The translations under genes and the position numbers were made by a program. The notes under the pieces were generated by a model. It worked only from the letters and a program-made list of their open reading frames with translations. It was not told the origin of the DNA and did no database searches. A stretch of 62,437 nucleotides of DNA, filler included. It is 3 parts of 3 records of this genome, joined end to end, with 100 filler letters (N's around TTAATTAATTAA, not from the genome) between each part and the next. Parts side by side here need not be neighbours in the genome. Positions count along the whole stretch, not along the records: positions 1 to 26,918 come from SRR20825019_670; 2 more parts are not named here. One strand, written 5' to 3'. Positions within the stretch are counted from its first letter, which is position 1. The number at the start of each line of letters is the position of its first letter. Below, one piece after another: positions 1 to 62,437 of this stretch.

Positions 1-109
1 GGGGGGGGGGGGGGGGGGGGGGGGGGTTCACAGACCTGCGATAGGGGCTTCTGCCACCCTCATTCTCCAGTGGGTTTGCCCCGCCTTATCTTACACGTCC
101 CCATAATAG

Positions 110-1747
110 CAATGGCACATGTGGTCGGTGTGGGGCTCGCTGCTCAGCAGTTTTTTCTTCGTCCTGATGTGGGTCATCCCTCCCTGGAACCTTATCACCG
201 TCGCCGCGTTCTACATGGTACGTGCCAAAATCATCCCCGCGACAGTCGCGGTCCTGACTTTGCCGCAGCTGGCGTCCCTTCTCCACTCGCTCTTCTATTC
301 GCTGTACTTTGTGCCGGTGTGGGCAGTACACCCCCTCCTGAGGTGAGTATAGCCCCGTTGACAGCGGCGCGGTCGCTCACGCTGTCGCAGCACGGAGTAT
401 CACGAGCGCACGAGACTCTCAACAATTGGTGCCGCATTTACTGTTCTTGGGCTGGTGCTGTCCCTCTGGATTGCTGTCGCCATATTTGATATCGTGCAGG
501 ATCCGGTGACAAACTTTTACGTCTTGGGTCTTGTCATCGCGATCTTGTCGGCGTTTGCTACGCTGGCCTTTGTTGGCGGAACTAGGGAGCACCTGCAGGT
601 GATGAAGATGATAGACGCCCCGAAATCGTCCGACGTTCAGGAGGTTTTTGAGAACAAGCCATTCATGCTGGTTACTGGGGCTCTCGTCACCGGCTGGACC
701 GCGATCCAGCTGGTGATGGTGATTCTGCCCTATTATGTCGTGAACTACCTCAAGCTGCGGCACGGGGCGATGGTGTGGATTGCAATCACATACGAATCGA
801 CGATGGTCGGGGCAGTCTTTGTGTGGTACTCCATCTCAAGGAAGCTGGGCAAGAAGGGAACGTATTTTCTAGGGACGTCGCTGGCAATGTTTTTCCAGGT
901 ATGGCCACATTGCCCTCCGATGGCCGGTACTGCGGCGTGACCCTCTTACTCTAGGTGTTATTTCTTTTTATCACCCCGGAGAATGCGTGGCTTTGCTACG
1001 TGCTCTCTGCGTGTGCCGGGTCGAGCGCGGCAGCATGGTAAGCGGGTGAAGCGGCGAGGTTCCGTGTCCATGGCCTGACACATTGGGCTTGCAGGTTCGC
1101 GGTGCTGAACTCGATGCAGAGTGACACCACTGACTATCATGAGCTCAAGTTCCATGCGCGTAGGCAGGGGTTGCTGGCTGGAGTAAGTGCCAAGCGGGTC
1201 GTCGGCCGAATTGAGTTTTCTGAGGCTCTTGGGTGCCAGGTCGTAATGATTTCTGAGAAGATCGGGGCAACCTTTGGGATGATCCCGGTGTGGGCTTCGC
1301 TCTCATGGTTTGGGTTCCAGTCAACAGGGAAGGACGAATATGCGGAGCAGCCGGAAAAGGCGCTGATGGCCATCCGTGTGTCCATCAGCATCGTCCCGGG
1401 TGTGCTGATGATAATGAGCATGGTAGGAACACTTGCTCTCGAGTTGATTCGGGGTGATCTGATGGGTTCGTGCTTCGTAGATTTTCGCGGCGTTCTACCC
1501 TATCACAGAAGAGTCCCATCGGGAGACTCTGCGCCTGCTGGAGCAACGGAAGAAGGAGGAAGAGGAGGCTTCGAGGCCAAAACAATATGGCACCACCTCC
1601 AGTGGCACGAGCGCCCTTCAGAGGTGGGTCCGAGTAGGGGTGTGCTTTACCGCGACCCTGACTGCTTCTATTTATAGAACAAGCATTACTCCACAAACCC
1701 GGAACATTGCAACATCTATAGGTGGTTTTGAGCAGCCGGGGGTCTGA
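110..1747 (+). CDS. MFS transporter, GPH/MFSD2-like (Na+/sugar or lysolipid symporter family); multi-exon, 5'-truncated
   Basis: Spliced across GT-AG introns (e.g. 218-268, 1183-1239, 1624-1677), the protein has hydrophobic helices and GPH-type motifs 'FVPVWAVHPLLSTEYHERTRL', 'ISRKLGKKGTY', 'RRQGLLAG', 'FYPITEESH'. Stop TGA at 1745-1747. Confidence 0.8.
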
Positions 1748-1914
1748 TCGTATTCTACGAATGCAAAGTATGTTACGCTCTGTTGCAGGCTTTACTGCGA
1801 GGTGCCGAGCCCCAGGGCTGCAAGGCCATGGTGGCGTGCACCTGGGGTCTTGCGTGGCCGCGCCACCACCCCCAACCAATAAAATCGTACTTCTCGACTC
1901 CGATCGTTGCTCCT

Positions 1915-3788
1915 TCAAGACTTGTCTACGTCGAGGGGCTGAGCCCCACCGGCATGGACGAACTCCTCAACTGACTCCTTGACAAGGTCCGCAATCTTCT
2001 GGAGATACCCGTCCTTCTTCTCATCGTACTGCCCATGGGAAACCTGTGCGAGCTGTGAGAAGAGCTCCCGCTTCATGGCGGCAAACTGCTTCGTCATTGT
2101 GTCCTGCAGCTGTTCATAATCCGCCTCGGGGATTTCTGCCGGCTTCGCCTTGAGGCCACCCTTGAAAATGTCAGTGACATGCTCGAATGTGTTGTCGATC
2201 TGGTTGCGCAGGTCACGCTCGTCCGCTGTGGGTTGTCACATTAGGCCTGGGATGGGTATCACAATCGAACGCTGAAATTGGCCTTACCAGTCAATCGTCC
2301 CAGTTCGGTCTTGGTCCCCGCGAACTCACGCACGCGCTCCTTCTCCTCCTTGCGCACTGCCTTCTCGACAGATTCCGCACTTGTGGAGACATCCTCCGTT
2401 TTCACCTCCAGCTTGTCAACGCGTTCCTGTTGTTTCTGCACACCCTCGCGTCAGCCCGGACCACCGCACCCAGCAGCATGCAGCCAGTCACCTTGACCAT
2501 ATCCTTTGCATCATCCTGCCGCATAACCATGTACTTCTTCATCTCCGCTGCCTTGTTGATCGTAGACGAAACTTCCGTGAACTTACTAATCTGGGACGCG
2601 ACATCCCTTGCGGTATTGTCTGTCTTGAGGGACATTTCGCGCACAACATTCTCCGTGTGGACGTTGAACTCGTGCGTGACGTCCTTGTATTTCATCAGCT
2701 TGTCCGCAACCTTACCCTGCTGATAAACCCTCGTTGTATAAGCACGGAGCCTCTTCTTCGTGCCCCACTTCATCATGCGGAAGTTGCGTGACATCACACG
2801 GACCTCCTTTTGTGAAGCCAGTGTCTCCTTCTCCAGTGACTTTTGCAGCAGAAAGTTCATCCTATCCGCAAGTTTTGTCACGGTTCGGGTATCTCTTTCC
2901 TCCTTCTGAAGACGCTTCTTGTCAAGACTCTGCTGCGCATCAGAGTTGTCCCATTTCTTCATGCTCCAATGCCTAAACTTTTCGAGCGAGTTGAGGCGGT
3001 TCTGGTGCCCCTTGATCCGCTTTGCTTGCTCTCGAAGCTGGCTCTTGTGTGTTCTTGCTTGGTGATTGATCATCTCAATCATCTTCATCGACTGCTGGAT
3101 ACGAATCTCTACTACCCTCTGCCGGGTCCTCATGTACAAACGCCATTTGTGGAAGCGCGACGCTATTGCAAGGGAGTCAGGATGCTCCCCCTCCCTACAC
3201 AATTTCAAACAAATCCCTTACCTGGAAGAAGATCACCGAGATACTGTTTGCAACACCACAGCTCCTCAATGCAGTGGAGGTTGTTGCAACTGTTCCGGAA
3301 CATCCCGTTGACATAATACCCTGGCCTTTTGCAGAAAGACCATCCTTTCCTATCAAACGTGCCCCTGTACACAGTCATCGTCAGCTCAACCACGCCCTGT
3401 GCGTGTTCTCGACACGTACCAAATGTTCGCCTTGTAACAGTCGTTGTTGAACCCTAGCCGCGGGGGGTCGTGCATCCGCCCCGTCCTGACCTGCTTCTTC
3501 TTTGCATATGTCGCCATGGCAGTCTGCATTAGGTTCACCGAGCTGTCTGAAGCCTTCCTGTATAAACCCTCAATCCCACCACGGGGACTCTGCAGAGGCT
3601 CCCCAGTTAGCCCCTGTACTAGTCGAAAACACCAGCCGTCCACATACCCCTGTTGGCCTCATCTTCGAGGTGCGCATTCTGGCCCCCGACACATGACTAC
3701 AGAACGATAGTGCCAGCAGACACAGCGCAAAGTACACGCACAGAGAAAAGAGGCGACCACTGCGCGACTCAGATCTGTGGTGTATCAT
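1915..3788 (-). CDS. Secreted or membrane-anchored protein with a Cys-rich module and a long coiled coil; multi-exon
   Basis: ATG at 3788 followed by hydrophobic leader 'LFSLCVYFALCLLALSFCSHVSG'. Introns 3590-3647, 3365-3419 and 3163-3221 plus two more join the ORF-track fragments. Module 'CYKANIWGTFDRKGWSFCKRPGYYVNGMFRNSCNNLHCIEELWCCK' is followed by a K/E/Q-rich heptad region. Confidence 0.7.
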
Positions 3789-4039
3789 GCTGTTATGACC
3801 CTGCAGCTTCGCCCACCAGCACAGACCGACCCAGTTGGTGTTCTGCCTAATCAACTTTTGTAAGCTCCTCTTTATGCATCCTCCAGCAGTGAGTGTGATT
3901 GACTGGCATGGCCCGCGCAGCGCAGTGTGGGCAGGGAACAGAGGCTCTGTTGGAGATGAGGCAGGGCCGTGGTCATTTCGTTCTGTGAGTTGCAGCTTGT
4001 TGGGGTGCCGGTTGGGTGCGCGCGCTTGGGTGGTTGTAA

Positions 4040-4560
4040 TATGGTGACGCGCCGAGTCTTGAGTCAGTCTGTGCAGAGTGACAGGCCCCCGAGCCGGCAC
4101 TCGGCCAGCTGCGCCCCGGGCCGCGTCCCCTTGCGAGTCAGTCAGTCGGCGCTGAGCCGGGCTGGTGCGCTGAGGCGCGGGCCGGCCGCCTGGGGCCCGG
4201 CCGGCTCACCACCCGCCCACGGCGTGCGTGGCCCACACACAGTTCTTGTGAACCTTACACAATCATTTGATTATTCGGACAAGGTAGACTAATCGTAGTG
4301 TCTGGATTAGAGGATGACCTCGCCCTCACAGCCGCACGGGGGTGGACCGGGCCGCTCCGGTCACTCAACTTGACCTGAACGCAGCGTGGCCCACACTGCC
4401 GCAGGGAACCAGTCAGGCTGACTCCGGTCCCCCACCCCCCCGAACCCGGACCGCCGCCGTCGGCGGCCCGGGGCGCGGCCCGGTCTGCTCACGCCGCCCC
4501 CGGCACGCGCCTCCCCCCCGCGGCCGCTCACAAGTAGTCGCTGCTGACTCGGACGGAGCC
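4040..4560. promoter_or_regulatory. Putative bidirectional promoter: two GC-rich TGAC/GAGTCA blocks flanking an AT-rich core
   Basis: Lies between divergent genes (starts at 3788 - and 4683 +). GC blocks at about 4040-4240 and 4330-4560 contain gagtcagtc, gagtcagtcagtc and tgactc. AT-rich core at about 4245-4315. Confidence 0.5.
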
Positions 4561-4682
4561 ATTCCCTCGGCAGAGCTACAAGTATTGCCTGTGGTGATGG
4601 CGACAGTGATCCAACACAAGCAGCCTACTGCCCCTGGCAAGACATAAACTTTGTTCTCCAGCGGATCTGCACTTCCGCTATT

Positions 4683-6031
4683 ATGGAGATTTTGGCGTTC
4701 AAGTTGGTGTCGTTCTTCCTATCATGGTCTATAAGTCTTTTTGGCTTGTTGCCACTGCTGACGCGAGGATGGAAGCAACGTGACACATATCTCTCAATGG
4801 CGAACGCGTTTTCAGGGGGCGTGTTCCTCGGTGCCGGCTTCCTGCACCTTTTCTCAGAGGCGGTCTCGGTTTATCAAGAGGAAATATTGGGAGGTGAAGG
4901 CAAGGAGGATGCACTCCCCCTTCCGTTCATCCTTTGCCCGTGCGGGTTTCTGCTGACTCTTTATGTTGAGAAGGTTCGTCACGTAATGTGTAAGTTATTA
5001 ATTATGTCTGACCGTCTGGCCTTGCATCAGATAATGTGCGCAGCCCCTGAGGAGCCGGAGGAAGGGAATGAAATGGAGCAGATCACCTACAACTCTGAGG
5101 GAGTGGGCTCGCCCAAAGAGATCTCTCGAGAACCAGCCCCGATGGGCCGGCGGTCATCATCCGGGGCTGGCGGACACTCCCACGCTGGGTCTGGTGGTCA
5201 TGGCCACTCCCACGGGGCCGAGTTGCTAACATCCCAAGGGGGAAAGAACAAGATGTATCCGATGATTCTCTTCTTTGTACTGTCCATCCACTCTGTCGTG
5301 AGTGGCATGGCCTTGGGTGTCCAGACGACCGTGGTGAAGGCGAGCGTCATATTAGTGGCCATCGTGTCACATAAGTGGGTAGAAGCGTTTGCGCTCGGCG
5401 TGACGCTGCTGAAATCTGGCGTGTCGCCACCAACACTCGCAAAAACGGTCCTTTCATGTGGGTTCATGACTCCTCTGGGCATAATGATTGGGGTGCGTGG
5501 TAGTGCCGGGGTGGGGGGGGTGGGGGGGGACCTGAGCTCTGACGTGCTTGTATTCTATAGGGTTCTCTGCAACAGTTCATGAACGGATCTACCGGGATCT
5601 TGTTCAACTTTGTTCTAACGGCCGTGGCCTCCGGGACTTTCCTCTACGTGGCTATCGTGGACATCTTGCTGGAGGAGTTCAACAACAGGAAACATGCGTC
5701 ATTGTAAGTTGGCGGCATTCTTACAAAGGAGAAGGCCCTGACTGCGTGTTTTTGCAGCAAGTTCATTCTTTGCTTAATAGGAATGTTTTCCATGCTAATT
5801 GTCAGCTTAATATTCGGCGACGAGCATGGCCACGGGTAAGTGATAATGGTGTAGCAGTCGCTGATCGGAGCCATGATGCTAATTTCATGTTTCAGCCACT
5901 CCGGGCATAGCCACACTGTGTCGACAGCAGAAGCAGTTCATTCTGTTGTCCACGCTGCGGCCAGTGAGGTGGGTGCGAATGTTTCCCACAATCTTAGGGC
6001 GGGTGCCGAGGCTGGGCACTCGCACGGATGA
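4683..6031 (+). CDS. ZIP (ZRT/IRT-like) zinc/iron transporter; 5 exons
   Basis: Motifs 'NAFSGGVFLGAGFLHL', 'LSIHSVVSGMALG', 'SHKWVEAFALG', 'ASGTFLYVAIVDILLEEF' and a His-rich loop. Introns 4974-5030, 5493-5560, 5704-5757, 5836-5895. Stop TGA 6029-6031. Confidence 0.93.
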
Positions 6032-7034
6032 AGGACCATATCACCCTGAGCAACAATTGTCTTGTTGTCTTTTTGATTGTGTCAACCAAGCTCTCTGAGA
6101 CTCTCTGAAATGGATGAGAGTGGAGCCGTGGGGACCGTTTTGTGGTTGCCGCATAAGCCATACACCTATGAACACTGTGCAGAGTGTGTATGATGTCAAA
6201 GGCGGTGCCCGGCGATATTTCCTCGGGCTTCTCGGTGATGATAATGAATCTTGCATCTTCTGCCAGCAGATGTTTATTTTTAGAAGTAAAAGGGGGTGTT
6301 GGCCCTTTATTTATATTTAACGATTAATCTAGGTGTAATGAAGGAGACCGTTGAGGCTCCTCCTCGAAACCGTAAGTAATGCACGCTGAGGAGGCGCCTG
6401 TCAGTGTGGCGGGTGCCCGGCTGTGCAGCATGGCCGGGGTGCGCCGACCAGCCGCCTAGCGTCGTGCCCGTGCCGCCGCGGCTGGCCCGCGTCCGCTTCT
6501 CAGGCTGCCCGCCGGGTCGCCGGCCAAGGTGCGGCCGGGCTGGGGCGACCGGGCCTACGGCCCGACCTCACTGTTGACGAAGGTGCCGCCGGCCGGCCGG
6601 CCATCCGGCCAGTGAGTGAGGTGCTGGCCCGGCAGCACGGCTACGTTTGGGCGGGCTGGGCCCGCACACGCCGCCAGGGTGGAATCGTTACATGCCCTTC
6701 AAGTGAAGCGCCGCTTACGCTCTCCCGTCCGGGTCGGCCGCTCTCATGATGGTCACGCAGTGACGGTGCAAGTGTTCAGTCCGTCGACTCTCCGTGAAGT
6801 GGCCACACGCGTGGAGCCCCTTGGCCAACATGGCAGTTCTTGCCCAGCGCTTGCGATCTTCCCTTCAGGGGCCAGTGATCGACTGTGGCGGGCTCGGTCG
6901 GCAGGGAACGAGCGAACTCGACATCTTTGTTGTTGCTGCTTGTGTTTTTCACCTCTGTTATAGATACCTCCCAGCTCCACTTTGGTGAGATCAAACCTCT
7001 ACAGGACAGATATCTATTACAGGAGGGTGTTCCG

Positions 7035-10000
7035 ATGGTGAACTGGGTGAAGAAGGTCGGCATCGCCGCTGGCCTCCGGACTCCAAAGCCCGCTAAGAAT
7101 GGTGTCCCGCCTGCACAGGACCATCCCAAGCCGACCGAGACCCCTAGCAAGCGGCCGGCGTCGTTTGCGACGTCGGTGCAAGACGCCATCAACAGGCAGG
7201 TCAATGAGAGCGGAGGCACTGGAATGGTTTCCCATGTCTGTCTATTTGCTGTGGAAAAGTTCTCCAAAGAGGTCGGTAGTGCTCATATGTGCGACCCCCG
7301 GGTTCAATGTGACTAATGGCACTCAATGCAGGCGGAGAACCTCCTGCACTCGGGGGCAAAGTTTGTTGACAACGAGGGGGAGAAGAAACTCGGCCCCCCC
7401 ATAAAACACATGAGCGCCCTCTCACGTGACTGCGCCGCAGGGTATGTTGTATTGCGAGTTCAGTTGGGCTGCGTTCCGTTCTGTGGATGTTGGGTGTGTG
7501 CACGTCAGGCGGACAAGGGCGGCGCTGACCTCATCACAGATTGCTGGCGGGTCTTGTGGCATGGTTCCGGAACAAGGAGGCCGCAACGACGGAGAAGCGA
7601 CTCCTCGGGGATCTGTTTGGGCTGGCGATCCTCGGCCTAATGGACACGGGTCTATTCCTTCCACATGCCCCGGACGTCTCAAGCCTCACGACCGATATTC
7701 GCCTGATTGCCCTCAACAGCATCCTGGTCTCGTATGGGGAGGGCGCCGACAAGAAGGGAAGCGCTGCCGGTGACTTGATGCCCATGAGCCGAGTGGTTGC
7801 GCGGATGGCAGCGATGGACTTCCAGCGGACGATGGAGGCGGTGAGGATGCAGCTCGATAGCCGGCTTGAGAGTGATCGGCGCGGGCACGCCAAGGACGCA
7901 CAGGCCCTCGTGCAGAGCCTTCATAACCTCGTCGTTCCGATGAACACCAGTGCCGAGGAGGAGGTGTTCACTCGCTTCCTTGAGGATCTGTCCAAGATGA
8001 TTGGCCGGGCGCACCTGCGCGAGGTCAAGCAGGAACTGGGCGCCCTCGCCCGCAGCCTCCTTGCCTGCAACGCCGTCGTCCCGCGCGATGCGGAGCACGG
8101 TGGCGATTCCCGTCGCGGTCAGAGCATTCAGTATGCAGTGAGAAATCTTTATACACGGGCGGAGGAGGATCTTTCATCCCGTTGTCCCGGGCACGGCCAC
8201 GCGCTGATGGCTGCCTGCGCCGCTGTGATGTCACACCAGGAGTTCCTCGAGCGCAAGCCCGAGTTGTTCAGGCGACTTTTTAGGGACATCCGCGATGATC
8301 GCAGCAAGGAGGTCGTTTCGATGGCCCTGCAGTCACTGTCACTCATCGTCCGCGGCCAGTACAGGTCCGAGGAGCGGCGATCTGGTGTCAGGGCCGAGGT
8401 CGGTTTTAATGATGTTGCACGTGAAATTGTCAACCAGATCATCTGGACGGTGCCTGCAGCGGCGGGAGGGCCGGCCGAGCGGCGTGGCCCTAGCGGTGCG
8501 TGTCTTGATGACGCCGTTGCGCTCTTGTGCGAGCTCGCAGATCTTGATGTGGACATTGTCATGAACGAGGTCGTTATCTCAGTCCTGCGTGACGCCGCCG
8601 CCGAACAGACCATCGGGATTAGTCCCGGGCACCACTACGGGTATCAAGAAGTCCATGTTGACAAGGATAAGGAAGACCAAAGCAGCCCAGCCCGCGTGAA
8701 AATGTTTAGTGATCTTACGGTTGTAGCTGTTCGCACCCTTTGCGAAGTGACCAGGCGGTTCAAGGCCCAGAGCGACAAGTTTTCCCGCGGGCTTTCTTCT
8801 CGCCCCCGAAGCCACATTGTACCTATGGAGATCTCACGGCACACGTCCACCATTACGGGTCTGCTGGGCACGGTGCTGAGATCGTGCGAGAAGTCCCTCG
8901 ATTCCATGATACTCACGGTCGGGAATGAGCGGAACTCGATGACAGATGAACAGCTCGCCGATATTGGTACCAAGGAAAGCGTAGCCACCAACATCCTGCT
9001 TGCCGGCCTGCAGTGCGTCCACTGGTTTGAGCCGGCCAACACCGAGAATGGGTTCTCCACGGAAGCGCTTCTCAATGTGATCTGCCGCTGCTGCATGCAC
9101 ATTTGCACTAGCATCAGCGATAGGGCCATTGAGCTCCTCAAGTATCTCCCGGCGTCACGGCCCGACCGAGTCGGCAGTGCTCTGGTTGCGATCACGCAGT
9201 TCTTGGCCACTATCCCAGATGACGCGCGGCATTCCCGCGTCGTTCAATTCTTTGAGAGCATGGAGAAAATGCTGCTGGGGTGGAGCGAGTATGAGATTCG
9301 TCTTGGCCGGTCGCAGTTCAATCCATTGCGCGGCCTTGAGGCGGCCATGTTGCCGTGGTTGTGCAGTGGCTTCATTCCCCTACGCAGAGCTGTGATGGGG
9401 TGTTATCAGGCCATCACACACCTCGTGGCCTCCACGGTCAACCACGACGGATCACCCATGAAGGTCGCGTCCGAGGAGGCGATCGTTCGGTCTCAGAAGC
9501 GCGAGGCTCAGATCACCGTCCCAGCCGATTCGGTGGGTCACCTGATGGACATTCTCTCTCGCGATCTGGTTGTCAAGACCGCTACAGTATACTCATGGCA
9601 GAAGCCATCTTGTTTCACGAGTTACGCCGACGAGACCCAGGAGGAGCGCGGGCTGGCCGACCCACCAGAGTCCGGCAATGCCGGCACGGCGGGGGGCCCG
9701 CGCGCCACGGTCAGTGTCACTCTGGAGGAACTCTGTGCTGCGGAGGACCCAGACAAGCAGCTGTGGTGGAGCCGGGCCCTGGGCGAGCTGATGAAGGCCC
9801 TTTCTGCGCACAAGACCTTCAAGGAAGTGGTTGCCGTGGGCATGTCGGAGCTCCACCGACGTCTCAAGAAAACAAGCTCGCTGGTGAGGCCTGACTATCG
9901 TCGCGGTGCCGACAAGCACGCTCCCCCATCCGATGCCGCCATCGTGCTGTACCACTACTGGCTCAATCTTGCGATGGCGTGCTGCTGCTCACTCAGCAAG

Positions 10001-13000
10001 ACATTGAACAAGGACCCTACGAGCCTCTTCCCCCTCTCTGCCCACGACCTCTTGGACACGGTCATCTCGTCTGGCCTCAAGCACGATTGGGACATCGTGC
10101 GTCTGGGAGCGTGCGAGGCTCTGGGGGCCGTGGCGGGCTCCGGGGTGGAGGTGCTGCTCGATCTTCTTGCCGGACTCGAAGACGACAGCCGCACGGAAGT
10201 CGAGTTAGCGCAGCAGGCGGTGCAGGCCGGCAAGGTCGTTGCCCGCAAGGAGAAGAGGTTTCTGTGCCCTCTACTGGTATATGTATATCGCCTTCTGACA
10301 GACCGCTCCCGGGACCCCGCCTCCGCGCTCCCCAACAAGACAAAGGTGTACCAAAAATCCACAGTGATGATCGAGGATGGCTACAAGTTCTTTAACGTGA
10401 TGGGCATGGAGGAGCAGAATATGCGCCTTTCTGTCTTCGGGTCGTCGCATGACGTCGAGTTCATGCGGTTCAATTACAGCCAGCTGGTCGAGAATCACGC
10501 CACGTCGGTGTACCGCGATGTCGGCAAGGATCACTTCCATCCGTCTGTCCGTCACAGGGTCTTCCTACAGCTGCGCCAATGGATTGGCCAAGAAAATTCA
10601 AGTGGTTCCCACTCACCCTCGGGGCCCAACCAGGCGTTTTTGGCTCTACAGCCTGTGCCGCTCCACCTCGCGGCAATGTCATCGATGTCAGCGCTTCTCG
10701 CGGGCCCATATTTCACGGACGAGGCGGTCGTTAAGAAGGGCTCTGGCATCGTCATATCGTGGCTGTCACAGATGTTCAAGATGCAGAGTACCGGTCGGAT
10801 ACGCCAAATATCCTGGGTGGCCCTGTCCAATCTGCTACGCGACAACAAGAACCTTCTGCTCATGTGCCTCGACAAATGTTACGACCACGATAGCAGGGTG
10901 GCCCAGGGCTTCTTCGAGGTCTTTGTCGGTTTTGTGATTCATGAAGATGCTCGCGTCCCGGAGCCTCTCCTCCTCCATGCCTGCCTGTACAAGGCAACCG
11001 ACCGATGCTCCACCGTGCGGGGCACAGCCATCCGCCTTCTCAGGTACTTATGGCCGCGACTGCACACACCGAAGATCAAGAAAGAGATTCTGGAAACAAA
11101 GATGCAGTGGGTGTGCTACCGCCCCAACAAACTACAAAAGAGCAAGAGGAAGGGCGGCGAAGCCGGCAGCGTGGATATGAATGAGGCCATGCCAAACGCC
11201 TTGTTCGTCTCGCAAGAGACTTTCTCTCGTGTTCTGGCCACCGTGTTCCCCCAGTGGACATGTGCATTGATTGGGGAGACCGACAGGCGCCTGAAGCTGA
11301 TCCACCCCGAGAAGAAGGCCCATGCACTCAACTACCTGCTGCCATGGACGAAAAACATCAGCTTCTGCACGGCCAAGCCCAATGACACCGAGCAAAAGAA
11401 GCGCCTGATACACGACATTGGCGAAAGTGTGATGAACACGCTGCTGCGGATGTCGGCGTCGATGATTGAGGTCAATGGCTCCCAGATTGGGGAGATATGG
11501 CGGGCCATTGCTGGCTCCGGCAAACACAACAACATCAAATTTGTCATCGACTTTTTGATCCTTAAGACCCAATACATACAGAGGGAGAAGCCACACGCGC
11601 TGGCCAACCACATCTCGCTTATGCGGCGGGTGGTCGGGTTCTTTGCCATGGAGGATGATGAGAAGACCATATCGCATCTGGCTAAGCTGCTAGTGATTGG
11701 CTCTGTGAGCCGCCAGGAAGAGAAAGAGAATATTGATGAAGAGTATGAGAAGATTCGCACCAAACCGAAGCTGACTTCTGGGGGCCGCATCAAGACACGC
11801 TTCGATATGAAGAAATTGAAGCAAGTTGCCGAGCGGGAGAGGGCAATCGGAAAAATTGGAGTCGACTCCAAAGAAAAGCAGAGGGAGGAGCGCAAGAGCG
11901 GGTTCCTATCCGGACTGGTGAAGGGGATTGGTGGAGGAATCTTTGGAGGTGGCGACAAGGGCGACAAGGCCCCGAGCAAGCGGGCCAAGCCGAGCGTGTT
12001 CGGAAACTTGGTCAACAACATGATCGGCCCCTCGAATATCAAGATCGGAGACGACGACACCACGTCAATGGACAAGGAGCCACTCAGGAAGACCCACATT
12101 GCGATGATCATGATCTCGGAGCTTCCTATAGAGAAGCCAGAGCTCTTCAGCGCATACCCAGTCCCCATGCTGCATCTTGCCGTGCTGTATTGCGACCACC
12201 CGAACCCGACGGTTTCCACCCACGCGAAACTCCTCCTGTCCGCCCTGCTTCAAGCGTCTGTGCTGGGAAATGTCAGCGGGGTGAAGGCCGACAAGGACGT
12301 GCGAGCCAGGGCCTTGGAGGTCATATCATACCTTCAGGCCTCTGAGCGCCGGCCGTTGTGGCAGCGCCAGCATCTTACACTGGGCCTCCGGCGCCGCGAC
12401 ATGAATAGTGTCCATGAGGTTGGAGGCTTGGTAAGCTCCGTCATCGCGTGCGTGCCCAAGTCTCGCCAGATGAGGCTGCGATGGCAGTCGCATGCCCTGC
12501 GATGGGCAGAAGAGACGTCGGTGGAGAGCCTCGCCGGCCGGTCCCTCCACATATTCTCGGCTCTTGATCCCCAGGTTGACCCGGAGTACCTATCCCGCAT
12601 CCTCGGCCGAATTTCCGCCATTATCGAGAATGTAATATCCGACACTTCGGCCACTAAGGGTGCCCTCCCAGCCGCGATGCAAAGTGCTCTCCTCGAGTGC
12701 TATGAGACTCTGGACGAGATGATAGACTCCAGTCCCGAGAGAGGAGAGGCGCGCGCCCTTCCATTCCTGTTTGCGGCCATGATGGCCCTCTTCAAGTCTC
12801 ACGACCCCGTGGTGGTGGAGGGCGCAGCGATGGTGACCAATCGCATAGTTTCTATGATGGACATGAGGCGGATGGAGGTCCAGAACTCGCTCCTGGCCCG
12901 CATACCCCGAACCTGGACGTGGTTCGAGGGCATTCTACCACTGCTTATCAATGCTCTCAGCGCCTCTGAAATTGGTGCACGGCTGTGCTGCGAGATTATG

Positions 13001-14149
13001 ATTGACATCTGCAGCGCCGATGTGAAGCCAGAGCTGTGCGACCGGGACACGGTTATGTGCCAAATCAAAATGGTGATTGCGCTCTTGCCCGCCATGTGTG
13101 AGTACTTGGAGTGCGAGTCCCGCGACACCCACCACCTGGGTGAGAGGCTGCCTCAAGGCCTTGCGCGCGCCCTGGAGAAATCCGGCAACAACCGTCTGGC
13201 GCGGGTACTGGAGAGGTGCTGTGAGACTGAGAGAGACCACATCGGATCTTCATCAGTCCTTCTCACCGACTTTGTCGAGATTTTCGCCGAACTGTATCTG
13301 CCGACCAACGTCAATACGGTGCTGGACATCTTGTTGCCACTTGTGGAGCGCGGTCCAAGATCGCTGGGCCATCACGCCCTAATGGTCCTTGCGGCTATGC
13401 TTACGGCCATCAAGGCCAAGAAGGAGAGGATCTCCAACGATGAGGGTTCAAGACTCATGGACTGCATGAAGAAAGCCGAAGCTCATGACCCGTCGCTCGT
13501 GGGCTCCGTCCTGGGTCTTGTGGTCCACCTGGCTCCGTCCGCATCAGCGGACGCAGTGCTCCCCGCCCGAGTCTCCAATACCCTTGCCAATGAAGAGGCA
13601 ATCCAGGCTCTTAACCAGGTTATTGAGGTGATAGATATCTCCCTTGGAGACGGACGGCCAAGGTCCGTCAGGGCGACCACCGGAACTTCATCCACGAGCC
13701 CGCGAGGGATGCGCGATGTGTCCAACTCACTGAACGTCCCAGACGCGTCCCTGGAGAAGCGGTCGACAAACAGGTATAGGAAACAGGCACCCGAATCTCT
13801 CCACATTCCTGGAGGAGGAGCAGCGGCCACCCCCGTCCCCACCGGGTCCCCGCACTCGTCGTACATCGGAACGACTCCGTCCATTTGGAACCAGTCCGTT
13901 CCCAATTCGGCGTCCACCATTCCGCAGGATGTGATGAACCACTATATGTCCAGGGGCACCACGCCCGCGAGCACGCCGGGTTGGGGCACCCCCGCGGCAG
14001 GCGGGTACATGACACCCTCGATGAATGCCGGTGGTTATCAGGCCAGCAAGGACAACTCGGGGTATGCCACGCCCGCCGGGATGAGCATTGATGAGGATGC
14101 AGTGTACCCCCACATGCAGATCACACCCAAGGAGCTGGAGGTAAGATGA
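7035..14149 (+). CDS. FRY: Furry / MOR2-PAG1 (Tao3) cell morphogenesis scaffold protein; 3 exons
   Basis: About 2300-aa helical-repeat protein. ATG 7035, introns 7272-7331 and 7442-7539, then a 6.6-kb exon. Furry-like motifs 'LNYLLPWTKNI', 'MLHLAVLYCDHPNPTVSTHAKLLL', 'PLWQRQ', 'RWQSHALRWAEETSVESLAGRSLHIFSAL'. Confidence 0.82.
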
Positions 14150-15067
14150 TGCAAAATGCTTGGCCTGTGAGGACTGGATCTAACCCGGCTGTGCAGCGTG
14201 CTGTAGAGTACAAGAGGATGGCATCTAGTGCGCGGATATGAGCACTCTGCGAATATCTTCCGAGTCGCGAACACACTAACACAAACCACATTCCCAAGCC
14301 ATGCAACTAAATTTAGAAACATAACCACCCTCTAATCGATATTTGTAGTCAGACTATAAATTGACGGCTAAAAACCGGATATGAGTCCAACTGCTTGATT
14401 GGCGCCCAAAATCCGACGGCTGTGAATACGCCGGCTGGCAGTTTTGGCTCGGCATCTCGCAGGGCTGGCTGACGCGTGCGAGATGAGGCGAGCTCCGCAA
14501 TCTCCACCGGACGGACGGCTTGGTGCCGATCCGGCTTGGAGAACTCACCATCACAACACCCACCAGCCGGGGCTGGCACCCGTCTATCCGAGGTGTGACT
14601 GAAGTGCGTGGGAGCTGTGCCCGAGAATCTGGAATCTGACTTCTGGCCCATGCGAGCCGCAGTCATGGGGTGCAGGCTGTGAGAATCAGGCCGTCGGCCG
14701 TCATCCGTTGCGGCCCGGCCACGGGCGGTCGCGCCGTGAAGGCAACCGCTTGGCGGGCTGGTCTATCTAGTAGAGTGACCCAAGCTCCCGCCGGAGTGAA
14801 CGCCCCTGTCGTCCAGGGGTCGGCTCGTGCTAGTTAGGCTCAACGTGGCATCGCATAGCCAGTGGACAGGCCACGCACGCACCGGGGGCCGGCGTGAGGC
14901 TTTTGTCTGTGCATCCGTTGGTGAGTTGGTGATTGAACCGGTCCCGCAGAAGGGAGGGATGACCAGGTGCAAATATATCCCTCTAAACTCTGCTCAACTG
15001 CCTCAAGCGTGGCGATGCTGGTATAACTCCTTCCAAATAGTACCAGTTTGGAAGAGGACAAGGCGCA

Positions 15068-17330
15068 ATGAACGGCGCAGACACCAAGAATAGGCAGGGG
15101 TACGGGTTCCAAAACGACTCTCCCTATGCGTATTTGCACTCTCCTTCCAGTTCGGTTTATGGCGGGACAAGCGCCTTCCCGGAGACAAACCCGGTGCTGT
15201 ACAACCCACCCTCCAGCGGCAGCACCGCCACTAGCGCTCTACTGAGCCCGCATGGTGTTCCCCACAACGGAGGCCACGCGCGGAGCCATGGTCCTCCGAG
15301 TGCAGGCAGCTCGATTGCGAGCATGAACTCGTTTATCAGCAGTGCGTGGGAGAGCGAAGACAACGTTCGCGTCGTGGTCCGTGTGCGCCCGCTGCTTAAC
15401 TATGAGATGGAGAAGGGGTATTATAAGGTGATGGATTGCGTGGACGATGGTCGCTCCGTTACTGTGCAGAACGCCACAAACTCCAAAGCAGCAAGAAGCT
15501 CGTTCACCTTCTCCGCCACGATTGGCGAGCAAGCGGACCAGCAAACGTTCTTTGAAATGTCCGGCGTGAAACACCTGCTGCTGTCGGCATTGGATGGGTA
15601 CTCTGCTACGGTGTTCGCGTATGGTCAGACAGGGTCCGGTAAGACGTTCAGTATATCGGGGCCGGAGGAGCAGGTGGTCAACGAAGACTTCAAGGGCCAT
15701 GACCTGGACGGTATGATTCCGCGGGCAGTCCGGTTTATGTTTGATCAGATGGCCCAGGAGACGGCGCAGTTCAAGACTCAGTACAAGGTTCGCGCGAGCT
15801 ACCTTGAGATATATAACGAGCAGATCAATGATCTGCTGTCGATGACTTCGGAGAATCTCGCCATTCGCTGGAATAGCAGTATTGGCTTTTTCGTGGAAGG
15901 GCTGGTGGTGGCGGACTGCCTCGAGTACAACGACGTGATCGCGGTTTTCTGTGAGGGCCTGAGGAACAGAAAGGTGGGGTCCCACGACCTGAACAAGGAC
16001 TCAAGCCGCAGTCACAGCATTATGACGGTGTACCTCGATAGCGAGACGACCGAGTCTGATGGGACCGTCCTGACTAGGTACGGTAAGGTCTCGTTTGTGG
16101 ACCTGGCTGGTAGCGAGAAGCTGAAGGAGTCCAAGTCCGAGGGGTCCACGCGCAAGGAGACGGCCCAGATCAACAAGTCACTGTTCGCTCTCGGCAACGT
16201 TATTGCAGCCCTGAGCAGCTCCAAGAAGAACCAGCACGTGCCCTACCGCGATAGTAAGCTGACCAAACTTCTTATGGACAGCCTCGGGGGCTCGAGCCTT
16301 ACGCTGATGGTTGCATGCTGCAGCCCGGCGTCACACCACGTCGAGGAGACGCTGAACACCCTATACTATGCCGGTCGGGCCAAGAGCATTCGCAACCAGC
16401 CGATTGTCCAGATGGACCAGCATCAAGAGGTGGTCATGCGGCTCAAGAAGGAGGTTCAGATGCTGAGGCTGGAGAACGCCTATCTCCGCCAGCAGTTAGG
16501 CATGCCGGCGGCCTCGACTCCGGGCAGTGTCAACACTACCTACCAGCTCTTTCAGAACCCTTCTCCGCGCAACTTCACACCTCCGTACCACTCCGGGTCC
16601 AACTCGGTTAGGAGGCGCGACGCGAAGCCCGCCGGCGCGCCGCTGCCTCCGCTGGAGATGCCGGGGAGCAACACGAATGAGTTCATCAACGAGAATGGAA
16701 GGTTGAGGGGGGAGAACACCAATATCGTTAGGAGGCTGGAGGTGGTAGAGAAGGAGTACGTGGCAGTCATGGCAGAGAATGAGAGGTGAGCGGGTTGTAC
16801 CGGTCGCGGGCTGGGTGTGGGCTGACCAGTGTTGTACAGGCTGCGGTCCAAACTTGAGGGATTGGAGGATATCTTTGTAAAGAAGGGCGAGGACGAGGAA
16901 TGGGGTCTGAGTCCCCGCAACAGGGCCAAGGGTAGGTTTCTTAGCCGCGCTCGCTAAGTTCTGTATTTCTGCGGATTCTAATGCTGGTTGTGGTGCAGGG
17001 GGCACTTCCGACGGGATTGAAGGGACGGACATTGCCGGTGATGACCAGTTTGAGATGATGAAGGTGGAGAATCGGCGCCTCAAACGGCAGATCGACAAGA
17101 TGAACGAAGAGAATGCGGAGCTGCAGAGCCAGCTTCACAAGTTGCAGCTGGCCCGGTCGAAGCAGGGTATCAAGAATTATGGGAGCGTGAGGAAGGAACA
17201 GAATGATCTCTTTGCCCTTCGCAAGTCCAATGATCAGCTTGTGAAGAAGTGCGAGTCAATTAGCCAGCGGGAGAAGTTGTTGGCGCAGCTGCTGGAGGAA
17301 AATGGAATCGAGGTTCCTCCGAAAGAGTAG
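15068..17330 (+). CDS. Kinesin motor protein (N-terminal motor, coiled-coil tail; KIF12/kinesin-16-like); 3 exons
   Basis: 'VRVVVRVRP', P-loop 'AYGQTGSGKT', switch I 'SSRSHS', switch II 'DLAGSE', 'HVPYRDSKLTKLL'. Introns 16786-16839 and 16932-16998. Stop TAG 17328-17330. The subfamily call is tentative. Confidence 0.93.
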
Positions 17331-17484
17331 CTTGGTCCATGTGGTGTTTTATTTCTGTGCACAACCATGTGGTCTTGACTGTGGACGGGGCGCGGTCGCC
17401 CCAATCCGGTGCGAGTGCCGGGGCTGCAACGGCGGCCACTAAAAAAATGAAATGCAATCACAATCACATCTCGGTGTGGCTCAT

Positions 17485-20400
17485 TCATTGACTTATCCAA
17501 CTGCTCGGCCTGTGGTCATTGCCTGATGAGAAATCACTGGAAGCCGACAGGGTCGAGTTCGATTGCGGCTGGTCGGGCTTGAATAGCCGCTCCATAAGCA
17601 TTTGCTGCATATTGAGCGTATTGGAGACCAGGACCCCGCTTGCATTGCGGCTATGGGTGCGGCTGTGCGGCCGGCTTCGTGACCCGGACCTACTGCTAGA
17701 ATGGCTCCTCGCTGAGAGGGCGTCGCCGCTGCTGCTCATGAGGCTGAATGACGTCGCCGGGCGGCTACGCCCCGGCAGCATTCCCTTCGGGGTGCCCGGG
17801 AAGCACATCACGGCTGCAGTGCTGGGGCGCGCGCCGGGGTCGAAGTCACCTAACATCGTATCCTGCCTGATAATACTGTAAGGGAGAAGGGTTAGCGGGA
17901 ATGATTCCGGCATCAGCATGGCAGACTCACCTCGGCCTCAACTGCTCGCCACCTTGGCCCATCTCCTGGTCCACCTTGTCCAATGCCTCCGCGAGACCCT
18001 CCGTCTTCTTCTTTTTGTGAATGAAAAAGTCGCTCTCGGATTGGCCACCAATGGACTTTCCATATACACCGGAGCGGTAGCCAAGGTCACCATAATGCTT
18101 CTCGAGATTACTTTTCTTTTTCTGCTTGGAAGGGCTTAGGAGTCGATCGCCTGGTATCCGCATAGGCCCCAACTTGTCATCATTCGGGTCCGAAGCGAGC
18201 CTCTCGGTCGGGGACGGTGATATTGTCATGGGCGCCACCAGCAGCCCTGTCGTGTATTGCTGGCTCCGCCTTGTGCGCTTGCCATGAGTGGATGCGGGAA
18301 TGGACGGCTATGGATGAGGTGTTAGGCGGAGCGACGTCATGACACAGACCCACAACTTACCAGATTGCCTACGACGGCATTCGCCTCGTTGCTCCTGCGG
18401 GCCTTCTGATCGTAGTAATCACGGAGCGACTCGGCCCGATTCAGCATAGTCTCTTTCCTCAAAAGTGGCGACAGTTGCCTGGCGCGGCGCTGTGCCTTGC
18501 TCTCGTCAGGGCGTGGTTTGCTCAGGCCATCCAAAAACATGGCGAGTTGGTTTGCATCCAAACCCTCCATGGAGTCCTGCTTCTCCAGCGGGGTGTGTGA
18601 ATCGCTATCCATGAATTGAGAAGACACGACGGGCACCCGGGAGGGAAGGTCGGAGCCATCGCCAAGATTCATCATCGCGAGCGACCCCCTCCGTGACCTG
18701 GCCTTGCCCATTGAAGTGGATCTCGAGTCCTTGTTGGCTCTTGGGTCATGGTCGAGGCCTCCTGCATTGGCTAGGAGCATCTCAATCCCAGCCCGCGTTG
18801 CCTCGAGGGACTCTCCTGCTCGACTTTGCCTCCTTCCCAACGCACCTGGGTTTGTCATCAACGTGTTGACACTGTGCCTCCTTGAATCATCCTTTGGCAC
18901 CATTCCAACGGACGCCCGCCGCTGATCCGCCTGCGACTGTCGCCGCCTATCACTGACTCGCAATGCAGGAGTGCTTCCCCGGCGAACCTCATCCTGGATT
19001 ACGCGACTGGTGCGTCTGCTGGCATTGCGCGAGGGAGAGCGAGAATTGCTCCGTGAGTGGCCCCGTGAGCCCGTTTTGAGGGAGTCCACGTCACTTCCTG
19101 AAATATCGTCCAGGCTCCGGTCGGATTCTGATCCGTGCGATAGTGTCTTCATGCTTCCAAGTGGGGCGCCCACTGACCGCATGCTCTGTGATCTGTTTGG
19201 CCAAAATGTTAGATGTCTTCTCCCGCATTCGCGCAACACCCGGCCCAAGACCCAAATACTCACATCGATGTACCCCGATCCGATATATTCGTCAGAGTTC
19301 GCTTATGCTTCCCGCTAGATGCTCCCACCTCATAAGAATCCATGATCTTATGGTGGTATATGTCAAAGTCGTGTGCTAGGACATGGTCGAGTTCATTCCA
19401 CGCACTTCGGCTAAGTGACTCCCTCCTCAGCCGGTACCATGGTGTGCGGTTCTCTTCGTGTTCATCTATCAGGGACAAGTCCGGGTCAACACCCGGCGTC
19501 CTCCACATCTTGGGCTTGTTTTCTCCGCTGAGATTCTCACTCCGGAACATCGCCAATAGAGGCGGCGCCTGGGGGGACGGATGTGACTCCAGACACCGTG
19601 CGAGTAGTTTCCGAGATCCGGCGAAGATGCAGTGCTTCCTAGCAGAGCTTATGGCCCGATAAATATGTGTGACATCCACTTTTGCCTTGGTTCTGTCGAA
19701 GAATGACGGGTCGATGTGTATCACCACGATGTCGACCTTGTGGAGGTCATACTCAGAGACAGTCTTCAGATCAATGTACATGTGCGGTATCAAGTCGCTT
19801 CTCGCCACATTCACAGGGGTCTTGTCAACAGGGGATGTCACAACCAGTTGCGCTGCGTCCACTGCTGTTCCATCCTTCCTCAGAACCATGATCCGCCTCT
19901 CCTTCTTCCAAAACACAAGGGTACCCTTTTTGAACAATGCCCGGCGCTGGGTGGGCTTACGGAGCTTCTTCTCATAGGCCTGGAACTTGTCACTCTGCCG
20001 ATTCACCATCACGTGCATGTTGCGAATCGATACATTGGCATCGCTAAGGTTCTGGCTGATAGTGGTGAGGTCATCTTCAGAGAAGCTGAAGGGAGGAATA
20101 TTATCAGGCTCATCTTGTTCGATGGCTTGATATATCCTCTCGTCACACTCTGGTATTTCTTTCACCCAACTCCGTATGAAATCGCTATCTCTCACTGTCG
20201 ATGTGAAGATACCGCTCTTGTCCAGATGTTCCAGAAACGGCGTTTGATGGTTGTCTTTCGTTTTGTTTTGGGAATCTCGGTTCTCGCCATCAATGGACGC
20301 TGTGCTCGTCGCTTGCTCCTTTGCGGCAGAGAGTGACTGGATGAAATCCAGTTTCCCAATTAGCATCACCAAAGTGGAGAAGAACTCTGGTCGGGGGCCC

Positions 20401-22040
20401 TTGTACTTCCCATTTTCTATGATCGCGTTGGGATAGTGCTGCTTGAATGTGTCGCCAACAAAGAGTACTGCCTTCAGGTACATGATGCAGCGAAAGAGCC
20501 CTATGGTAATATGCTCGATTACTAGCTCGTCGGAATTGAGGAAAACGACCACGCTTAGATCTGCCATCACATCCTGCTGCGCGTTTGCAAACTGGGATTC
20601 TGTCATACACACCCCATGGAACACCGTGCCGAGTTTTCGGAGATCCGGGGCTCTCACGTCAGGGATTACGTACACCACCGCATCTTGATTCGTTTCATAT
20701 GTCGTCACAGCCGCCTTGACATCGGCGGCCCAGACATGCCAGAACCTCACGTCCAATACGCAATACGCCACCATCTTGTTTTCATTAAGCAGCGATGCGA
20801 ACTTGAGCTGTGGCTCCGCAAAGGTGAATATGCCCAGGCAGTCGTCCACTTGTAAAAGGAGATCATGGTGTCTTACCAACATATCCAGGGCCTGTTCAGT
20901 TCCTGTGGGGTTGGTGACACCTATCGTTTCCATGATGTGCTTGAACGGAAGCATCACTGTTCCTTCGTTGAGGAAGCTGTCCTCAAGTGCATGCAAGATG
21001 GATATCGCGCCGATGACCATGGGCTGATTGTACATGCTTTGGTCCAGGGGCACGTACATCTGCAGGCGTTTTAGAAGGAGCTCCAGGCGGCTGATGTACA
21101 TTCGATTGCGGGCGACCGCGTTCTCGAACGGGGCATGGATAAGCTGAGGCACAATGCCAACTTCTTTCAACACCAGTGGGCTCAGAAGAAGGAAGGGGTA
21201 CTTCAAGAGAATCGAGCTGGCCTTTTCAAACTTGTCGGAGAATGTTAGAAGAAGGTGCTCCCGGTGTGACCCACCCCCGGGCGCGTACGCGTTCAGCAGC
21301 GACCGCATGATCAGTGCCCTATCGCTGTAGAAGACTCCATCCAGAAGGCTCATTCTAATGATGTCTTCCTCTCTCTTGTTCCCAATCTTCATCCCTCGAT
21401 ATCCGTTTGCGGTCAGCAGCTCTGTCGGGGATTGTTCCTTCCCAGTGGTGAACTTTATGAACTGCACAACCCTAGGGTCCCCACCCGCCTCCACCAACCT
21501 CGCGTTCAACTCCACGATAGGGATAGGAAGCCGACGGGCTGCGATTATCTTTGTCACATACACATCCACGTTGGCCGACTGGTGCCGTGCCTCCACGTGA
21601 GACCCTCCCAGTTCATATTCTATTTTCCATTCGAAAAATGGAGACACGCTGGGAAACACTTGCTCGTTAATGATACGCAGCTTCTCGTGTTCAATACGCG
21701 ACCCTTGCTCTGAGTGAAACACCAGGTGACTAATCTGGTCATTGCTGAATATTCCCCCGAGTCTTCCCCTCGCCACGTTCACTGTGTTAGTCCGTTTGAT
21801 GGGCTCGTCCATGCCATAGTCCAGAAGCCCAAAATACGTATCATAGTCGTGGTCAGTAAACCCGCTCTCTGCGAAAAACAGCTCTTTAAACTGATCTGTC
21901 GTCAAATCTCGATAGTCAGCCGTTGCGCAAGCTGACTCTACGCTGATGATAGAGCCATGACTCAACTCTGGTAGACTAAAGTTTGAGTTAGTCCCCATTT
22001 TCATGGCGCCGATATCGCCTGAAATCGTCCGGGTTTTCAT
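17485..22040 (-). CDS. RecD2/HELB-like SF1B helicase homolog with degenerate ATPase motifs and a long Ser/Arg-rich disordered C-terminal tail; 4 exons
   Basis: ATG 22040. Introns 19193-19263, 18308-18360 and 17876-17930 join ORFs 19260-22040, 18337-19263, 17927-18238 and 17485-17919. RecD2-like segments occur in the correct order: 'LLKYPFLLL', 'NEGTVMLP', 'VLFVGDTFKQHYP', 'FKKGTLVFWKK', 'HIYRAISSARKHCIFAGSRKLL'. Confidence 0.65.
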
Positions 22041-22820
22041 GGCGTTTTTCTTTCAAGACTCCAGCTTCGGTATAGTCCGGCGCACACCACGCCTCTAAGA
22101 AGAGGTGCGTGGAGACACCCTATACTTGAGGTGGTACGAGGAGCCATGTGCGTGTGCGAGTGTGGTGTCCAGCAGAAGCACGGGACTACGCCGGCCGGCT
22201 GCCTCAGTGGAGTTCCTCAGTCTGGTCACTCTCTGTGTGCCGGAATGACACGCGCCGAACTGGCTGCGGCCGGACTGGATCGTGGGCGTTCACCTAAACT
22301 AGTGGCCCGGCCGGCGCCGCTGTCCCGGCGACGGGGTCACTCCCCATCACTGCCGCTAGTGACAGGCGCTGACGGTGCCGAGTCGTCGGGGCCATGCCGG
22401 CGGAGGCAGCACTGGGCGCACTGCCATGCTTGGGGAGAGGTCGGAGGCCACCGTGGCGGCCCCGGGCGCCGCCGGTGACCGTCAGGAGTGGGGCGGACTG
22501 CCGGCGCCGTGACTCTGAGATTGCGCGAGATGACCCAGGCCAGGCAGCGGTTAGACTATTTTAATTGAGGTCTCAAAATGGGTTATTCGGTTGTGTATTT
22601 GAAACCATGGGTTTATTTTTAGGGTCAAGTTTTGGGCACCTCTCGATGACATTCGATTGGATGGCAAAGCTACTCTCCAGTTCGGTGAGTTAGCGAGATG
22701 TGAGTGAGCCCCGCCCGCCTGGTGACCAATCGCGCTCACTGACTTACCGGCAAGTCCCCGGCCGGGCCCGGTGGCAGATGCGGATAATCTCCATCGCATA
22801 CACATAGAAGTAAACAACGA

Positions 22821-25800
22821 TCAGATTCCGGTGCTAATTGCAGCCGAGGATATGCTAGCAATGCCTCTAGCAGTATTCATACGGCGTTTGCTTTTCCGCC
22901 CTGTTCCAGGAGTGCCGATGGGGGACCCCTCTGGCATATCGAATCCAGCAAGAAGATCCTCCATTAGCTTCGCCTCAATACGCATACGCTCAGCAAAGTA
23001 CATGTTGTCATCCAGCTGCTTCTTTCCGAAAACGAGCTTGAAATATTTGTCGATAACTTCCGAAAATAGTACAATGTTCTCCATGCTTTCCAGAGATTCG
23101 GCAGTTACGTTGCGTCCGCCATAATAAATAGCGGTGCGACACACTGCCTCGATGAAATCTTCAAAGCAAAGCTCCATTTTTCGGTCCAGAATCTCACCCT
23201 CCGTTTTTTCTTTTAGTGTTATTGCCACGCGAGTTCGGAGCATTGTGTCTTGGCATTCACAGATGCCAATGTGGTCGCACTCGGTCTGGATCCATGTTCC
23301 CATGCACGTTCTGTAGAACTGCCTGGTGGCCAGCTGCTTGGGCAAATAGTCTTTGTGAATCAGTCTCCTCTCTTCCAGGAGCTCGAGGAACTCCTCAAGA
23401 GAAACTGTGTCCAGATGAAGGTTATCGTATTCAGAGGTGTGCCGCCGCCTGCAGGTCTCATTGAAGACGAATCGCGACACCTTTTCGTGTTTCTTGATAA
23501 CAGTCTGCGTATCAGGTGAGCACAAATACTTGTAAAACTCTCTCTGGTCCTCGATCTTCTTAGCCTTGGGCACGAGGTGGTTCTCCAGGACAAGCCGGTA
23601 GCACTCGGCGGTTGACTTGGTCTGCTCCCAGTACTTTTCAATGGAATAGAGAGCAAGGCAAGCAGCCATCTCATGTGTATCGAGGAAGTCATCCGAGGTC
23701 GTCAGCTCCGCCACCTCCTCAATATCCGCCCCCTCCGCGAATGTGGTTCCACGGCACGTGGTCACAAATGCCAATGTTGCTTGAGGAACATCTACTGATA
23801 CTCCCCCAAACTGCCTGGCGCCCAGCAGGCCGGTGGCCTCCAAGAGTTTCCTAAAGGCGCGCATGTTCATCAGGGGCTCAATATCTCTCTCCACAACTGG
23901 GTCATCCACACAGTAATATTGGTGTATGTGCCTGAGGTCATAGAAGTACTTGCGTGTGAGGCGGCATATCTTCTCTCTCTCGGCCTCGCGGTCGTCTTGT
24001 GCATCCATTTTCCACATCGCCGTGTAAAAGTTGATGTAATTGATCGCGTGGTGGCCGTATGACTTGGCCAGGCGGCCGTTGGGCTTGGCTGCCTTGGCCT
24101 TGGCTATCGGCGCCTCGCCAATGGCCAGGGGCACCTCGAGGTCATTGCTGCTACCGAAGCCCTTGTACTTGACGTAGAGTCTATTCTCACCCTCGTCCAC
24201 GTCACGGAGTTTCGCCTCGATGCATCTCCCGGGAGCGCGGTAAGTGATCTCATGGGCCTCCTTACCCCCGACGACAACCATGAGCTTGTCGGGTTCTGTT
24301 CCAAGGAATTGCCCATAGATGACGATGTGAAGCTTTCGCTCCGAGGTAAACGGCTCTGGAACATGGTAGCTCTCCAGGACTGGCGTACAGTACTCCATTC
24401 TTGCACACGCCACATTGGCAGACATGCAGCCCCCAAGCTGCACGTTGACATTGACGATGGTGTTAGGCTTCCCGGGAGGCGTGACGCACAACACTGCCGT
24501 TGCGTTGATAATGGTGACCTCTGTGGCCTCATTCTCCCCAACAAATACTTTCGTCTGGTTGGGCAGGCTGGGATCGCCGAGGTTGGAACCGCGGATGACT
24601 AAGCCAGTTCCACCCTCGAATGAGCCCTGAACGATAGGGATGTACTTGTCCTTTTGTTGCAAAACCTCGGCCATTCCTCCTTTGTACCTCTCGGGGTGAC
24701 CATGGGACCCTGTTGCCGCAACAGTCATCACGCACGGCCGGACCCCAACTTTTTGGAATTCCCGTTGATTCTTGTACTCACGGATAGACCGGCGGAACAC
24801 CTCATCCATCGTCTTATTGTGAGGGTGCTCCTCAAGTCCTTCCATGCTCGTCGTCGCTGCCTCCAAGACGTTGCCCATGCGAAGATCAGTCACGGACTTT
24901 GTTGCAAAGCCGCCGGGGCAAAGTGGATCTATGTCCAAGGCGATATTCGCATCCTCGTTACTGTTTTCAATGTCATTTCTCGCCAGCCGTGTCTGGGCCC
25001 TCCGCACGAACAATTTTGCCATGGGTATGTCCACGATTGCCCGGCTCGATATCTTCGCCGTCTTTGGCGGTGACGGTGACGACCGGTGACTCTCGATCGC
25101 TTTCGTGAGTCTTTTCTCGGCCTTCTCATAGTCTCCCTTCGCATGATGCTTGATCCCTCTGCGCGCAATGCTGCGTACCATTTCAGTGCACTCCAACTCG
25201 CGCCGCTTCCCGGAAGAAACAGCGTGGTTGAACTTTTTGAAGAACTGCATTTCACTCTCCGTGTCTCGGGTCTCAGCTCCGGGTGCGGTGGCCGGACGGT
25301 TCAATTCCATCTCTGTCCCAGCGGCCTGTTTTGCTGCCATGATTTTCTGCTGTGTCTCGGAGAAATATACGGTTTTGGGCCGCGTTCCCTCCTCAAACGG
25401 AAGCTCCGTCGACCTCCTGGAATAATTTGGCGTCGGAGGGACTCGATGCGCCTTCTCACTTGCCCTGCGCTCCTCTGGGGACATCTGCAGCTCGGCCGGA
25501 GTCACGCGCACAGCCGGCATCTTCTGTGGCACGACGGTGCTCCCCCGGCGCCTCCCTTGCGCCGTGCTCCCTCGCGAAGAGCACACACTCCGGCCACTGA
25601 CAGTTCCTGATGTATGGGGGCGGCTCATGTCTGCCGGAGTTACTGGAAGACCGATAAGCTGTTTTCCCATCTCCAGGATATCTTCGTCAACATTCTCGAA
25701 AGGATTGTAGCGCGGCGCCGAGTGCAGTTCCCCTTCCGCGTTAGGCTCGCTTGATGCGCGATCCAGATTGTCATCATAGAACAAGTCCTTGAAGCCAACA

Positions 25801-26691
25801 CTCGCCGTACTCGTGGGTGCCTTTGGTTTCGAGCGGGGGGACGGGCCGGACGGTGGCTGGGGCCTCCCGGCAGGCGGCGCCGGTACCACCTCGTCTCCAC
25901 TTCGAAAGCTGCTGTTGTCAAGGTTAAAGCCCTCTCCACGGAAACTGGAGTTCTCCCCTCGCACGCCTGGTTGCGACGGGGCTAAGCTGGGGCTGCCAGC
26001 CATGTCCTTGTCCATGGCCATTGACTTTTGCCTCTGAAGGTGGAAATACTGTGAGCCCCCGCTCCCAATGACATATGGCGTTTTGGCGTCCCGCAGGTAC
26101 TTTTGCCGCCCGCTCTGCAAGACTAGGGAGGAGTTAGTTTGACAACAATCCAGCCTTCAAGTAGATGCCCTTACCCTTGCTGGAGCTGCGGCTGGGGAGA
26201 AGCGTCGGCGTGACGTCGCCCAGCTCAGTCTGACCAATGGACCTGCCCGCCGCCTTCTCCGGTGCCTTCTCCGTGCCTACCCGTGACGTTGCTGACACTG
26301 CTGGACGGTCTGTGGTCAGATCACACCGGGTCTCCACCAGATATCGAGAATAATATTGCTTACATGAAAGGGTGCTGGATCCCATTCCCATTAACTTCTT
26401 GCGCTCTTTGCTCCGCTTGGCATTTCTTCGCTTCATCTTCAGCAGTTCACCCTCACGACAGTTACCAAACAAGAGCGGGTCATCCAGGAGGTCGTTCTCC
26501 AGTTGCGCGGACTCCTCCTCCGAGAAGCACCCCATGGCAACGATTGGCCACGTCGGTTTGTATCTACTCGTCTCAACAACTCTCAGAGTATCCATGGGTA
26601 GTGCCGCCGTCGGAAATGTCTCCTTCTCGTAGTAGACATTGAGGTTTACCACGGGCTGGCCCAGGCCTGTCGCGTCGGGCTTTTCTGGCAT
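22821..26691 (-). CDS. Large protein with TPR repeats, IPT/TIG domains and a C-terminal EF-hand-like helical domain; multi-exon
   Basis: TPR-like 'RGIKHHAKGDYEKAEKRLTKAIE...LFVRRAQTRL...DANIALDIDP'. IPT-like 'GSFEGGTGLVIRGSNLG...VFVGEN...VLCVTPPG'. C-terminal 'ELCFEDFIEAVCRTA'. Introns at 26310-26363 and about 26116-26174. Start position uncertain. Confidence 0.7.
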
Positions 26692-26918
26692 GGTGACGCC
26701 CCGTGGTGACAACCAACGAACACAAGACTTCTACTTCACCGAACCGACGACCACGCGGGCAACCCAATCTATTCCTCTTTAAGTTTCGGAAACTAAATGC
26801 ATTTATACTGTCAATCATGACGTGGGGCTATACCGGTAGTGATACTGCGACTGAAAATCTCCGTACCTCCCGCTGCTCAGTTTGGTTGTTGCAACCCCCC
26901 CCCCCCCCCCCCCCCCCC

Positions 26919-27018
26919 NNNNNNNNNNNNNNNNNNNNNNNNNNNNNNNNNNNNNNNNNNNNTTAATTAATTAANNNNNNNNNNNNNNNNNNNNNNNNNN
27001 NNNNNNNNNNNNNNNNNN
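26919..27018. other. Artificial contig spacer (44 N + TTAATTAATTAA + 44 N)
   Basis: Exactly 100 nt. The core gives stop codons in all six frames. Gene structure switches from eukaryotic to bacterial across it. Confidence 0.97.
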
Positions 27019-27256
27019 TCCGATGGCGCCGCTGGTGCTCGGCATCATCCTCGGCAGTCTGCTCGACAAGAGCCTCAGACGCGGTCTGATTCTTTCCAAT
27101 GGCGATATCAGCGCCTTCTTTACCCGGCCCGTTTCGGCAGGCTTCGCGGTGCTGATCGCGCTCACCATCCTGTTCTCGATTCCCGCCGTCCGCCGGTTTG
27201 CAAGCTTCAAACGCTGGCGCGGCGATGGTAACGGGAAAGACGTGAATGCAGGATAA
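27019..27256 (+). CDS. tctA: Tripartite tricarboxylate transporter permease TctA, C-terminal fragment
   Basis: 'PMAPLVLGIILGSLLDKSLRRGLILSNGDISAFFTRPVS' is a typical TctA C-terminus. Cut by the contig start. Confidence 0.85.
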
Positions 27257-27268
27257 GGAGAAACGGGC

Positions 27269-27925
27269 GTGGCGAGGCGGACAGCGGTAAAGACAAAACG
27301 GGCAACGCGCGATGCGGAGGCATCGCGCGCGGCCATCCTCCAGGCGGCGCTCGATGAATTCTCGTCGGTCGGCTATGACGGCGCCCGCGTCGACCGCATT
27401 GCCGAGCAGGCCGGGCTATCGAAACCGCTGCTTTACGACTATTTCGGCGACAAGGACGAGCTTTACAAGGCGGCGCTGCGCGAGGCCTATGTGCAGATCC
27501 GCGCCGGCGAGGAGAAGCTGGCGCTCGAGGCGCTATCGCCCGAAGATGCCGTCGCCGCGCTCGTCATGTTCACCATGACCCATTTTCGCACCCGGCCCTG
27601 GTTCATCACCATGCTGAATACCGAAAACCTGCGGCAGGGCTCGTCCGTCGGCAAGATCGGCGACCGGCGCGAAATCCAGTCGAAACTTCTGATCAAACTT
27701 GAAGAAGTGCTCAAACGCGGCTGGAAAGATGGCGTTTTCCTCAGGAAAGCCGAGCCGGTCGAAGTCTATCTTCTGATTGCCTCGCTTTGCTATTTTCCGG
27801 TTTCCAACCGGTTCACGCTGGCCGAGGTTTTCGGCTTTGATGCCAGCGAACAGGGCCTCAACGCCCATGCCCGGCGCGCGACGGAGGCGGTCGTCGGCTG
27901 GCTGAAACAGAAAGACGCCTGCTGA
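27269..27925 (+). CDS. TetR/AcrR family transcriptional regulator
   Basis: HTH 'ILQAALDEFSSVGYDGARVDRIAEQAGLSKPLLYDYFGDKDELY'. RBS AAGGAG upstream of the GTG start. Confidence 0.93.
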   Translation: MARRTAVKTKRATRDAEASRAAILQAALDEFSSVGYDGARVDRIAEQAGLSKPLLYDYFGDKDELYKAALREAYVQIRAGEEKLALEALSPEDAVAALVMFTMTHFRTRPWFITMLNTENLRQGSSVGKIGDRREIQSKLLIKLEEVLKRGWKDGVFLRKAEPVEVYLLIASLCYFPVSNRFTLAEVFGFDASEQGLNAHARRATEAVVGWLKQKDAC

Positions 27926-28770
27926 TGCCCCGTCTTGTCTGCTGCAACGAACTGCTGAGCCGGCAGGGTCTCGATCTGCAGGCCCAGTGCCGGTTTGCCA
28001 AAACCGTCGGCTATGATGCGCTGGAGCTTGCGGCGGAAAGTTTTCCAGCCGACCCGCGCGACCTTTCGGCGGGTGAGGTGAGGGCGATGCGGCAGACGGC
28101 GGCCGATGAAGGGATCGAGATTGCCGGTCTGCACTGGCTGCTGTCATCGGCGCCGGATCTGTCGATCACCGACCCCGCATCGGCGAGGGCAACGACGGAC
28201 TATCTGCTGAAACTCGTTGAAATCTGTGCCGGGCTGGGCGGGCAGGTGCTCATCCATGGTTCACCCCACCAGCGCCGCCCGCTGTCCGGCACCCCGGATG
28301 CGGCGACCTATGAACATGTGGCGAAACTCTTCGCGCCCGTTGCCCGCGCCTGTCACGATGCCGGCTCGACCTATTGCATCGAGCCGCTTTCGCGTGACCA
28401 GACGCCTTTCATCAACACGCTGCAGGAAGCCAGCCGGCTTGTCGACATGGTCGGGTCTCCGGCCTTCAATACCATGCTCGACTGTTCCTCGGCAGCACTT
28501 GCCGAAGATGAAAGCGTGCCCGCGCTGATTGAGAAATGGATGCCGACCGGACTGATTGCCCATGTGCATCTCAATGACAGTAATCGCGGTGCGCCGGGCA
28601 CCGGAACCGATGATTTTTCAGCCATTATCGCAGCTATCATTCAAAGCGGATACAGCGGCGACCTTTCTGTCGAGCCGTTCACCACCTGCGTCAACGCGGA
28701 GGTAACGCTTGCGATCGCCGCCGCCACCACGCGGGCCCATCTGCAGACTTATGGGAGGCCAATGCCATGA
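27925..28770 (+). CDS. Sugar phosphate isomerase/epimerase (xylose isomerase-like TIM barrel; ketose 3-epimerase-like)
   Basis: Metal-binding motifs 'CIEPL', 'MLDCS', 'HVHLND', 'SVEPF'. TGATG translational coupling to the TetR gene. Confidence 0.85.
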   Translation: MPRLVCCNELLSRQGLDLQAQCRFAKTVGYDALELAAESFPADPRDLSAGEVRAMRQTAADEGIEIAGLHWLLSSAPDLSITDPASARATTDYLLKLVEICAGLGGQVLIHGSPHQRRPLSGTPDAATYEHVAKLFAPVARACHDAGSTYCIEPLSRDQTPFINTLQEASRLVDMVGSPAFNTMLDCSSAALAEDESVPALIEKWMPTGLIAHVHLNDSNRGAPGTGTDDFSAIIAAIIQSGYSGDLSVEPFTTCVNAEVTLAIAAATTRAHLQTYGRPMP

Positions 28771-30116
28771 GCGCCGCACGTATCTCGCTGAAGGCGATCT
28801 CGTTCGACGCCCGGCCGGTCAAATTCCGCCTGCCGTTTCATTTCGGCAATACCGTGGTGAGCGAAACCGATCAGGGCTTCGTTTCGCTCACTCTGGAAGT
28901 CGATGGTCGCTTGGCGGAAGGTCATGCAGCCCAGCTTATGGTGCCGCGCTGGTTCGACAAGCGCGAGAGCCGAACCAATGACGACACCGTCGCCGATCTG
29001 AAGCGCTCGCTCGAACTGGCCTGCCAATCGGCGCACAACATCGCGGCTGAAACCATCGCTGCCGCCACGACCCGCATGCGCCACGAGGTCGAGGCCGCCA
29101 TGCCGGAAGGTACGCCAAGGCTTGCCGCCCATTTCGGTCCGGCACTCGTCGAAATGGCATTGATCGACGCGCTCTGCCTTGCGCGCGGCGTCAATTTCCC
29201 CGAGGCCGCCAGAGCCGATCTGTTCGGCGTCAGCACTCTTGGCGCGCGTGATATTTCCGCAACCGCCATCACCGGCGCGCTTGCCGGCATCACGCCGCTG
29301 ACGGCCATCGCGCCGCGCCAGACCGTCGGCTTCGACGCTCCGATATTCCAGGCCGAGACGGGTCCCGCCGATGACGGGCTGCCGGTCAGCCTGGAGGCCA
29401 TCATTCGAGTGACCGGCATCCACGCCTTCAAGATCAAGCTCAAGGGCGATCCTGCGGCCGATATCGACCGGCTTTCGCACATCGCCTCCCTTATCGACGG
29501 GACCGGCACTTACCGCGTCACGCTCGATGCCAACGAGCAGTACCAGCCCGACCGTTTCGCTGCATTTCTCGACCGCCTTCAGGGCGATGCGGCGCTTTCG
29601 CGCTTGCGGTCCTCGATCGCCTTCATCGAACAGCCTTTCGCCCGCGAAACCGCGCTCACGCTCGACATCACGGCCGAACTCTCCGCTTTCCCGCTGATCA
29701 TCGACGAGAGCGACGACCATGACGATGCTTTCGCCACGGCCATCGCCCATGGCTGGTCGGGCACCTCGATCAAGAGTTGCAAGGGCGTGCTGCGCGCGCT
29801 CCTGAACTATGCCCGCATGGTCGATGGCCGGGCCCGCGGCGAGCGCCTGTTCATTTCGGCCGAAGACCTGACCTGCCAGCCGGGCCTCTGCTGGCAGCAG
29901 GATACGCTGGTTGCGGCAACGCTCGGCTGTCGCGACGTGGAACGCAATGGCCACCATTTCGGCGGCGGCCTGCAGGGCTATGATGAGCCGGAAAGGGCCC
30001 GCCTCGTCGCCGCCCACCCGGACCTCTACCGCGAGAATGGCGGCCGTATTGAACTGCGCATCCAGGATGGCACGGTTTCCATCGGCTCGCTGTTCCAGCC
30101 GGGTTTCGGGCGCTAG
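28767..30116 (+). CDS. Enolase superfamily protein (mandelate racemase/muconate lactonizing-like)
   Basis: 'FKIKL' (KxK), 'TLDANEQY', 'FIEQP', 'IIDESD' metal-ligand pattern. ATGA overlap with the upstream gene. Confidence 0.85.
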   Translation: MSAARISLKAISFDARPVKFRLPFHFGNTVVSETDQGFVSLTLEVDGRLAEGHAAQLMVPRWFDKRESRTNDDTVADLKRSLELACQSAHNIAAETIAAATTRMRHEVEAAMPEGTPRLAAHFGPALVEMALIDALCLARGVNFPEAARADLFGVSTLGARDISATAITGALAGITPLTAIAPRQTVGFDAPIFQAETGPADDGLPVSLEAIIRVTGIHAFKIKLKGDPAADIDRLSHIASLIDGTGTYRVTLDANEQYQPDRFAAFLDRLQGDAALSRLRSSIAFIEQPFARETALTLDITAELSAFPLIIDESDDHDDAFATAIAHGWSGTSIKSCKGVLRALLNYARMVDGRARGERLFISAEDLTCQPGLCWQQDTLVAATLGCRDVERNGHHFGGGLQGYDEPERARLVAAHPDLYRENGGRIELRIQDGTVSIGSLFQPGFGR

Positions 30117-30311
30117 CAGCAAAGAACAGCCCGACCTCCAGAGGTGATTTCGCGGCTCTGCGTTTCTACGCCTGTCAGACAGTCCTGATATCCAGGCTCT
30201 ATGCCATCCTTGCGGTGGTCGAAGGCGCTCCACAGGATGCCGCGCTCGTGGGCCCTTGCAGTATCCGGCGGGCCAGTGACGGCCACCGTCAACCGCCCTC
30301 GAAGCCCGTGC

Positions 30312-30530
30312 CTATTGCCCAGACTCTATCATCTCGCGGATTTTGATCGCTTTCTCGAAGTGATCAAGACCGTGGGTTTTGATCCACCACTCGGCCGCTT
30401 CCATAAGGAGGTCGGGGTCATCGTTTCTGTTTGAAAAAAATGCGTAGAATGACAGGCCGACACCTTCGCCCTTTTTTGCGATCTTGTCGCTGCAAATTGA
30501 AATTGCCTTTGCCCGCAGTGTCGGTCTCAT
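30312..30530 (-). CDS. Small conserved hypothetical protein (resembles DUF6500 family)
   Basis: 72-aa ORF containing 'KIAKKGEGVGLSFYAFFSNRNDDPDLLMEAAEWWIKTHGLDHFEKA'. Family recognised from memory. GC is lower than in the flanks. Confidence 0.7.
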   Translation of the reverse strand: MRPTLRAKAISICSDKIAKKGEGVGLSFYAFFSNRNDDPDLLMEAAEWWIKTHGLDHFEKAIKIREMIESGQ

Positions 30531-30693
30531 GGTGTGCCTTCTTTTCATAGCCGTTCGGCTACAGCGTGGATTGGCGGTTTTGAACGCCGATTGGGCAGAC
30601 CTACAACGGCTTCGCTGCGAAGCAAATCCATCATTCGTCCGTTAGGTTGTGCACACGAGGATGTTTTCTCTGTGGGAAAGGGAGGTGATCTCG

Positions 30694-30802
30694 TATGTGA
30701 AATAAATTTCATCAATGGTTTTTATTGCATTTTGGTTGACTGCGCCGGAAACCCAAGGTAATCGAGTTCCTGCAAGTTTTTTTGATATGTGAAATAACTT
30801 GC
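30694..30802 (+). promoter_or_regulatory. AT-rich promoter/operator region of the sugar ABC operon
   Basis: 12-bp direct repeat TATGTGAAATAA at 30694-30705 and 30786-30797. Palindrome TGAAAT-AA-ATTTCA at 30698-30711. Inverted repeat GCAAGTT...AACTTGC at 30772-30802. Confidence 0.55.
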
Positions 30803-30885
30803 GAATTTGTCCTGGTGCTGCAATTCTCGGCAGTGCGGGATCAGGCCTTGGAGGAGGCCGCTCACGACCTTGGAGGAGGAAATCC

Positions 30886-31905
30886 ATGAGAAATCTTCTA
30901 ATGAGCACTGCCTTTTCGGCAGTCGCAATCACGGCAGCCATTACATCTGCCGCACCGGCTTCGGCGCAAGATGCGCTCGCCTGCGAGCCCGGCGAGACCT
31001 ATGTCATGAACGTGATGGTCTCCAGCCACGCCTATTGGGTTCCGGTCTATCAGGGCTTCAAGCAGGCGGCGGAGGCATTTGGCTGCGAAACGGTCTTTTC
31101 GGGTACGCCGGATTACGACATCATCAAGCAGATCGCGTCGTTCGAGCAGGATCTGGTGAAGTCGCCGGCGGGCATCCTGCTGCACCCCATGCAGTCCGAT
31201 CCGTTCATCGAGCCCATCAACCGCGCCATTGCCGATGGCGTTGCCGTTGTTACCTTCGCGGCCGACTCGCCGAAGTCGAACCGGAGCGCCTACATCACGT
31301 CGGATAATCGCGCCGAGGCGAAATTTGCCGTCGAGGAGATCGTTTCCCAAGTTGGCGAGACCGGCAAATACGCCGTGCTCGAGAATCCGGGCCAGAGCAA
31401 TCATGATCTGCGTGTCACTGCCCTGATCGACTATATGGAGGCCAATTACCCCGGCATGGAACTTGTCGGGCGCCAGGCAACCAACCAGGACAGCAATGCG
31501 GCCTACCGGGCGACGGCATCGATCCTGCAGGCCAATCCCGAACTCGATGCACTCTGGATCCCTGAAGCCGGTTCCGCCGAGGGGGCCGTGGCGGCCGTGC
31601 TGGAGGCCGATGCCGATGTGCTGATCATGCATGCCGACATCACGCCGACCACGCTCGAGCACATCAAGGCGGGCAACATCCACATGGCGCTCAACCCCAA
31701 TCAGGGGATACAGGGGTTCACCGGTTTTCTGGCGACGTTCCTCGCCGCCCACCCGGAAGCGATCGACCCTTTTAACGACTACAAGGTCTCCGGCACCAAC
31801 CCGATGCAGATCCCGTTCATCGACAACGGTTTCGCTGTCATCACCCAGGATAACGCCGACTCCTTCGATCTCAACACCTACATGGAAGGCCGTGATCCCA
31901 GCTGA
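30886..31905 (+). CDS. Sugar/polyol ABC transporter substrate-binding protein (RbsB-like, periplasmic binding protein type 1)
   Basis: Signal peptide ending ASA-Q and RBS GGAGGA. Motifs 'HAYWVPVYQGFKQAAE', 'INRAIADGVAVVTFAAD', 'YITSDN'. Confidence 0.92.
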   Translation: MRNLLMSTAFSAVAITAAITSAAPASAQDALACEPGETYVMNVMVSSHAYWVPVYQGFKQAAEAFGCETVFSGTPDYDIIKQIASFEQDLVKSPAGILLHPMQSDPFIEPINRAIADGVAVVTFAADSPKSNRSAYITSDNRAEAKFAVEEIVSQVGETGKYAVLENPGQSNHDLRVTALIDYMEANYPGMELVGRQATNQDSNAAYRATASILQANPELDALWIPEAGSAEGAVAAVLEADADVLIMHADITPTTLEHIKAGNIHMALNPNQGIQGFTGFLATFLAAHPEAIDPFNDYKVSGTNPMQIPFIDNGFAVITQDNADSFDLNTYMEGRDPS

Positions 31906-31920
31906 TCGATCACAATGCGT

Positions 31921-31948
31921 CGTCCGGGCCGTTTCATCGGTCCGGACG
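31921..31948 (+). terminator. Intercistronic stem-loop (mRNA stabiliser or attenuator) after the SBP gene
   Basis: CGTCCGGGCCG-tttcat-CGGTCCGGACG forms an 11-bp stem with one G-U pair. There is no U-tract, so it is probably not a strong intrinsic terminator. Confidence 0.5.
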
Positions 31949-31979
31949 GGGATGACACAGATGCGGGTTCGGCGAGATC

Positions 31980-33494
31980 ATGGAACAATACAGCATTCTC
32001 AGCATATCCGGGATCACAAAATCCTTCGGTGCGGTCCGTGCGCTCAAAGGTATAGACTTTGAGCTGAAGCGGGGCGAAATCCACGCCATTGCCGGTGAGA
32101 ACGGCGCTGGCAAGTCAACGCTGATGAATGTCATCGACGGCATTCTTCAGCCTGACAGCGGCGAGATCCGGCTTGACGGGCGCAAGGTGGAGATTACCTC
32201 TCCGGCCATGGCGCAGAAGCTCGGGATCGGTTTCGTGCACCAGGAAATTGCCCTCTGTCCCGATATTTCGGTTGCCGAAAACATCTTCATGGCAACGACG
32301 AACACCTCGAAATCGATCCTGATGAACTATCGCGACCTGACGGCGCGCGCCCGAAAAGTGCTGTCGACCCTCAGCGATATCGAGCCGTCACGGCTCGTCT
32401 GCGACCTCTCGATCTCCGAGCAGCAACTCGTCGAGATCGCCAAGGCGCTGACGCTCGACTGCCGCGTCCTCATTCTTGACGAGCCGACGGCGGCGCTGAC
32501 CGAAAAGGAAGCGCAGATCCTGTTTTCGATCATGCGCCGCCTGGCCGATAACGGCATTTCGATCATCTACATCTCCCATCGCATGGTCGAGATTTTCAAT
32601 GCATGCGACCGCGTTTCGGTTTTTCGCGACGGCGCGCATATCGTCACCCGCGCTATCGGTGATATCACGCCACAGGGCGTGGTCGATGCCATGGTGGGCC
32701 GGGTCATCGATACGCTCTACCCGGACAAGCAGCGGGAGAACGAAAAATCGGATGACCTTATTCTCGAGGTGATCGATTTCAGCGAGGCCCGCCGCTTCCG
32801 AAACATTTCCTTCAGTCTGAGGCGCGGCGAGATCCTGGGATTTGCCGGGTTGATCGGGGCAGGGCGCAGCGAGATCGCCAGGGGCATCTGCCGGCTTGAG
32901 GGCAGTGTTTCCGGAACGGTGGTCCTCAACGGCAAGACGCTCGATATCGCCAGCTATCGCGAAAGCATCGACAACGGCATGGTCTATCTTTCAGAGGACC
33001 GCAAGGGCGACGGGCTGTTTCTCGACATGTCGATTGCCGCCAATATTTCGGCCCTTTCGGTCGAGCAGGTTTCGTCCGGTACCGGGTTCATCGATGATCG
33101 CCGCGAGGTCGCGCAGGCGGAACGTCTCTGCAGCCAACTGAACATCAAATGCGATCACGTCGGCCAGCGGGCCAGCGCGCTTTCAGGCGGCAATCAGCAA
33201 AAGGTGGCAATTGCCAAGATGCTGTCGGTTCATCCGCGGGTGATCTTTCTCGACGAGCCGACGCGCGGCGTCGATGTCGGGGCGAAATCCGAAATTCACC
33301 GGATCCTGCGCGATCTGGCGAATGACGGCGTCGGCATTCTGGTGGTCTCCTCCGAACTGCCCGAACTGATCGGGCTTTGCGATCGCGTGCTGGTGGTGCG
33401 CGAGGGCGAGATCGCGGGTGAGGTCAGCGGGCCCGACATGACGGAGGAAAACATCATGTATCTGGCGTCTCTGGAACAGGCAGAGAGGGCGTGA
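31980..33494 (+). CDS. Sugar ABC transporter ATP-binding protein (RbsA/MglA-type, two NBDs)
   Basis: Walker A 'GENGAGKST', 'ILDEPTAAL', 'LSGGNQQKV', 'LDEPTRGVDVGAK'. Confidence 0.96.
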   Translation: MEQYSILSISGITKSFGAVRALKGIDFELKRGEIHAIAGENGAGKSTLMNVIDGILQPDSGEIRLDGRKVEITSPAMAQKLGIGFVHQEIALCPDISVAENIFMATTNTSKSILMNYRDLTARARKVLSTLSDIEPSRLVCDLSISEQQLVEIAKALTLDCRVLILDEPTAALTEKEAQILFSIMRRLADNGISIIYISHRMVEIFNACDRVSVFRDGAHIVTRAIGDITPQGVVDAMVGRVIDTLYPDKQRENEKSDDLILEVIDFSEARRFRNISFSLRRGEILGFAGLIGAGRSEIARGICRLEGSVSGTVVLNGKTLDIASYRESIDNGMVYLSEDRKGDGLFLDMSIAANISALSVEQVSSGTGFIDDRREVAQAERLCSQLNIKCDHVGQRASALSGGNQQKVAIAKMLSVHPRVIFLDEPTRGVDVGAKSEIHRILRDLANDGVGILVVSSELPELIGLCDRVLVVREGEIAGEVSGPDMTEENIMYLASLEQAERA

Positions 33495-33504
33495 GGGAAG
33501 AGAA

Positions 33505-34512
33505 ATGAGTGTTGAAAACGTAATGAACGCCAATGAAAAGCGCACGCAGCGCGGCCAGATGTCACGAATCCTCAGGCATATCCTGGGCATGCGCGAGACC
33601 GGGCTCATCGCCATCATTCTCGTCCTGTTCATCGTCATGTCGTTTGCCTCGCCGTATTTCCTGACCTGGGTGAACATTCGCGCCATGACCATGGCCTTTG
33701 CCGTCGAGGGCATCGTCGTCGTCGGCATGACGATCCTGCTGATTTCCGGCGGTATCGACCTATCGGTCGGGTCGGTCACGGCGCTGGCGATGGTGATCGC
33801 GGGGCTTCTGTTCCTTGCCGGCGTCGATCCCTGGACGGCATCGGCTATATCGATCCTCGCCTGCACCGGCATTGGCGCCGTAATGGGCATATTTGTCACC
33901 AGAGTGGGGCTTCACCACTTCATCGTGTCGCTCGCGGTGATGGTGATCGCGCGCGGCGCCTGCCTTCTGGGCACTGGCGGCCGGCCGATCGGGCTTTATA
34001 CCCTGCCGCCGGAATTCAAGTTCATCGGTCAGGGCACGATCGGGGTCGTTCCAGTGGTCATCGTGATCTTTCTGGTCATCGTCATCGCGTTCGATTTCAT
34101 GCTTCGCCGCACCACTATGTTTCGCAAGGTGTTTTATACCGGCAGCAACGAGAAGGCGGCGGCCTATTCCGGCATCCGCACCAAGAGGGTGGTTTTCATG
34201 ACCACCACATTGTGCTCCGCCTTGTGCGGCGTCGCCGGCGTCATCTACATGGCGCGTTTCGGCTCGGCCCAGCCGACTTTCGGCATCGGCATGGAACTCA
34301 ACGTCATCGCCGCGGCCGTCATCGGCGGGGCGAGCCTTTCGGGCGGCTCGGGGACGATCTTCGGGGCGATCCTGGGCGCGGTCCTGCTGTCGGTGGTGTC
34401 GTCGTCGCTGGCTTTGCTGGATGTCTCGGTCTACTGGCAGGACATCATCAGGGGCTCCATCCTGCTTTCCGCGGTGTCCATCGATCACTATTTCAACAAG
34501 CGGCGCGGCTGA
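33505..34512 (+). CDS. Sugar ABC transporter permease (RbsC-type)
   Basis: 'GGIDLSVGSV', 'GSNEKAAAYSGI', 'ELNVIAAAVIGGASLSGGSG'. Confidence 0.95.
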   Translation: MSVENVMNANEKRTQRGQMSRILRHILGMRETGLIAIILVLFIVMSFASPYFLTWVNIRAMTMAFAVEGIVVVGMTILLISGGIDLSVGSVTALAMVIAGLLFLAGVDPWTASAISILACTGIGAVMGIFVTRVGLHHFIVSLAVMVIARGACLLGTGGRPIGLYTLPPEFKFIGQGTIGVVPVVIVIFLVIVIAFDFMLRRTTMFRKVFYTGSNEKAAAYSGIRTKRVVFMTTTLCSALCGVAGVIYMARFGSAQPTFGIGMELNVIAAAVIGGASLSGGSGTIFGAILGAVLLSVVSSSLALLDVSVYWQDIIRGSILLSAVSIDHYFNKRRG

Positions 34513-34543
34513 ACCGCAATTGCATTTATTCACGGGTACGAAC

Positions 34544-35524
34544 ATGGCTGGAAAGAAAGACGATTTTGACGTGATCCGGCAGATCCACACGGTTCTGGTC
34601 CTGCATTTCCTGGAGGGCAGGAAGCAGTCCGAGATCGCCGAGATGCTGAACCTGTCGACGTCGAAGGTGAACAGGCTGATCAGCCAGGGACGTCTCACCG
34701 GCATGGTGAAGATCGCCATCGAGAGCCCTTATCAGGGGCTGGTCGACCTCGAAAAGGCACTGGTTTCGGCGACAGGGCTCGGCTCCGCCGTTGTCGCGCC
34801 GGCGATTGTGGGCAATCCCGATACGACGCTGCAACAGGTCGGTCGCGCCGCCGCCAGCCACCTGCTGGAAACCATTCGCGACGGCGACGTGATTGCCGTG
34901 ACCGGCGGCAAGGCCGTCAGCGCCGTTGCCGAAAACCTGTCGCCCGACCGCCGTTTCGACGTGACCGTGGTGCCGCTGACCGGCGGCGTTCAGGGCAAGT
35001 ACTATACCGACGTCAATCATCTGGCGACGCAGATCGCCGCGCGGCTTGGCGGGCGGGCCATGCTGATGCATGCGCCGCTTTTCGCCGAGAGCCGCGCCCA
35101 GCGCGACATGCTGATGGAAATGGGATCGATCAAGGAAGTCTTCGATCTCGCGCGCCGGGCGCGCGTCGCGATCGTCGGCGTCGGATCGATCACCACGCCG
35201 GGTTCGAGCTATTACGACTTCCACCCCGCGCCCAATCCGGACCGCGAGCAACTCATCCGCAGCGGCGTCGTGGCCGAATTCCTTGCCCATCTCGTCAAGC
35301 GCGGCGGGACGCTTGCCGACTATCCGCTGCACGAACGGCTGGTCGCGCTCGACCCGGACGCGCTTTCACGCTGCCCGCATGTCATCGGCGTGGCGTCGGG
35401 CGCCGAAAAGGTCGAACCGATTCAGGCCGTTCTGAACGGTCGCCGGCTCAATTCGCTCATCGTTGATGAGCAGACCGCTTCGGCGGTTCTCAACACTCTG
35501 GAAAGGTCACAACATGTCGCATGA
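34544..35524 (+). CDS. SorC/DeoR-family sugar-binding transcriptional regulator
   Basis: N-terminal HTH 'HFLEGRKQSEIAEMLNLSTSKVNRLI'. Sugar-binding domain motifs 'VVPLTGG', 'HAPLF', 'IGVASGAEKVEPI', 'LIVDE'. Confidence 0.92.
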   Translation: MAGKKDDFDVIRQIHTVLVLHFLEGRKQSEIAEMLNLSTSKVNRLISQGRLTGMVKIAIESPYQGLVDLEKALVSATGLGSAVVAPAIVGNPDTTLQQVGRAAASHLLETIRDGDVIAVTGGKAVSAVAENLSPDRRFDVTVVPLTGGVQGKYYTDVNHLATQIAARLGGRAMLMHAPLFAESRAQRDMLMEMGSIKEVFDLARRARVAIVGVGSITTPGSSYYDFHPAPNPDREQLIRSGVVAEFLAHLVKRGGTLADYPLHERLVALDPDALSRCPHVIGVASGAEKVEPIQAVLNGRRLNSLIVDEQTASAVLNTLERSQHVA

Positions 35525-36509
35525 AACGCTGGTTCGCCCGATTGGAAATTCGGGCATATCCGCCTCGGCCGTCGGACTTGGAACCTGGGCCATTGGCGGA
35601 TGGATGTGGGGCGGAACCGACGAGGCGCAATCGGTGGCGGCGATCCGGGCCTCACTGGACGAGGGCATATCGTTGATCGACACGGCGCCTGCCTATGGCC
35701 AGGGCCTGTCGGAGGAGATCGTCGGCAAGGCGATTGCCGGGCGTCGTGACGAGGTCGTGCTTGCTACCAAATGCGGTCTGGTCTGGCATACGGACAAGGG
35801 GCGCCACTTCTTCGATGTCGATGGCAAGCCGGTCCACCGCTATCTCGGCACGGACAGCATTGTCTTCGAGGTCGAGCAGAGCCTGAAGCGGCTCGGAACC
35901 GATCATATCGACCTGTACATCACCCATTGGCAGGATCCGACGACACCGGTCGAGGAAACGGTCGCCGCCCTCGAACAGCTCAAGACGGATGGCAAGATCC
36001 GTGCCATCGGGGCGAGCAATGTCTCGGCAGCCGATCTCGATGCCTATCTGGCGACCGGTAAGCTTGATGCCATTCAGGAGGAATATTCCATGGTTGCGCG
36101 CGGCATCGAGACGACGCTGCTGTCGAAGACCCGCGAAAACAACATCGCCACGCTCAGCTATTCATCGCTGGCGCTTGGCCTGCTTACGGGAAAGATGGGG
36201 CCTGACCGTAATTTCTCCGGTGATGACCAGCGCAAGGACAATCCGCGCTTTTCGAAGGCAAACCGCCAGAAAGTGGCCCGGCTGATGGCGGATATCGCTC
36301 CGGTTGCCGATGCCCACGACGCGACGCTTGCGCAGATCGTGATTGCCTGGACGCTTTGCCAACCCGGCATCACCTTTGCGCTCTGCGGTGCGCGCAACGC
36401 GGAGCAGGCGCGGGAAAATGCAAGGGCCGGACGTATCCAACTCGGCGACAGCGAGGTTTCTCTGATCACCGCCGCCGCTGAAGCGCATCTGGCAAAACTG
36501 GACGCCTGA
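35514..36509 (+). CDS. Aldo/keto reductase
   Basis: 'GLGTWAIGG', 'DTAPAYG', 'LATKCG', 'SLKRLGTDHIDLYITHW', 'GKIRAIGASN'. Confidence 0.95.
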   Translation: MSHETLVRPIGNSGISASAVGLGTWAIGGWMWGGTDEAQSVAAIRASLDEGISLIDTAPAYGQGLSEEIVGKAIAGRRDEVVLATKCGLVWHTDKGRHFFDVDGKPVHRYLGTDSIVFEVEQSLKRLGTDHIDLYITHWQDPTTPVEETVAALEQLKTDGKIRAIGASNVSAADLDAYLATGKLDAIQEEYSMVARGIETTLLSKTRENNIATLSYSSLALGLLTGKMGPDRNFSGDDQRKDNPRFSKANRQKVARLMADIAPVADAHDATLAQIVIAWTLCQPGITFALCGARNAEQARENARAGRIQLGDSEVSLITAAAEAHLAKLDA

Positions 36510-36575
36510 GGCGTTTGAAACCAACCTCTTGTTCGAAAACGGACACCGCACACGCTGACGGTGAGCAGACCCGCT

Positions 36576-38294
36576 ATGGCTGATGAAAGAGAAAAACGCA
36601 TCGAGGAGGTCCGGCGCATCGGTCGCTTCGATGCGATCATTGTCGGTGGCGGCATCAACGGCATCGGCGTTTTCCGGGAGCTTGCGCTGCAAGGGCTCAA
36701 GGTGCTGCTGGTCGAACGCGGCGATTTCTGTTCGGGCTGTTCGGCCGCGCCGTCGCGGATGATTCATGGCGGGCTGCGTTACCTCGAAAACGGCGAATTC
36801 TCGCTGGTCCGGGAATCGCTTCTCGAACGCGATGCCCTGCTTGCAAACGCCCCCCACATGGTGCGCCCGCTGGCGACGACGATACCGATCACCTCGGTCT
36901 TTTCCGGTCTGATGAACGCCGCGGCCGGGTTTTTCGCAGGCAGGGGCAAGCCGGCGCGGCGCGGCGCGCTGCCGGTGAAACTCGGCCTTTCGCTCTATGA
37001 CTGGGTGACCCGAAACAACAGGGTGCTGCCGACACACCGGTTCCGAAATGCCGCCGAAACATTCAGAGCCTGGCCGGAGCTCACGCGCGAGCTGCGTTAC
37101 AGCGCAAGCTACCACGATGCCTGGATCAGCTATCCAGAACGCCTCGGAATCGAGTTGATCCTTGATGCCGGAACCCCCGACGCCATCGCGCTCAATTACG
37201 CCGAGATTACGCGCGCCGGCGACGCATTCACGATCACCGACAGTTTGACGACGTCAAAGGCCGAGATTTCCACACGCCTCGTCATCAACGCCACCGGGGC
37301 ATGGCTCGATGAAACGGCGCGCCTGCTTTCGAGCGGTTCCGAAAACCGCGAGCGGCTGGTCTCCGGCACCAAGGGATCACACCTGATCATCGACAATCCG
37401 TCGCTGTTCAAGGCGCTCGGCGGCCATATGATGTTTTTCGAAAACACCGACGGGCGCGTCTGCATCGTCTTTCCCTATCTCGGCAAGGTGCTGGCGGGTT
37501 CCACCGATATCCGGATCGACAAGCCGGCGCGGGTACGGTGCGAGGAGGGGGAGCGCGACTATATAATTGGCGCGCTCAAACTGCTGTTTCCCACAATCGC
37601 GGTTACGCCTGACGATGTGGTTTTCAGCTATTCGGGTATCCGTCCGCTGCCGGAGAGCGACCATGCGTTTACCGGCCGCATCTCGCGCGGCCATTCAACC
37701 GTCAGGATCGACGGCGCGCCTCCTCAATTGTGCATGGTCGGCGGCAAGTGGACGACGTTCCGCGCCTTTGCCGAACAGACGGCTGATATGGCGCTTGAAG
37801 AACTTGGCGTAACACGCTCTCGTGAAACCCGTTTCCTTGCCATCGGCGGCGGCGCCGGCATGCCCGCCGAGCCCGAAACGCTGGAGGTGGAACTCGTCCA
37901 ACGGTTCGGGATCGATCGGTCGCGCGCGCGCCATCTCGTCGATCTTTACGGTACGCGGTCGCGCGCTGTCATGAAATTCTGCAGCGCCCGCGACGACGAT
38001 ATCGCGCTTGATGACGTGACCGGCATCACGGAAGCCGAGATCGTTTTTCTGATCCGGCATGAATTCGCCGCGCGGCTTTCCGATCTCGTCCTGCGGCGCA
38101 CGCCGCTCGCCATCACCGGCGTGCTGAACGACGATCATATCGCGAAAATCGCCACGTGCGCGGCAGCGGAACTGGGATGGAGCGATCAGCGCCGCGGCGA
38201 CGAGGTGCGGGGCCTTCTCGATGAACTTGAAGCCTATTACGGTGTGACCCGCACGATGCTGGAGCGCCGGACCCAACCAAGGAGGAACCAATGA
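36576..38294 (+). CDS. FAD-dependent glycerol-3-phosphate dehydrogenase-like (GlpD/EryB family) polyol-phosphate dehydrogenase
   Basis: 'IIVGGGINGIG', 'SRMIHGGLRYLE', 'INATGAW', 'KGSHL', 'YSGIRPL', 'GGKWTTFR'. Confidence 0.92.
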   Translation: MADEREKRIEEVRRIGRFDAIIVGGGINGIGVFRELALQGLKVLLVERGDFCSGCSAAPSRMIHGGLRYLENGEFSLVRESLLERDALLANAPHMVRPLATTIPITSVFSGLMNAAAGFFAGRGKPARRGALPVKLGLSLYDWVTRNNRVLPTHRFRNAAETFRAWPELTRELRYSASYHDAWISYPERLGIELILDAGTPDAIALNYAEITRAGDAFTITDSLTTSKAEISTRLVINATGAWLDETARLLSSGSENRERLVSGTKGSHLIIDNPSLFKALGGHMMFFENTDGRVCIVFPYLGKVLAGSTDIRIDKPARVRCEEGERDYIIGALKLLFPTIAVTPDDVVFSYSGIRPLPESDHAFTGRISRGHSTVRIDGAPPQLCMVGGKWTTFRAFAEQTADMALEELGVTRSRETRFLAIGGGAGMPAEPETLEVELVQRFGIDRSRARHLVDLYGTRSRAVMKFCSARDDDIALDDVTGITEAEIVFLIRHEFAARLSDLVLRRTPLAITGVLNDDHIAKIATCAAAELGWSDQRRGDEVRGLLDELEAYYGVTRTMLERRTQPRRNQ

Positions 38295-39133
38295 AGATAA
38301 GCACCAAGGCCCGGATGAACCGGATGTTCAGCAATGGCGGCTGCCTGGATGTCGCCATCGATCATGGCGTCTGCAATGAGCCGTCATTTCTGGTCGGTCT
38401 GGAAAGCATGGAAAGGGTGGTCGATACCCTGGTAGCGGCTGGGCCCGATGCGATCCAGATGGCCTATGGCCCGTCAGACCTGCTGCAGAGCCGGCCGGAA
38501 AAGCAAAAGCCCGCGCTCGTGATGCGCATCGACATGGGCAATCCCTATAACGACAAGCGGCATGACGTGATGTGGTCGATGCTGCAGAACGCCGACGAGC
38601 CGATCATCGGCGCGCTGGAGATGGATGCCGCCTGTGTCGTCGTGAACCTGTTCATGCTGCCGGACGAACCGGAGCTTTTCCGCCAGTGCGTCCGCAATAT
38701 CAGCAAGGTGCGGGCTGCCTGCCACAGATACGGCATGCCGCTGATGATCGAACCGCTGGTCATGCTCCCCAACGATGTTCGCGGCGGTTATCAGGTGGAT
38801 GGCGATGCCGACAAGATCGTTACCCTGGTGCGGCTGGCAAGCGAAATGGGCGCGGATATCATCAAGGCCGATCCGACCGATGACCCGGAGGAATTTCACC
38901 GGGTGGTGGAAGCAGCGCGCGTTCCTGTTCTGGTGCGCGGCGGCGGCAGGGAGGATCTCAGGAACGTGCTGGCGAAATCGGCGGCGCTGATGGGGCAGGG
39001 CGCGAAAGGCATGGTTTACGGCCGCAACATCTACCAGCACGATAACCCCAAGGCCGTCGTCAGCGCGCTGATGGGCATCATCCACCAGGGTGCCGGCGGC
39101 GACGAGGCCTGGGACATCTACAATCGCGGGTGA
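38291..39133 (+). CDS. Class I aldolase, DhnA/LsrF (fructose-bisphosphate aldolase class IA) family
   Basis: 'VAIDHG', 'GMPLMIEP', Schiff-base Lys in 'GADIIKA', 'VLVRGG', 'YGRNIYQ'. Confidence 0.9.
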   Translation: MKISTKARMNRMFSNGGCLDVAIDHGVCNEPSFLVGLESMERVVDTLVAAGPDAIQMAYGPSDLLQSRPEKQKPALVMRIDMGNPYNDKRHDVMWSMLQNADEPIIGALEMDAACVVVNLFMLPDEPELFRQCVRNISKVRAACHRYGMPLMIEPLVMLPNDVRGGYQVDGDADKIVTLVRLASEMGADIIKADPTDDPEEFHRVVEAARVPVLVRGGGREDLRNVLAKSAALMGQGAKGMVYGRNIYQHDNPKAVVSALMGIIHQGAGGDEAWDIYNRG

Positions 39134-39137
39134 AAGC

Positions 39138-40634
39138 ATGACCTATCTTCTGGGACTGGACGCAGGCAACACGGTCATCAAGGCCGTTCTGTTTGACGCG
39201 GACGGCCGCCAATGCGCGATGCATGCGCTTGACGGCCGCTCGCAAACGCCTCGGCCCGGCTATGTCGAACGCAATCTCGACGAGTTGTGGTCAAATGCCG
39301 GAGAAGCCATCCGGGCATGTATCGAGAAGGCCGGCATCAACCCTTCCCGGATCGCAGGCATCGGCTGTGCCGGACACGGAAACGGGCTCTATATGACCGA
39401 CCGCGACGGCGAGGCGCTGCTCGGCATCCAGTCGCTGGACAACCGCGCGGCCGAGCATGCCCGGGTGATGGCGGACCGCGACGGCGACAGGTTCTACGCC
39501 CTTTGCCGCCAGATGCCATGGCCGTCCCAGACCCCGGCGCTGATGGGCTGGGTCAAGACCAACGCCCCGGACATCTACGCCCGCGCCGGGACCGCGATGC
39601 TTTGCAAGGACTTCATCACCTTTCGGCTGACCGGCGCGCGCGTCAGCGACATTTCGGACATGTCCGGCTGCGGCCTTCTGCGTTTGCCGGAGGCGGATTA
39701 CGATGACGAATTGCTGGGCCTTTATGGCCTCGAGGACGCTCGCCGGATGTTGCCGCGTCTTTGCGATCCGAGCGAGGTTGTCGGCGGCGTCAGCGATCAG
39801 GCGGCAAGGGTCACCGGCCTCGTCCCCGGCACGCCCGTCATCGCCGGCTATTTCGATGTCATCGCCAGCGCCATGGGCTCCGGCGTGGTGCGGGCGGGCG
39901 AGGCATCGATCATTGCCGGCACATGGTCGATCAATCAGGTCTTCTCGCACGAGCCTGTGAACGATCCGGGCGTCTTCATGGTCTCCGCCTTCGGTCCCGG
40001 CCGTTTCGTCAACATCGAAAGCAGCGCCACCTCTGCCGCCAATCTGGAGTGGTATGTGCGGGAATTCGTCGAGCGCGGCGCCAATCACGGTGCGCCCTTC
40101 GATCACTGCAACGCGGTCGTCGGCGCCGTTCGTCCCGCTGCCGACGATCCGATCTTCCACCCTTTTCTTTATGGTTCGCGCACGGCAATGCACGCCCGCG
40201 CCGGCCTTTACGGCGTTGCGGGCTGGCATACGGAAGGTCATATCCTGCGATCGCTTTTCGAAGGGGTGATGTTTGAACACCGCCGCCATGTGAACGTGCT
40301 CGCCAATGCCGGTCTTGCCATCGAAAGCGCCGTCCTTTCCGGCGGCGGCTCCCGCAGCGATCACTGGCCGCAGATCTTTGCCGATGGGCTTGGCATACCG
40401 GTCACGACCGCCGAGGCCCGTGAAACCGGCGCGCTGGGCGCTGCGATCGGGGCGGGGGTCGCAACGGGACTGTTTGGCAGTTACGAGACCGCAATTGCCG
40501 CCATGACACGACCCCGTGGCCGTTTTGAGCCGGACCCCGCCATGCGCGGTCATTATGATCGCCGCTACGCGATCTACCAGCGGCTGAACGAGGCGATGGG
40601 CGAGATCTGGTCGGCGTTCGGCAAAAGCGCCTGA
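39138..40634 (+). CDS. FGGY-family carbohydrate kinase (L-xylulokinase-like)
   Basis: 'LGLDAGNTVIKAV', 'AGHGNG', 'CKDFI', 'IIAGTWSIN', 'LSGGGSRS', 'ETGALGAA'. Confidence 0.93.
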   Translation: MTYLLGLDAGNTVIKAVLFDADGRQCAMHALDGRSQTPRPGYVERNLDELWSNAGEAIRACIEKAGINPSRIAGIGCAGHGNGLYMTDRDGEALLGIQSLDNRAAEHARVMADRDGDRFYALCRQMPWPSQTPALMGWVKTNAPDIYARAGTAMLCKDFITFRLTGARVSDISDMSGCGLLRLPEADYDDELLGLYGLEDARRMLPRLCDPSEVVGGVSDQAARVTGLVPGTPVIAGYFDVIASAMGSGVVRAGEASIIAGTWSINQVFSHEPVNDPGVFMVSAFGPGRFVNIESSATSAANLEWYVREFVERGANHGAPFDHCNAVVGAVRPAADDPIFHPFLYGSRTAMHARAGLYGVAGWHTEGHILRSLFEGVMFEHRRHVNVLANAGLAIESAVLSGGGSRSDHWPQIFADGLGIPVTTAEARETGALGAAIGAGVATGLFGSYETAIAAMTRPRGRFEPDPAMRGHYDRRYAIYQRLNEAMGEIWSAFGKSA

Positions 40635-40637
40635 AGG

Positions 40638-42260
40638 ATGAGGGCAATGGAACAGACTGAACGGCTTGAAGGCGACTATGACTATATCATCGTCGGCGGC
40701 GGCACGGCCGGTTGCGTTCTCGCCAACAGGCTGAGCGAGGATCCGGCGACGCGCGTTCTTCTGCTGGAAGCAGGCGGCAGCGACAATTACCACTGGGTGC
40801 ATATCCCCGTTGGCTATCTCTATTGCATCGGCAATCCGCGCACTGACTGGATGATGAAGACGCAAGGGGAACCCGGCCTCAACGGGCGCGCGCTTTCCTA
40901 TCCGCGCGGCAAGCTGCTCGGCGGCTGTTCCTCGATCAACGGCATGATCTACATGCGCGGACAGGCAGCGGATTATGACGGATGGCGGCAGATGGGCAAT
41001 GCCGGCTGGGCGTGGGACGACGTGCTGCCGTATTTCCTGAAATCCGAGGATCACCATGGCGGCGACAGCGAATGGCATCGCGGCGGCGGCGAATGGAAGG
41101 TCTCGCGCCAGCGCCTGACCTGGCCGATTCTGGAAGCGGTTCAGCGCGGCGCGGCAGAGTTCGGCATCATGCCGCGACCGGATTTCAACGATGGCGACAA
41201 TGAGGGGACCGGTTTCTTCGAGGTGAACCAGAAGAAGGGCGTGCGCTGGAACGCGGCCAAGGCGTTTCTCCGTCCCGCCCGCAAACGCGCCAATCTGCGG
41301 GTCATCACCCATGCCCTTGCCGAGCGTCTGGTGCTGGAGGGAAAGCGGGTGAGGGGCGTTGTCTTCAGCCATGCCGGACGGCGGATGGACGCGCGCGCCG
41401 GAAGGGAAGTGCTGCTTGCCGCCGGCGCCATCAATTCGCCAAAACTGCTGGAGCTTTCCGGCATCGGCAGACCCGAGATCATCGCGGCGCTCGGCCTTCC
41501 TATTTCTCATGAAAACAACAGTGTAGGAGAAAACCTTCAGGATCATCTTCAGATCCGTACGGTCTACCGGGTGGAGGGGGCGAAGACGCTGAACGCGGCC
41601 GTCAACTCCGTCTCCGGCAGGGTGAAGATGGGGCTCGAATACGCGCTGTTCCGCTCAGGCGCGCTGTCGATGGCGCCCAGCCAGTTCGGCATGTTCACGA
41701 AGTCCGATCCCGCGCTTGCGACGCCGGATCTGGAATATCATGTGCAGCCGCTTTCCACGGACAAGCTCGGCGATCCGCTGCACAGCTTCCCGGCAATTAC
41801 AGTGTCGGTGTGTCATCTGCGCCCGCAAAGCCGGGGCGCCAGCCACGCGACATCGCCGGAGGCGGCCGAGCAGCCCGCGATCCGCCTGAACTACCTCTCG
41901 GCAGAAGCCGACCGAAGCGTTGCGCTGCGCGCCGTTCGCCAGGCCCGCAAGATCATGACGGCGCGGACGCTTGCGCCCTTTCGCCCGCAGGAAATCCTGC
42001 CCGGTCCGGCCGTCGCGTCGGATGAGGAGCTGCAGGAGGCTATCGGCGGCATTGCGACCACCATCTTCCATCCCGTGGGAACATGCCGGATGGGAACGGA
42101 CGAGGCGGCGGTGGTCACGCCCGACCTGCGTTTTCGCGGGCTCGACGGTCTGCGCATAGTCGATGCCTCGATCATGCCGAGAATCGTTTCCGGCAACACC
42201 GCTTCGCCGGTCGTGATGATCGCGGAAAAGGCCGCGGACATGATCAGGCGCGGCGGCTGA
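40638..42260 (+). CDS. GMC oxidoreductase (choline dehydrogenase-like)
   Basis: 'YDYIIVGGGTAGCVLANRLS', 'RGKLLGGCSSINGMIYMRG', 'VGENLQDH', 'FHPVGTCRMG', 'SGNT'. The start may be 40647. Confidence 0.94.
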   Translation: MRAMEQTERLEGDYDYIIVGGGTAGCVLANRLSEDPATRVLLLEAGGSDNYHWVHIPVGYLYCIGNPRTDWMMKTQGEPGLNGRALSYPRGKLLGGCSSINGMIYMRGQAADYDGWRQMGNAGWAWDDVLPYFLKSEDHHGGDSEWHRGGGEWKVSRQRLTWPILEAVQRGAAEFGIMPRPDFNDGDNEGTGFFEVNQKKGVRWNAAKAFLRPARKRANLRVITHALAERLVLEGKRVRGVVFSHAGRRMDARAGREVLLAAGAINSPKLLELSGIGRPEIIAALGLPISHENNSVGENLQDHLQIRTVYRVEGAKTLNAAVNSVSGRVKMGLEYALFRSGALSMAPSQFGMFTKSDPALATPDLEYHVQPLSTDKLGDPLHSFPAITVSVCHLRPQSRGASHATSPEAAEQPAIRLNYLSAEADRSVALRAVRQARKIMTARTLAPFRPQEILPGPAVASDEELQEAIGGIATTIFHPVGTCRMGTDEAAVVTPDLRFRGLDGLRIVDASIMPRIVSGNTASPVVMIAEKAADMIRRGG

Positions 42261-42356
42261 TTGCGCAAAGCCTTGTCCGGAAAGCCCGCTGAACGATAGC
42301 CGGATGCGCGCAGGTCGCCGTCGCCGCGCGCCTTTCTTCCGGCGGCGTTCCCGATA

Positions 42357-42656
42357 CTACTCTTTCCTGCAATAGGCGTCGTGGAGCGCATTGATCACGG
42401 TCAATACCTCCGGTCGGGTGATCGCGTAGAATACCGTCGTGCCCTCCCGTCGCGCCTCGACAAGGCCGCTGGCCCTCAGGCGCATGAGCTGTTGCGACAT
42501 CGGCACCTGCTCGATGCCGAGTTCCCGGCGCAATTCGGCAACCGACTTCTCGCCGTCCACCAAAGCGCAAAGCACCAGCAGGCGCTGTGGGTGGGAGAGG
42601 TTGCTCATCAGTTCGGCGGCCGCTTTGGCGGCGGGGATCATCTCTGTGACATTCAT
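42357..42656 (-). CDS. ArsR/SmtB family regulator, BigR/SqrR-type (two-Cys persulfide sensor)
   Basis: 'LSHPQRLLVLCALVDGEKSV...MSQQLMRLR...VFYAI...LHDAYC' has a Cys in helix 2 and a C-terminal 'YC', the BigR/SqrR pattern. Confidence 0.85.
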   Translation of the reverse strand: MNVTEMIPAAKAAAELMSNLSHPQRLLVLCALVDGEKSVAELRRELGIEQVPMSQQLMRLRASGLVEARREGTTVFYAITRPEVLTVINALHDAYCRKE

Positions 42657-42666
42657 GTTCTTGAAT
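42651..42666. promoter_or_regulatory. Putative SqrR/BigR operator ATTC-N8-GAAT
   Basis: ATTC-atgttctt-GAAT overlaps the regulator's start codon, in the AT-rich divergent intergenic region. The consensus is recalled from R. capsulatus SqrR work. Confidence 0.55.
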
Positions 42667-42764
42667 TTAATATTTTTGAATGTTATATGCAAGCAATCAA
42701 TTCAGACCCTTGAGCGATCGCCGTCGATCGCACAACGGATTGTGACAACAGAAGGAATGTTCAA

Positions 42765-42968
42765 ATGACGCTCGATCGTGCCGTAATGATGTTCGCGGGG
42801 TTCATGGTTCTCCTTTCCCTGGCGCTCGGCTTCTATGTATCGCCCTGGTGGTTCCTGCTGAATGGCTTTGTCGGGCTCAACCTGATCCAGGCATCGTTCA
42901 CCGGTTTCTGCCCCGCAGCAATTGTACTCCGAAAGTTCGGAGTCAAGTCGGGCTGCGCATTCGAATAA
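42765..42968 (+). CDS. YgaP-like membrane protein (DUF2892)
   Basis: 67 aa with two TM helices and 'FVGLNLIQASFTGFCPAA'. Confidence 0.9.
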   Translation: MTLDRAVMMFAGFMVLLSLALGFYVSPWWFLLNGFVGLNLIQASFTGFCPAAIVLRKFGVKSGCAFE

Positions 42969-43045
42969 CCAAAGTCGCCGCCCTTATCGCACATTCATCC
43001 CGGGCGCAGCGATCATGCGTTGTCGCCCGAAGGAGCTCTGGTCCC

Positions 43046-44056
43046 ATGCTTCAAGCCGTTCTCAGATTTACAGCAGCCCTTGTCGTGATGACGCCGCTTG
43101 TCGCCTCGGCAGCGCTGGCCGCCGAGTTTCCGGTAGAACCCGTGACGGTGACCGAGATGAAAGCCGTTTTCGGCCGGGTGGAGAGCCGGATCGTGGTGCC
43201 GGCGCGCGCCAGGATCGGTGGTGTCGTCGAGGACGTCCGGGTCAGCGAGGGCGATAATGTCGCCAAGGGCGATACCATCGCGGTGATCGTCGACGACAAG
43301 CTCGCCCTGGAACTGAAGGCCGCCGACGCCAGGCTTGAAGCGCTGAACTCGCAGCTTGCAAACGCGCGCCTCGAACTGGATCGCGCCGAGCAGTTGCGCA
43401 CCTCCGGGTCCGGCACCCAGGCCCGCCTCGACCAGGCCAGGACGCAGTTCGATGTCGTCACCAATCAGGTCGCCGCCGCCGTTGCCGAAAAGGCCGTGGT
43501 CGAGCAGCGCGCGAAGGAGGGTGAGGTTCTTGCGCCGGCAACGGGTCGGGTGCTGACCGTGCCGGTAACCCTGGGCTCGGTCGTCATGGCGGGCGAAAAC
43601 GTCGCCCGTATCGCGCCCGGTCCCTACTATCTGCGCCTGTCGCTGCCGGAGCGGCATGCGGCCGAAATCGTCGAAGGTGCCGAGGTGCTTGTCGGCGAGC
43701 GCGGTCTTGTCCGTGGCGCCGGGCAACAGCCGGCCGTCAGTTCCGGACGTATCAGCAAGGTCTATCCGGAAATCGCCGATGGACGCGTGATCGCCGATGT
43801 CGAGATCGACAGCGTCGGCGATTATTTCGTAAACGAGCGCACGCTGGTCTCGATCCCGGTCGGCAAGCGGGCAGCCCTCGTCGTGCCGCCTGAAGCGGTC
43901 AGCACGTTGCACGGCGTCGACTATGTGCGGATCAAAACCATCGATGGCGAGATGGATGTCGCGGTCGTTCTCGGCGAAATTGTGCGCGACAATGACGAGG
44001 AACGGGTCGAGATTCTGTCCGGCCTGCGCGCCGGTGATCGGGTTGTGCTGCCATGA
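43046..44056 (+). CDS. RND efflux periplasmic adaptor (membrane fusion protein)
   Basis: Lipoyl-like halves 'ARIGGVVEDVRVSEGDNVAKGD' and 'VLAPATGRV', alpha-hairpin, C-terminal 'EILSGLRAGDRVV'. RBS AAGGAG. Confidence 0.92.
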   Translation: MLQAVLRFTAALVVMTPLVASAALAAEFPVEPVTVTEMKAVFGRVESRIVVPARARIGGVVEDVRVSEGDNVAKGDTIAVIVDDKLALELKAADARLEALNSQLANARLELDRAEQLRTSGSGTQARLDQARTQFDVVTNQVAAAVAEKAVVEQRAKEGEVLAPATGRVLTVPVTLGSVVMAGENVARIAPGPYYLRLSLPERHAAEIVEGAEVLVGERGLVRGAGQQPAVSSGRISKVYPEIADGRVIADVEIDSVGDYFVNERTLVSIPVGKRAALVVPPEAVSTLHGVDYVRIKTIDGEMDVAVVLGEIVRDNDEERVEILSGLRAGDRVVLP

Positions 44057-47000
44057 AGCTCGGAATTGCAGGCGGACTGACCCGCACCTTCATCACGTCG
44101 CCGCTTACGCCGCTCCTGCTGCTGGCCGCGATTGCCCTTGGCCTGATTGCGCTTGTCTCGCTTCCGCGCGAGGAGGAGCCGCAGATTTCGGTGCCGATGG
44201 TCGACATTCATGTCAACGCCAATGGCCTGAGGGCGGAAGACGCCGTCAAGCTCGTCACCGAGCCTCTGGAAACCATCGTCAAGAGCATTGACGGCGTCGA
44301 GCACGTCTATTCGCAAACCGATGACGACGGCGTGCTCGTCACCGCCCGCTTCGATGTCGGAACCGATTCCGACGCCGCCATATTGCGCGTCCATGAGAAA
44401 ATCCGCGCCAATATGGACCGTATCCCGGTTGGCGTTCCCGAGCCGTTGATCGTCGGTCGCGGCATCGATGATGTCGCCGCCGTCGTCGTCACCCTGAGGC
44501 CGACCGCGGAGGCTGCGGGGCGCTGGACGGCAAACGACCTGACCCGGCTTGCCCGCGAGCTTCAGGTGGAGGTTTCGAAGCTGCCCGATATCGGTCTCAC
44601 CTATATCGTCGGGGAACAGCCGGAGCAGTTCCGCGTCGAACCCGATCCCGAGAGGCTTTCGCTGTTCGGCGTCACGCTGCAGCAACTGGTAGCCAAAGTC
44701 GAAGGGGCCAACCGTTCATTCCGGGTCGGCACGATCCGCGAGGATGGCAGCCAGCTTCCCGTCATCGCCGGCCAGACGCTTCAGTCCTTGCCCGAGATCG
44801 GCAATCTCGTGCTGACGGCGCGCGATGGCCGTCCGGTCTATGTCCGCGACGTTGCCGACGTGGTTCTGGAGACCGCGCCCGCCGAAAACCGCGTCACCGA
44901 CATCCGCCGGAGCGATGAGGGGCTGGAGCGCGCCGCCGCCGTCTCATTGGCGATCGCCAAGCGTCCCGGCACCAATGCGGTGGTGATCGCCGAGGAGATC
45001 GTACACAGGCTTGAGCAGGTGCGCGGCCAGATATTCCCCTCCGACGTGGAAATGACGGTGACCCGCAACTACGGTGAAACCGCCAATGAGAAGGCCAACG
45101 AACTGCTGTTCCATCTGGCGCTCGCGACCGTCTCGATCGTCGTTCTGGTGGGCATCGCCATTGGCTGGCGCGAGGCGCTGGTGGTCGCCGTCGTTATACC
45201 GACGACCATCCTTTTGACCTTCTTCGCCTCATGGATCATGGGCTACACCATCAATCGCGTCTCGCTGTTCGCGCTGATCTTCTCGATCGGCATCCTGGTC
45301 GACGACGCCATTGTCGTGATCGAGAACATTGCTCGTCACTGGGCAATGCCGGACGACCGTTCGCGCGTTCAGTCGGCGATCGACGCCGTCGCCGAGGTCG
45401 GCAACCCCACAATCGTCGCCACATTGACGGTGATTGCAGCACTGCTGCCGATGATGTTCGTCTCGGGCATGATGGGCCCCTATATGAGCCCGATCCCGGC
45501 CAATGCCTCGGCGGCAATGCTGTTCTCGTTCTTCGTCGCCGTCATCCTGACGCCGTGGCTGATGATCAAGATCGGCGGCAAAGGGGCCGGCCATGGCCAC
45601 GGTGAGGGCGGCTCCGCAGCGGCCCACGGCGCGGCGGGCGGGCGGCTCGGACGGCTCTATGTCGCGGTCGCGCGGCCTGTTCTGAAAAGCCGCGCGCGCG
45701 CCTGGACCTTCATCATCGTCGTGGCCGTCGCGACCTTCGCCTCGCTCGGGCTGTTCTACACCAAGGACGTCACGGTCAAGCTGCTGCCATTCGACAACAA
45801 GTCCGATCTTCAGGTCGTGCTCGACCTGCCGAAAGGCGCGTCGGTGGAGGATACCGACCGGGCGCTGCAATCGGTCGTCGACAGGCTCGCCGGGGTTCCG
45901 GAAATCCTGTCCTTCCAGACCTATGCCGGCACGGCCGCGCCGTTCGATTTCAACGGACTGGTGCGTCACTACTACCTCAGGGCCAACCCCGAGCAGGGTC
46001 AGGTCGCCGTCAATCTTCTGCCCAAGGGCGATCGCGACCGGGCGAGCCACGCCATCGCGCTCGATATGCGCGAACGGCTCGATGGCCTTGGCCTGCCGGA
46101 GGGCGCGGTGGTGAAGGTGGTGGAGCCGCCGCCCGGACCGCCGGTCATGGGCACGCTGCTTGCCGAAATTTATGGCCCCGACCCTGAAACGCGGCGCGCC
46201 GTCGCGGGCAAGGTGCGGGAGGCGTTCGAGAGCGTGCCGTTCATCGTCGACCTTGACGACAGCTACCACAACCGGCCTGAACGGATGCGGATCGCCATCA
46301 ATCAGGACAATCTGGAATATTACCGGGTCGAACAATCGGATGTCTACGACACGCTCAGTTATCTCTATGGCGGGGCAACCGTCGGCTATTCGCATCGCGG
46401 CGGCGGGCGTCAGCCGATCCCGATCCGGCTTGCGCTGCCGAAGCAATATGGCACGATCGATGAACGCGCGCTTTCAACACCGGTTCCGGCCAATGCGTTG
46501 CCGGGCGGGCGCGATGTGGTCGAACTCGGCGATGTCGTCAGCGTTACGCAGGAGCCCGCGTCCTATCCGGTCTTCCGGCACAATGGCCGCGCCGCCGAAA
46601 TGGTGATGGCGGAGCTTGCCGGCGCCTACGAAGCGCCGATCTACGGCATGATGGCCGTGCAGGATGCAATCGACGCGATGGATTGGGGCGACCTGCCCAA
46701 GCCGGATATCGTCCTCCATGGCCAGCCCGATGACGAAACCCATCCGACGCTGCTGTGGGACGGGGAATGGGAGGTAACGTGGGTGACGTTCCGCGACATG
46801 GGGGCCGCCTTCATGGTGGCGCTCATCGGAATCTATATCCTGGTCGTGGCCCAGTTCGGCTCGTTCAAGCTGCCGCTTGTTATCCTGACGCCGATCCCGC
46901 TGACCTTCATCGGCATTCTCGGCGGACACTGGCTGTTCGGCGCGCCGTTTACAGCGACTTCGATGATCGGCTTCATCGCGCTTGCCGGCATCATCGTGCG

Positions 47001-47334
47001 CAATTCGATCCTGCTGGTCGATTTCATACGCCATGCGCGACGGCCCGGCCGACCGCTCATCGACGTGCTTCTCGAAGCCGGTGCGATCCGCTTCAAGCCG
47101 ATCCTGCTGACCGCGCTTGCCGCCATGATCGGCGCCGCCGTGATCCTCACCGACCCGATCTTCCAGGGGCTGGCGATCTCGCTGCTGTTCGGGCTTGCCT
47201 CGTCCACGGCGCTGACCGTGCTCGTCATTCCCGCGATCTATGTCGTGTTGCGGGGTGACAGGCAGCAACCCGATCCGGATGCTGCCGTGACGGGGCCCGA
47301 CGAGACCGACCATGCCGGTTCCGCATCGGCGTAG
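44053..47334 (+). CDS. RND efflux permease (AcrB/CzcA superfamily)
   Basis: 1093 aa. 'LPREEEPQI', 'GILVDDAIVVIENI', 'GIIVRNSILLVDF', 'RFKPILLTALA'. Confidence 0.95.
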   Translation: MKLGIAGGLTRTFITSPLTPLLLLAAIALGLIALVSLPREEEPQISVPMVDIHVNANGLRAEDAVKLVTEPLETIVKSIDGVEHVYSQTDDDGVLVTARFDVGTDSDAAILRVHEKIRANMDRIPVGVPEPLIVGRGIDDVAAVVVTLRPTAEAAGRWTANDLTRLARELQVEVSKLPDIGLTYIVGEQPEQFRVEPDPERLSLFGVTLQQLVAKVEGANRSFRVGTIREDGSQLPVIAGQTLQSLPEIGNLVLTARDGRPVYVRDVADVVLETAPAENRVTDIRRSDEGLERAAAVSLAIAKRPGTNAVVIAEEIVHRLEQVRGQIFPSDVEMTVTRNYGETANEKANELLFHLALATVSIVVLVGIAIGWREALVVAVVIPTTILLTFFASWIMGYTINRVSLFALIFSIGILVDDAIVVIENIARHWAMPDDRSRVQSAIDAVAEVGNPTIVATLTVIAALLPMMFVSGMMGPYMSPIPANASAAMLFSFFVAVILTPWLMIKIGGKGAGHGHGEGGSAAAHGAAGGRLGRLYVAVARPVLKSRARAWTFIIVVAVATFASLGLFYTKDVTVKLLPFDNKSDLQVVLDLPKGASVEDTDRALQSVVDRLAGVPEILSFQTYAGTAAPFDFNGLVRHYYLRANPEQGQVAVNLLPKGDRDRASHAIALDMRERLDGLGLPEGAVVKVVEPPPGPPVMGTLLAEIYGPDPETRRAVAGKVREAFESVPFIVDLDDSYHNRPERMRIAINQDNLEYYRVEQSDVYDTLSYLYGGATVGYSHRGGGRQPIPIRLALPKQYGTIDERALSTPVPANALPGGRDVVELGDVVSVTQEPASYPVFRHNGRAAEMVMAELAGAYEAPIYGMMAVQDAIDAMDWGDLPKPDIVLHGQPDDETHPTLLWDGEWEVTWVTFRDMGAAFMVALIGIYILVVAQFGSFKLPLVILTPIPLTFIGILGGHWLFGAPFTATSMIGFIALAGIIVRNSILLVDFIRHARRPGRPLIDVLLEAGAIRFKPILLTALAAMIGAAVILTDPIFQGLAISLLFGLASSTALTVLVIPAIYVVLRGDRQQPDPDAAVTGPDETDHAGSASA

Positions 47335-47356
47335 AGAATGGACCGGGCCGGCGAAG

Positions 47357-49024
47357 TTACTTCGTCGGCCCGGAGGCCTGACCGAAGATATCGACGAGAC
47401 GCGCCCTGATCGCGTCCATCCGGATTTCCGGCGCGTCCGGAGCGGGGATCATGCCAGCCGTGAAGCCGTCCGCCCCGAAGCGGGCGATCAAAGCGGCATC
47501 CCTGCTGATGACATGCACCGGCACGGCGCGCGAGGCATCGGGGCCGGTGATGATCGGCGCCGGCTGGTGGTCGCCGAGAATGATGAAGACGGCGTCGTCT
47601 CCATAGCGGGCGATGTAGTCGCCAAGCGTCTCCAGCGAATAATCGATCGTGTGGATATAGTGATCGCGGATATCGTCGCGGTTCGACCACACTTCTTGCG
47701 GCGATTTTCCGCTTTCCGCCTGGCTGTCGAACACGGTCCCGTCGCCGACATCGTTCCAGTCGATCAGTCTTGGCACCGGCGTCCATGGCGCGTGGCTCGA
47801 AATCAGCGCGATTTCCGCCATGAGGAGCGTGCCGGATGCGCGGGCAGGCTGGCGCACCAGCCGTTCGAATGCAGACAATGTGTATTGGTCGGGCATCGTG
47901 ATCCAGTTGAAGGGCTTTCCGCGATAGCCCAGATCGCTTGCCGCAAACACCTGATCGTAGCCGTAATAGGAGGCCTCGGGCCAGTCCATCGTGATTGCCG
48001 GCATGATGGCGGCCGTGCGCCATCCGGCCTGGCCGAAAAGCCGGTTCAGGCTCTGCCGGTCGCTGATCATCAGCCGGTCGTAGCGGGCCTGGCTGTCGGT
48101 CCAGAGACCGGACAGAAACGTGCCGTGGGCGAGCCAGCTCAGGCCGCCCATTGTGGGGGAGACCAGCCAACCGGATGCCGAGGCAAAACCGGCTTCGGAG
48201 AGTTCGCTTGCGACATTGTCGAGCCTCGGTACCGTCAGCGGACTGTAAAGCGGATCCTCGAGGGCGCTTCGCCCGTAGGATTCGACGAAGACGAGAACGA
48301 CGTCGCGGCCCCTGATGCCGGCAAACAGATCGGCGCCGGAACCGATGTCATCCACCGCCACGAGATCACGCTCGAACTGCTGCAGATCCGTGATCGAACG
48401 CTCTATCAGCGCAAGCCGGTTGCCGAGATACGGAAGGGCCTTTATCTCGGCCCGCACCGGGGTTTCGACGAACTGGAGCACGGCTCCGATCCCGAGCAGG
48501 GCGAGCGCTGCGATCACCGTTCCGCGTTTTTGCGTCTTACTCAGCCTTATCAGTCGCTGCTCCGCGCGGAAATACAGCACGAAGAGACCGGCAAAACCCG
48601 CGACGACCATGCCGAGCGCAAAGCCCGCCTGCCATGTCCCGAGGGTTCCGGAGAAGACATTCCAGCCATCGGCCAGCATCTTCATGTCGAGATAGGGGTT
48701 GAAGCGCCGCTGGAACGCGGATTGTACGCCGATATCGGCGATCTTCAGGAACAGCAGGGTGAAGACGGCAATCGCAAACAGAGCCGCCAGCACGGTCGCG
48801 ACCCTTCGCGGCAGCATCACCAGCGCCAGGGCCATGAGGGGGATTTCCAGCGGGAACCGCAGGAAGGCCGCGCTGGAAAACGCTCCCGGATGATCCGGCA
48901 GCGTCAGCGCGGCAAAGCTGATGGCGATGAAGAACACGAAGGCAAGCCACTGCGCGCGCGATGATGTGGTTCGCCCCTTGTCAGGCCTGTCGCTTCTTGT
49001 CATCAAAACATCACCGGGCACCAT
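47357..49024 (-). CDS. Membrane-anchored alkaline phosphatase superfamily / LtaS-like (sulfatase-like) transferase
   Basis: N-terminal TM helices, then 'VVLVFVESYG', 'SPTMGGLSWLAH', 'ISSHAPW', 'LGDHQP' metal/nucleophile motifs. Start is 49024 or 49003. Confidence 0.85.
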   Translation of the reverse strand: MVPGDVLMTRSDRPDKGRTTSSRAQWLAFVFFIAISFAALTLPDHPGAFSSAAFLRFPLEIPLMALALVMLPRRVATVLAALFAIAVFTLLFLKIADIGVQSAFQRRFNPYLDMKMLADGWNVFSGTLGTWQAGFALGMVVAGFAGLFVLYFRAEQRLIRLSKTQKRGTVIAALALLGIGAVLQFVETPVRAEIKALPYLGNRLALIERSITDLQQFERDLVAVDDIGSGADLFAGIRGRDVVLVFVESYGRSALEDPLYSPLTVPRLDNVASELSEAGFASASGWLVSPTMGGLSWLAHGTFLSGLWTDSQARYDRLMISDRQSLNRLFGQAGWRTAAIMPAITMDWPEASYYGYDQVFAASDLGYRGKPFNWITMPDQYTLSAFERLVRQPARASGTLLMAEIALISSHAPWTPVPRLIDWNDVGDGTVFDSQAESGKSPQEVWSNRDDIRDHYIHTIDYSLETLGDYIARYGDDAVFIILGDHQPAPIITGPDASRAVPVHVISRDAALIARFGADGFTAGMIPAPDAPEIRMDAIRARLVDIFGQASGPTK

Positions 49025-49082
49025 GCGTTTAAACGGAAGATGACGCGTACAGGTTCGGGCCGCAATTCACGAGGGCCAGAGC

Positions 49083-50009
49083 GTGCATAAATTTACCGTC
49101 ATTCCGATTGTCGCATGTCTCGCGCTGCTTGCGGGGCTGATCGTCGTCACCGGCCCGGAGCGTCTGGCCGCGACCTTCAGCGATGTGCCGCCGGTTCTGA
49201 TAGTGATCGGGATTGCGCTTGTGCAGGTGCAGATCATTGCGTCCGCCTGCCGGTGGCGCTTCACCGCGAGACGGCTCGGGCAGGATATCGGCCTCGGCCT
49301 TGCCATTCGGGAATATTACATCGGCAGCGCGCTCAATCTGGTCCTGCCGGGCGGCATGGCGGGTGATGCCTTGCGCGCCTATCGCAGCCGGATGGAAGGA
49401 ACGGGCGGCTGGAAACGTCCGGCCGCGGCGGTGTTTCTGGAAAGATTGTCGGGTCAACTCGCCTTTTTCGGATTGTGCTTCATCGGCCTCCTGGCCTGGC
49501 CGGTGTTTCTGAGCGAACGCCTGCCCGATCAGGCGGATGTTCTGATCTGGGGCGTGAGCGCCGCGCTGTTGGTCTGCGTTGCGGGCGCCATCATGTTCCG
49601 GGCCGCGTGGCTGCCGCAGCGCGTGCGGGTGCTTGGCCCGGATATCGCCGCCGTGTTCTGGAGAGACAGGGCCTGGCTGGTTCAGGGCAGCCTCAGCGTG
49701 TTCATCGTATCCGGCTATATCGCGGTATTTCTGATCGCTTCCCGCGCGGTCGGCGCGCCGTTGCCGGCGATTGCCGCCTTCACCGCCATTCCGCTCTGTC
49801 TGATGACGATGCTGATACCCGCCGGTATCGGCGGCTGGGGCACGCGCGAGGCCGCTGCCGCGGCGCTCTGGCCGCTCTTCGGATACACCAGCGCCGAAGG
49901 CGTGGCGGCAAGCCTGCTCTACGGATTGTTGTCGCTGGTGGCCGCCGCCGTGCCCGGCGGCGTTTCGGTTGCCATATCGCTCGTCAGAGGCCGGATCGCA
50001 AAATCCTGA
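49083..50009 (+). CDS. Lysylphosphatidylglycerol synthase TM-domain (UPF0104, flippase-like) protein
   Basis: 'ACRWR', 'LNLVLPGGMAGDALRA', 'FLERLSG', 'IPAGIGGWGTREAAA'. Confidence 0.9.
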   Translation: MHKFTVIPIVACLALLAGLIVVTGPERLAATFSDVPPVLIVIGIALVQVQIIASACRWRFTARRLGQDIGLGLAIREYYIGSALNLVLPGGMAGDALRAYRSRMEGTGGWKRPAAAVFLERLSGQLAFFGLCFIGLLAWPVFLSERLPDQADVLIWGVSAALLVCVAGAIMFRAAWLPQRVRVLGPDIAAVFWRDRAWLVQGSLSVFIVSGYIAVFLIASRAVGAPLPAIAAFTAIPLCLMTMLIPAGIGGWGTREAAAAALWPLFGYTSAEGVAASLLYGLLSLVAAAVPGGVSVAISLVRGRIAKS

Positions 50010-50065
50010 AACCGGGACGCCCTGAGAGTGGGCCGGAAAGGGCGAGGGCGCTCCGAGGTTCGGCG

Positions 50066-50812
50066 TCATTGCCGCCCCTTGCGCAGGAGAAAGATGGTGT
50101 CGACCGCAAACGAATAGCTCAGCAGGCAAAGGGCGATCAGCGCCGCGACGGTCGAGACTGGGGGCACGACGGCCGGCACGAGAATGACGCAGAGCGTTGC
50201 GACCTGCACCACGCAGATCATTTTCCTGCGAAATGACGGGGGCAGGGGCTGCCCCAGCGCGGGGACGAAATATTGTGCTCCAATGAAGAAATAGCGCATC
50301 AATCCGATCGCCAGAACCCACCAACCTGCCTTGCCCAGCATCAGCGCTGCCTCCGATAGAACCAGAATGAGAAGCGCATCGATTTCCATATCGAACCGCG
50401 CGCCAAGCGCCGATTCCTGACCGAGGTTGCGGGCGAGATAGCCATCGAAACCGTCGAGGGCGAGAGCGGTCAGCACCAGCACGATCAAAATCCAGACCGC
50501 CGACTGTCCGCTGGCCATGTCAGCGGCGAAAAATACCGCTGCGGTCACGAGACTGACGATTGCCGTTCGGATTGCGGTGATGGCGTTTGCCGCACCGAAC
50601 GATTTATGGGGATGATAGGGCAGGGCGCTGAGCACGACTGTAAAAATCACGAGCAGCAGGAAGCCGGCGAAAGCGACCGCCCACCGCCCGAGCGTCAGAT
50701 GCGGGCCGACAAGCTGATAGAAAACGAGCGCGGCGGCAAAAACCACGCCCAGAATGACAAGCGCGCTGGTCTTGAGGCTTGGCGGCAATGCGGGGCTCGG
50801 CTTGTGATTCAT
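50066..50812 (-). CDS. CDP-alcohol phosphatidyltransferase family protein
   Basis: Signature 'DGFDGYLARNLGQESALGARFDMEID' (D-x2-DG-x2-AR-x8-G-x3-D-x3-D), plus 'ANAITAIR'. Confidence 0.93.
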   Translation of the reverse strand: MNHKPSPALPPSLKTSALVILGVVFAAALVFYQLVGPHLTLGRWAVAFAGFLLLVIFTVVLSALPYHPHKSFGAANAITAIRTAIVSLVTAAVFFAADMASGQSAVWILIVLVLTALALDGFDGYLARNLGQESALGARFDMEIDALLILVLSEAALMLGKAGWWVLAIGLMRYFFIGAQYFVPALGQPLPPSFRRKMICVVQVATLCVILVPAVVPPVSTVAALIALCLLSYSFAVDTIFLLRKGRQ

Positions 50813-50826
50813 GGATGATCTCTGGC

Positions 50827-51190
50827 CTATTTCGTTGTCACCAGGGTTTCGGGATCGAGTATGTGATCGGCCCTCAGCGCCTTCGTGCGGAGATAATTCA
50901 GGTTCTCCTCCGTGATCTTGCCATGAGTCGGCACGCGGCCCGCCACAGTAATCCCCGCAGCGCTGATCGCCGCGATTTTTGTCGGGTTGTTGGTGTGCAG
51001 AACGACGCTTGAGATGCCGAGCAGGCGCAGGATCGCGACCGCCGCCTCATAGCGGCGATGGTCGGGTTCAAGCCCAAGCTCTGCGTCGGCGTCGATCGTA
51101 TCGAGGCCTTGATGCTGATAGCCATAGGCTCGCATCTTCGAACCGATGCCGGTGCCGCGCCCTTCCTGATCGAGATAGATCAGCACGCCG
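50827..51190 (-). CDS. ribA: GTP cyclohydrolase II (RibA), C-terminal part; truncated by contig end
   Basis: 'YLDQEGRGTGIGSKMRAY..Q..GLDTIDA..LGLEPDHRRY', 'TNNPTKI', 'NLNYLRTKA..ADH'. Confidence 0.9.
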
Positions 51191-51290
51191 NNNNNNNNNN
51201 NNNNNNNNNNNNNNNNNNNNNNNNNNNNNNNNNNTTAATTAATTAANNNNNNNNNNNNNNNNNNNNNNNNNNNNNNNNNNNNNNNNNNNN
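51191..51290. other. Artificial contig spacer (44 N + TTAATTAATTAA + 44 N)
   Basis: Identical in structure to the first spacer. Sequence switches from bacterial back to eukaryotic across it. Confidence 0.97.
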
Positions 51291-51629
51291 GGGGGGGGGG
51301 GGGGGGGGGGGGCGCCGGGACGGCCGGAGTGAGTCACCGGACTCGGATCAGTGACACGCTTCTCCCGGCGCTGTCGCTCTAGGTCCGGGCGAGTGCGGCG
51401 GTCGATCCAGCGGGCCTCGGAAGCCGGCCCGAACTGGAAGTCCGCGGGTTCGGGGCCGGGGCCGTCGCGCAGCCGGACTGAGTCGGCATTTCACCTTTGT
51501 GTTGGAGCGCTTGTAGACATATATCGCATGCTTCAAAGAATCTAATACCACAGGCACAACCAGACCCTACAAGGACATTTAGAAGCGGCACGAATACTGC
51601 CCGCGTGGAGGGTCGACTGACAGGTCCCA

Positions 51630-54600
51630 ATGTTTTCGGGTGACGTTGATGACCATGAAAGCAAGTCAATCACCACCGGCGCCGCCCTCTCGGCGGACGC
51701 CACGGCCCCGGCTCCGTCAGGAGTTGTGGACGAGCCCCCTCCGATGAAGAAAGTCGGCGCGGGAGCAGGCTCCTCTGGGGCTGATATGTGGATAGCCAAT
51801 GATGGGACGTTGCATATGGGAAAAGTTGGCATGTTTACGGATCAAGGAAAGGGGACCAAGTCACCTCTCAAGAATGCTCTTCAGGTAGGCTGAGGAACAG
51901 ATGGAATATTCTATTCTTTATTAGCGGGTGTTTCTTTCTGCTGTTATTCGTTTTTACGATATTTCTCGTTCATGAGTCATTTCGGGGGGTCACTTTTGTT
52001 TTTACTTCCTCTGTAGTATATCTTGCGGTTGCACTTGCGTTTAAGGGCAGCTTTTATGACATTGGTGTATGTTCGGGAATCAATGGTTTTCACGAATCAA
52101 ACGTCTTCCCGTGGCGTATTGCCGTTCAAGCCGTGCACGTGACGTCGGGTGGCTGACACTGTTGCAGAGCGAGCAAAAGTTACTCGGGGCCGGGGACGAG
52201 ATTGATCCGGCAGGAAAGCCAGAGAACGATATGACGATTGAAGAGGTCAACGAGGACACACGAAACATCACAAACTTTGCGGTGGAAGAGGGTTGCGCCA
52301 AGATTCGACTGCTCCTAGCATCGGTAGAGCAGAATATTAACGATGAATGCGCGCAGTTCACTGGGGTGGTTCGGAAGCTGATACGGGAGCAGCTGCGCCT
52401 GGCCGCGGACCGCAATGAAGATGTTAAAGTTCTCGGTCCTGACATCATTGCCCAGACTGTCTCGGCCGAGATGTCCCGCATGGAGGCGAAGCTCCTCAAG
52501 AAACTTGAGACACAGATGTCCGCGGAACTGCGAGTGATCGGAGACAGTATGTACGATACCCTTCGGGAAAAGAACTATTTTAGTCACTCGAGGGAGAAGG
52601 AGCGTGTGGAATCTGCCCGGAAGGCTGCGGAACAGCAGACTCGTAATCTGGTTGCTATTGAGCGTCACGAGAAACTCCGTGTGATGGCGGAGTACAAGGA
52701 GGTGAAGCGAAGTCTTCAGAATGAAATCAATGACCTGTTGATGCAGCTGGCCACGGCCCAGCAGGCACTCCAGAACCAACTTAATGATATGACGCAGCTG
52801 AACGAGATTGCCCGGCTCAAGTCCGACATTGAGCGCCAGGAGAAGACTGTCCTGGCGAAGGATGAAAGGATATCCAACCTGGAGCAGCTGCTTCAGAATG
52901 TGCAGAGCGAGCTACAGGACGCGTATTCCGCACAGGTTCCGCTTCGTGAAAAGATAGTTGATCTGGAGACAATCATCACCGAGATCAAGGCCGAGTCGCA
53001 ACGACTCCGCGACAACCTGTTCTTTGCCTCTCAGATGATGCAGGGCGGAATTCACGTTTCCCACGGTACCACGGATATAGGCGTCCAGGTGAGACCTCCG
53101 ACAACCACGACAGCGACGGATGTGAACATCTTGGATTTGTATTCCGAGCACCCTCTCTGGACCGAATGTAAGAAGCTTCATGAGGGTATGACCCACCTCC
53201 TCGAGCAGCAGATCGAGATGGATCACCAGATTACGGAGGCGATGGACATGAACCAAGACTTACAAGATGAGCTAGACGACCTGATGGAACAGCACGAGGC
53301 CCTGCTGGAGCGGACCAGTGGCCGCGAGTCCGATCTCGGATCGCGGGGGATCACCGCAGTCAAAGTCTCCAACAGCCGAAATCCTTCTATCAGCGGCGAC
53401 CCATCCCGACCTCCCAGCAGCATGGGCGCGCCTCCAGGGGCCGGTGCTGGGGCCGGTGCGAGCGCAGGTACTGCGACGGGCCCCGGGGCTGGCGGCGGAC
53501 CAAGCCGCGCGGCGTCGCGGACGGTGTCACCCGATCCCAGTAATAGAAGCATCCAGGGCCGATCCCGACCGAACTCGCCGGAGGGGTCTGTTGTTTATGG
53601 TCTTGGAAAGGGCGCGGGGCGGCCGGTTCGCCGTCGGGGAAAGCAGTATGATAAGGAACGTCTGGACATGATTCAGCTGTTGAACGAGCGGCACCAGACG
53701 ATCTCCGAGCTCATGTCTGAGGTGAAGAGGCTGAAGGTGCAGCTTGGTGACTCCGATAAGTATATAACGACATTCATGGGGAACAGCGAGGTCAGGCTGT
53801 CGCGCGACGGTGCGCAGAGCCCGACCGAATGGGAGATGTTGGATCCTGTGTACAGGGTTTCCAAAAAGAGATCATCAGGCTCCACATCGCCCTCTCGGCC
53901 CTCCTCCCGCCAGCAGAGTTCCCGCGCCTCCTCGCGCACTGGAGCAAGGTCGCCCCGCCCACGTTCATCGTCACCCACAACCGGTCGTACAACTCCTGCG
54001 AGCGCTGCCACTGAGCATCGTCCCCCAAGCCGTGTCGCGGTTGAGACCCCGCCGCTCGGAGTGACTGATGCTAGGTCGGAAATGGAAAATCCGGTCAAGT
54101 TACCCCTAAACAATGTTGTCGATGTTGAGATTGAGATGGGCGAGGTCGTGGTGCAGACAGATCGCCCGTCGACATCCATGGGTCTTCGCCCGCCCAGCCG
54201 CGCCAGGGTTGCCCAGAGAGACATCTCCCCCGAGGAAAAGCGGCCGCGGCGCCCCGCCACATCGTTTTCCGGCGCGGATGAAGGGCCCTTCACCGCAAGG
54301 GATGATGGGCCCCACAAGCCAGGGTTCACGTTGTCCCGTGTGCCGAGAGTGCCCCCAGAGCAAATATATGGCCGCCCGCGGGACATTAATCCGCGTCTCA
54401 AGATGTATCTCTACAACCGCGCTGAAGGCACGAACTCTGCGCGTCCACCCTCGAGATCTACCGGAGGTGTGATCTCGTCGCTGAGATCGCAGAGAACGGA
54501 GCCTGTTCTGAGGCAACAAGCTGTCGTGTTACCTCAGGATGCCGCGGTGAAGCTGACGAAGGCATCGACGAAGCCCGGCGCAACGAAAAAACGCGATTTG

Positions 54601-55266
54601 CCGAAGGAAGAACTCCCCAAAAAGAAGACGGAGAAGGGGGTGGGCGCGAATGAGGAGCTGAACCGGATTCTGAAAAGCATTCCGTCTGCACAGGACGGGA
54701 ACACTCCGCGAGAGGCGCGGAAGGGGGCGCAGCTTGGAACGTTCACAATGCCTGCGAGTGCAATGGAGGATGACCTTAATATGGTCAAGAGAGCATTACG
54801 TGACAATACAAATCTCAATGAGAAGGTCATATCCCGTGTCCCGGGCGTCCAGGACCCGCCCCAGCTACCAAAGTACAAGGGGCCTCAGGAGACAGTTATG
54901 TACAAACACTCCAAGCACCCAGAAAGCGCTCAACCGCACATGGATGGGGTTCCTATGGAAGAAATGGATGTGCAGAGAGGTATTGGGCTAACCGTGGAGG
55001 ATTTGATAGGGAAAACTGCAGGGCAGCGGCAGCTGTTCCGTGGTCCCTCTGCAGGCGACGGGGTTACTTTGGAGGAGCGGTATGCGTCCTACTCGCGGTT
55101 GCTCCGCGATGTTGAGAATAGTAGCCATCATATGATGAAAATCTCGAAGCGGAGGGAGGAGGAGACGCGGCGTCGCATCCGAGAGCACCAGGAGAAGATC
55201 AAAAGGCGCGCGAGCTCCAACGCGCTATCCTTACACGGCACCAAGCCAATCCAGCAGGCAGAGTAA
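51630..55266 (+). CDS. Large coiled-coil protein with an S/R/P-rich disordered C-terminal half; 2 exons
   Basis: Exon 1 (51630-51884) joins ORF 52069-55266 in frame via GT-AG intron 51885-52167. Long E/Q/L heptad stretches and many RPxS/T motifs. No family recognised. Confidence 0.75.
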
Positions 55267-55742
55267 GGCGAAAGCATGTCGAGTCTAAATTTGATGTATT
55301 GTTCTAATCTGTGTTGGATACAGGGAATACGACTATCGGAACACGCCAGGCCTCTTCATGCCGACCACTGAGCTTGCCAAGCAGTTTACCACCGGCACCG
55401 GCGATGGGTAGTGCAGCCACACCCCAGCGGTGCCAGTGGGCCACACCAGTCGTTCTCTCACGGGGCATGTCTCCATCCGCAATGGAGGCGCGGCCGTTGT
55501 ATACGAGGCAGAGTCAAACCCTCAGGCTAAGTCAACATCATTCCAACCCCACTGGCCTCACCCAGTCGAATCCAGTCCGCATTGCAGTGCACAGGTCGCG
55601 CCAGGACTTGGTTGTTGTGGTAGAAACGCGGGTCAATTAATGTCACTCTGAATTCCAAAACGGATGTTGACAAGATGCTTGGAGGACCTGTTCTCTCATA
55701 ACCTATGTAACGCATCGCTCTTTCGGTGGTTTGTCAAGGCTC

Positions 55743-56487
55743 TTAGGATTCAAAGGTGAAGGGCACCGACGGCCAGAAGTGGATATCGCCATCAGAGCAA
55801 TGCTGTTGGAAGTGCGCAGTGAGAGAGGCCTCGAGCTCCGATATCCTCTGGCTCATGCGGTTAGCAACAGGGCTAGGGTTTAACGATATCACAATAAACT
55901 CGACTCACACTAACGGTTGCAACATCGCCATATTTCTTCACCAGCTCCTCCCGCCTCGCCTCGACGGCCTCGGCAGCTTTAAGGCCGGTGTTCGCCTTGT
56001 GCTGGGTCCAACTGTGGGGCGGGGCAACTGCCTGCTCCTCGCGCCTCCGTTCTCCTCGTGCTGGTAAGATGGAGTCACAAAACCGACCAAACCTATTTTT
56101 AGAAACCGTACCCTTCCGCCTTCGCTCCTCCGTTAGCGCGAAGCGCCTGATGATATCATCCGACAGAGCCAACGGCGCGGCGTCTTGCTCGTCCTCGTCA
56201 GCTCCTCCTCCCTCTGGCAAACCTTCTTCCCAGTCCCCGGCAGAACCTTCGTATATCGCGTTTCCGCCCTCTGCACAAACACAATACCTTGGGTCCCCAT
56301 GGAACGGGCACGGCGTAGGGAACTGGTACCCGCTTGCGACTGCGTCGTACACCTCGGCAAGCGTGAAGTAATATCGCGACATCTGCATCGCATGTTCATA
56401 CGCGTACCTCCGCTGGGCAGCGGACGGCTGTGTATTTGTCGTGGGCGCCACGGGTGCCGAGCCGTATTGCACAGGTGCGTAGTCCAT
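55743..56487 (-). CDS. GEMIN8: Gemin8-like protein (SMN complex component); 3 exons
   Basis: Introns 56061-56111 and 55848-55908 give '...LSDDIIRRFALTEERRRK...EARREELVKKYGDVATVSRISELEASLTAHFQQHCSDGDIHFWPSVPFTFES*'. This matches the Gemin8 C-terminal pattern as recalled (R..EM..LYG...I..ME...Q..FD..CD......WP.IP). Confidence 0.7.
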
Positions 56488-57278
56488 TTCTAATGTCTTC
56501 TTTGGAGGCAGACGTTCTCGACGTGATCGTTTTGATTCAGAAACAAGTGCAATATATTATTTCTATTGGCGGCTCTCAGGTTAGCCATAACGTGGTCCTG
56601 CACCGTAGGTGATGGGCGGTACTGAGTCTTCTTAGGAGAGCAGGCTCGCCCGTCCCGTCTCAGGTGGTGGGTGACAGACTCACCGAGGCTTGAACCGAGG
56701 CTGGGGGTGTGATACCTCCGGGTGACCTGTTCAGGCGGGCCGGGCGTCGGGTCCGGGCGCCAAGCTCAGTCATAGGCATCGGCCGCCTAAGCAACGCGGG
56801 TAAGCCGGCGAGCGGCCGACCGGACTGACTGACGCGGACCGGGCGAGCACGGCTCGCCGACCGATGGCTCGGACCAGGCAGGGCCCTGGCCCCGGGCCGG
56901 CGCAGGCCGGCGCGGCCCGTCCCGCGCCCGGCCGGACCCGGGGGCCGAGCGGCGCCGGCGCCGGGCCCGGCCGGGCCCCGGAGTCAGCCGCACTGTGACC
57001 GGGTCACTGGTGCGATGCCGTGCCGCCTTTCAGACACTGCGGCTCCAGACAGCTTTTCCAAGGCGAGCCCAGGGTGATTTTCAAAAGTGGATTCTGTTGA
57101 GGATCATGATGTGAAGAAGTTTATTGAACTCATTCATGTGTCGTCCGAGTGCGGCCGGCGAACAAGCCAGCCCCCCGGATGACCGCACAACATCCCGAAT
57201 GGGAACAATGTCTCAGCACCACACTGACCGAGTGGGTCCGCCGTCCGGTTGATGAGCAAGCATGCACTCTTGACCGAA

Positions 57279-58626
57279 TCAAAGCTCGTTAATTTCGGGA
57301 ATGCCCTGAGAAACATCTGTGAAAAGTTGCTTCAACGCGGGGGTGGGCGCGCGGTCCGGGTGCAGCGCGGCCCGGAGCTGCTTGAGAAGTTTCTGACCGG
57401 CCCCTTGTCGGCCCTCCAACTTGTGGTTCGTGACCTCCCGAATCGCTTCCTGCAAGGCACTGTCCAGCACTCCCGGCGCTTCGACCTCCGCGTGCTGCCG
57501 TTGCGGCTCCCCCCTCGAGTTCCTGTGCGACTGCTGTCTTTCACGGGCAAGGTCATCCTCTAGTTGTCGGATGCGAGCCTGGAGGTACCGGTTCTCCCCC
57601 TCAATACGCGCCTGCTCCTGCTCCGACCGTAGCGTGTCCATTCCTGCGGCGAAGGCGATGCGTCAGACCACAGCCCATCTCTCGGCTAAACTAACCCAGC
57701 ACTCACTTGATCTATCCTCTAGTTGCGACACGAGGGTAGCCAGTCGCTCCCTCTCGGACTCGGTCCGTTCTAGCTCCCTCTCGAGCTCATTGGCCTGGTT
57801 GAGCAGGTTGCTGCAGAGTCGCCCTGTTAACCAGTGACAGAACTGAATCACATATCACTTACGAACGGCCTAGTGCCCACTCCCTCATGGCGCGGCTGTG
57901 CGTGGACTCTGTGATATGCCAATGTCAGATTCGCACAGAAACCCGCACAGGGCAAGGCTTGTATGCCAACTTACTGCACTTCATCAGCTGTGAGTTCACG
58001 CGAGCAAAGTCCGCTTGTCGCGTCGATAGCTTCTTCTCTGCAACCTCCCTCGTCAGATCCACCCTCGACACTCGCCTCCGTCCATATCACCCACCCATAT
58101 TCTTCAGCCTAGTCGCCAGCTCCTTCTCCAGCGCCGTGACGTGCTCGGCCCGTTCGGACAGAATCGCATCAACACTGTCCATGGGATTCACACGGATACT
58201 GTCAAGATGCCGTAGTATATCCGCCATGTTGCCCGCGCACTTGTCGGCGTCGGGGTCGTTCTCGTCATCCAAAACAAACTGGACCAGCCTCCGCTTGCCT
58301 CCTCCGGGCGTCTTTCTGATCTTCGAGGCCTGGCCGCAGTCACTGCTGCCCATCCTCTTGTTTCCTACACACGGGTTCCCAGGCACAGATGCGCCAGGAG
58401 ACCCGCAACCCGGCGACGTAGCGGGAACCTTACTGTTAAGGTCGCTGTGCAGTGGTACGGTGAATGCCCTCCCATCTTCACACTTGCGAACTTTAACACG
58501 CGGAGGGACGCATGCTGCTCCCTCGGCACCGGATGTCCGCTTAGGAGCCTCCTTGGCGATCCAGTCCGCATCCATAAACGAGAGCATTGAAGGCGCACAG
58601 ACTGACGGCCCGCCCACCCTCGACAT
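57279..58626 (-). CDS. Coiled-coil protein with a C-terminal HPD (J-domain-like) segment; multi-exon
   Basis: ORF pieces 58087-58653, 57663-57851 and 57279-57641 can be linked by GT-AG introns. C-terminus 'LLKQLRAALHPDRAPTPALKQLFTDVSQ'. Both ends are uncertain. Confidence 0.55.
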
Positions 58627-59270
58627 ATTGACTACTGTTTGATAGACATGCACTGTAACAATAATAGAATGACATATAAAGTCTGAAAATAGTAACGTGG
58701 GCAGCAGTCCGTAGGCTCCGGGAAGGGACTAGGAGGAAGGCGGAAGTGTTCTGGTAGAGAGCAACTGTACAACGCTAGTGATCGCAAAAGCCGATCAGGG
58801 GGCGCTTGAATGGAGGTGGTGGCTCACTCAGGCGTGGGCGCGGGAGTGTTGGCCGGCCCGAAGAGCCCGAGGTATGAGAGCCTCCTGGCTAAGCACCACG
58901 ACGGGCTGGTGGCATGCGCAGGGTACTCCGATACTGGGCCCTCACGGCCCGGCCCGCTCACGCCCCTAACCCACGACTCATCAGCAGGCCACCAACCACA
59001 GGGGACTGTTCCGTCGTCGGGTGTACCTCAGAACTCATCACTGATTGTGAGTGACCCGTTACACATGAAGGTGATGAGCCCTAATCATAATGAGTGGTTT
59101 CGAGAACGATCTTGATACACATGTCAACACAAAATTTAAGAATCCTTGAAGCCTCGTCAGGTTGGATGGTCTTCTCCTCATTGACCTGACACCGCCCCTC
59201 GCCGCTAGTGCGCTTGAAGCACCGTTCTCACACAGTCATGGATCGCTGGGAAGCCCCAAGCCCAGTCAAC

Positions 59271-60520
59271 TCAGCCGTCTATCACGGAGAATCCCACCTG
59301 CGCCCAAGCCCCAGAGTCAGGCCCACTGAACATGAGCAGCGGAGAAGTGAACTTACGGTAAACGTGGAGACAGCAATCGTCACTGTGGCGATGTACAACC
59401 CAAACCCAACCGCCTCTTCCGCTCCTATTTGACAAAGTGAATCAGGTGACCTTGCAACTCTCACAAGAATAGACGCTAGTCTCACCTTCCGCAAACCTGC
59501 GTGGGTGCCTGATGAATAGAGGGTAGCCCCACGACATGATGTTGAGGAGCCAGTGCAAGATGGTGTAGTTTCTAATCGATGCGTTAATGGCCGTGGAGCA
59601 GTTTGATGCGCCCACGGCAACTGCGGCAGCGCAGCACGTCAGAACAGGCCGTATATTATGAGCAGTGCGTCGATGATACGAACCTCCAATCATGATGAAA
59701 CCCACAAAACCCAATATCGTCCTTAGAATTACCCCGCACAAGAATACAATATAACCGAGGTATCGAATCCTGCCTAGCTGTCAAAAGGGCGCCTTGATTC
59801 GGTCACGAGAGTAGACAGCTTACCACTTACGGCACAGCCCGCCGCTCCATAACGATTGCACCAGCCCCATGAACAAGTGGAGAAACCCACATATAGCGAA
59901 GAACTCCCTGTGTGGTAGTCATCAGCATGTCGTAAGATAGATCAAAGTCTTGCGCAGGTACCTGGCTGGCATCAGTGTCCCTGCATCCGAATCACAGGTG
60001 GTGTTGACAAACTGCAAAAAATACAATATCCCCGAGACCCCCTTCAACAAACGTGAGAAAGGTCAAACTGTCGCGGGGACTTCTACCGTACCAGACATAG
60101 CTCCACTATCGTTGACATCACAAAAAGCAATATGTAGCCCCTACACCTAGGATTAGTAGCTGTCTCCAACCTCCAAACAGTGGAGAGTGTTCACTCACGC
60201 TCTTCGAGCATTGGCCAGCATGCTCTTCTTCACCTCTTTCCGATGCATCCGCTCCGGATTACCAGGCACAAACACGTGTTTGTGCACGTTTGCTGCAAGG
60301 CAACATCAGCAACAGACTCAAGAGAGCCTCCCTTCAGGACATTACCCATTGGCATCGAGTTATCAGCCTTGGCCTCGTTCCACCGGGGGGAACGGATGCG
60401 TGGGGTAGTCTCATCGTCCGAGCCTGAACCAATGCCCGCCCCCTGGTCCTGCTCACCAGGGCCGTTGAGTGGCGCCACGCTCGCCAGTTTCATCTTTTTT
60501 CGCTTTCCACCTCCGCCCAT
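59271..60520 (-). CDS. Orphan multi-pass (about 5 TM) membrane protein; 9 exons by manual reconstruction
   Basis: Manual splicing over GT-AG introns (e.g. 59621-59683) gives a continuous ORF 'MGGGGKRKK...GYILLFVMSTIVELCLGVSGILYFLQFVNTTCD...YLGYIVFLCGVILRTILGFVGFIMIG...GLYIATVTIAVSTFTVGFSVIDG*'. Confidence 0.65.
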
Positions 60521-60579
60521 AATGAGAACCCTTTCTCCAAGGCAGCTGGTGGTCTCTTTTACATTTACTTAAATAGTCC

Positions 60580-61490
60580 GGGCGGCCCCTTTCTTTCGGC
60601 AGGGCCCTGGAGTGAGCGGCCGTGCGTCCGGCGGGCCCCAAGTGCGGAACCCATGGGGTGGGGTCGCCGGGGCCGACTGCCGCGGCAGGGGCGCCGCCGA
60701 AGCGAGCCAAGGACGCACCCGTAAACACACTGACCCATCGTCCAGGCCGGCCTGGGCGCCGCCGCCGCCGAGCGAGTGAGTCCGGCCCGCAGGGTGGGGG
60801 CCCGGGCCGGGGGCGTCCCCGCCCTGGGGCAGTTGCGGCCGGGTGGGTCCGCCTCGGCCAGTGCCCGCTCACGGCGAGCGGCGGCGCCCGGTCGAGTTCC
60901 GTCAGTACATCGTCCCGTTCCACAGCAGGGGTGCGAGTGGACGCGGACTCGCCGGGTGCCGAGTGCCGTGCCTGTGCCGCCGGACTGGACCGTGGGGCCG
61001 CCACCGCCGGCTCGGTGGGCCTGTCAAGCAACGGCTTTGGAACTGCCGGCCGGCGGCTCTGCACTGTTCAAGTCTGGTGTGATGAGTTGAGTGCTCACTT
61101 GCTAGATCGATTCATCGAGGGTGGTTTTGTTGATCTATTGGAGAATGGAACGGAAGTTCAAAAATCCGAAATAGATTCCATATTTAGAATCGCCGGGATA
61201 CTCTAGGGAGCCGGAGCGCCGCGGGGTGCCGGGCCCGCGCCGGCCGCGGGCGCCGCGGGGCCCGGCCACAGTGACGACACGCCTCAGGGGCGCCGGTCCG
61301 CCCCGAGTCCGGGGCCGGGAGGAACGTCCGCCCGGCATGGCGCGGCGCCGCCGGACGGCTGGCGGGGCCGGGGCGGGCGGGCAGCGGCGGCCGTGGTCGC
61401 CGCGTCCCGTCCCCGGCCGCCCGGCCCCGCGCCGCCGCCTTGGTCGGCGGGCCGGGGCCGGGCCCGGACCACCTGACTGTCGCCGCGGTC
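60580..61490. promoter_or_regulatory. Putative bidirectional promoter: GC-rich blocks flanking an AT-rich core
   Basis: Lies between divergent genes (60520 - and 61643 +). GC blocks at about 60580-61060 and 61206-61490, AT-rich core at about 61080-61205. Same architecture as 4040-4560. Confidence 0.5.
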
Positions 61491-61642
61491 GGTGTTACTC
61501 CTAGAACTCACTCTTTCCTTCTCCCTTACACGTTTGAAGTGCCTACTCACGCAGGGAGTCTGGCGAACTGATGTTAAAAGTGGGTCTCTACATACGAGTA
61601 CCAATCTTTACAGATTGGTGCTAGAAATCCCTTAAAAACCGG

Positions 61643-61864
61643 ATGTCGTTGGGCTGGTTGAGTGAGAAGTGGAACGCATTCTGCAAAGCATCTGGGGAGG
61701 CACGCGAGCGGGAGGAAGCTCGGCTGGCCGAGGAGGAGCGGAGAAGGCGAGTGCTGTGGCCAATCATCGATAAGCACTTGAAGGAGCTACTCGAGGTGGA
61801 CGGCGTCACAATGGATGATATCGAGGAGGGTCTGAAGCGTCTGAAGAGCTCCCGGGCTCGCTGA
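61643..61864 (+). CDS. Small hypothetical helical protein (73 aa)
   Basis: Protein-like charged helical sequence downstream of a GC-rich upstream block. No family recognised. Confidence 0.45.
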   Translation: MSLGWLSEKWNAFCKASGEAREREEARLAEEERRRRVLWPIIDKHLKELLEVDGVTMDDIEEGLKRLKSSRAR

Positions 61865-61875
61865 GAGCGTTTACC

Positions 61876-62437
61876 TCACAAAAGCTTGACAAACAGCTCC
61901 TTCCCCAAGTCGTTCTTGAGAGTTCCGCGGCGGCTCCGTCTCGTTGACATCCTCATCCGTTCCTTGATGTGTTCTCCTGCAGCATGACTCAAGCCCAATG
62001 ACTGCGGCCATTCATGTATATGATTCACCTTCATGTTCTCACCGGGCTTTGCTAGATGCTGGATGTATATATAAATATGAGCGAATCACCGTTACAAGAT
62101 GTTTTGGATGTATTCATAAATCAGATGTTGGATGTATTCATACATCACCGTTACAAAAAGATGTTGGGTGTACATAAATATCGGCGAGACCACCGTTGCG
62201 TGTACCAAGGGGTATATGGACACACCCCAGTACAGTATGGAACCCTTTAGAGTTTGCAAGATTGGCAATCCCGGAGCCACAAGCGAAGGAGTCACTAGCG
62301 CCTGGCTTGCAATATGATCAGCAGAGACTTGGTCCCCTGCTGTTACTCCAGTAAACCCATTCGCCCTCAAGTTCTCTGCGCGCAACACCCCCCGGCCGGG
62401 CTTCGTACCTCAACTTGCAATGCCGCAGCAATTTCCA
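61876..62437 (-). CDS. 3' exons of a hypothetical gene running off the window end
   Basis: Plausible splicing gives a C-terminus '...KPGEHIKERMRMSTRRSRRGTLKNDLGKELFVKLL*'. Exon boundaries are uncertain. Confidence 0.35.
62055..62200. repeat. Degenerate AT-rich tandem repeat (about 4 units), probably intronic
   Basis: Units start GATG(C/T)TGG(A/G)TGTA...ATAAAT, and three of them also carry CACCGTT(ACAA). Confidence 0.75.

Follow-up and report, generated by a model that had tools for sequence, protein, structure and literature searches.

The window analysed here, the whole stretch of 62,437 nucleotides with its filler letters, carries on its minus strand a four-exon, transcribed gene of a microbial eukaryote with a product of 1,458 residues. 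In exon 1 (19264..22040) translation would start from an ATG at 22040, preceded at 15 bases by a TGA in the same frame; the exon contains P0001, an unbroken ORF of 926 codons (22040..19263, stop codon 19262..19260) that confirms the intact frame of about 925 codons claimed in the initial annotation. Intron 1 (71 bases, 19193..19263) is predicted from a GTGAGT donor, a branch-like CTAAC and a CAG acceptor, and the frame is open across the joint. Exon 2 (18361..19192), in which a Ser/Arg-rich tail begins, was delimited from the sequence and the spliced frame. It is followed by intron 2 (53 bases, GT..AG, 18308..18360), exon 3 (17931..18307; sequence, contigs and spliced frame), intron 3 (55 bases, GT..AG with CTAAC ahead of the acceptor, 17876..17930) and exon 4 (17485..17875), which ends in a stop codon at 17487..17485. 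Removal of the three introns yields 1,458 codons without a stop, with a GC content of 0.63 at codon position 3 versus 0.36 at position 2.

Expression of the gene was read from contigs of the public sequencing run X1, which is taken as RNA-derived because two introns are missing from its contigs, the sole ground for this assignment. Introns 2 and 3 are exactly absent, the joints being 18307/18361 and 17875/17931 (CT..AC on the plus strand), and the region of intron 1 (bin 19137-19303) is covered by zero X1 contigs. The proposed splicing to the Ser/Arg-rich tail is thus borne out for two introns and predicted from the sequence for the first one. Contigs also cover five stretches of exon 1 (19367-19672, 19716-19946, 19955-20284, 20314-20494 and 20767-20948), X1 depth is present in bin 21308-21474 of the same exon, and exon 4 is covered over 17484-17742. 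One contig in exon 2 (18439-18941) has a 15-base in-frame insertion behind 18550. Six single-base differences between the contigs and the window, four non-synonymous and two synonymous, give no sign of strong constraint, the number being tiny and one low-depth contig standing behind each. The intact spliced frame and the spliced contigs support a gene that is kept and expressed rather than decayed, as had been supposed, and the lack of expression that would have spoken against the earlier interpretation was not observed.

An exhaustive phmmer search against 1.84 billion representative proteins returned no match, neither orthologue nor more distant homologue, and the protein is therefore an orphan; as far as these comparisons reach, it is lineage-restricted. 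A word-seeded search for relatives scored 8000 candidates, none at E <= 0.001, and none of the 59 pattern matches among JGI metagenome contigs could be confirmed. Pfam gave zero families for the whole protein at E <= 1. When four segments were searched at E <= 10, three were empty and the fourth retrieved an unrelated, sub-cut-off GST_N_4 (E 0.2). Models of the helicase families AAA_30 (PF13604), UvrD_C_2 (PF13538) and TIGR01448 gave zero matches above cut-off, and zero matches were also obtained with AAA_12 (PF13087) in Pfam, with NCBIfam at E <= 10, with the PHROGs and PADLOC models at E up to 10 and with PDB sequences. The product of an adjoining kinesin gene is at most 58% identical to any sequence searched. 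The host would thus be a protist lineage without a sequenced close relative, for which a full helicase core, if confirmed, would be a handle on its nucleic-acid biology.

The initial annotation had described an apparently ATP-dead RecD2/HELB-like helicase and had placed eight short strings in order onto the whole scaffold. All eight are present (residues 278-286, 348-365, 409-415, 456-464, 497-506, 525-537, 703-709 and 792-809). The proposed order can be upheld for the C-terminal part; the N-terminal, Q, Ia, II and III placements are at chance. The sole SF1B-like region spans residues 708-825 (19566..19919, minus strand) and would comprise an SH3-like 2B insert and motifs V and VI, together with the strand and helix that close domain 2A. 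Compared by hhalign with a profile of 87 RecD/Dda-type sequences, P0001 scored 44.0 (P 9.9e-5, 107 columns, residues 709-819), a value reproduced in a local rerun, at a probability of 58%, which stays at just 56-60% across profiles with a single sequence as query. A merged 120-sequence profile gave 43.0 (P 1.1e-4). None of 82 shuffled sequences reached the real score (mean 17.1, sd 2.6, maximum 25.3), and the reversed P0001 scored 17.6 against the 87-sequence profile. Seven other translated stretches of the window, used as controls, scored 12.6-28.7; the non-P-loop proteins among the controls covered 12.6-23.5, and 28.7 came from the genuine P-loop of the kinesin aligned to the Walker A columns. 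The resemblance of residues 708-825 to the C-terminal end of RecD-type SF1B helicases, as judged by profile comparison, is thus supported beyond both shuffles and real-protein controls.

About three quarters of this score come from one 27-residue block at motif VI. The motif VI-like stretch THIYRAISSARKHCIFAGSRKLLARCLES (residues 791-819, 19584..19670, minus strand) was found by both hmmsearch and hhalign, and Y794, A796, A800 and G808 match the RecD-type consensus (LlYTgiTRAK). With a self-built HMM, hmmsearch --max gave 4.4 bits for the whole protein and 3.5 bits for its only domain, residues 791-819, and none of 1000 shuffles reached the real score. Residues 785-835 alone scored 32.0 in hhalign, aligned over the same block (shuffles 11.6 +/- 2.3). 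The SH3 part alone, which falls inside the 107-114 column alignments, scored 18.3 and equalled the best of 30 shuffles (12.1 +/- 2.5, maximum 18.3). Taken by profile score, the similarity is clear for motif VI and weak for the SH3 ('FKKGTLV') and motif V stretch ahead of it. Other profiles gave lower scores: 34.1 (P 0.0038, for motif VI) with RecD2 only, 28.1 (P 0.019, residues 752-815 over motifs V-VI) with 13 Upf1-like sequences, and a non-significant 15.9 (P 0.61) with a TraI-type profile of 10 PF22232-bearing sequences. A search started from E. coli RecD retrieved just ~85% identical sequences and was of little use.

The conserved ATP-site residues are not found where the alignment would place them. 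The column of the motif VI arginine holds S799, and at motif V TVSEYDLHK stands against the family TVHKSQGSE with H, K, Q and G replaced, so that this motif, formerly called lost, is better described as degenerate. As had been claimed, Walker A is absent: the pattern [AG]xxxxGK[ST] does not occur in any of the 1,458 residues, and every Walker-A-type word of the locus lies either in another reading frame or between genes. Among them is a perfect Walker-A-like word, GPGYVGKT (20869..20892, minus strand), which has a TGA stop on either side (20898..20896 and 20865..20863). As these stops lie 10 codons apart, two frameshifts within ~30 bases would be needed to read it, and the X1 contig 20767-20948 runs across the word identical to the window and without gaps. 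A recoverable functional P-loop, which would have contradicted the initial annotation, was therefore rejected at this site. In just 13 of 5000 synonymous re-codings of the ORF does such a word arise in the 100-codon window concerned, and in the reading needed for it no hydrophobic strand is found ahead. It would be a bolder addition to regard GPGYVGKT as the fossil of a P-loop that the ancestor had and that was lost through a compensated frameshift. Canonical ATP-driven motor action should, on the sequence alone, not be possible for this protein. The claim of an ATP-dead protein hence stands with respect to the missing P-loop, S799 and the replaced motif V residues; its extension to a complete helicase core was not supported.

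Upstream of this region, the signal for the RecD2 N-terminal domain, for domain 1A (Q, I, Ia, II, III) and for the first half of 2A is at chance level in motif and profile scoring. Collinear motif-chain tests with position-specific matrices and loose or family-derived spacing were equalled by 75 of 300 and 267 of 500 shuffles, and hhalign tests with sub-profiles of the upstream domains by 3 to 34 of 40. The N-terminal likenesses proposed earlier, which concern the helical/HhH domain of RecD2 with its consensus words ENPY and GHxYLP, did not survive, residues 200-440 scoring 12.4 against columns 100-335 of the RecD2 profile, which 34 of 40 shuffles matched. Residues 497-537 (20430..20552, minus strand), a candidate Walker B to motif III segment (VVVFLNSDEL ... 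VLFVGDTFKQ) that is not significant, give the top local alignment in each of the two 1A sub-profile comparisons (10/40 and 3/40 shuffles reach the score), with N502-S503 at the family D-E, G529-D530 at G-D and the 27-residue spacing kept. The ungapped II-III block ranks 2nd and 1st of ~900 positions, a rank that is not independent evidence because candidate positions were picked by eye for motif likeness, and 350 and 748 of 2000 shuffles reach its score. Motif Ia, formerly placed at 456-464, was best placed in the present analysis at 404-421; this alternative, with Ib at 469-478, scores below random chains and was discarded. The best match of a UvrD profile (24.9, P 0.057) aligned residues 413-480 with the motif Ia/Ib region.

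A pointer independent of these alignments came from language-model (Atlas) features. For the whole protein, 10 of 10 named top matches were AAA_30, UvrD_C_2 or TraI families (0.82-0.86), and for residues 250-700 the TraI helicase-associated family came first at 0.80, together with AAA_30 and AAA_19 clusters (0.78-0.80); scores of 0.78-0.86 fall in the range reached by a third of shuffled proteins, and the pointer to SF1B families is a weak lead. The proposed check by structure prediction and Foldseek yielded no usable fold. AlphaFold2, run without relatives, reached a pLDDT of 32.9 for the 926 residues and 41.7 for residues 596-835, and Foldseek with the latter model gave zero matches at E <= 0.001. 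Its proteasome ATPases, methyltransferases and other entries (E >= 0.018, TM 0.12-0.21) were dismissed as meaningless.

The reading favoured here, with a probability of about 0.5, is that of a lineage-specific, ATP-dead protein with a phosphorylatable Ser/Arg tail, in which residues ~708-825 most likely go back to the C-terminal end of an SF1 helicase of the RecD type. The remnant would consist of the 2B insert, small and rich in beta structure, of motifs V and VI and of the strand and helix that close the RecA-like 2A, and each residue for ATP binding or hydrolysis that can be placed would be missing or replaced (P-loop, motif VI Arg to Ser, motif V). It is conceivable, if rather doubtful, that no helicase ancestry exists and that an orphan of another or new fold resembles helicases by chance or by convergence on a strand-helix-strand-helix unit. 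The empty family-model searches, the packing of the signal into 27 residues at an hhalign probability of 56-60%, the chance-level outcome of each of the five tests that covered the first two thirds of the presumed core and Atlas scores within the stated noise range of the tool would all fit such an orphan. Against it stand a P of ~1e-4 in a comparison with a family specified beforehand, a score that exceeds the shuffles by ~10 sd and also exceeds the real-protein controls, and a match that occupies the homologous position, where the ordered region ends, and stays collinear through the motif V and SH3 columns; in addition, an independent method led from two query ranges to the same superfamily. 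Descent of the remnant from an Upf1-like helicase (SF1, AAA_12) instead of a RecD/RecD2/HELB-type one is unlikely. Upf1-like proteins are the commonest SF1 group in eukaryotes, and their profile also matches motifs V-VI, so that the RecD-type assignment of the remnant within SF1 is provisional; the RecD-type profiles nevertheless score higher (44.0, 43.0 and 34.1 versus 28.1, values that are not strictly comparable since the profile depths differ), and their alignment reaches through the SH3-like insert.

For the RecD-type remnant, the evidence extends to a short helicase-derived stretch, ahead of which a complete dead helicase may possibly lie. In its fuller form, a complete ATP-dead RecD2/HELB core (N-terminal domain, 1A, 2A and 2B) would occupy residues ~280-830, diverged past recognition by sequence except at its end, a tentative and rather doubtful proposal. 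There is room for it: the anchored match is preceded by ~700 residues, compared with ~430 columns in the family; VVVFLNS...VLFVGD falls on Walker B to motif III at the 27-residue spacing of the family, the UvrD match is collinear with this placement, and Atlas on residues 250-700 leads to AAA_30 and TraI helicase-associated clusters. However, no supporting item reaches significance, the RecD2 N-terminal sub-profile does worse than most shuffles, and the placements of Ia disagree. That the locus is decaying or without function, or that it encodes an active ATPase which regains its P-loop through recoding or editing at GPGYVGKT, is highly improbable. The excess of non-synonymous variants would suit decay, and the out-of-frame word does lie roughly where a P-loop is expected and is rarely reproduced by re-coding; but the 1,458-codon frame is intact and correctly spliced, and restoration would call for the paired frameshifts, in conflict with the gap-free contig and with the lack of a strand ahead of the word.

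With regard to function, we infer that the protein may act as a non-ATPase binder or scaffold. That residues 390-708 are of helicase origin, that the protein binds nucleic acids and that it is regulated through its tail may be envisaged as parts of the favoured RecD-type reading. A further-reaching idea, held with still less confidence than the complete ATP-dead core itself, is that residues ~390-830 form a complete RecD2-like core lacking the ATP site and standing alone, which would serve as a phosphorylation-controlled ssDNA/RNA clamp and define a new lineage-specific family.

Dead enzymes reused as binding modules are known among kinases and some helicases (RecC, the second cassette of Brr2). 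RecC and AddB are ATP-dead SF1-like subunits of RecBCD and AddAB, whose helicase folds are retained as scaffolds that bind or recognise DNA and have no motor activity; both belong to bacterial nuclease complexes and are likened to the present protein by description only. With RecD/RecD2/Dda-type SF1B helicases (AAA_30 PF13604 plus UvrD_C_2 PF13538; RecD2 TIGR01448) the protein shares the collinearity of residues 708-825 with their C-terminal end. It differs from them in the missing Walker A, the serine in place of the motif VI arginine and the degenerate motif V, in an N-terminal domain and 1A that are unrecognisable, in matching no family model, and in being about twice as long, eukaryotic and spliced, with a 532-residue Ser/Arg tail. 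Human HELB, a eukaryotic RecD2-like SF1B helicase, is described as an active, processive ATP-driven motor and is set apart by this description only. A documented precedent is found in TraI, the F-plasmid relaxase, whose vestigial helicase domain is RecD2-like, has incomplete ATP and DNA sites and functions in ssDNA binding, an example of a dead helicase reused as a binding module (PMC5422253). This domain may serve as the working model for the present protein, the sole item pointing to it being the Atlas score of 0.80. In TraI, however, one and the same polypeptide carries an active domain next to the dead one, whereas no active domain is present here. In the portion of the literature covered by our search, no eukaryotic RecD-type protein turned up that is both ATP-dead and free-standing. 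If true, the clamp reading would provide a free-standing eukaryotic counterpart of the TraI domain and found a new family, and a confirmed full core would illustrate the extent to which an SF1B motor may diverge with its frame kept.

The tail encoded by exons 2-4 comprises 532 residues (Ser 16%, Arg 11%) with 30 SR/RS dipeptides and seven RRx[ST] sites, and is probably disordered and joined by a linker to an ordered region of ~830 residues. Its SR/RS-rich composition is the likeness to RS-domain (SR-like) proteins, from which the protein differs in that the Pfam search revealed neither an RRM nor any other domain for RNA binding. A coronavirus nucleocapsid model weakly matched the Ser/Arg-rich residues 67-121 of the exon 4 ORF (E 0.04, below cut-off), which presumably reflects composition.

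The gene studied runs on the minus strand from 22040 to 17485. Its first exon is an open reading frame of 926 codons. It starts with the ATG at 22040, which follows an in-frame TGA 15 bases further upstream, and stops at a TGA (19262..19260) that sits within a GTGAGT donor. Removal of the predicted intron 1 (19263..19193, minus strand, 71 bases, with CTAAC and a CAG acceptor), where contigs of the public sequencing run X1 have no coverage, would join this frame in register with three more exons. Introns 2 (18360..18308) and 3 (17930..17876), both on the minus strand, are exactly absent from the X1 contigs, which also cover five stretches of exon 1; the gene is thus transcribed and spliced, or a spliced form of it at least exists. 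With all three introns taken out, the first one as predicted, a frame of 1,458 codons stays open, and codon-position GC (0.63 at third and 0.36 at second positions) follows the pattern expected for coding sequence. The initial annotation had described an intact ORF of about 925 codons spliced to a Ser/Arg-rich tail, and this description holds.

Database searches left the 926-residue product of exon 1 an orphan. Pfam returned no family at E <= 1 and, for four segments at E <= 10, only the unrelated GST_N_4 (E 0.2; 12.8 bits, with the cut-off at 30). PADLOC, NCBIfam and PDB sequences gave no match, and PHROGs gave unnamed families only (E 0.02-0.18). Relatives were found neither by a word-seeded search, nor by exhaustive phmmer over 1.84 billion representative proteins (0 hits), nor in a scan of JGI metagenome contigs. 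Since the searched protein collection includes eukaryote proteomes, as seen from the neighbouring kinesin, which matches EukProt, MMETSP, oomycete, ciliate, algal and animal proteins, the orphan is lineage-restricted or very fast evolving. The best database matches of this KIF12-type kinesin come from widely differing eukaryote groups and reach at most 58% identity, so the organism has no close sequenced relative.

Profile comparison revealed a similarity to SF1 helicases in the C-terminal part of the exon 1 product. Against an hhalign profile of 87 RecD-, RecD2- and Dda-type helicases, whose ORFs were taken from fetched loci and then aligned, the protein gave a single match (residues 709-819, 107 columns, score 44.0, P 9.9e-5, probability 58%) that falls on the SH3-like 2B insert, motif V and motif VI. 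A local rerun gave the same score, compared with 17.6 for the reversed sequence, 17.1 +/- 2.6 (maximum 25.3) for 82 full-length shuffles and 12.6-28.7 for seven other real translated stretches of the window, the highest being the genuine P-loop of the kinesin aligned to the Walker A columns. By our own extrapolation from a Gumbel fit to the 82 shuffles, the real score lies near P 1e-6. Because it exceeds the reversed, shuffled and real-protein controls, we consider the likeness to be real with moderate confidence, but it is short.

A merged profile of 120 sequences extended the match to residues 708-825 (score 43.0), and a plain unfiltered HMM of the RecD/Dda-type family matched residues 791-819 only, on motif VI (4.4 bits for the whole protein, a score reached by none of 1000 shuffles, and 3.5 bits for this domain). 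When the hhalign match was split, residues 785-835 alone scored 32.0 over a 27-residue motif VI block, and the SH3 part alone scored 18.3, equal to the top of 30 shuffles. The likeness appears to be strongest for RecD-type profiles: a RecD2-only profile of 33 sequences matched residues 770-830 (P 0.0038), an Upf1-like profile residues 752-815 (28.1, P 0.019), and the best UvrD/PcrA match paired a different stretch of the protein, residues 413-480, with the motif Ia/Ib region (24.9, P 0.057). A TraI-type profile gave no hhalign match.

Walker A is absent, as proposed in the initial annotation, and the pattern [AG]xxxxGK[ST] occurs nowhere within all 1,458 residues. In the supported register, S799 occupies the column of the motif VI arginine, and the motif V columns read TVSEYDLHK against TVHKSQGSE in the family; motif V, previously regarded as lost, has had the family's H, K, Q and G replaced but can still be aligned in degenerate form. 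If helicase-derived, the region would be no canonical ATPase. Out of frame, the minus-strand stretch 20892..20869 reads GPGYVGKT. This word fits the Walker A pattern perfectly, reaches +10.1 bits when scored with the family's Walker A columns, and roughly matches the expected place of the P-loop. Upon synonymous re-coding of the ORF, such a word arose in its 100-codon window in only 13 of 5000 cases. Two TGA codons (20863-20898), ten codons apart, flank GPGYVGKT, and an X1 contig spanning 20767-20948 shows the DNA sequence unchanged and without gaps, which rules the word out as a recoverable P-loop. A recoverable functional P-loop, named at the outset as evidence that would overturn the reading of a dead helicase, was thus looked for and none was found. 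Either GPGYVGKT arose by chance, or a compensated frameshift left it behind as a fossil.

How far the similarity extends upstream bears on whether a complete dead helicase core is present, which we consider doubtful. The initial annotation had mapped segments in order onto the RecD2/HELB scaffold; upstream of the C-terminal part this mapping does not rise above chance in chain, sub-profile and block tests. A collinear PSSM chain of Q+I, Ia, Ib, II, III and IV over residues 1-708 scored 15.6 against 11.4 +/- 5.8 for shuffles, 75 of 300 of which were as high, and 267 of 500 shuffles equalled the chain built without the Walker A block and with family spacings. Both chains miss the motif positions assigned initially. 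In hhalign with sub-profiles of the RecD2 N-terminal domain, 1A and the first half of 2A, the real score was reached by 34, 3, 19, 10 and 29 of 40 shuffles. The stretch VVVFLNSDEL...VLFVGDTFKQ (residues 497-537), which has Asn-Ser where the family has Asp-Glu and shares its Gly-Asp, at the fixed family spacing of 27 residues, was the top local alignment in both 1A tests, with scores at shuffle level. As an ungapped Walker B-motif III block it ranked second and first among about 900 positions, a rank that is not independent evidence because the strings had been picked for their likeness, and its scores were reached in 350 and 748 of 2000 shuffles. Language-model features hint at SF1B helicases: the named top matches of the whole protein are exclusively SF1B families (0.82-0.86), and residues 250-700, without the C-terminal match, again point to SF1B (0.78-0.80, TraI helicase-associated clusters first). 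This signal is a lead and not a test, since one third of shuffled proteins reach 0.8 with this tool.

A protein without any helicase ancestry would fit the lack of family matches. Without an alignment, AlphaFold2 modelled the whole ORF at pLDDT 32.9 and residues 596-835 at 41.7, with only residues 790-832 at 60-74, and Foldseek with the model of 596-835 gave a meaningless result. In the low-confidence model, residues 790-832 form a helix-strand-helix, the pattern expected past motif V, and five short strands come before it at 708-744. Given the C-terminal score, we regard this alternative as less likely, and favour descent from a helicase that lost its ATP site, at a probability of about 0.5; the three readings overlap. 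The C-terminal segment, possibly the whole region 390-830, would then be a helicase-derived module retained for binding to single-stranded nucleic acid, or to a partner protein, while turning over no ATP, and the Ser/Arg tail would supply phospho-regulated contacts of low specificity. A model is provided by the vestigial RecD2-like helicase domain of TraI, which, as outlined in PMC5422253, binds ssDNA and lacks regions that the ATP and DNA sites require. ATP-dead helicase-like modules are known elsewhere, and the present protein is alike in kind. It should not be classed in the RecD/RecD2 family, because it has no family model match and no Walker A, and its motifs V and VI are degenerate. Titles and abstracts from literature searches yielded no description of such a protist protein.

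The tail encoded by exons 2-4 comprises 532 residues (16% Ser, 11% Arg) with 30 SR/RS dipeptides and seven RRx[ST] sites, compared to one such site in the 926 residues of exon 1. We take the RRx[ST] and SR sites to be putative basophilic-kinase and SR-kinase sites. Of the six base differences between X1 and the window, two are synonymous and four change the protein (N451S, I541M, T760A, D1123N); these differences, few and each from one low-depth contig, give no sign of strong purifying selection. In addition, one X1 contig has five codons (15 bases) inserted in frame at 18550, in tail exon 2, an indication that the tail varies in length between strains or alleles.

The window consists of three pieces, set apart by N runs at 26919-27018 and 51191-51290 (paired 44-N runs). 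Piece 3 contains a 1,065-codon ORF (52069-55266, plus strand) with no Pfam family at E <= 1e-5. Piece 2, with a GC content of about 0.63, carries bacterial operons of densely packed genes (27925-50324), among them an ABC transporter ATPase and permease, a SorC-type regulator, a glycerol-3-phosphate oxidase/dehydrogenase-like DAO, an FGGY kinase, a GMC oxidoreductase and an HlyD and AcrB efflux pair. Piece 1 (1-26918) is eukaryotic and encodes a ZIP transporter, a MOR2/PAG1-type protein, the kinesin, the gene studied and an IPT/TIG protein. The kinesin gene (15068-17330, plus strand), probably split by an intron between ORFs 15068-16789 and 17055-17330, is convergent with the gene studied, with 155 bases between the stop codons. 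The upstream neighbour (22821-26120, minus strand) is a 1,099-codon ORF with two IPT/TIG domains, a weak TPR signal and no other family match. At 7541-14149 on the plus strand, a 2,202-codon ORF covers the central and C-terminal regions of MOR2/PAG1 (Furry-type cell morphogenesis) in a single unbroken frame.
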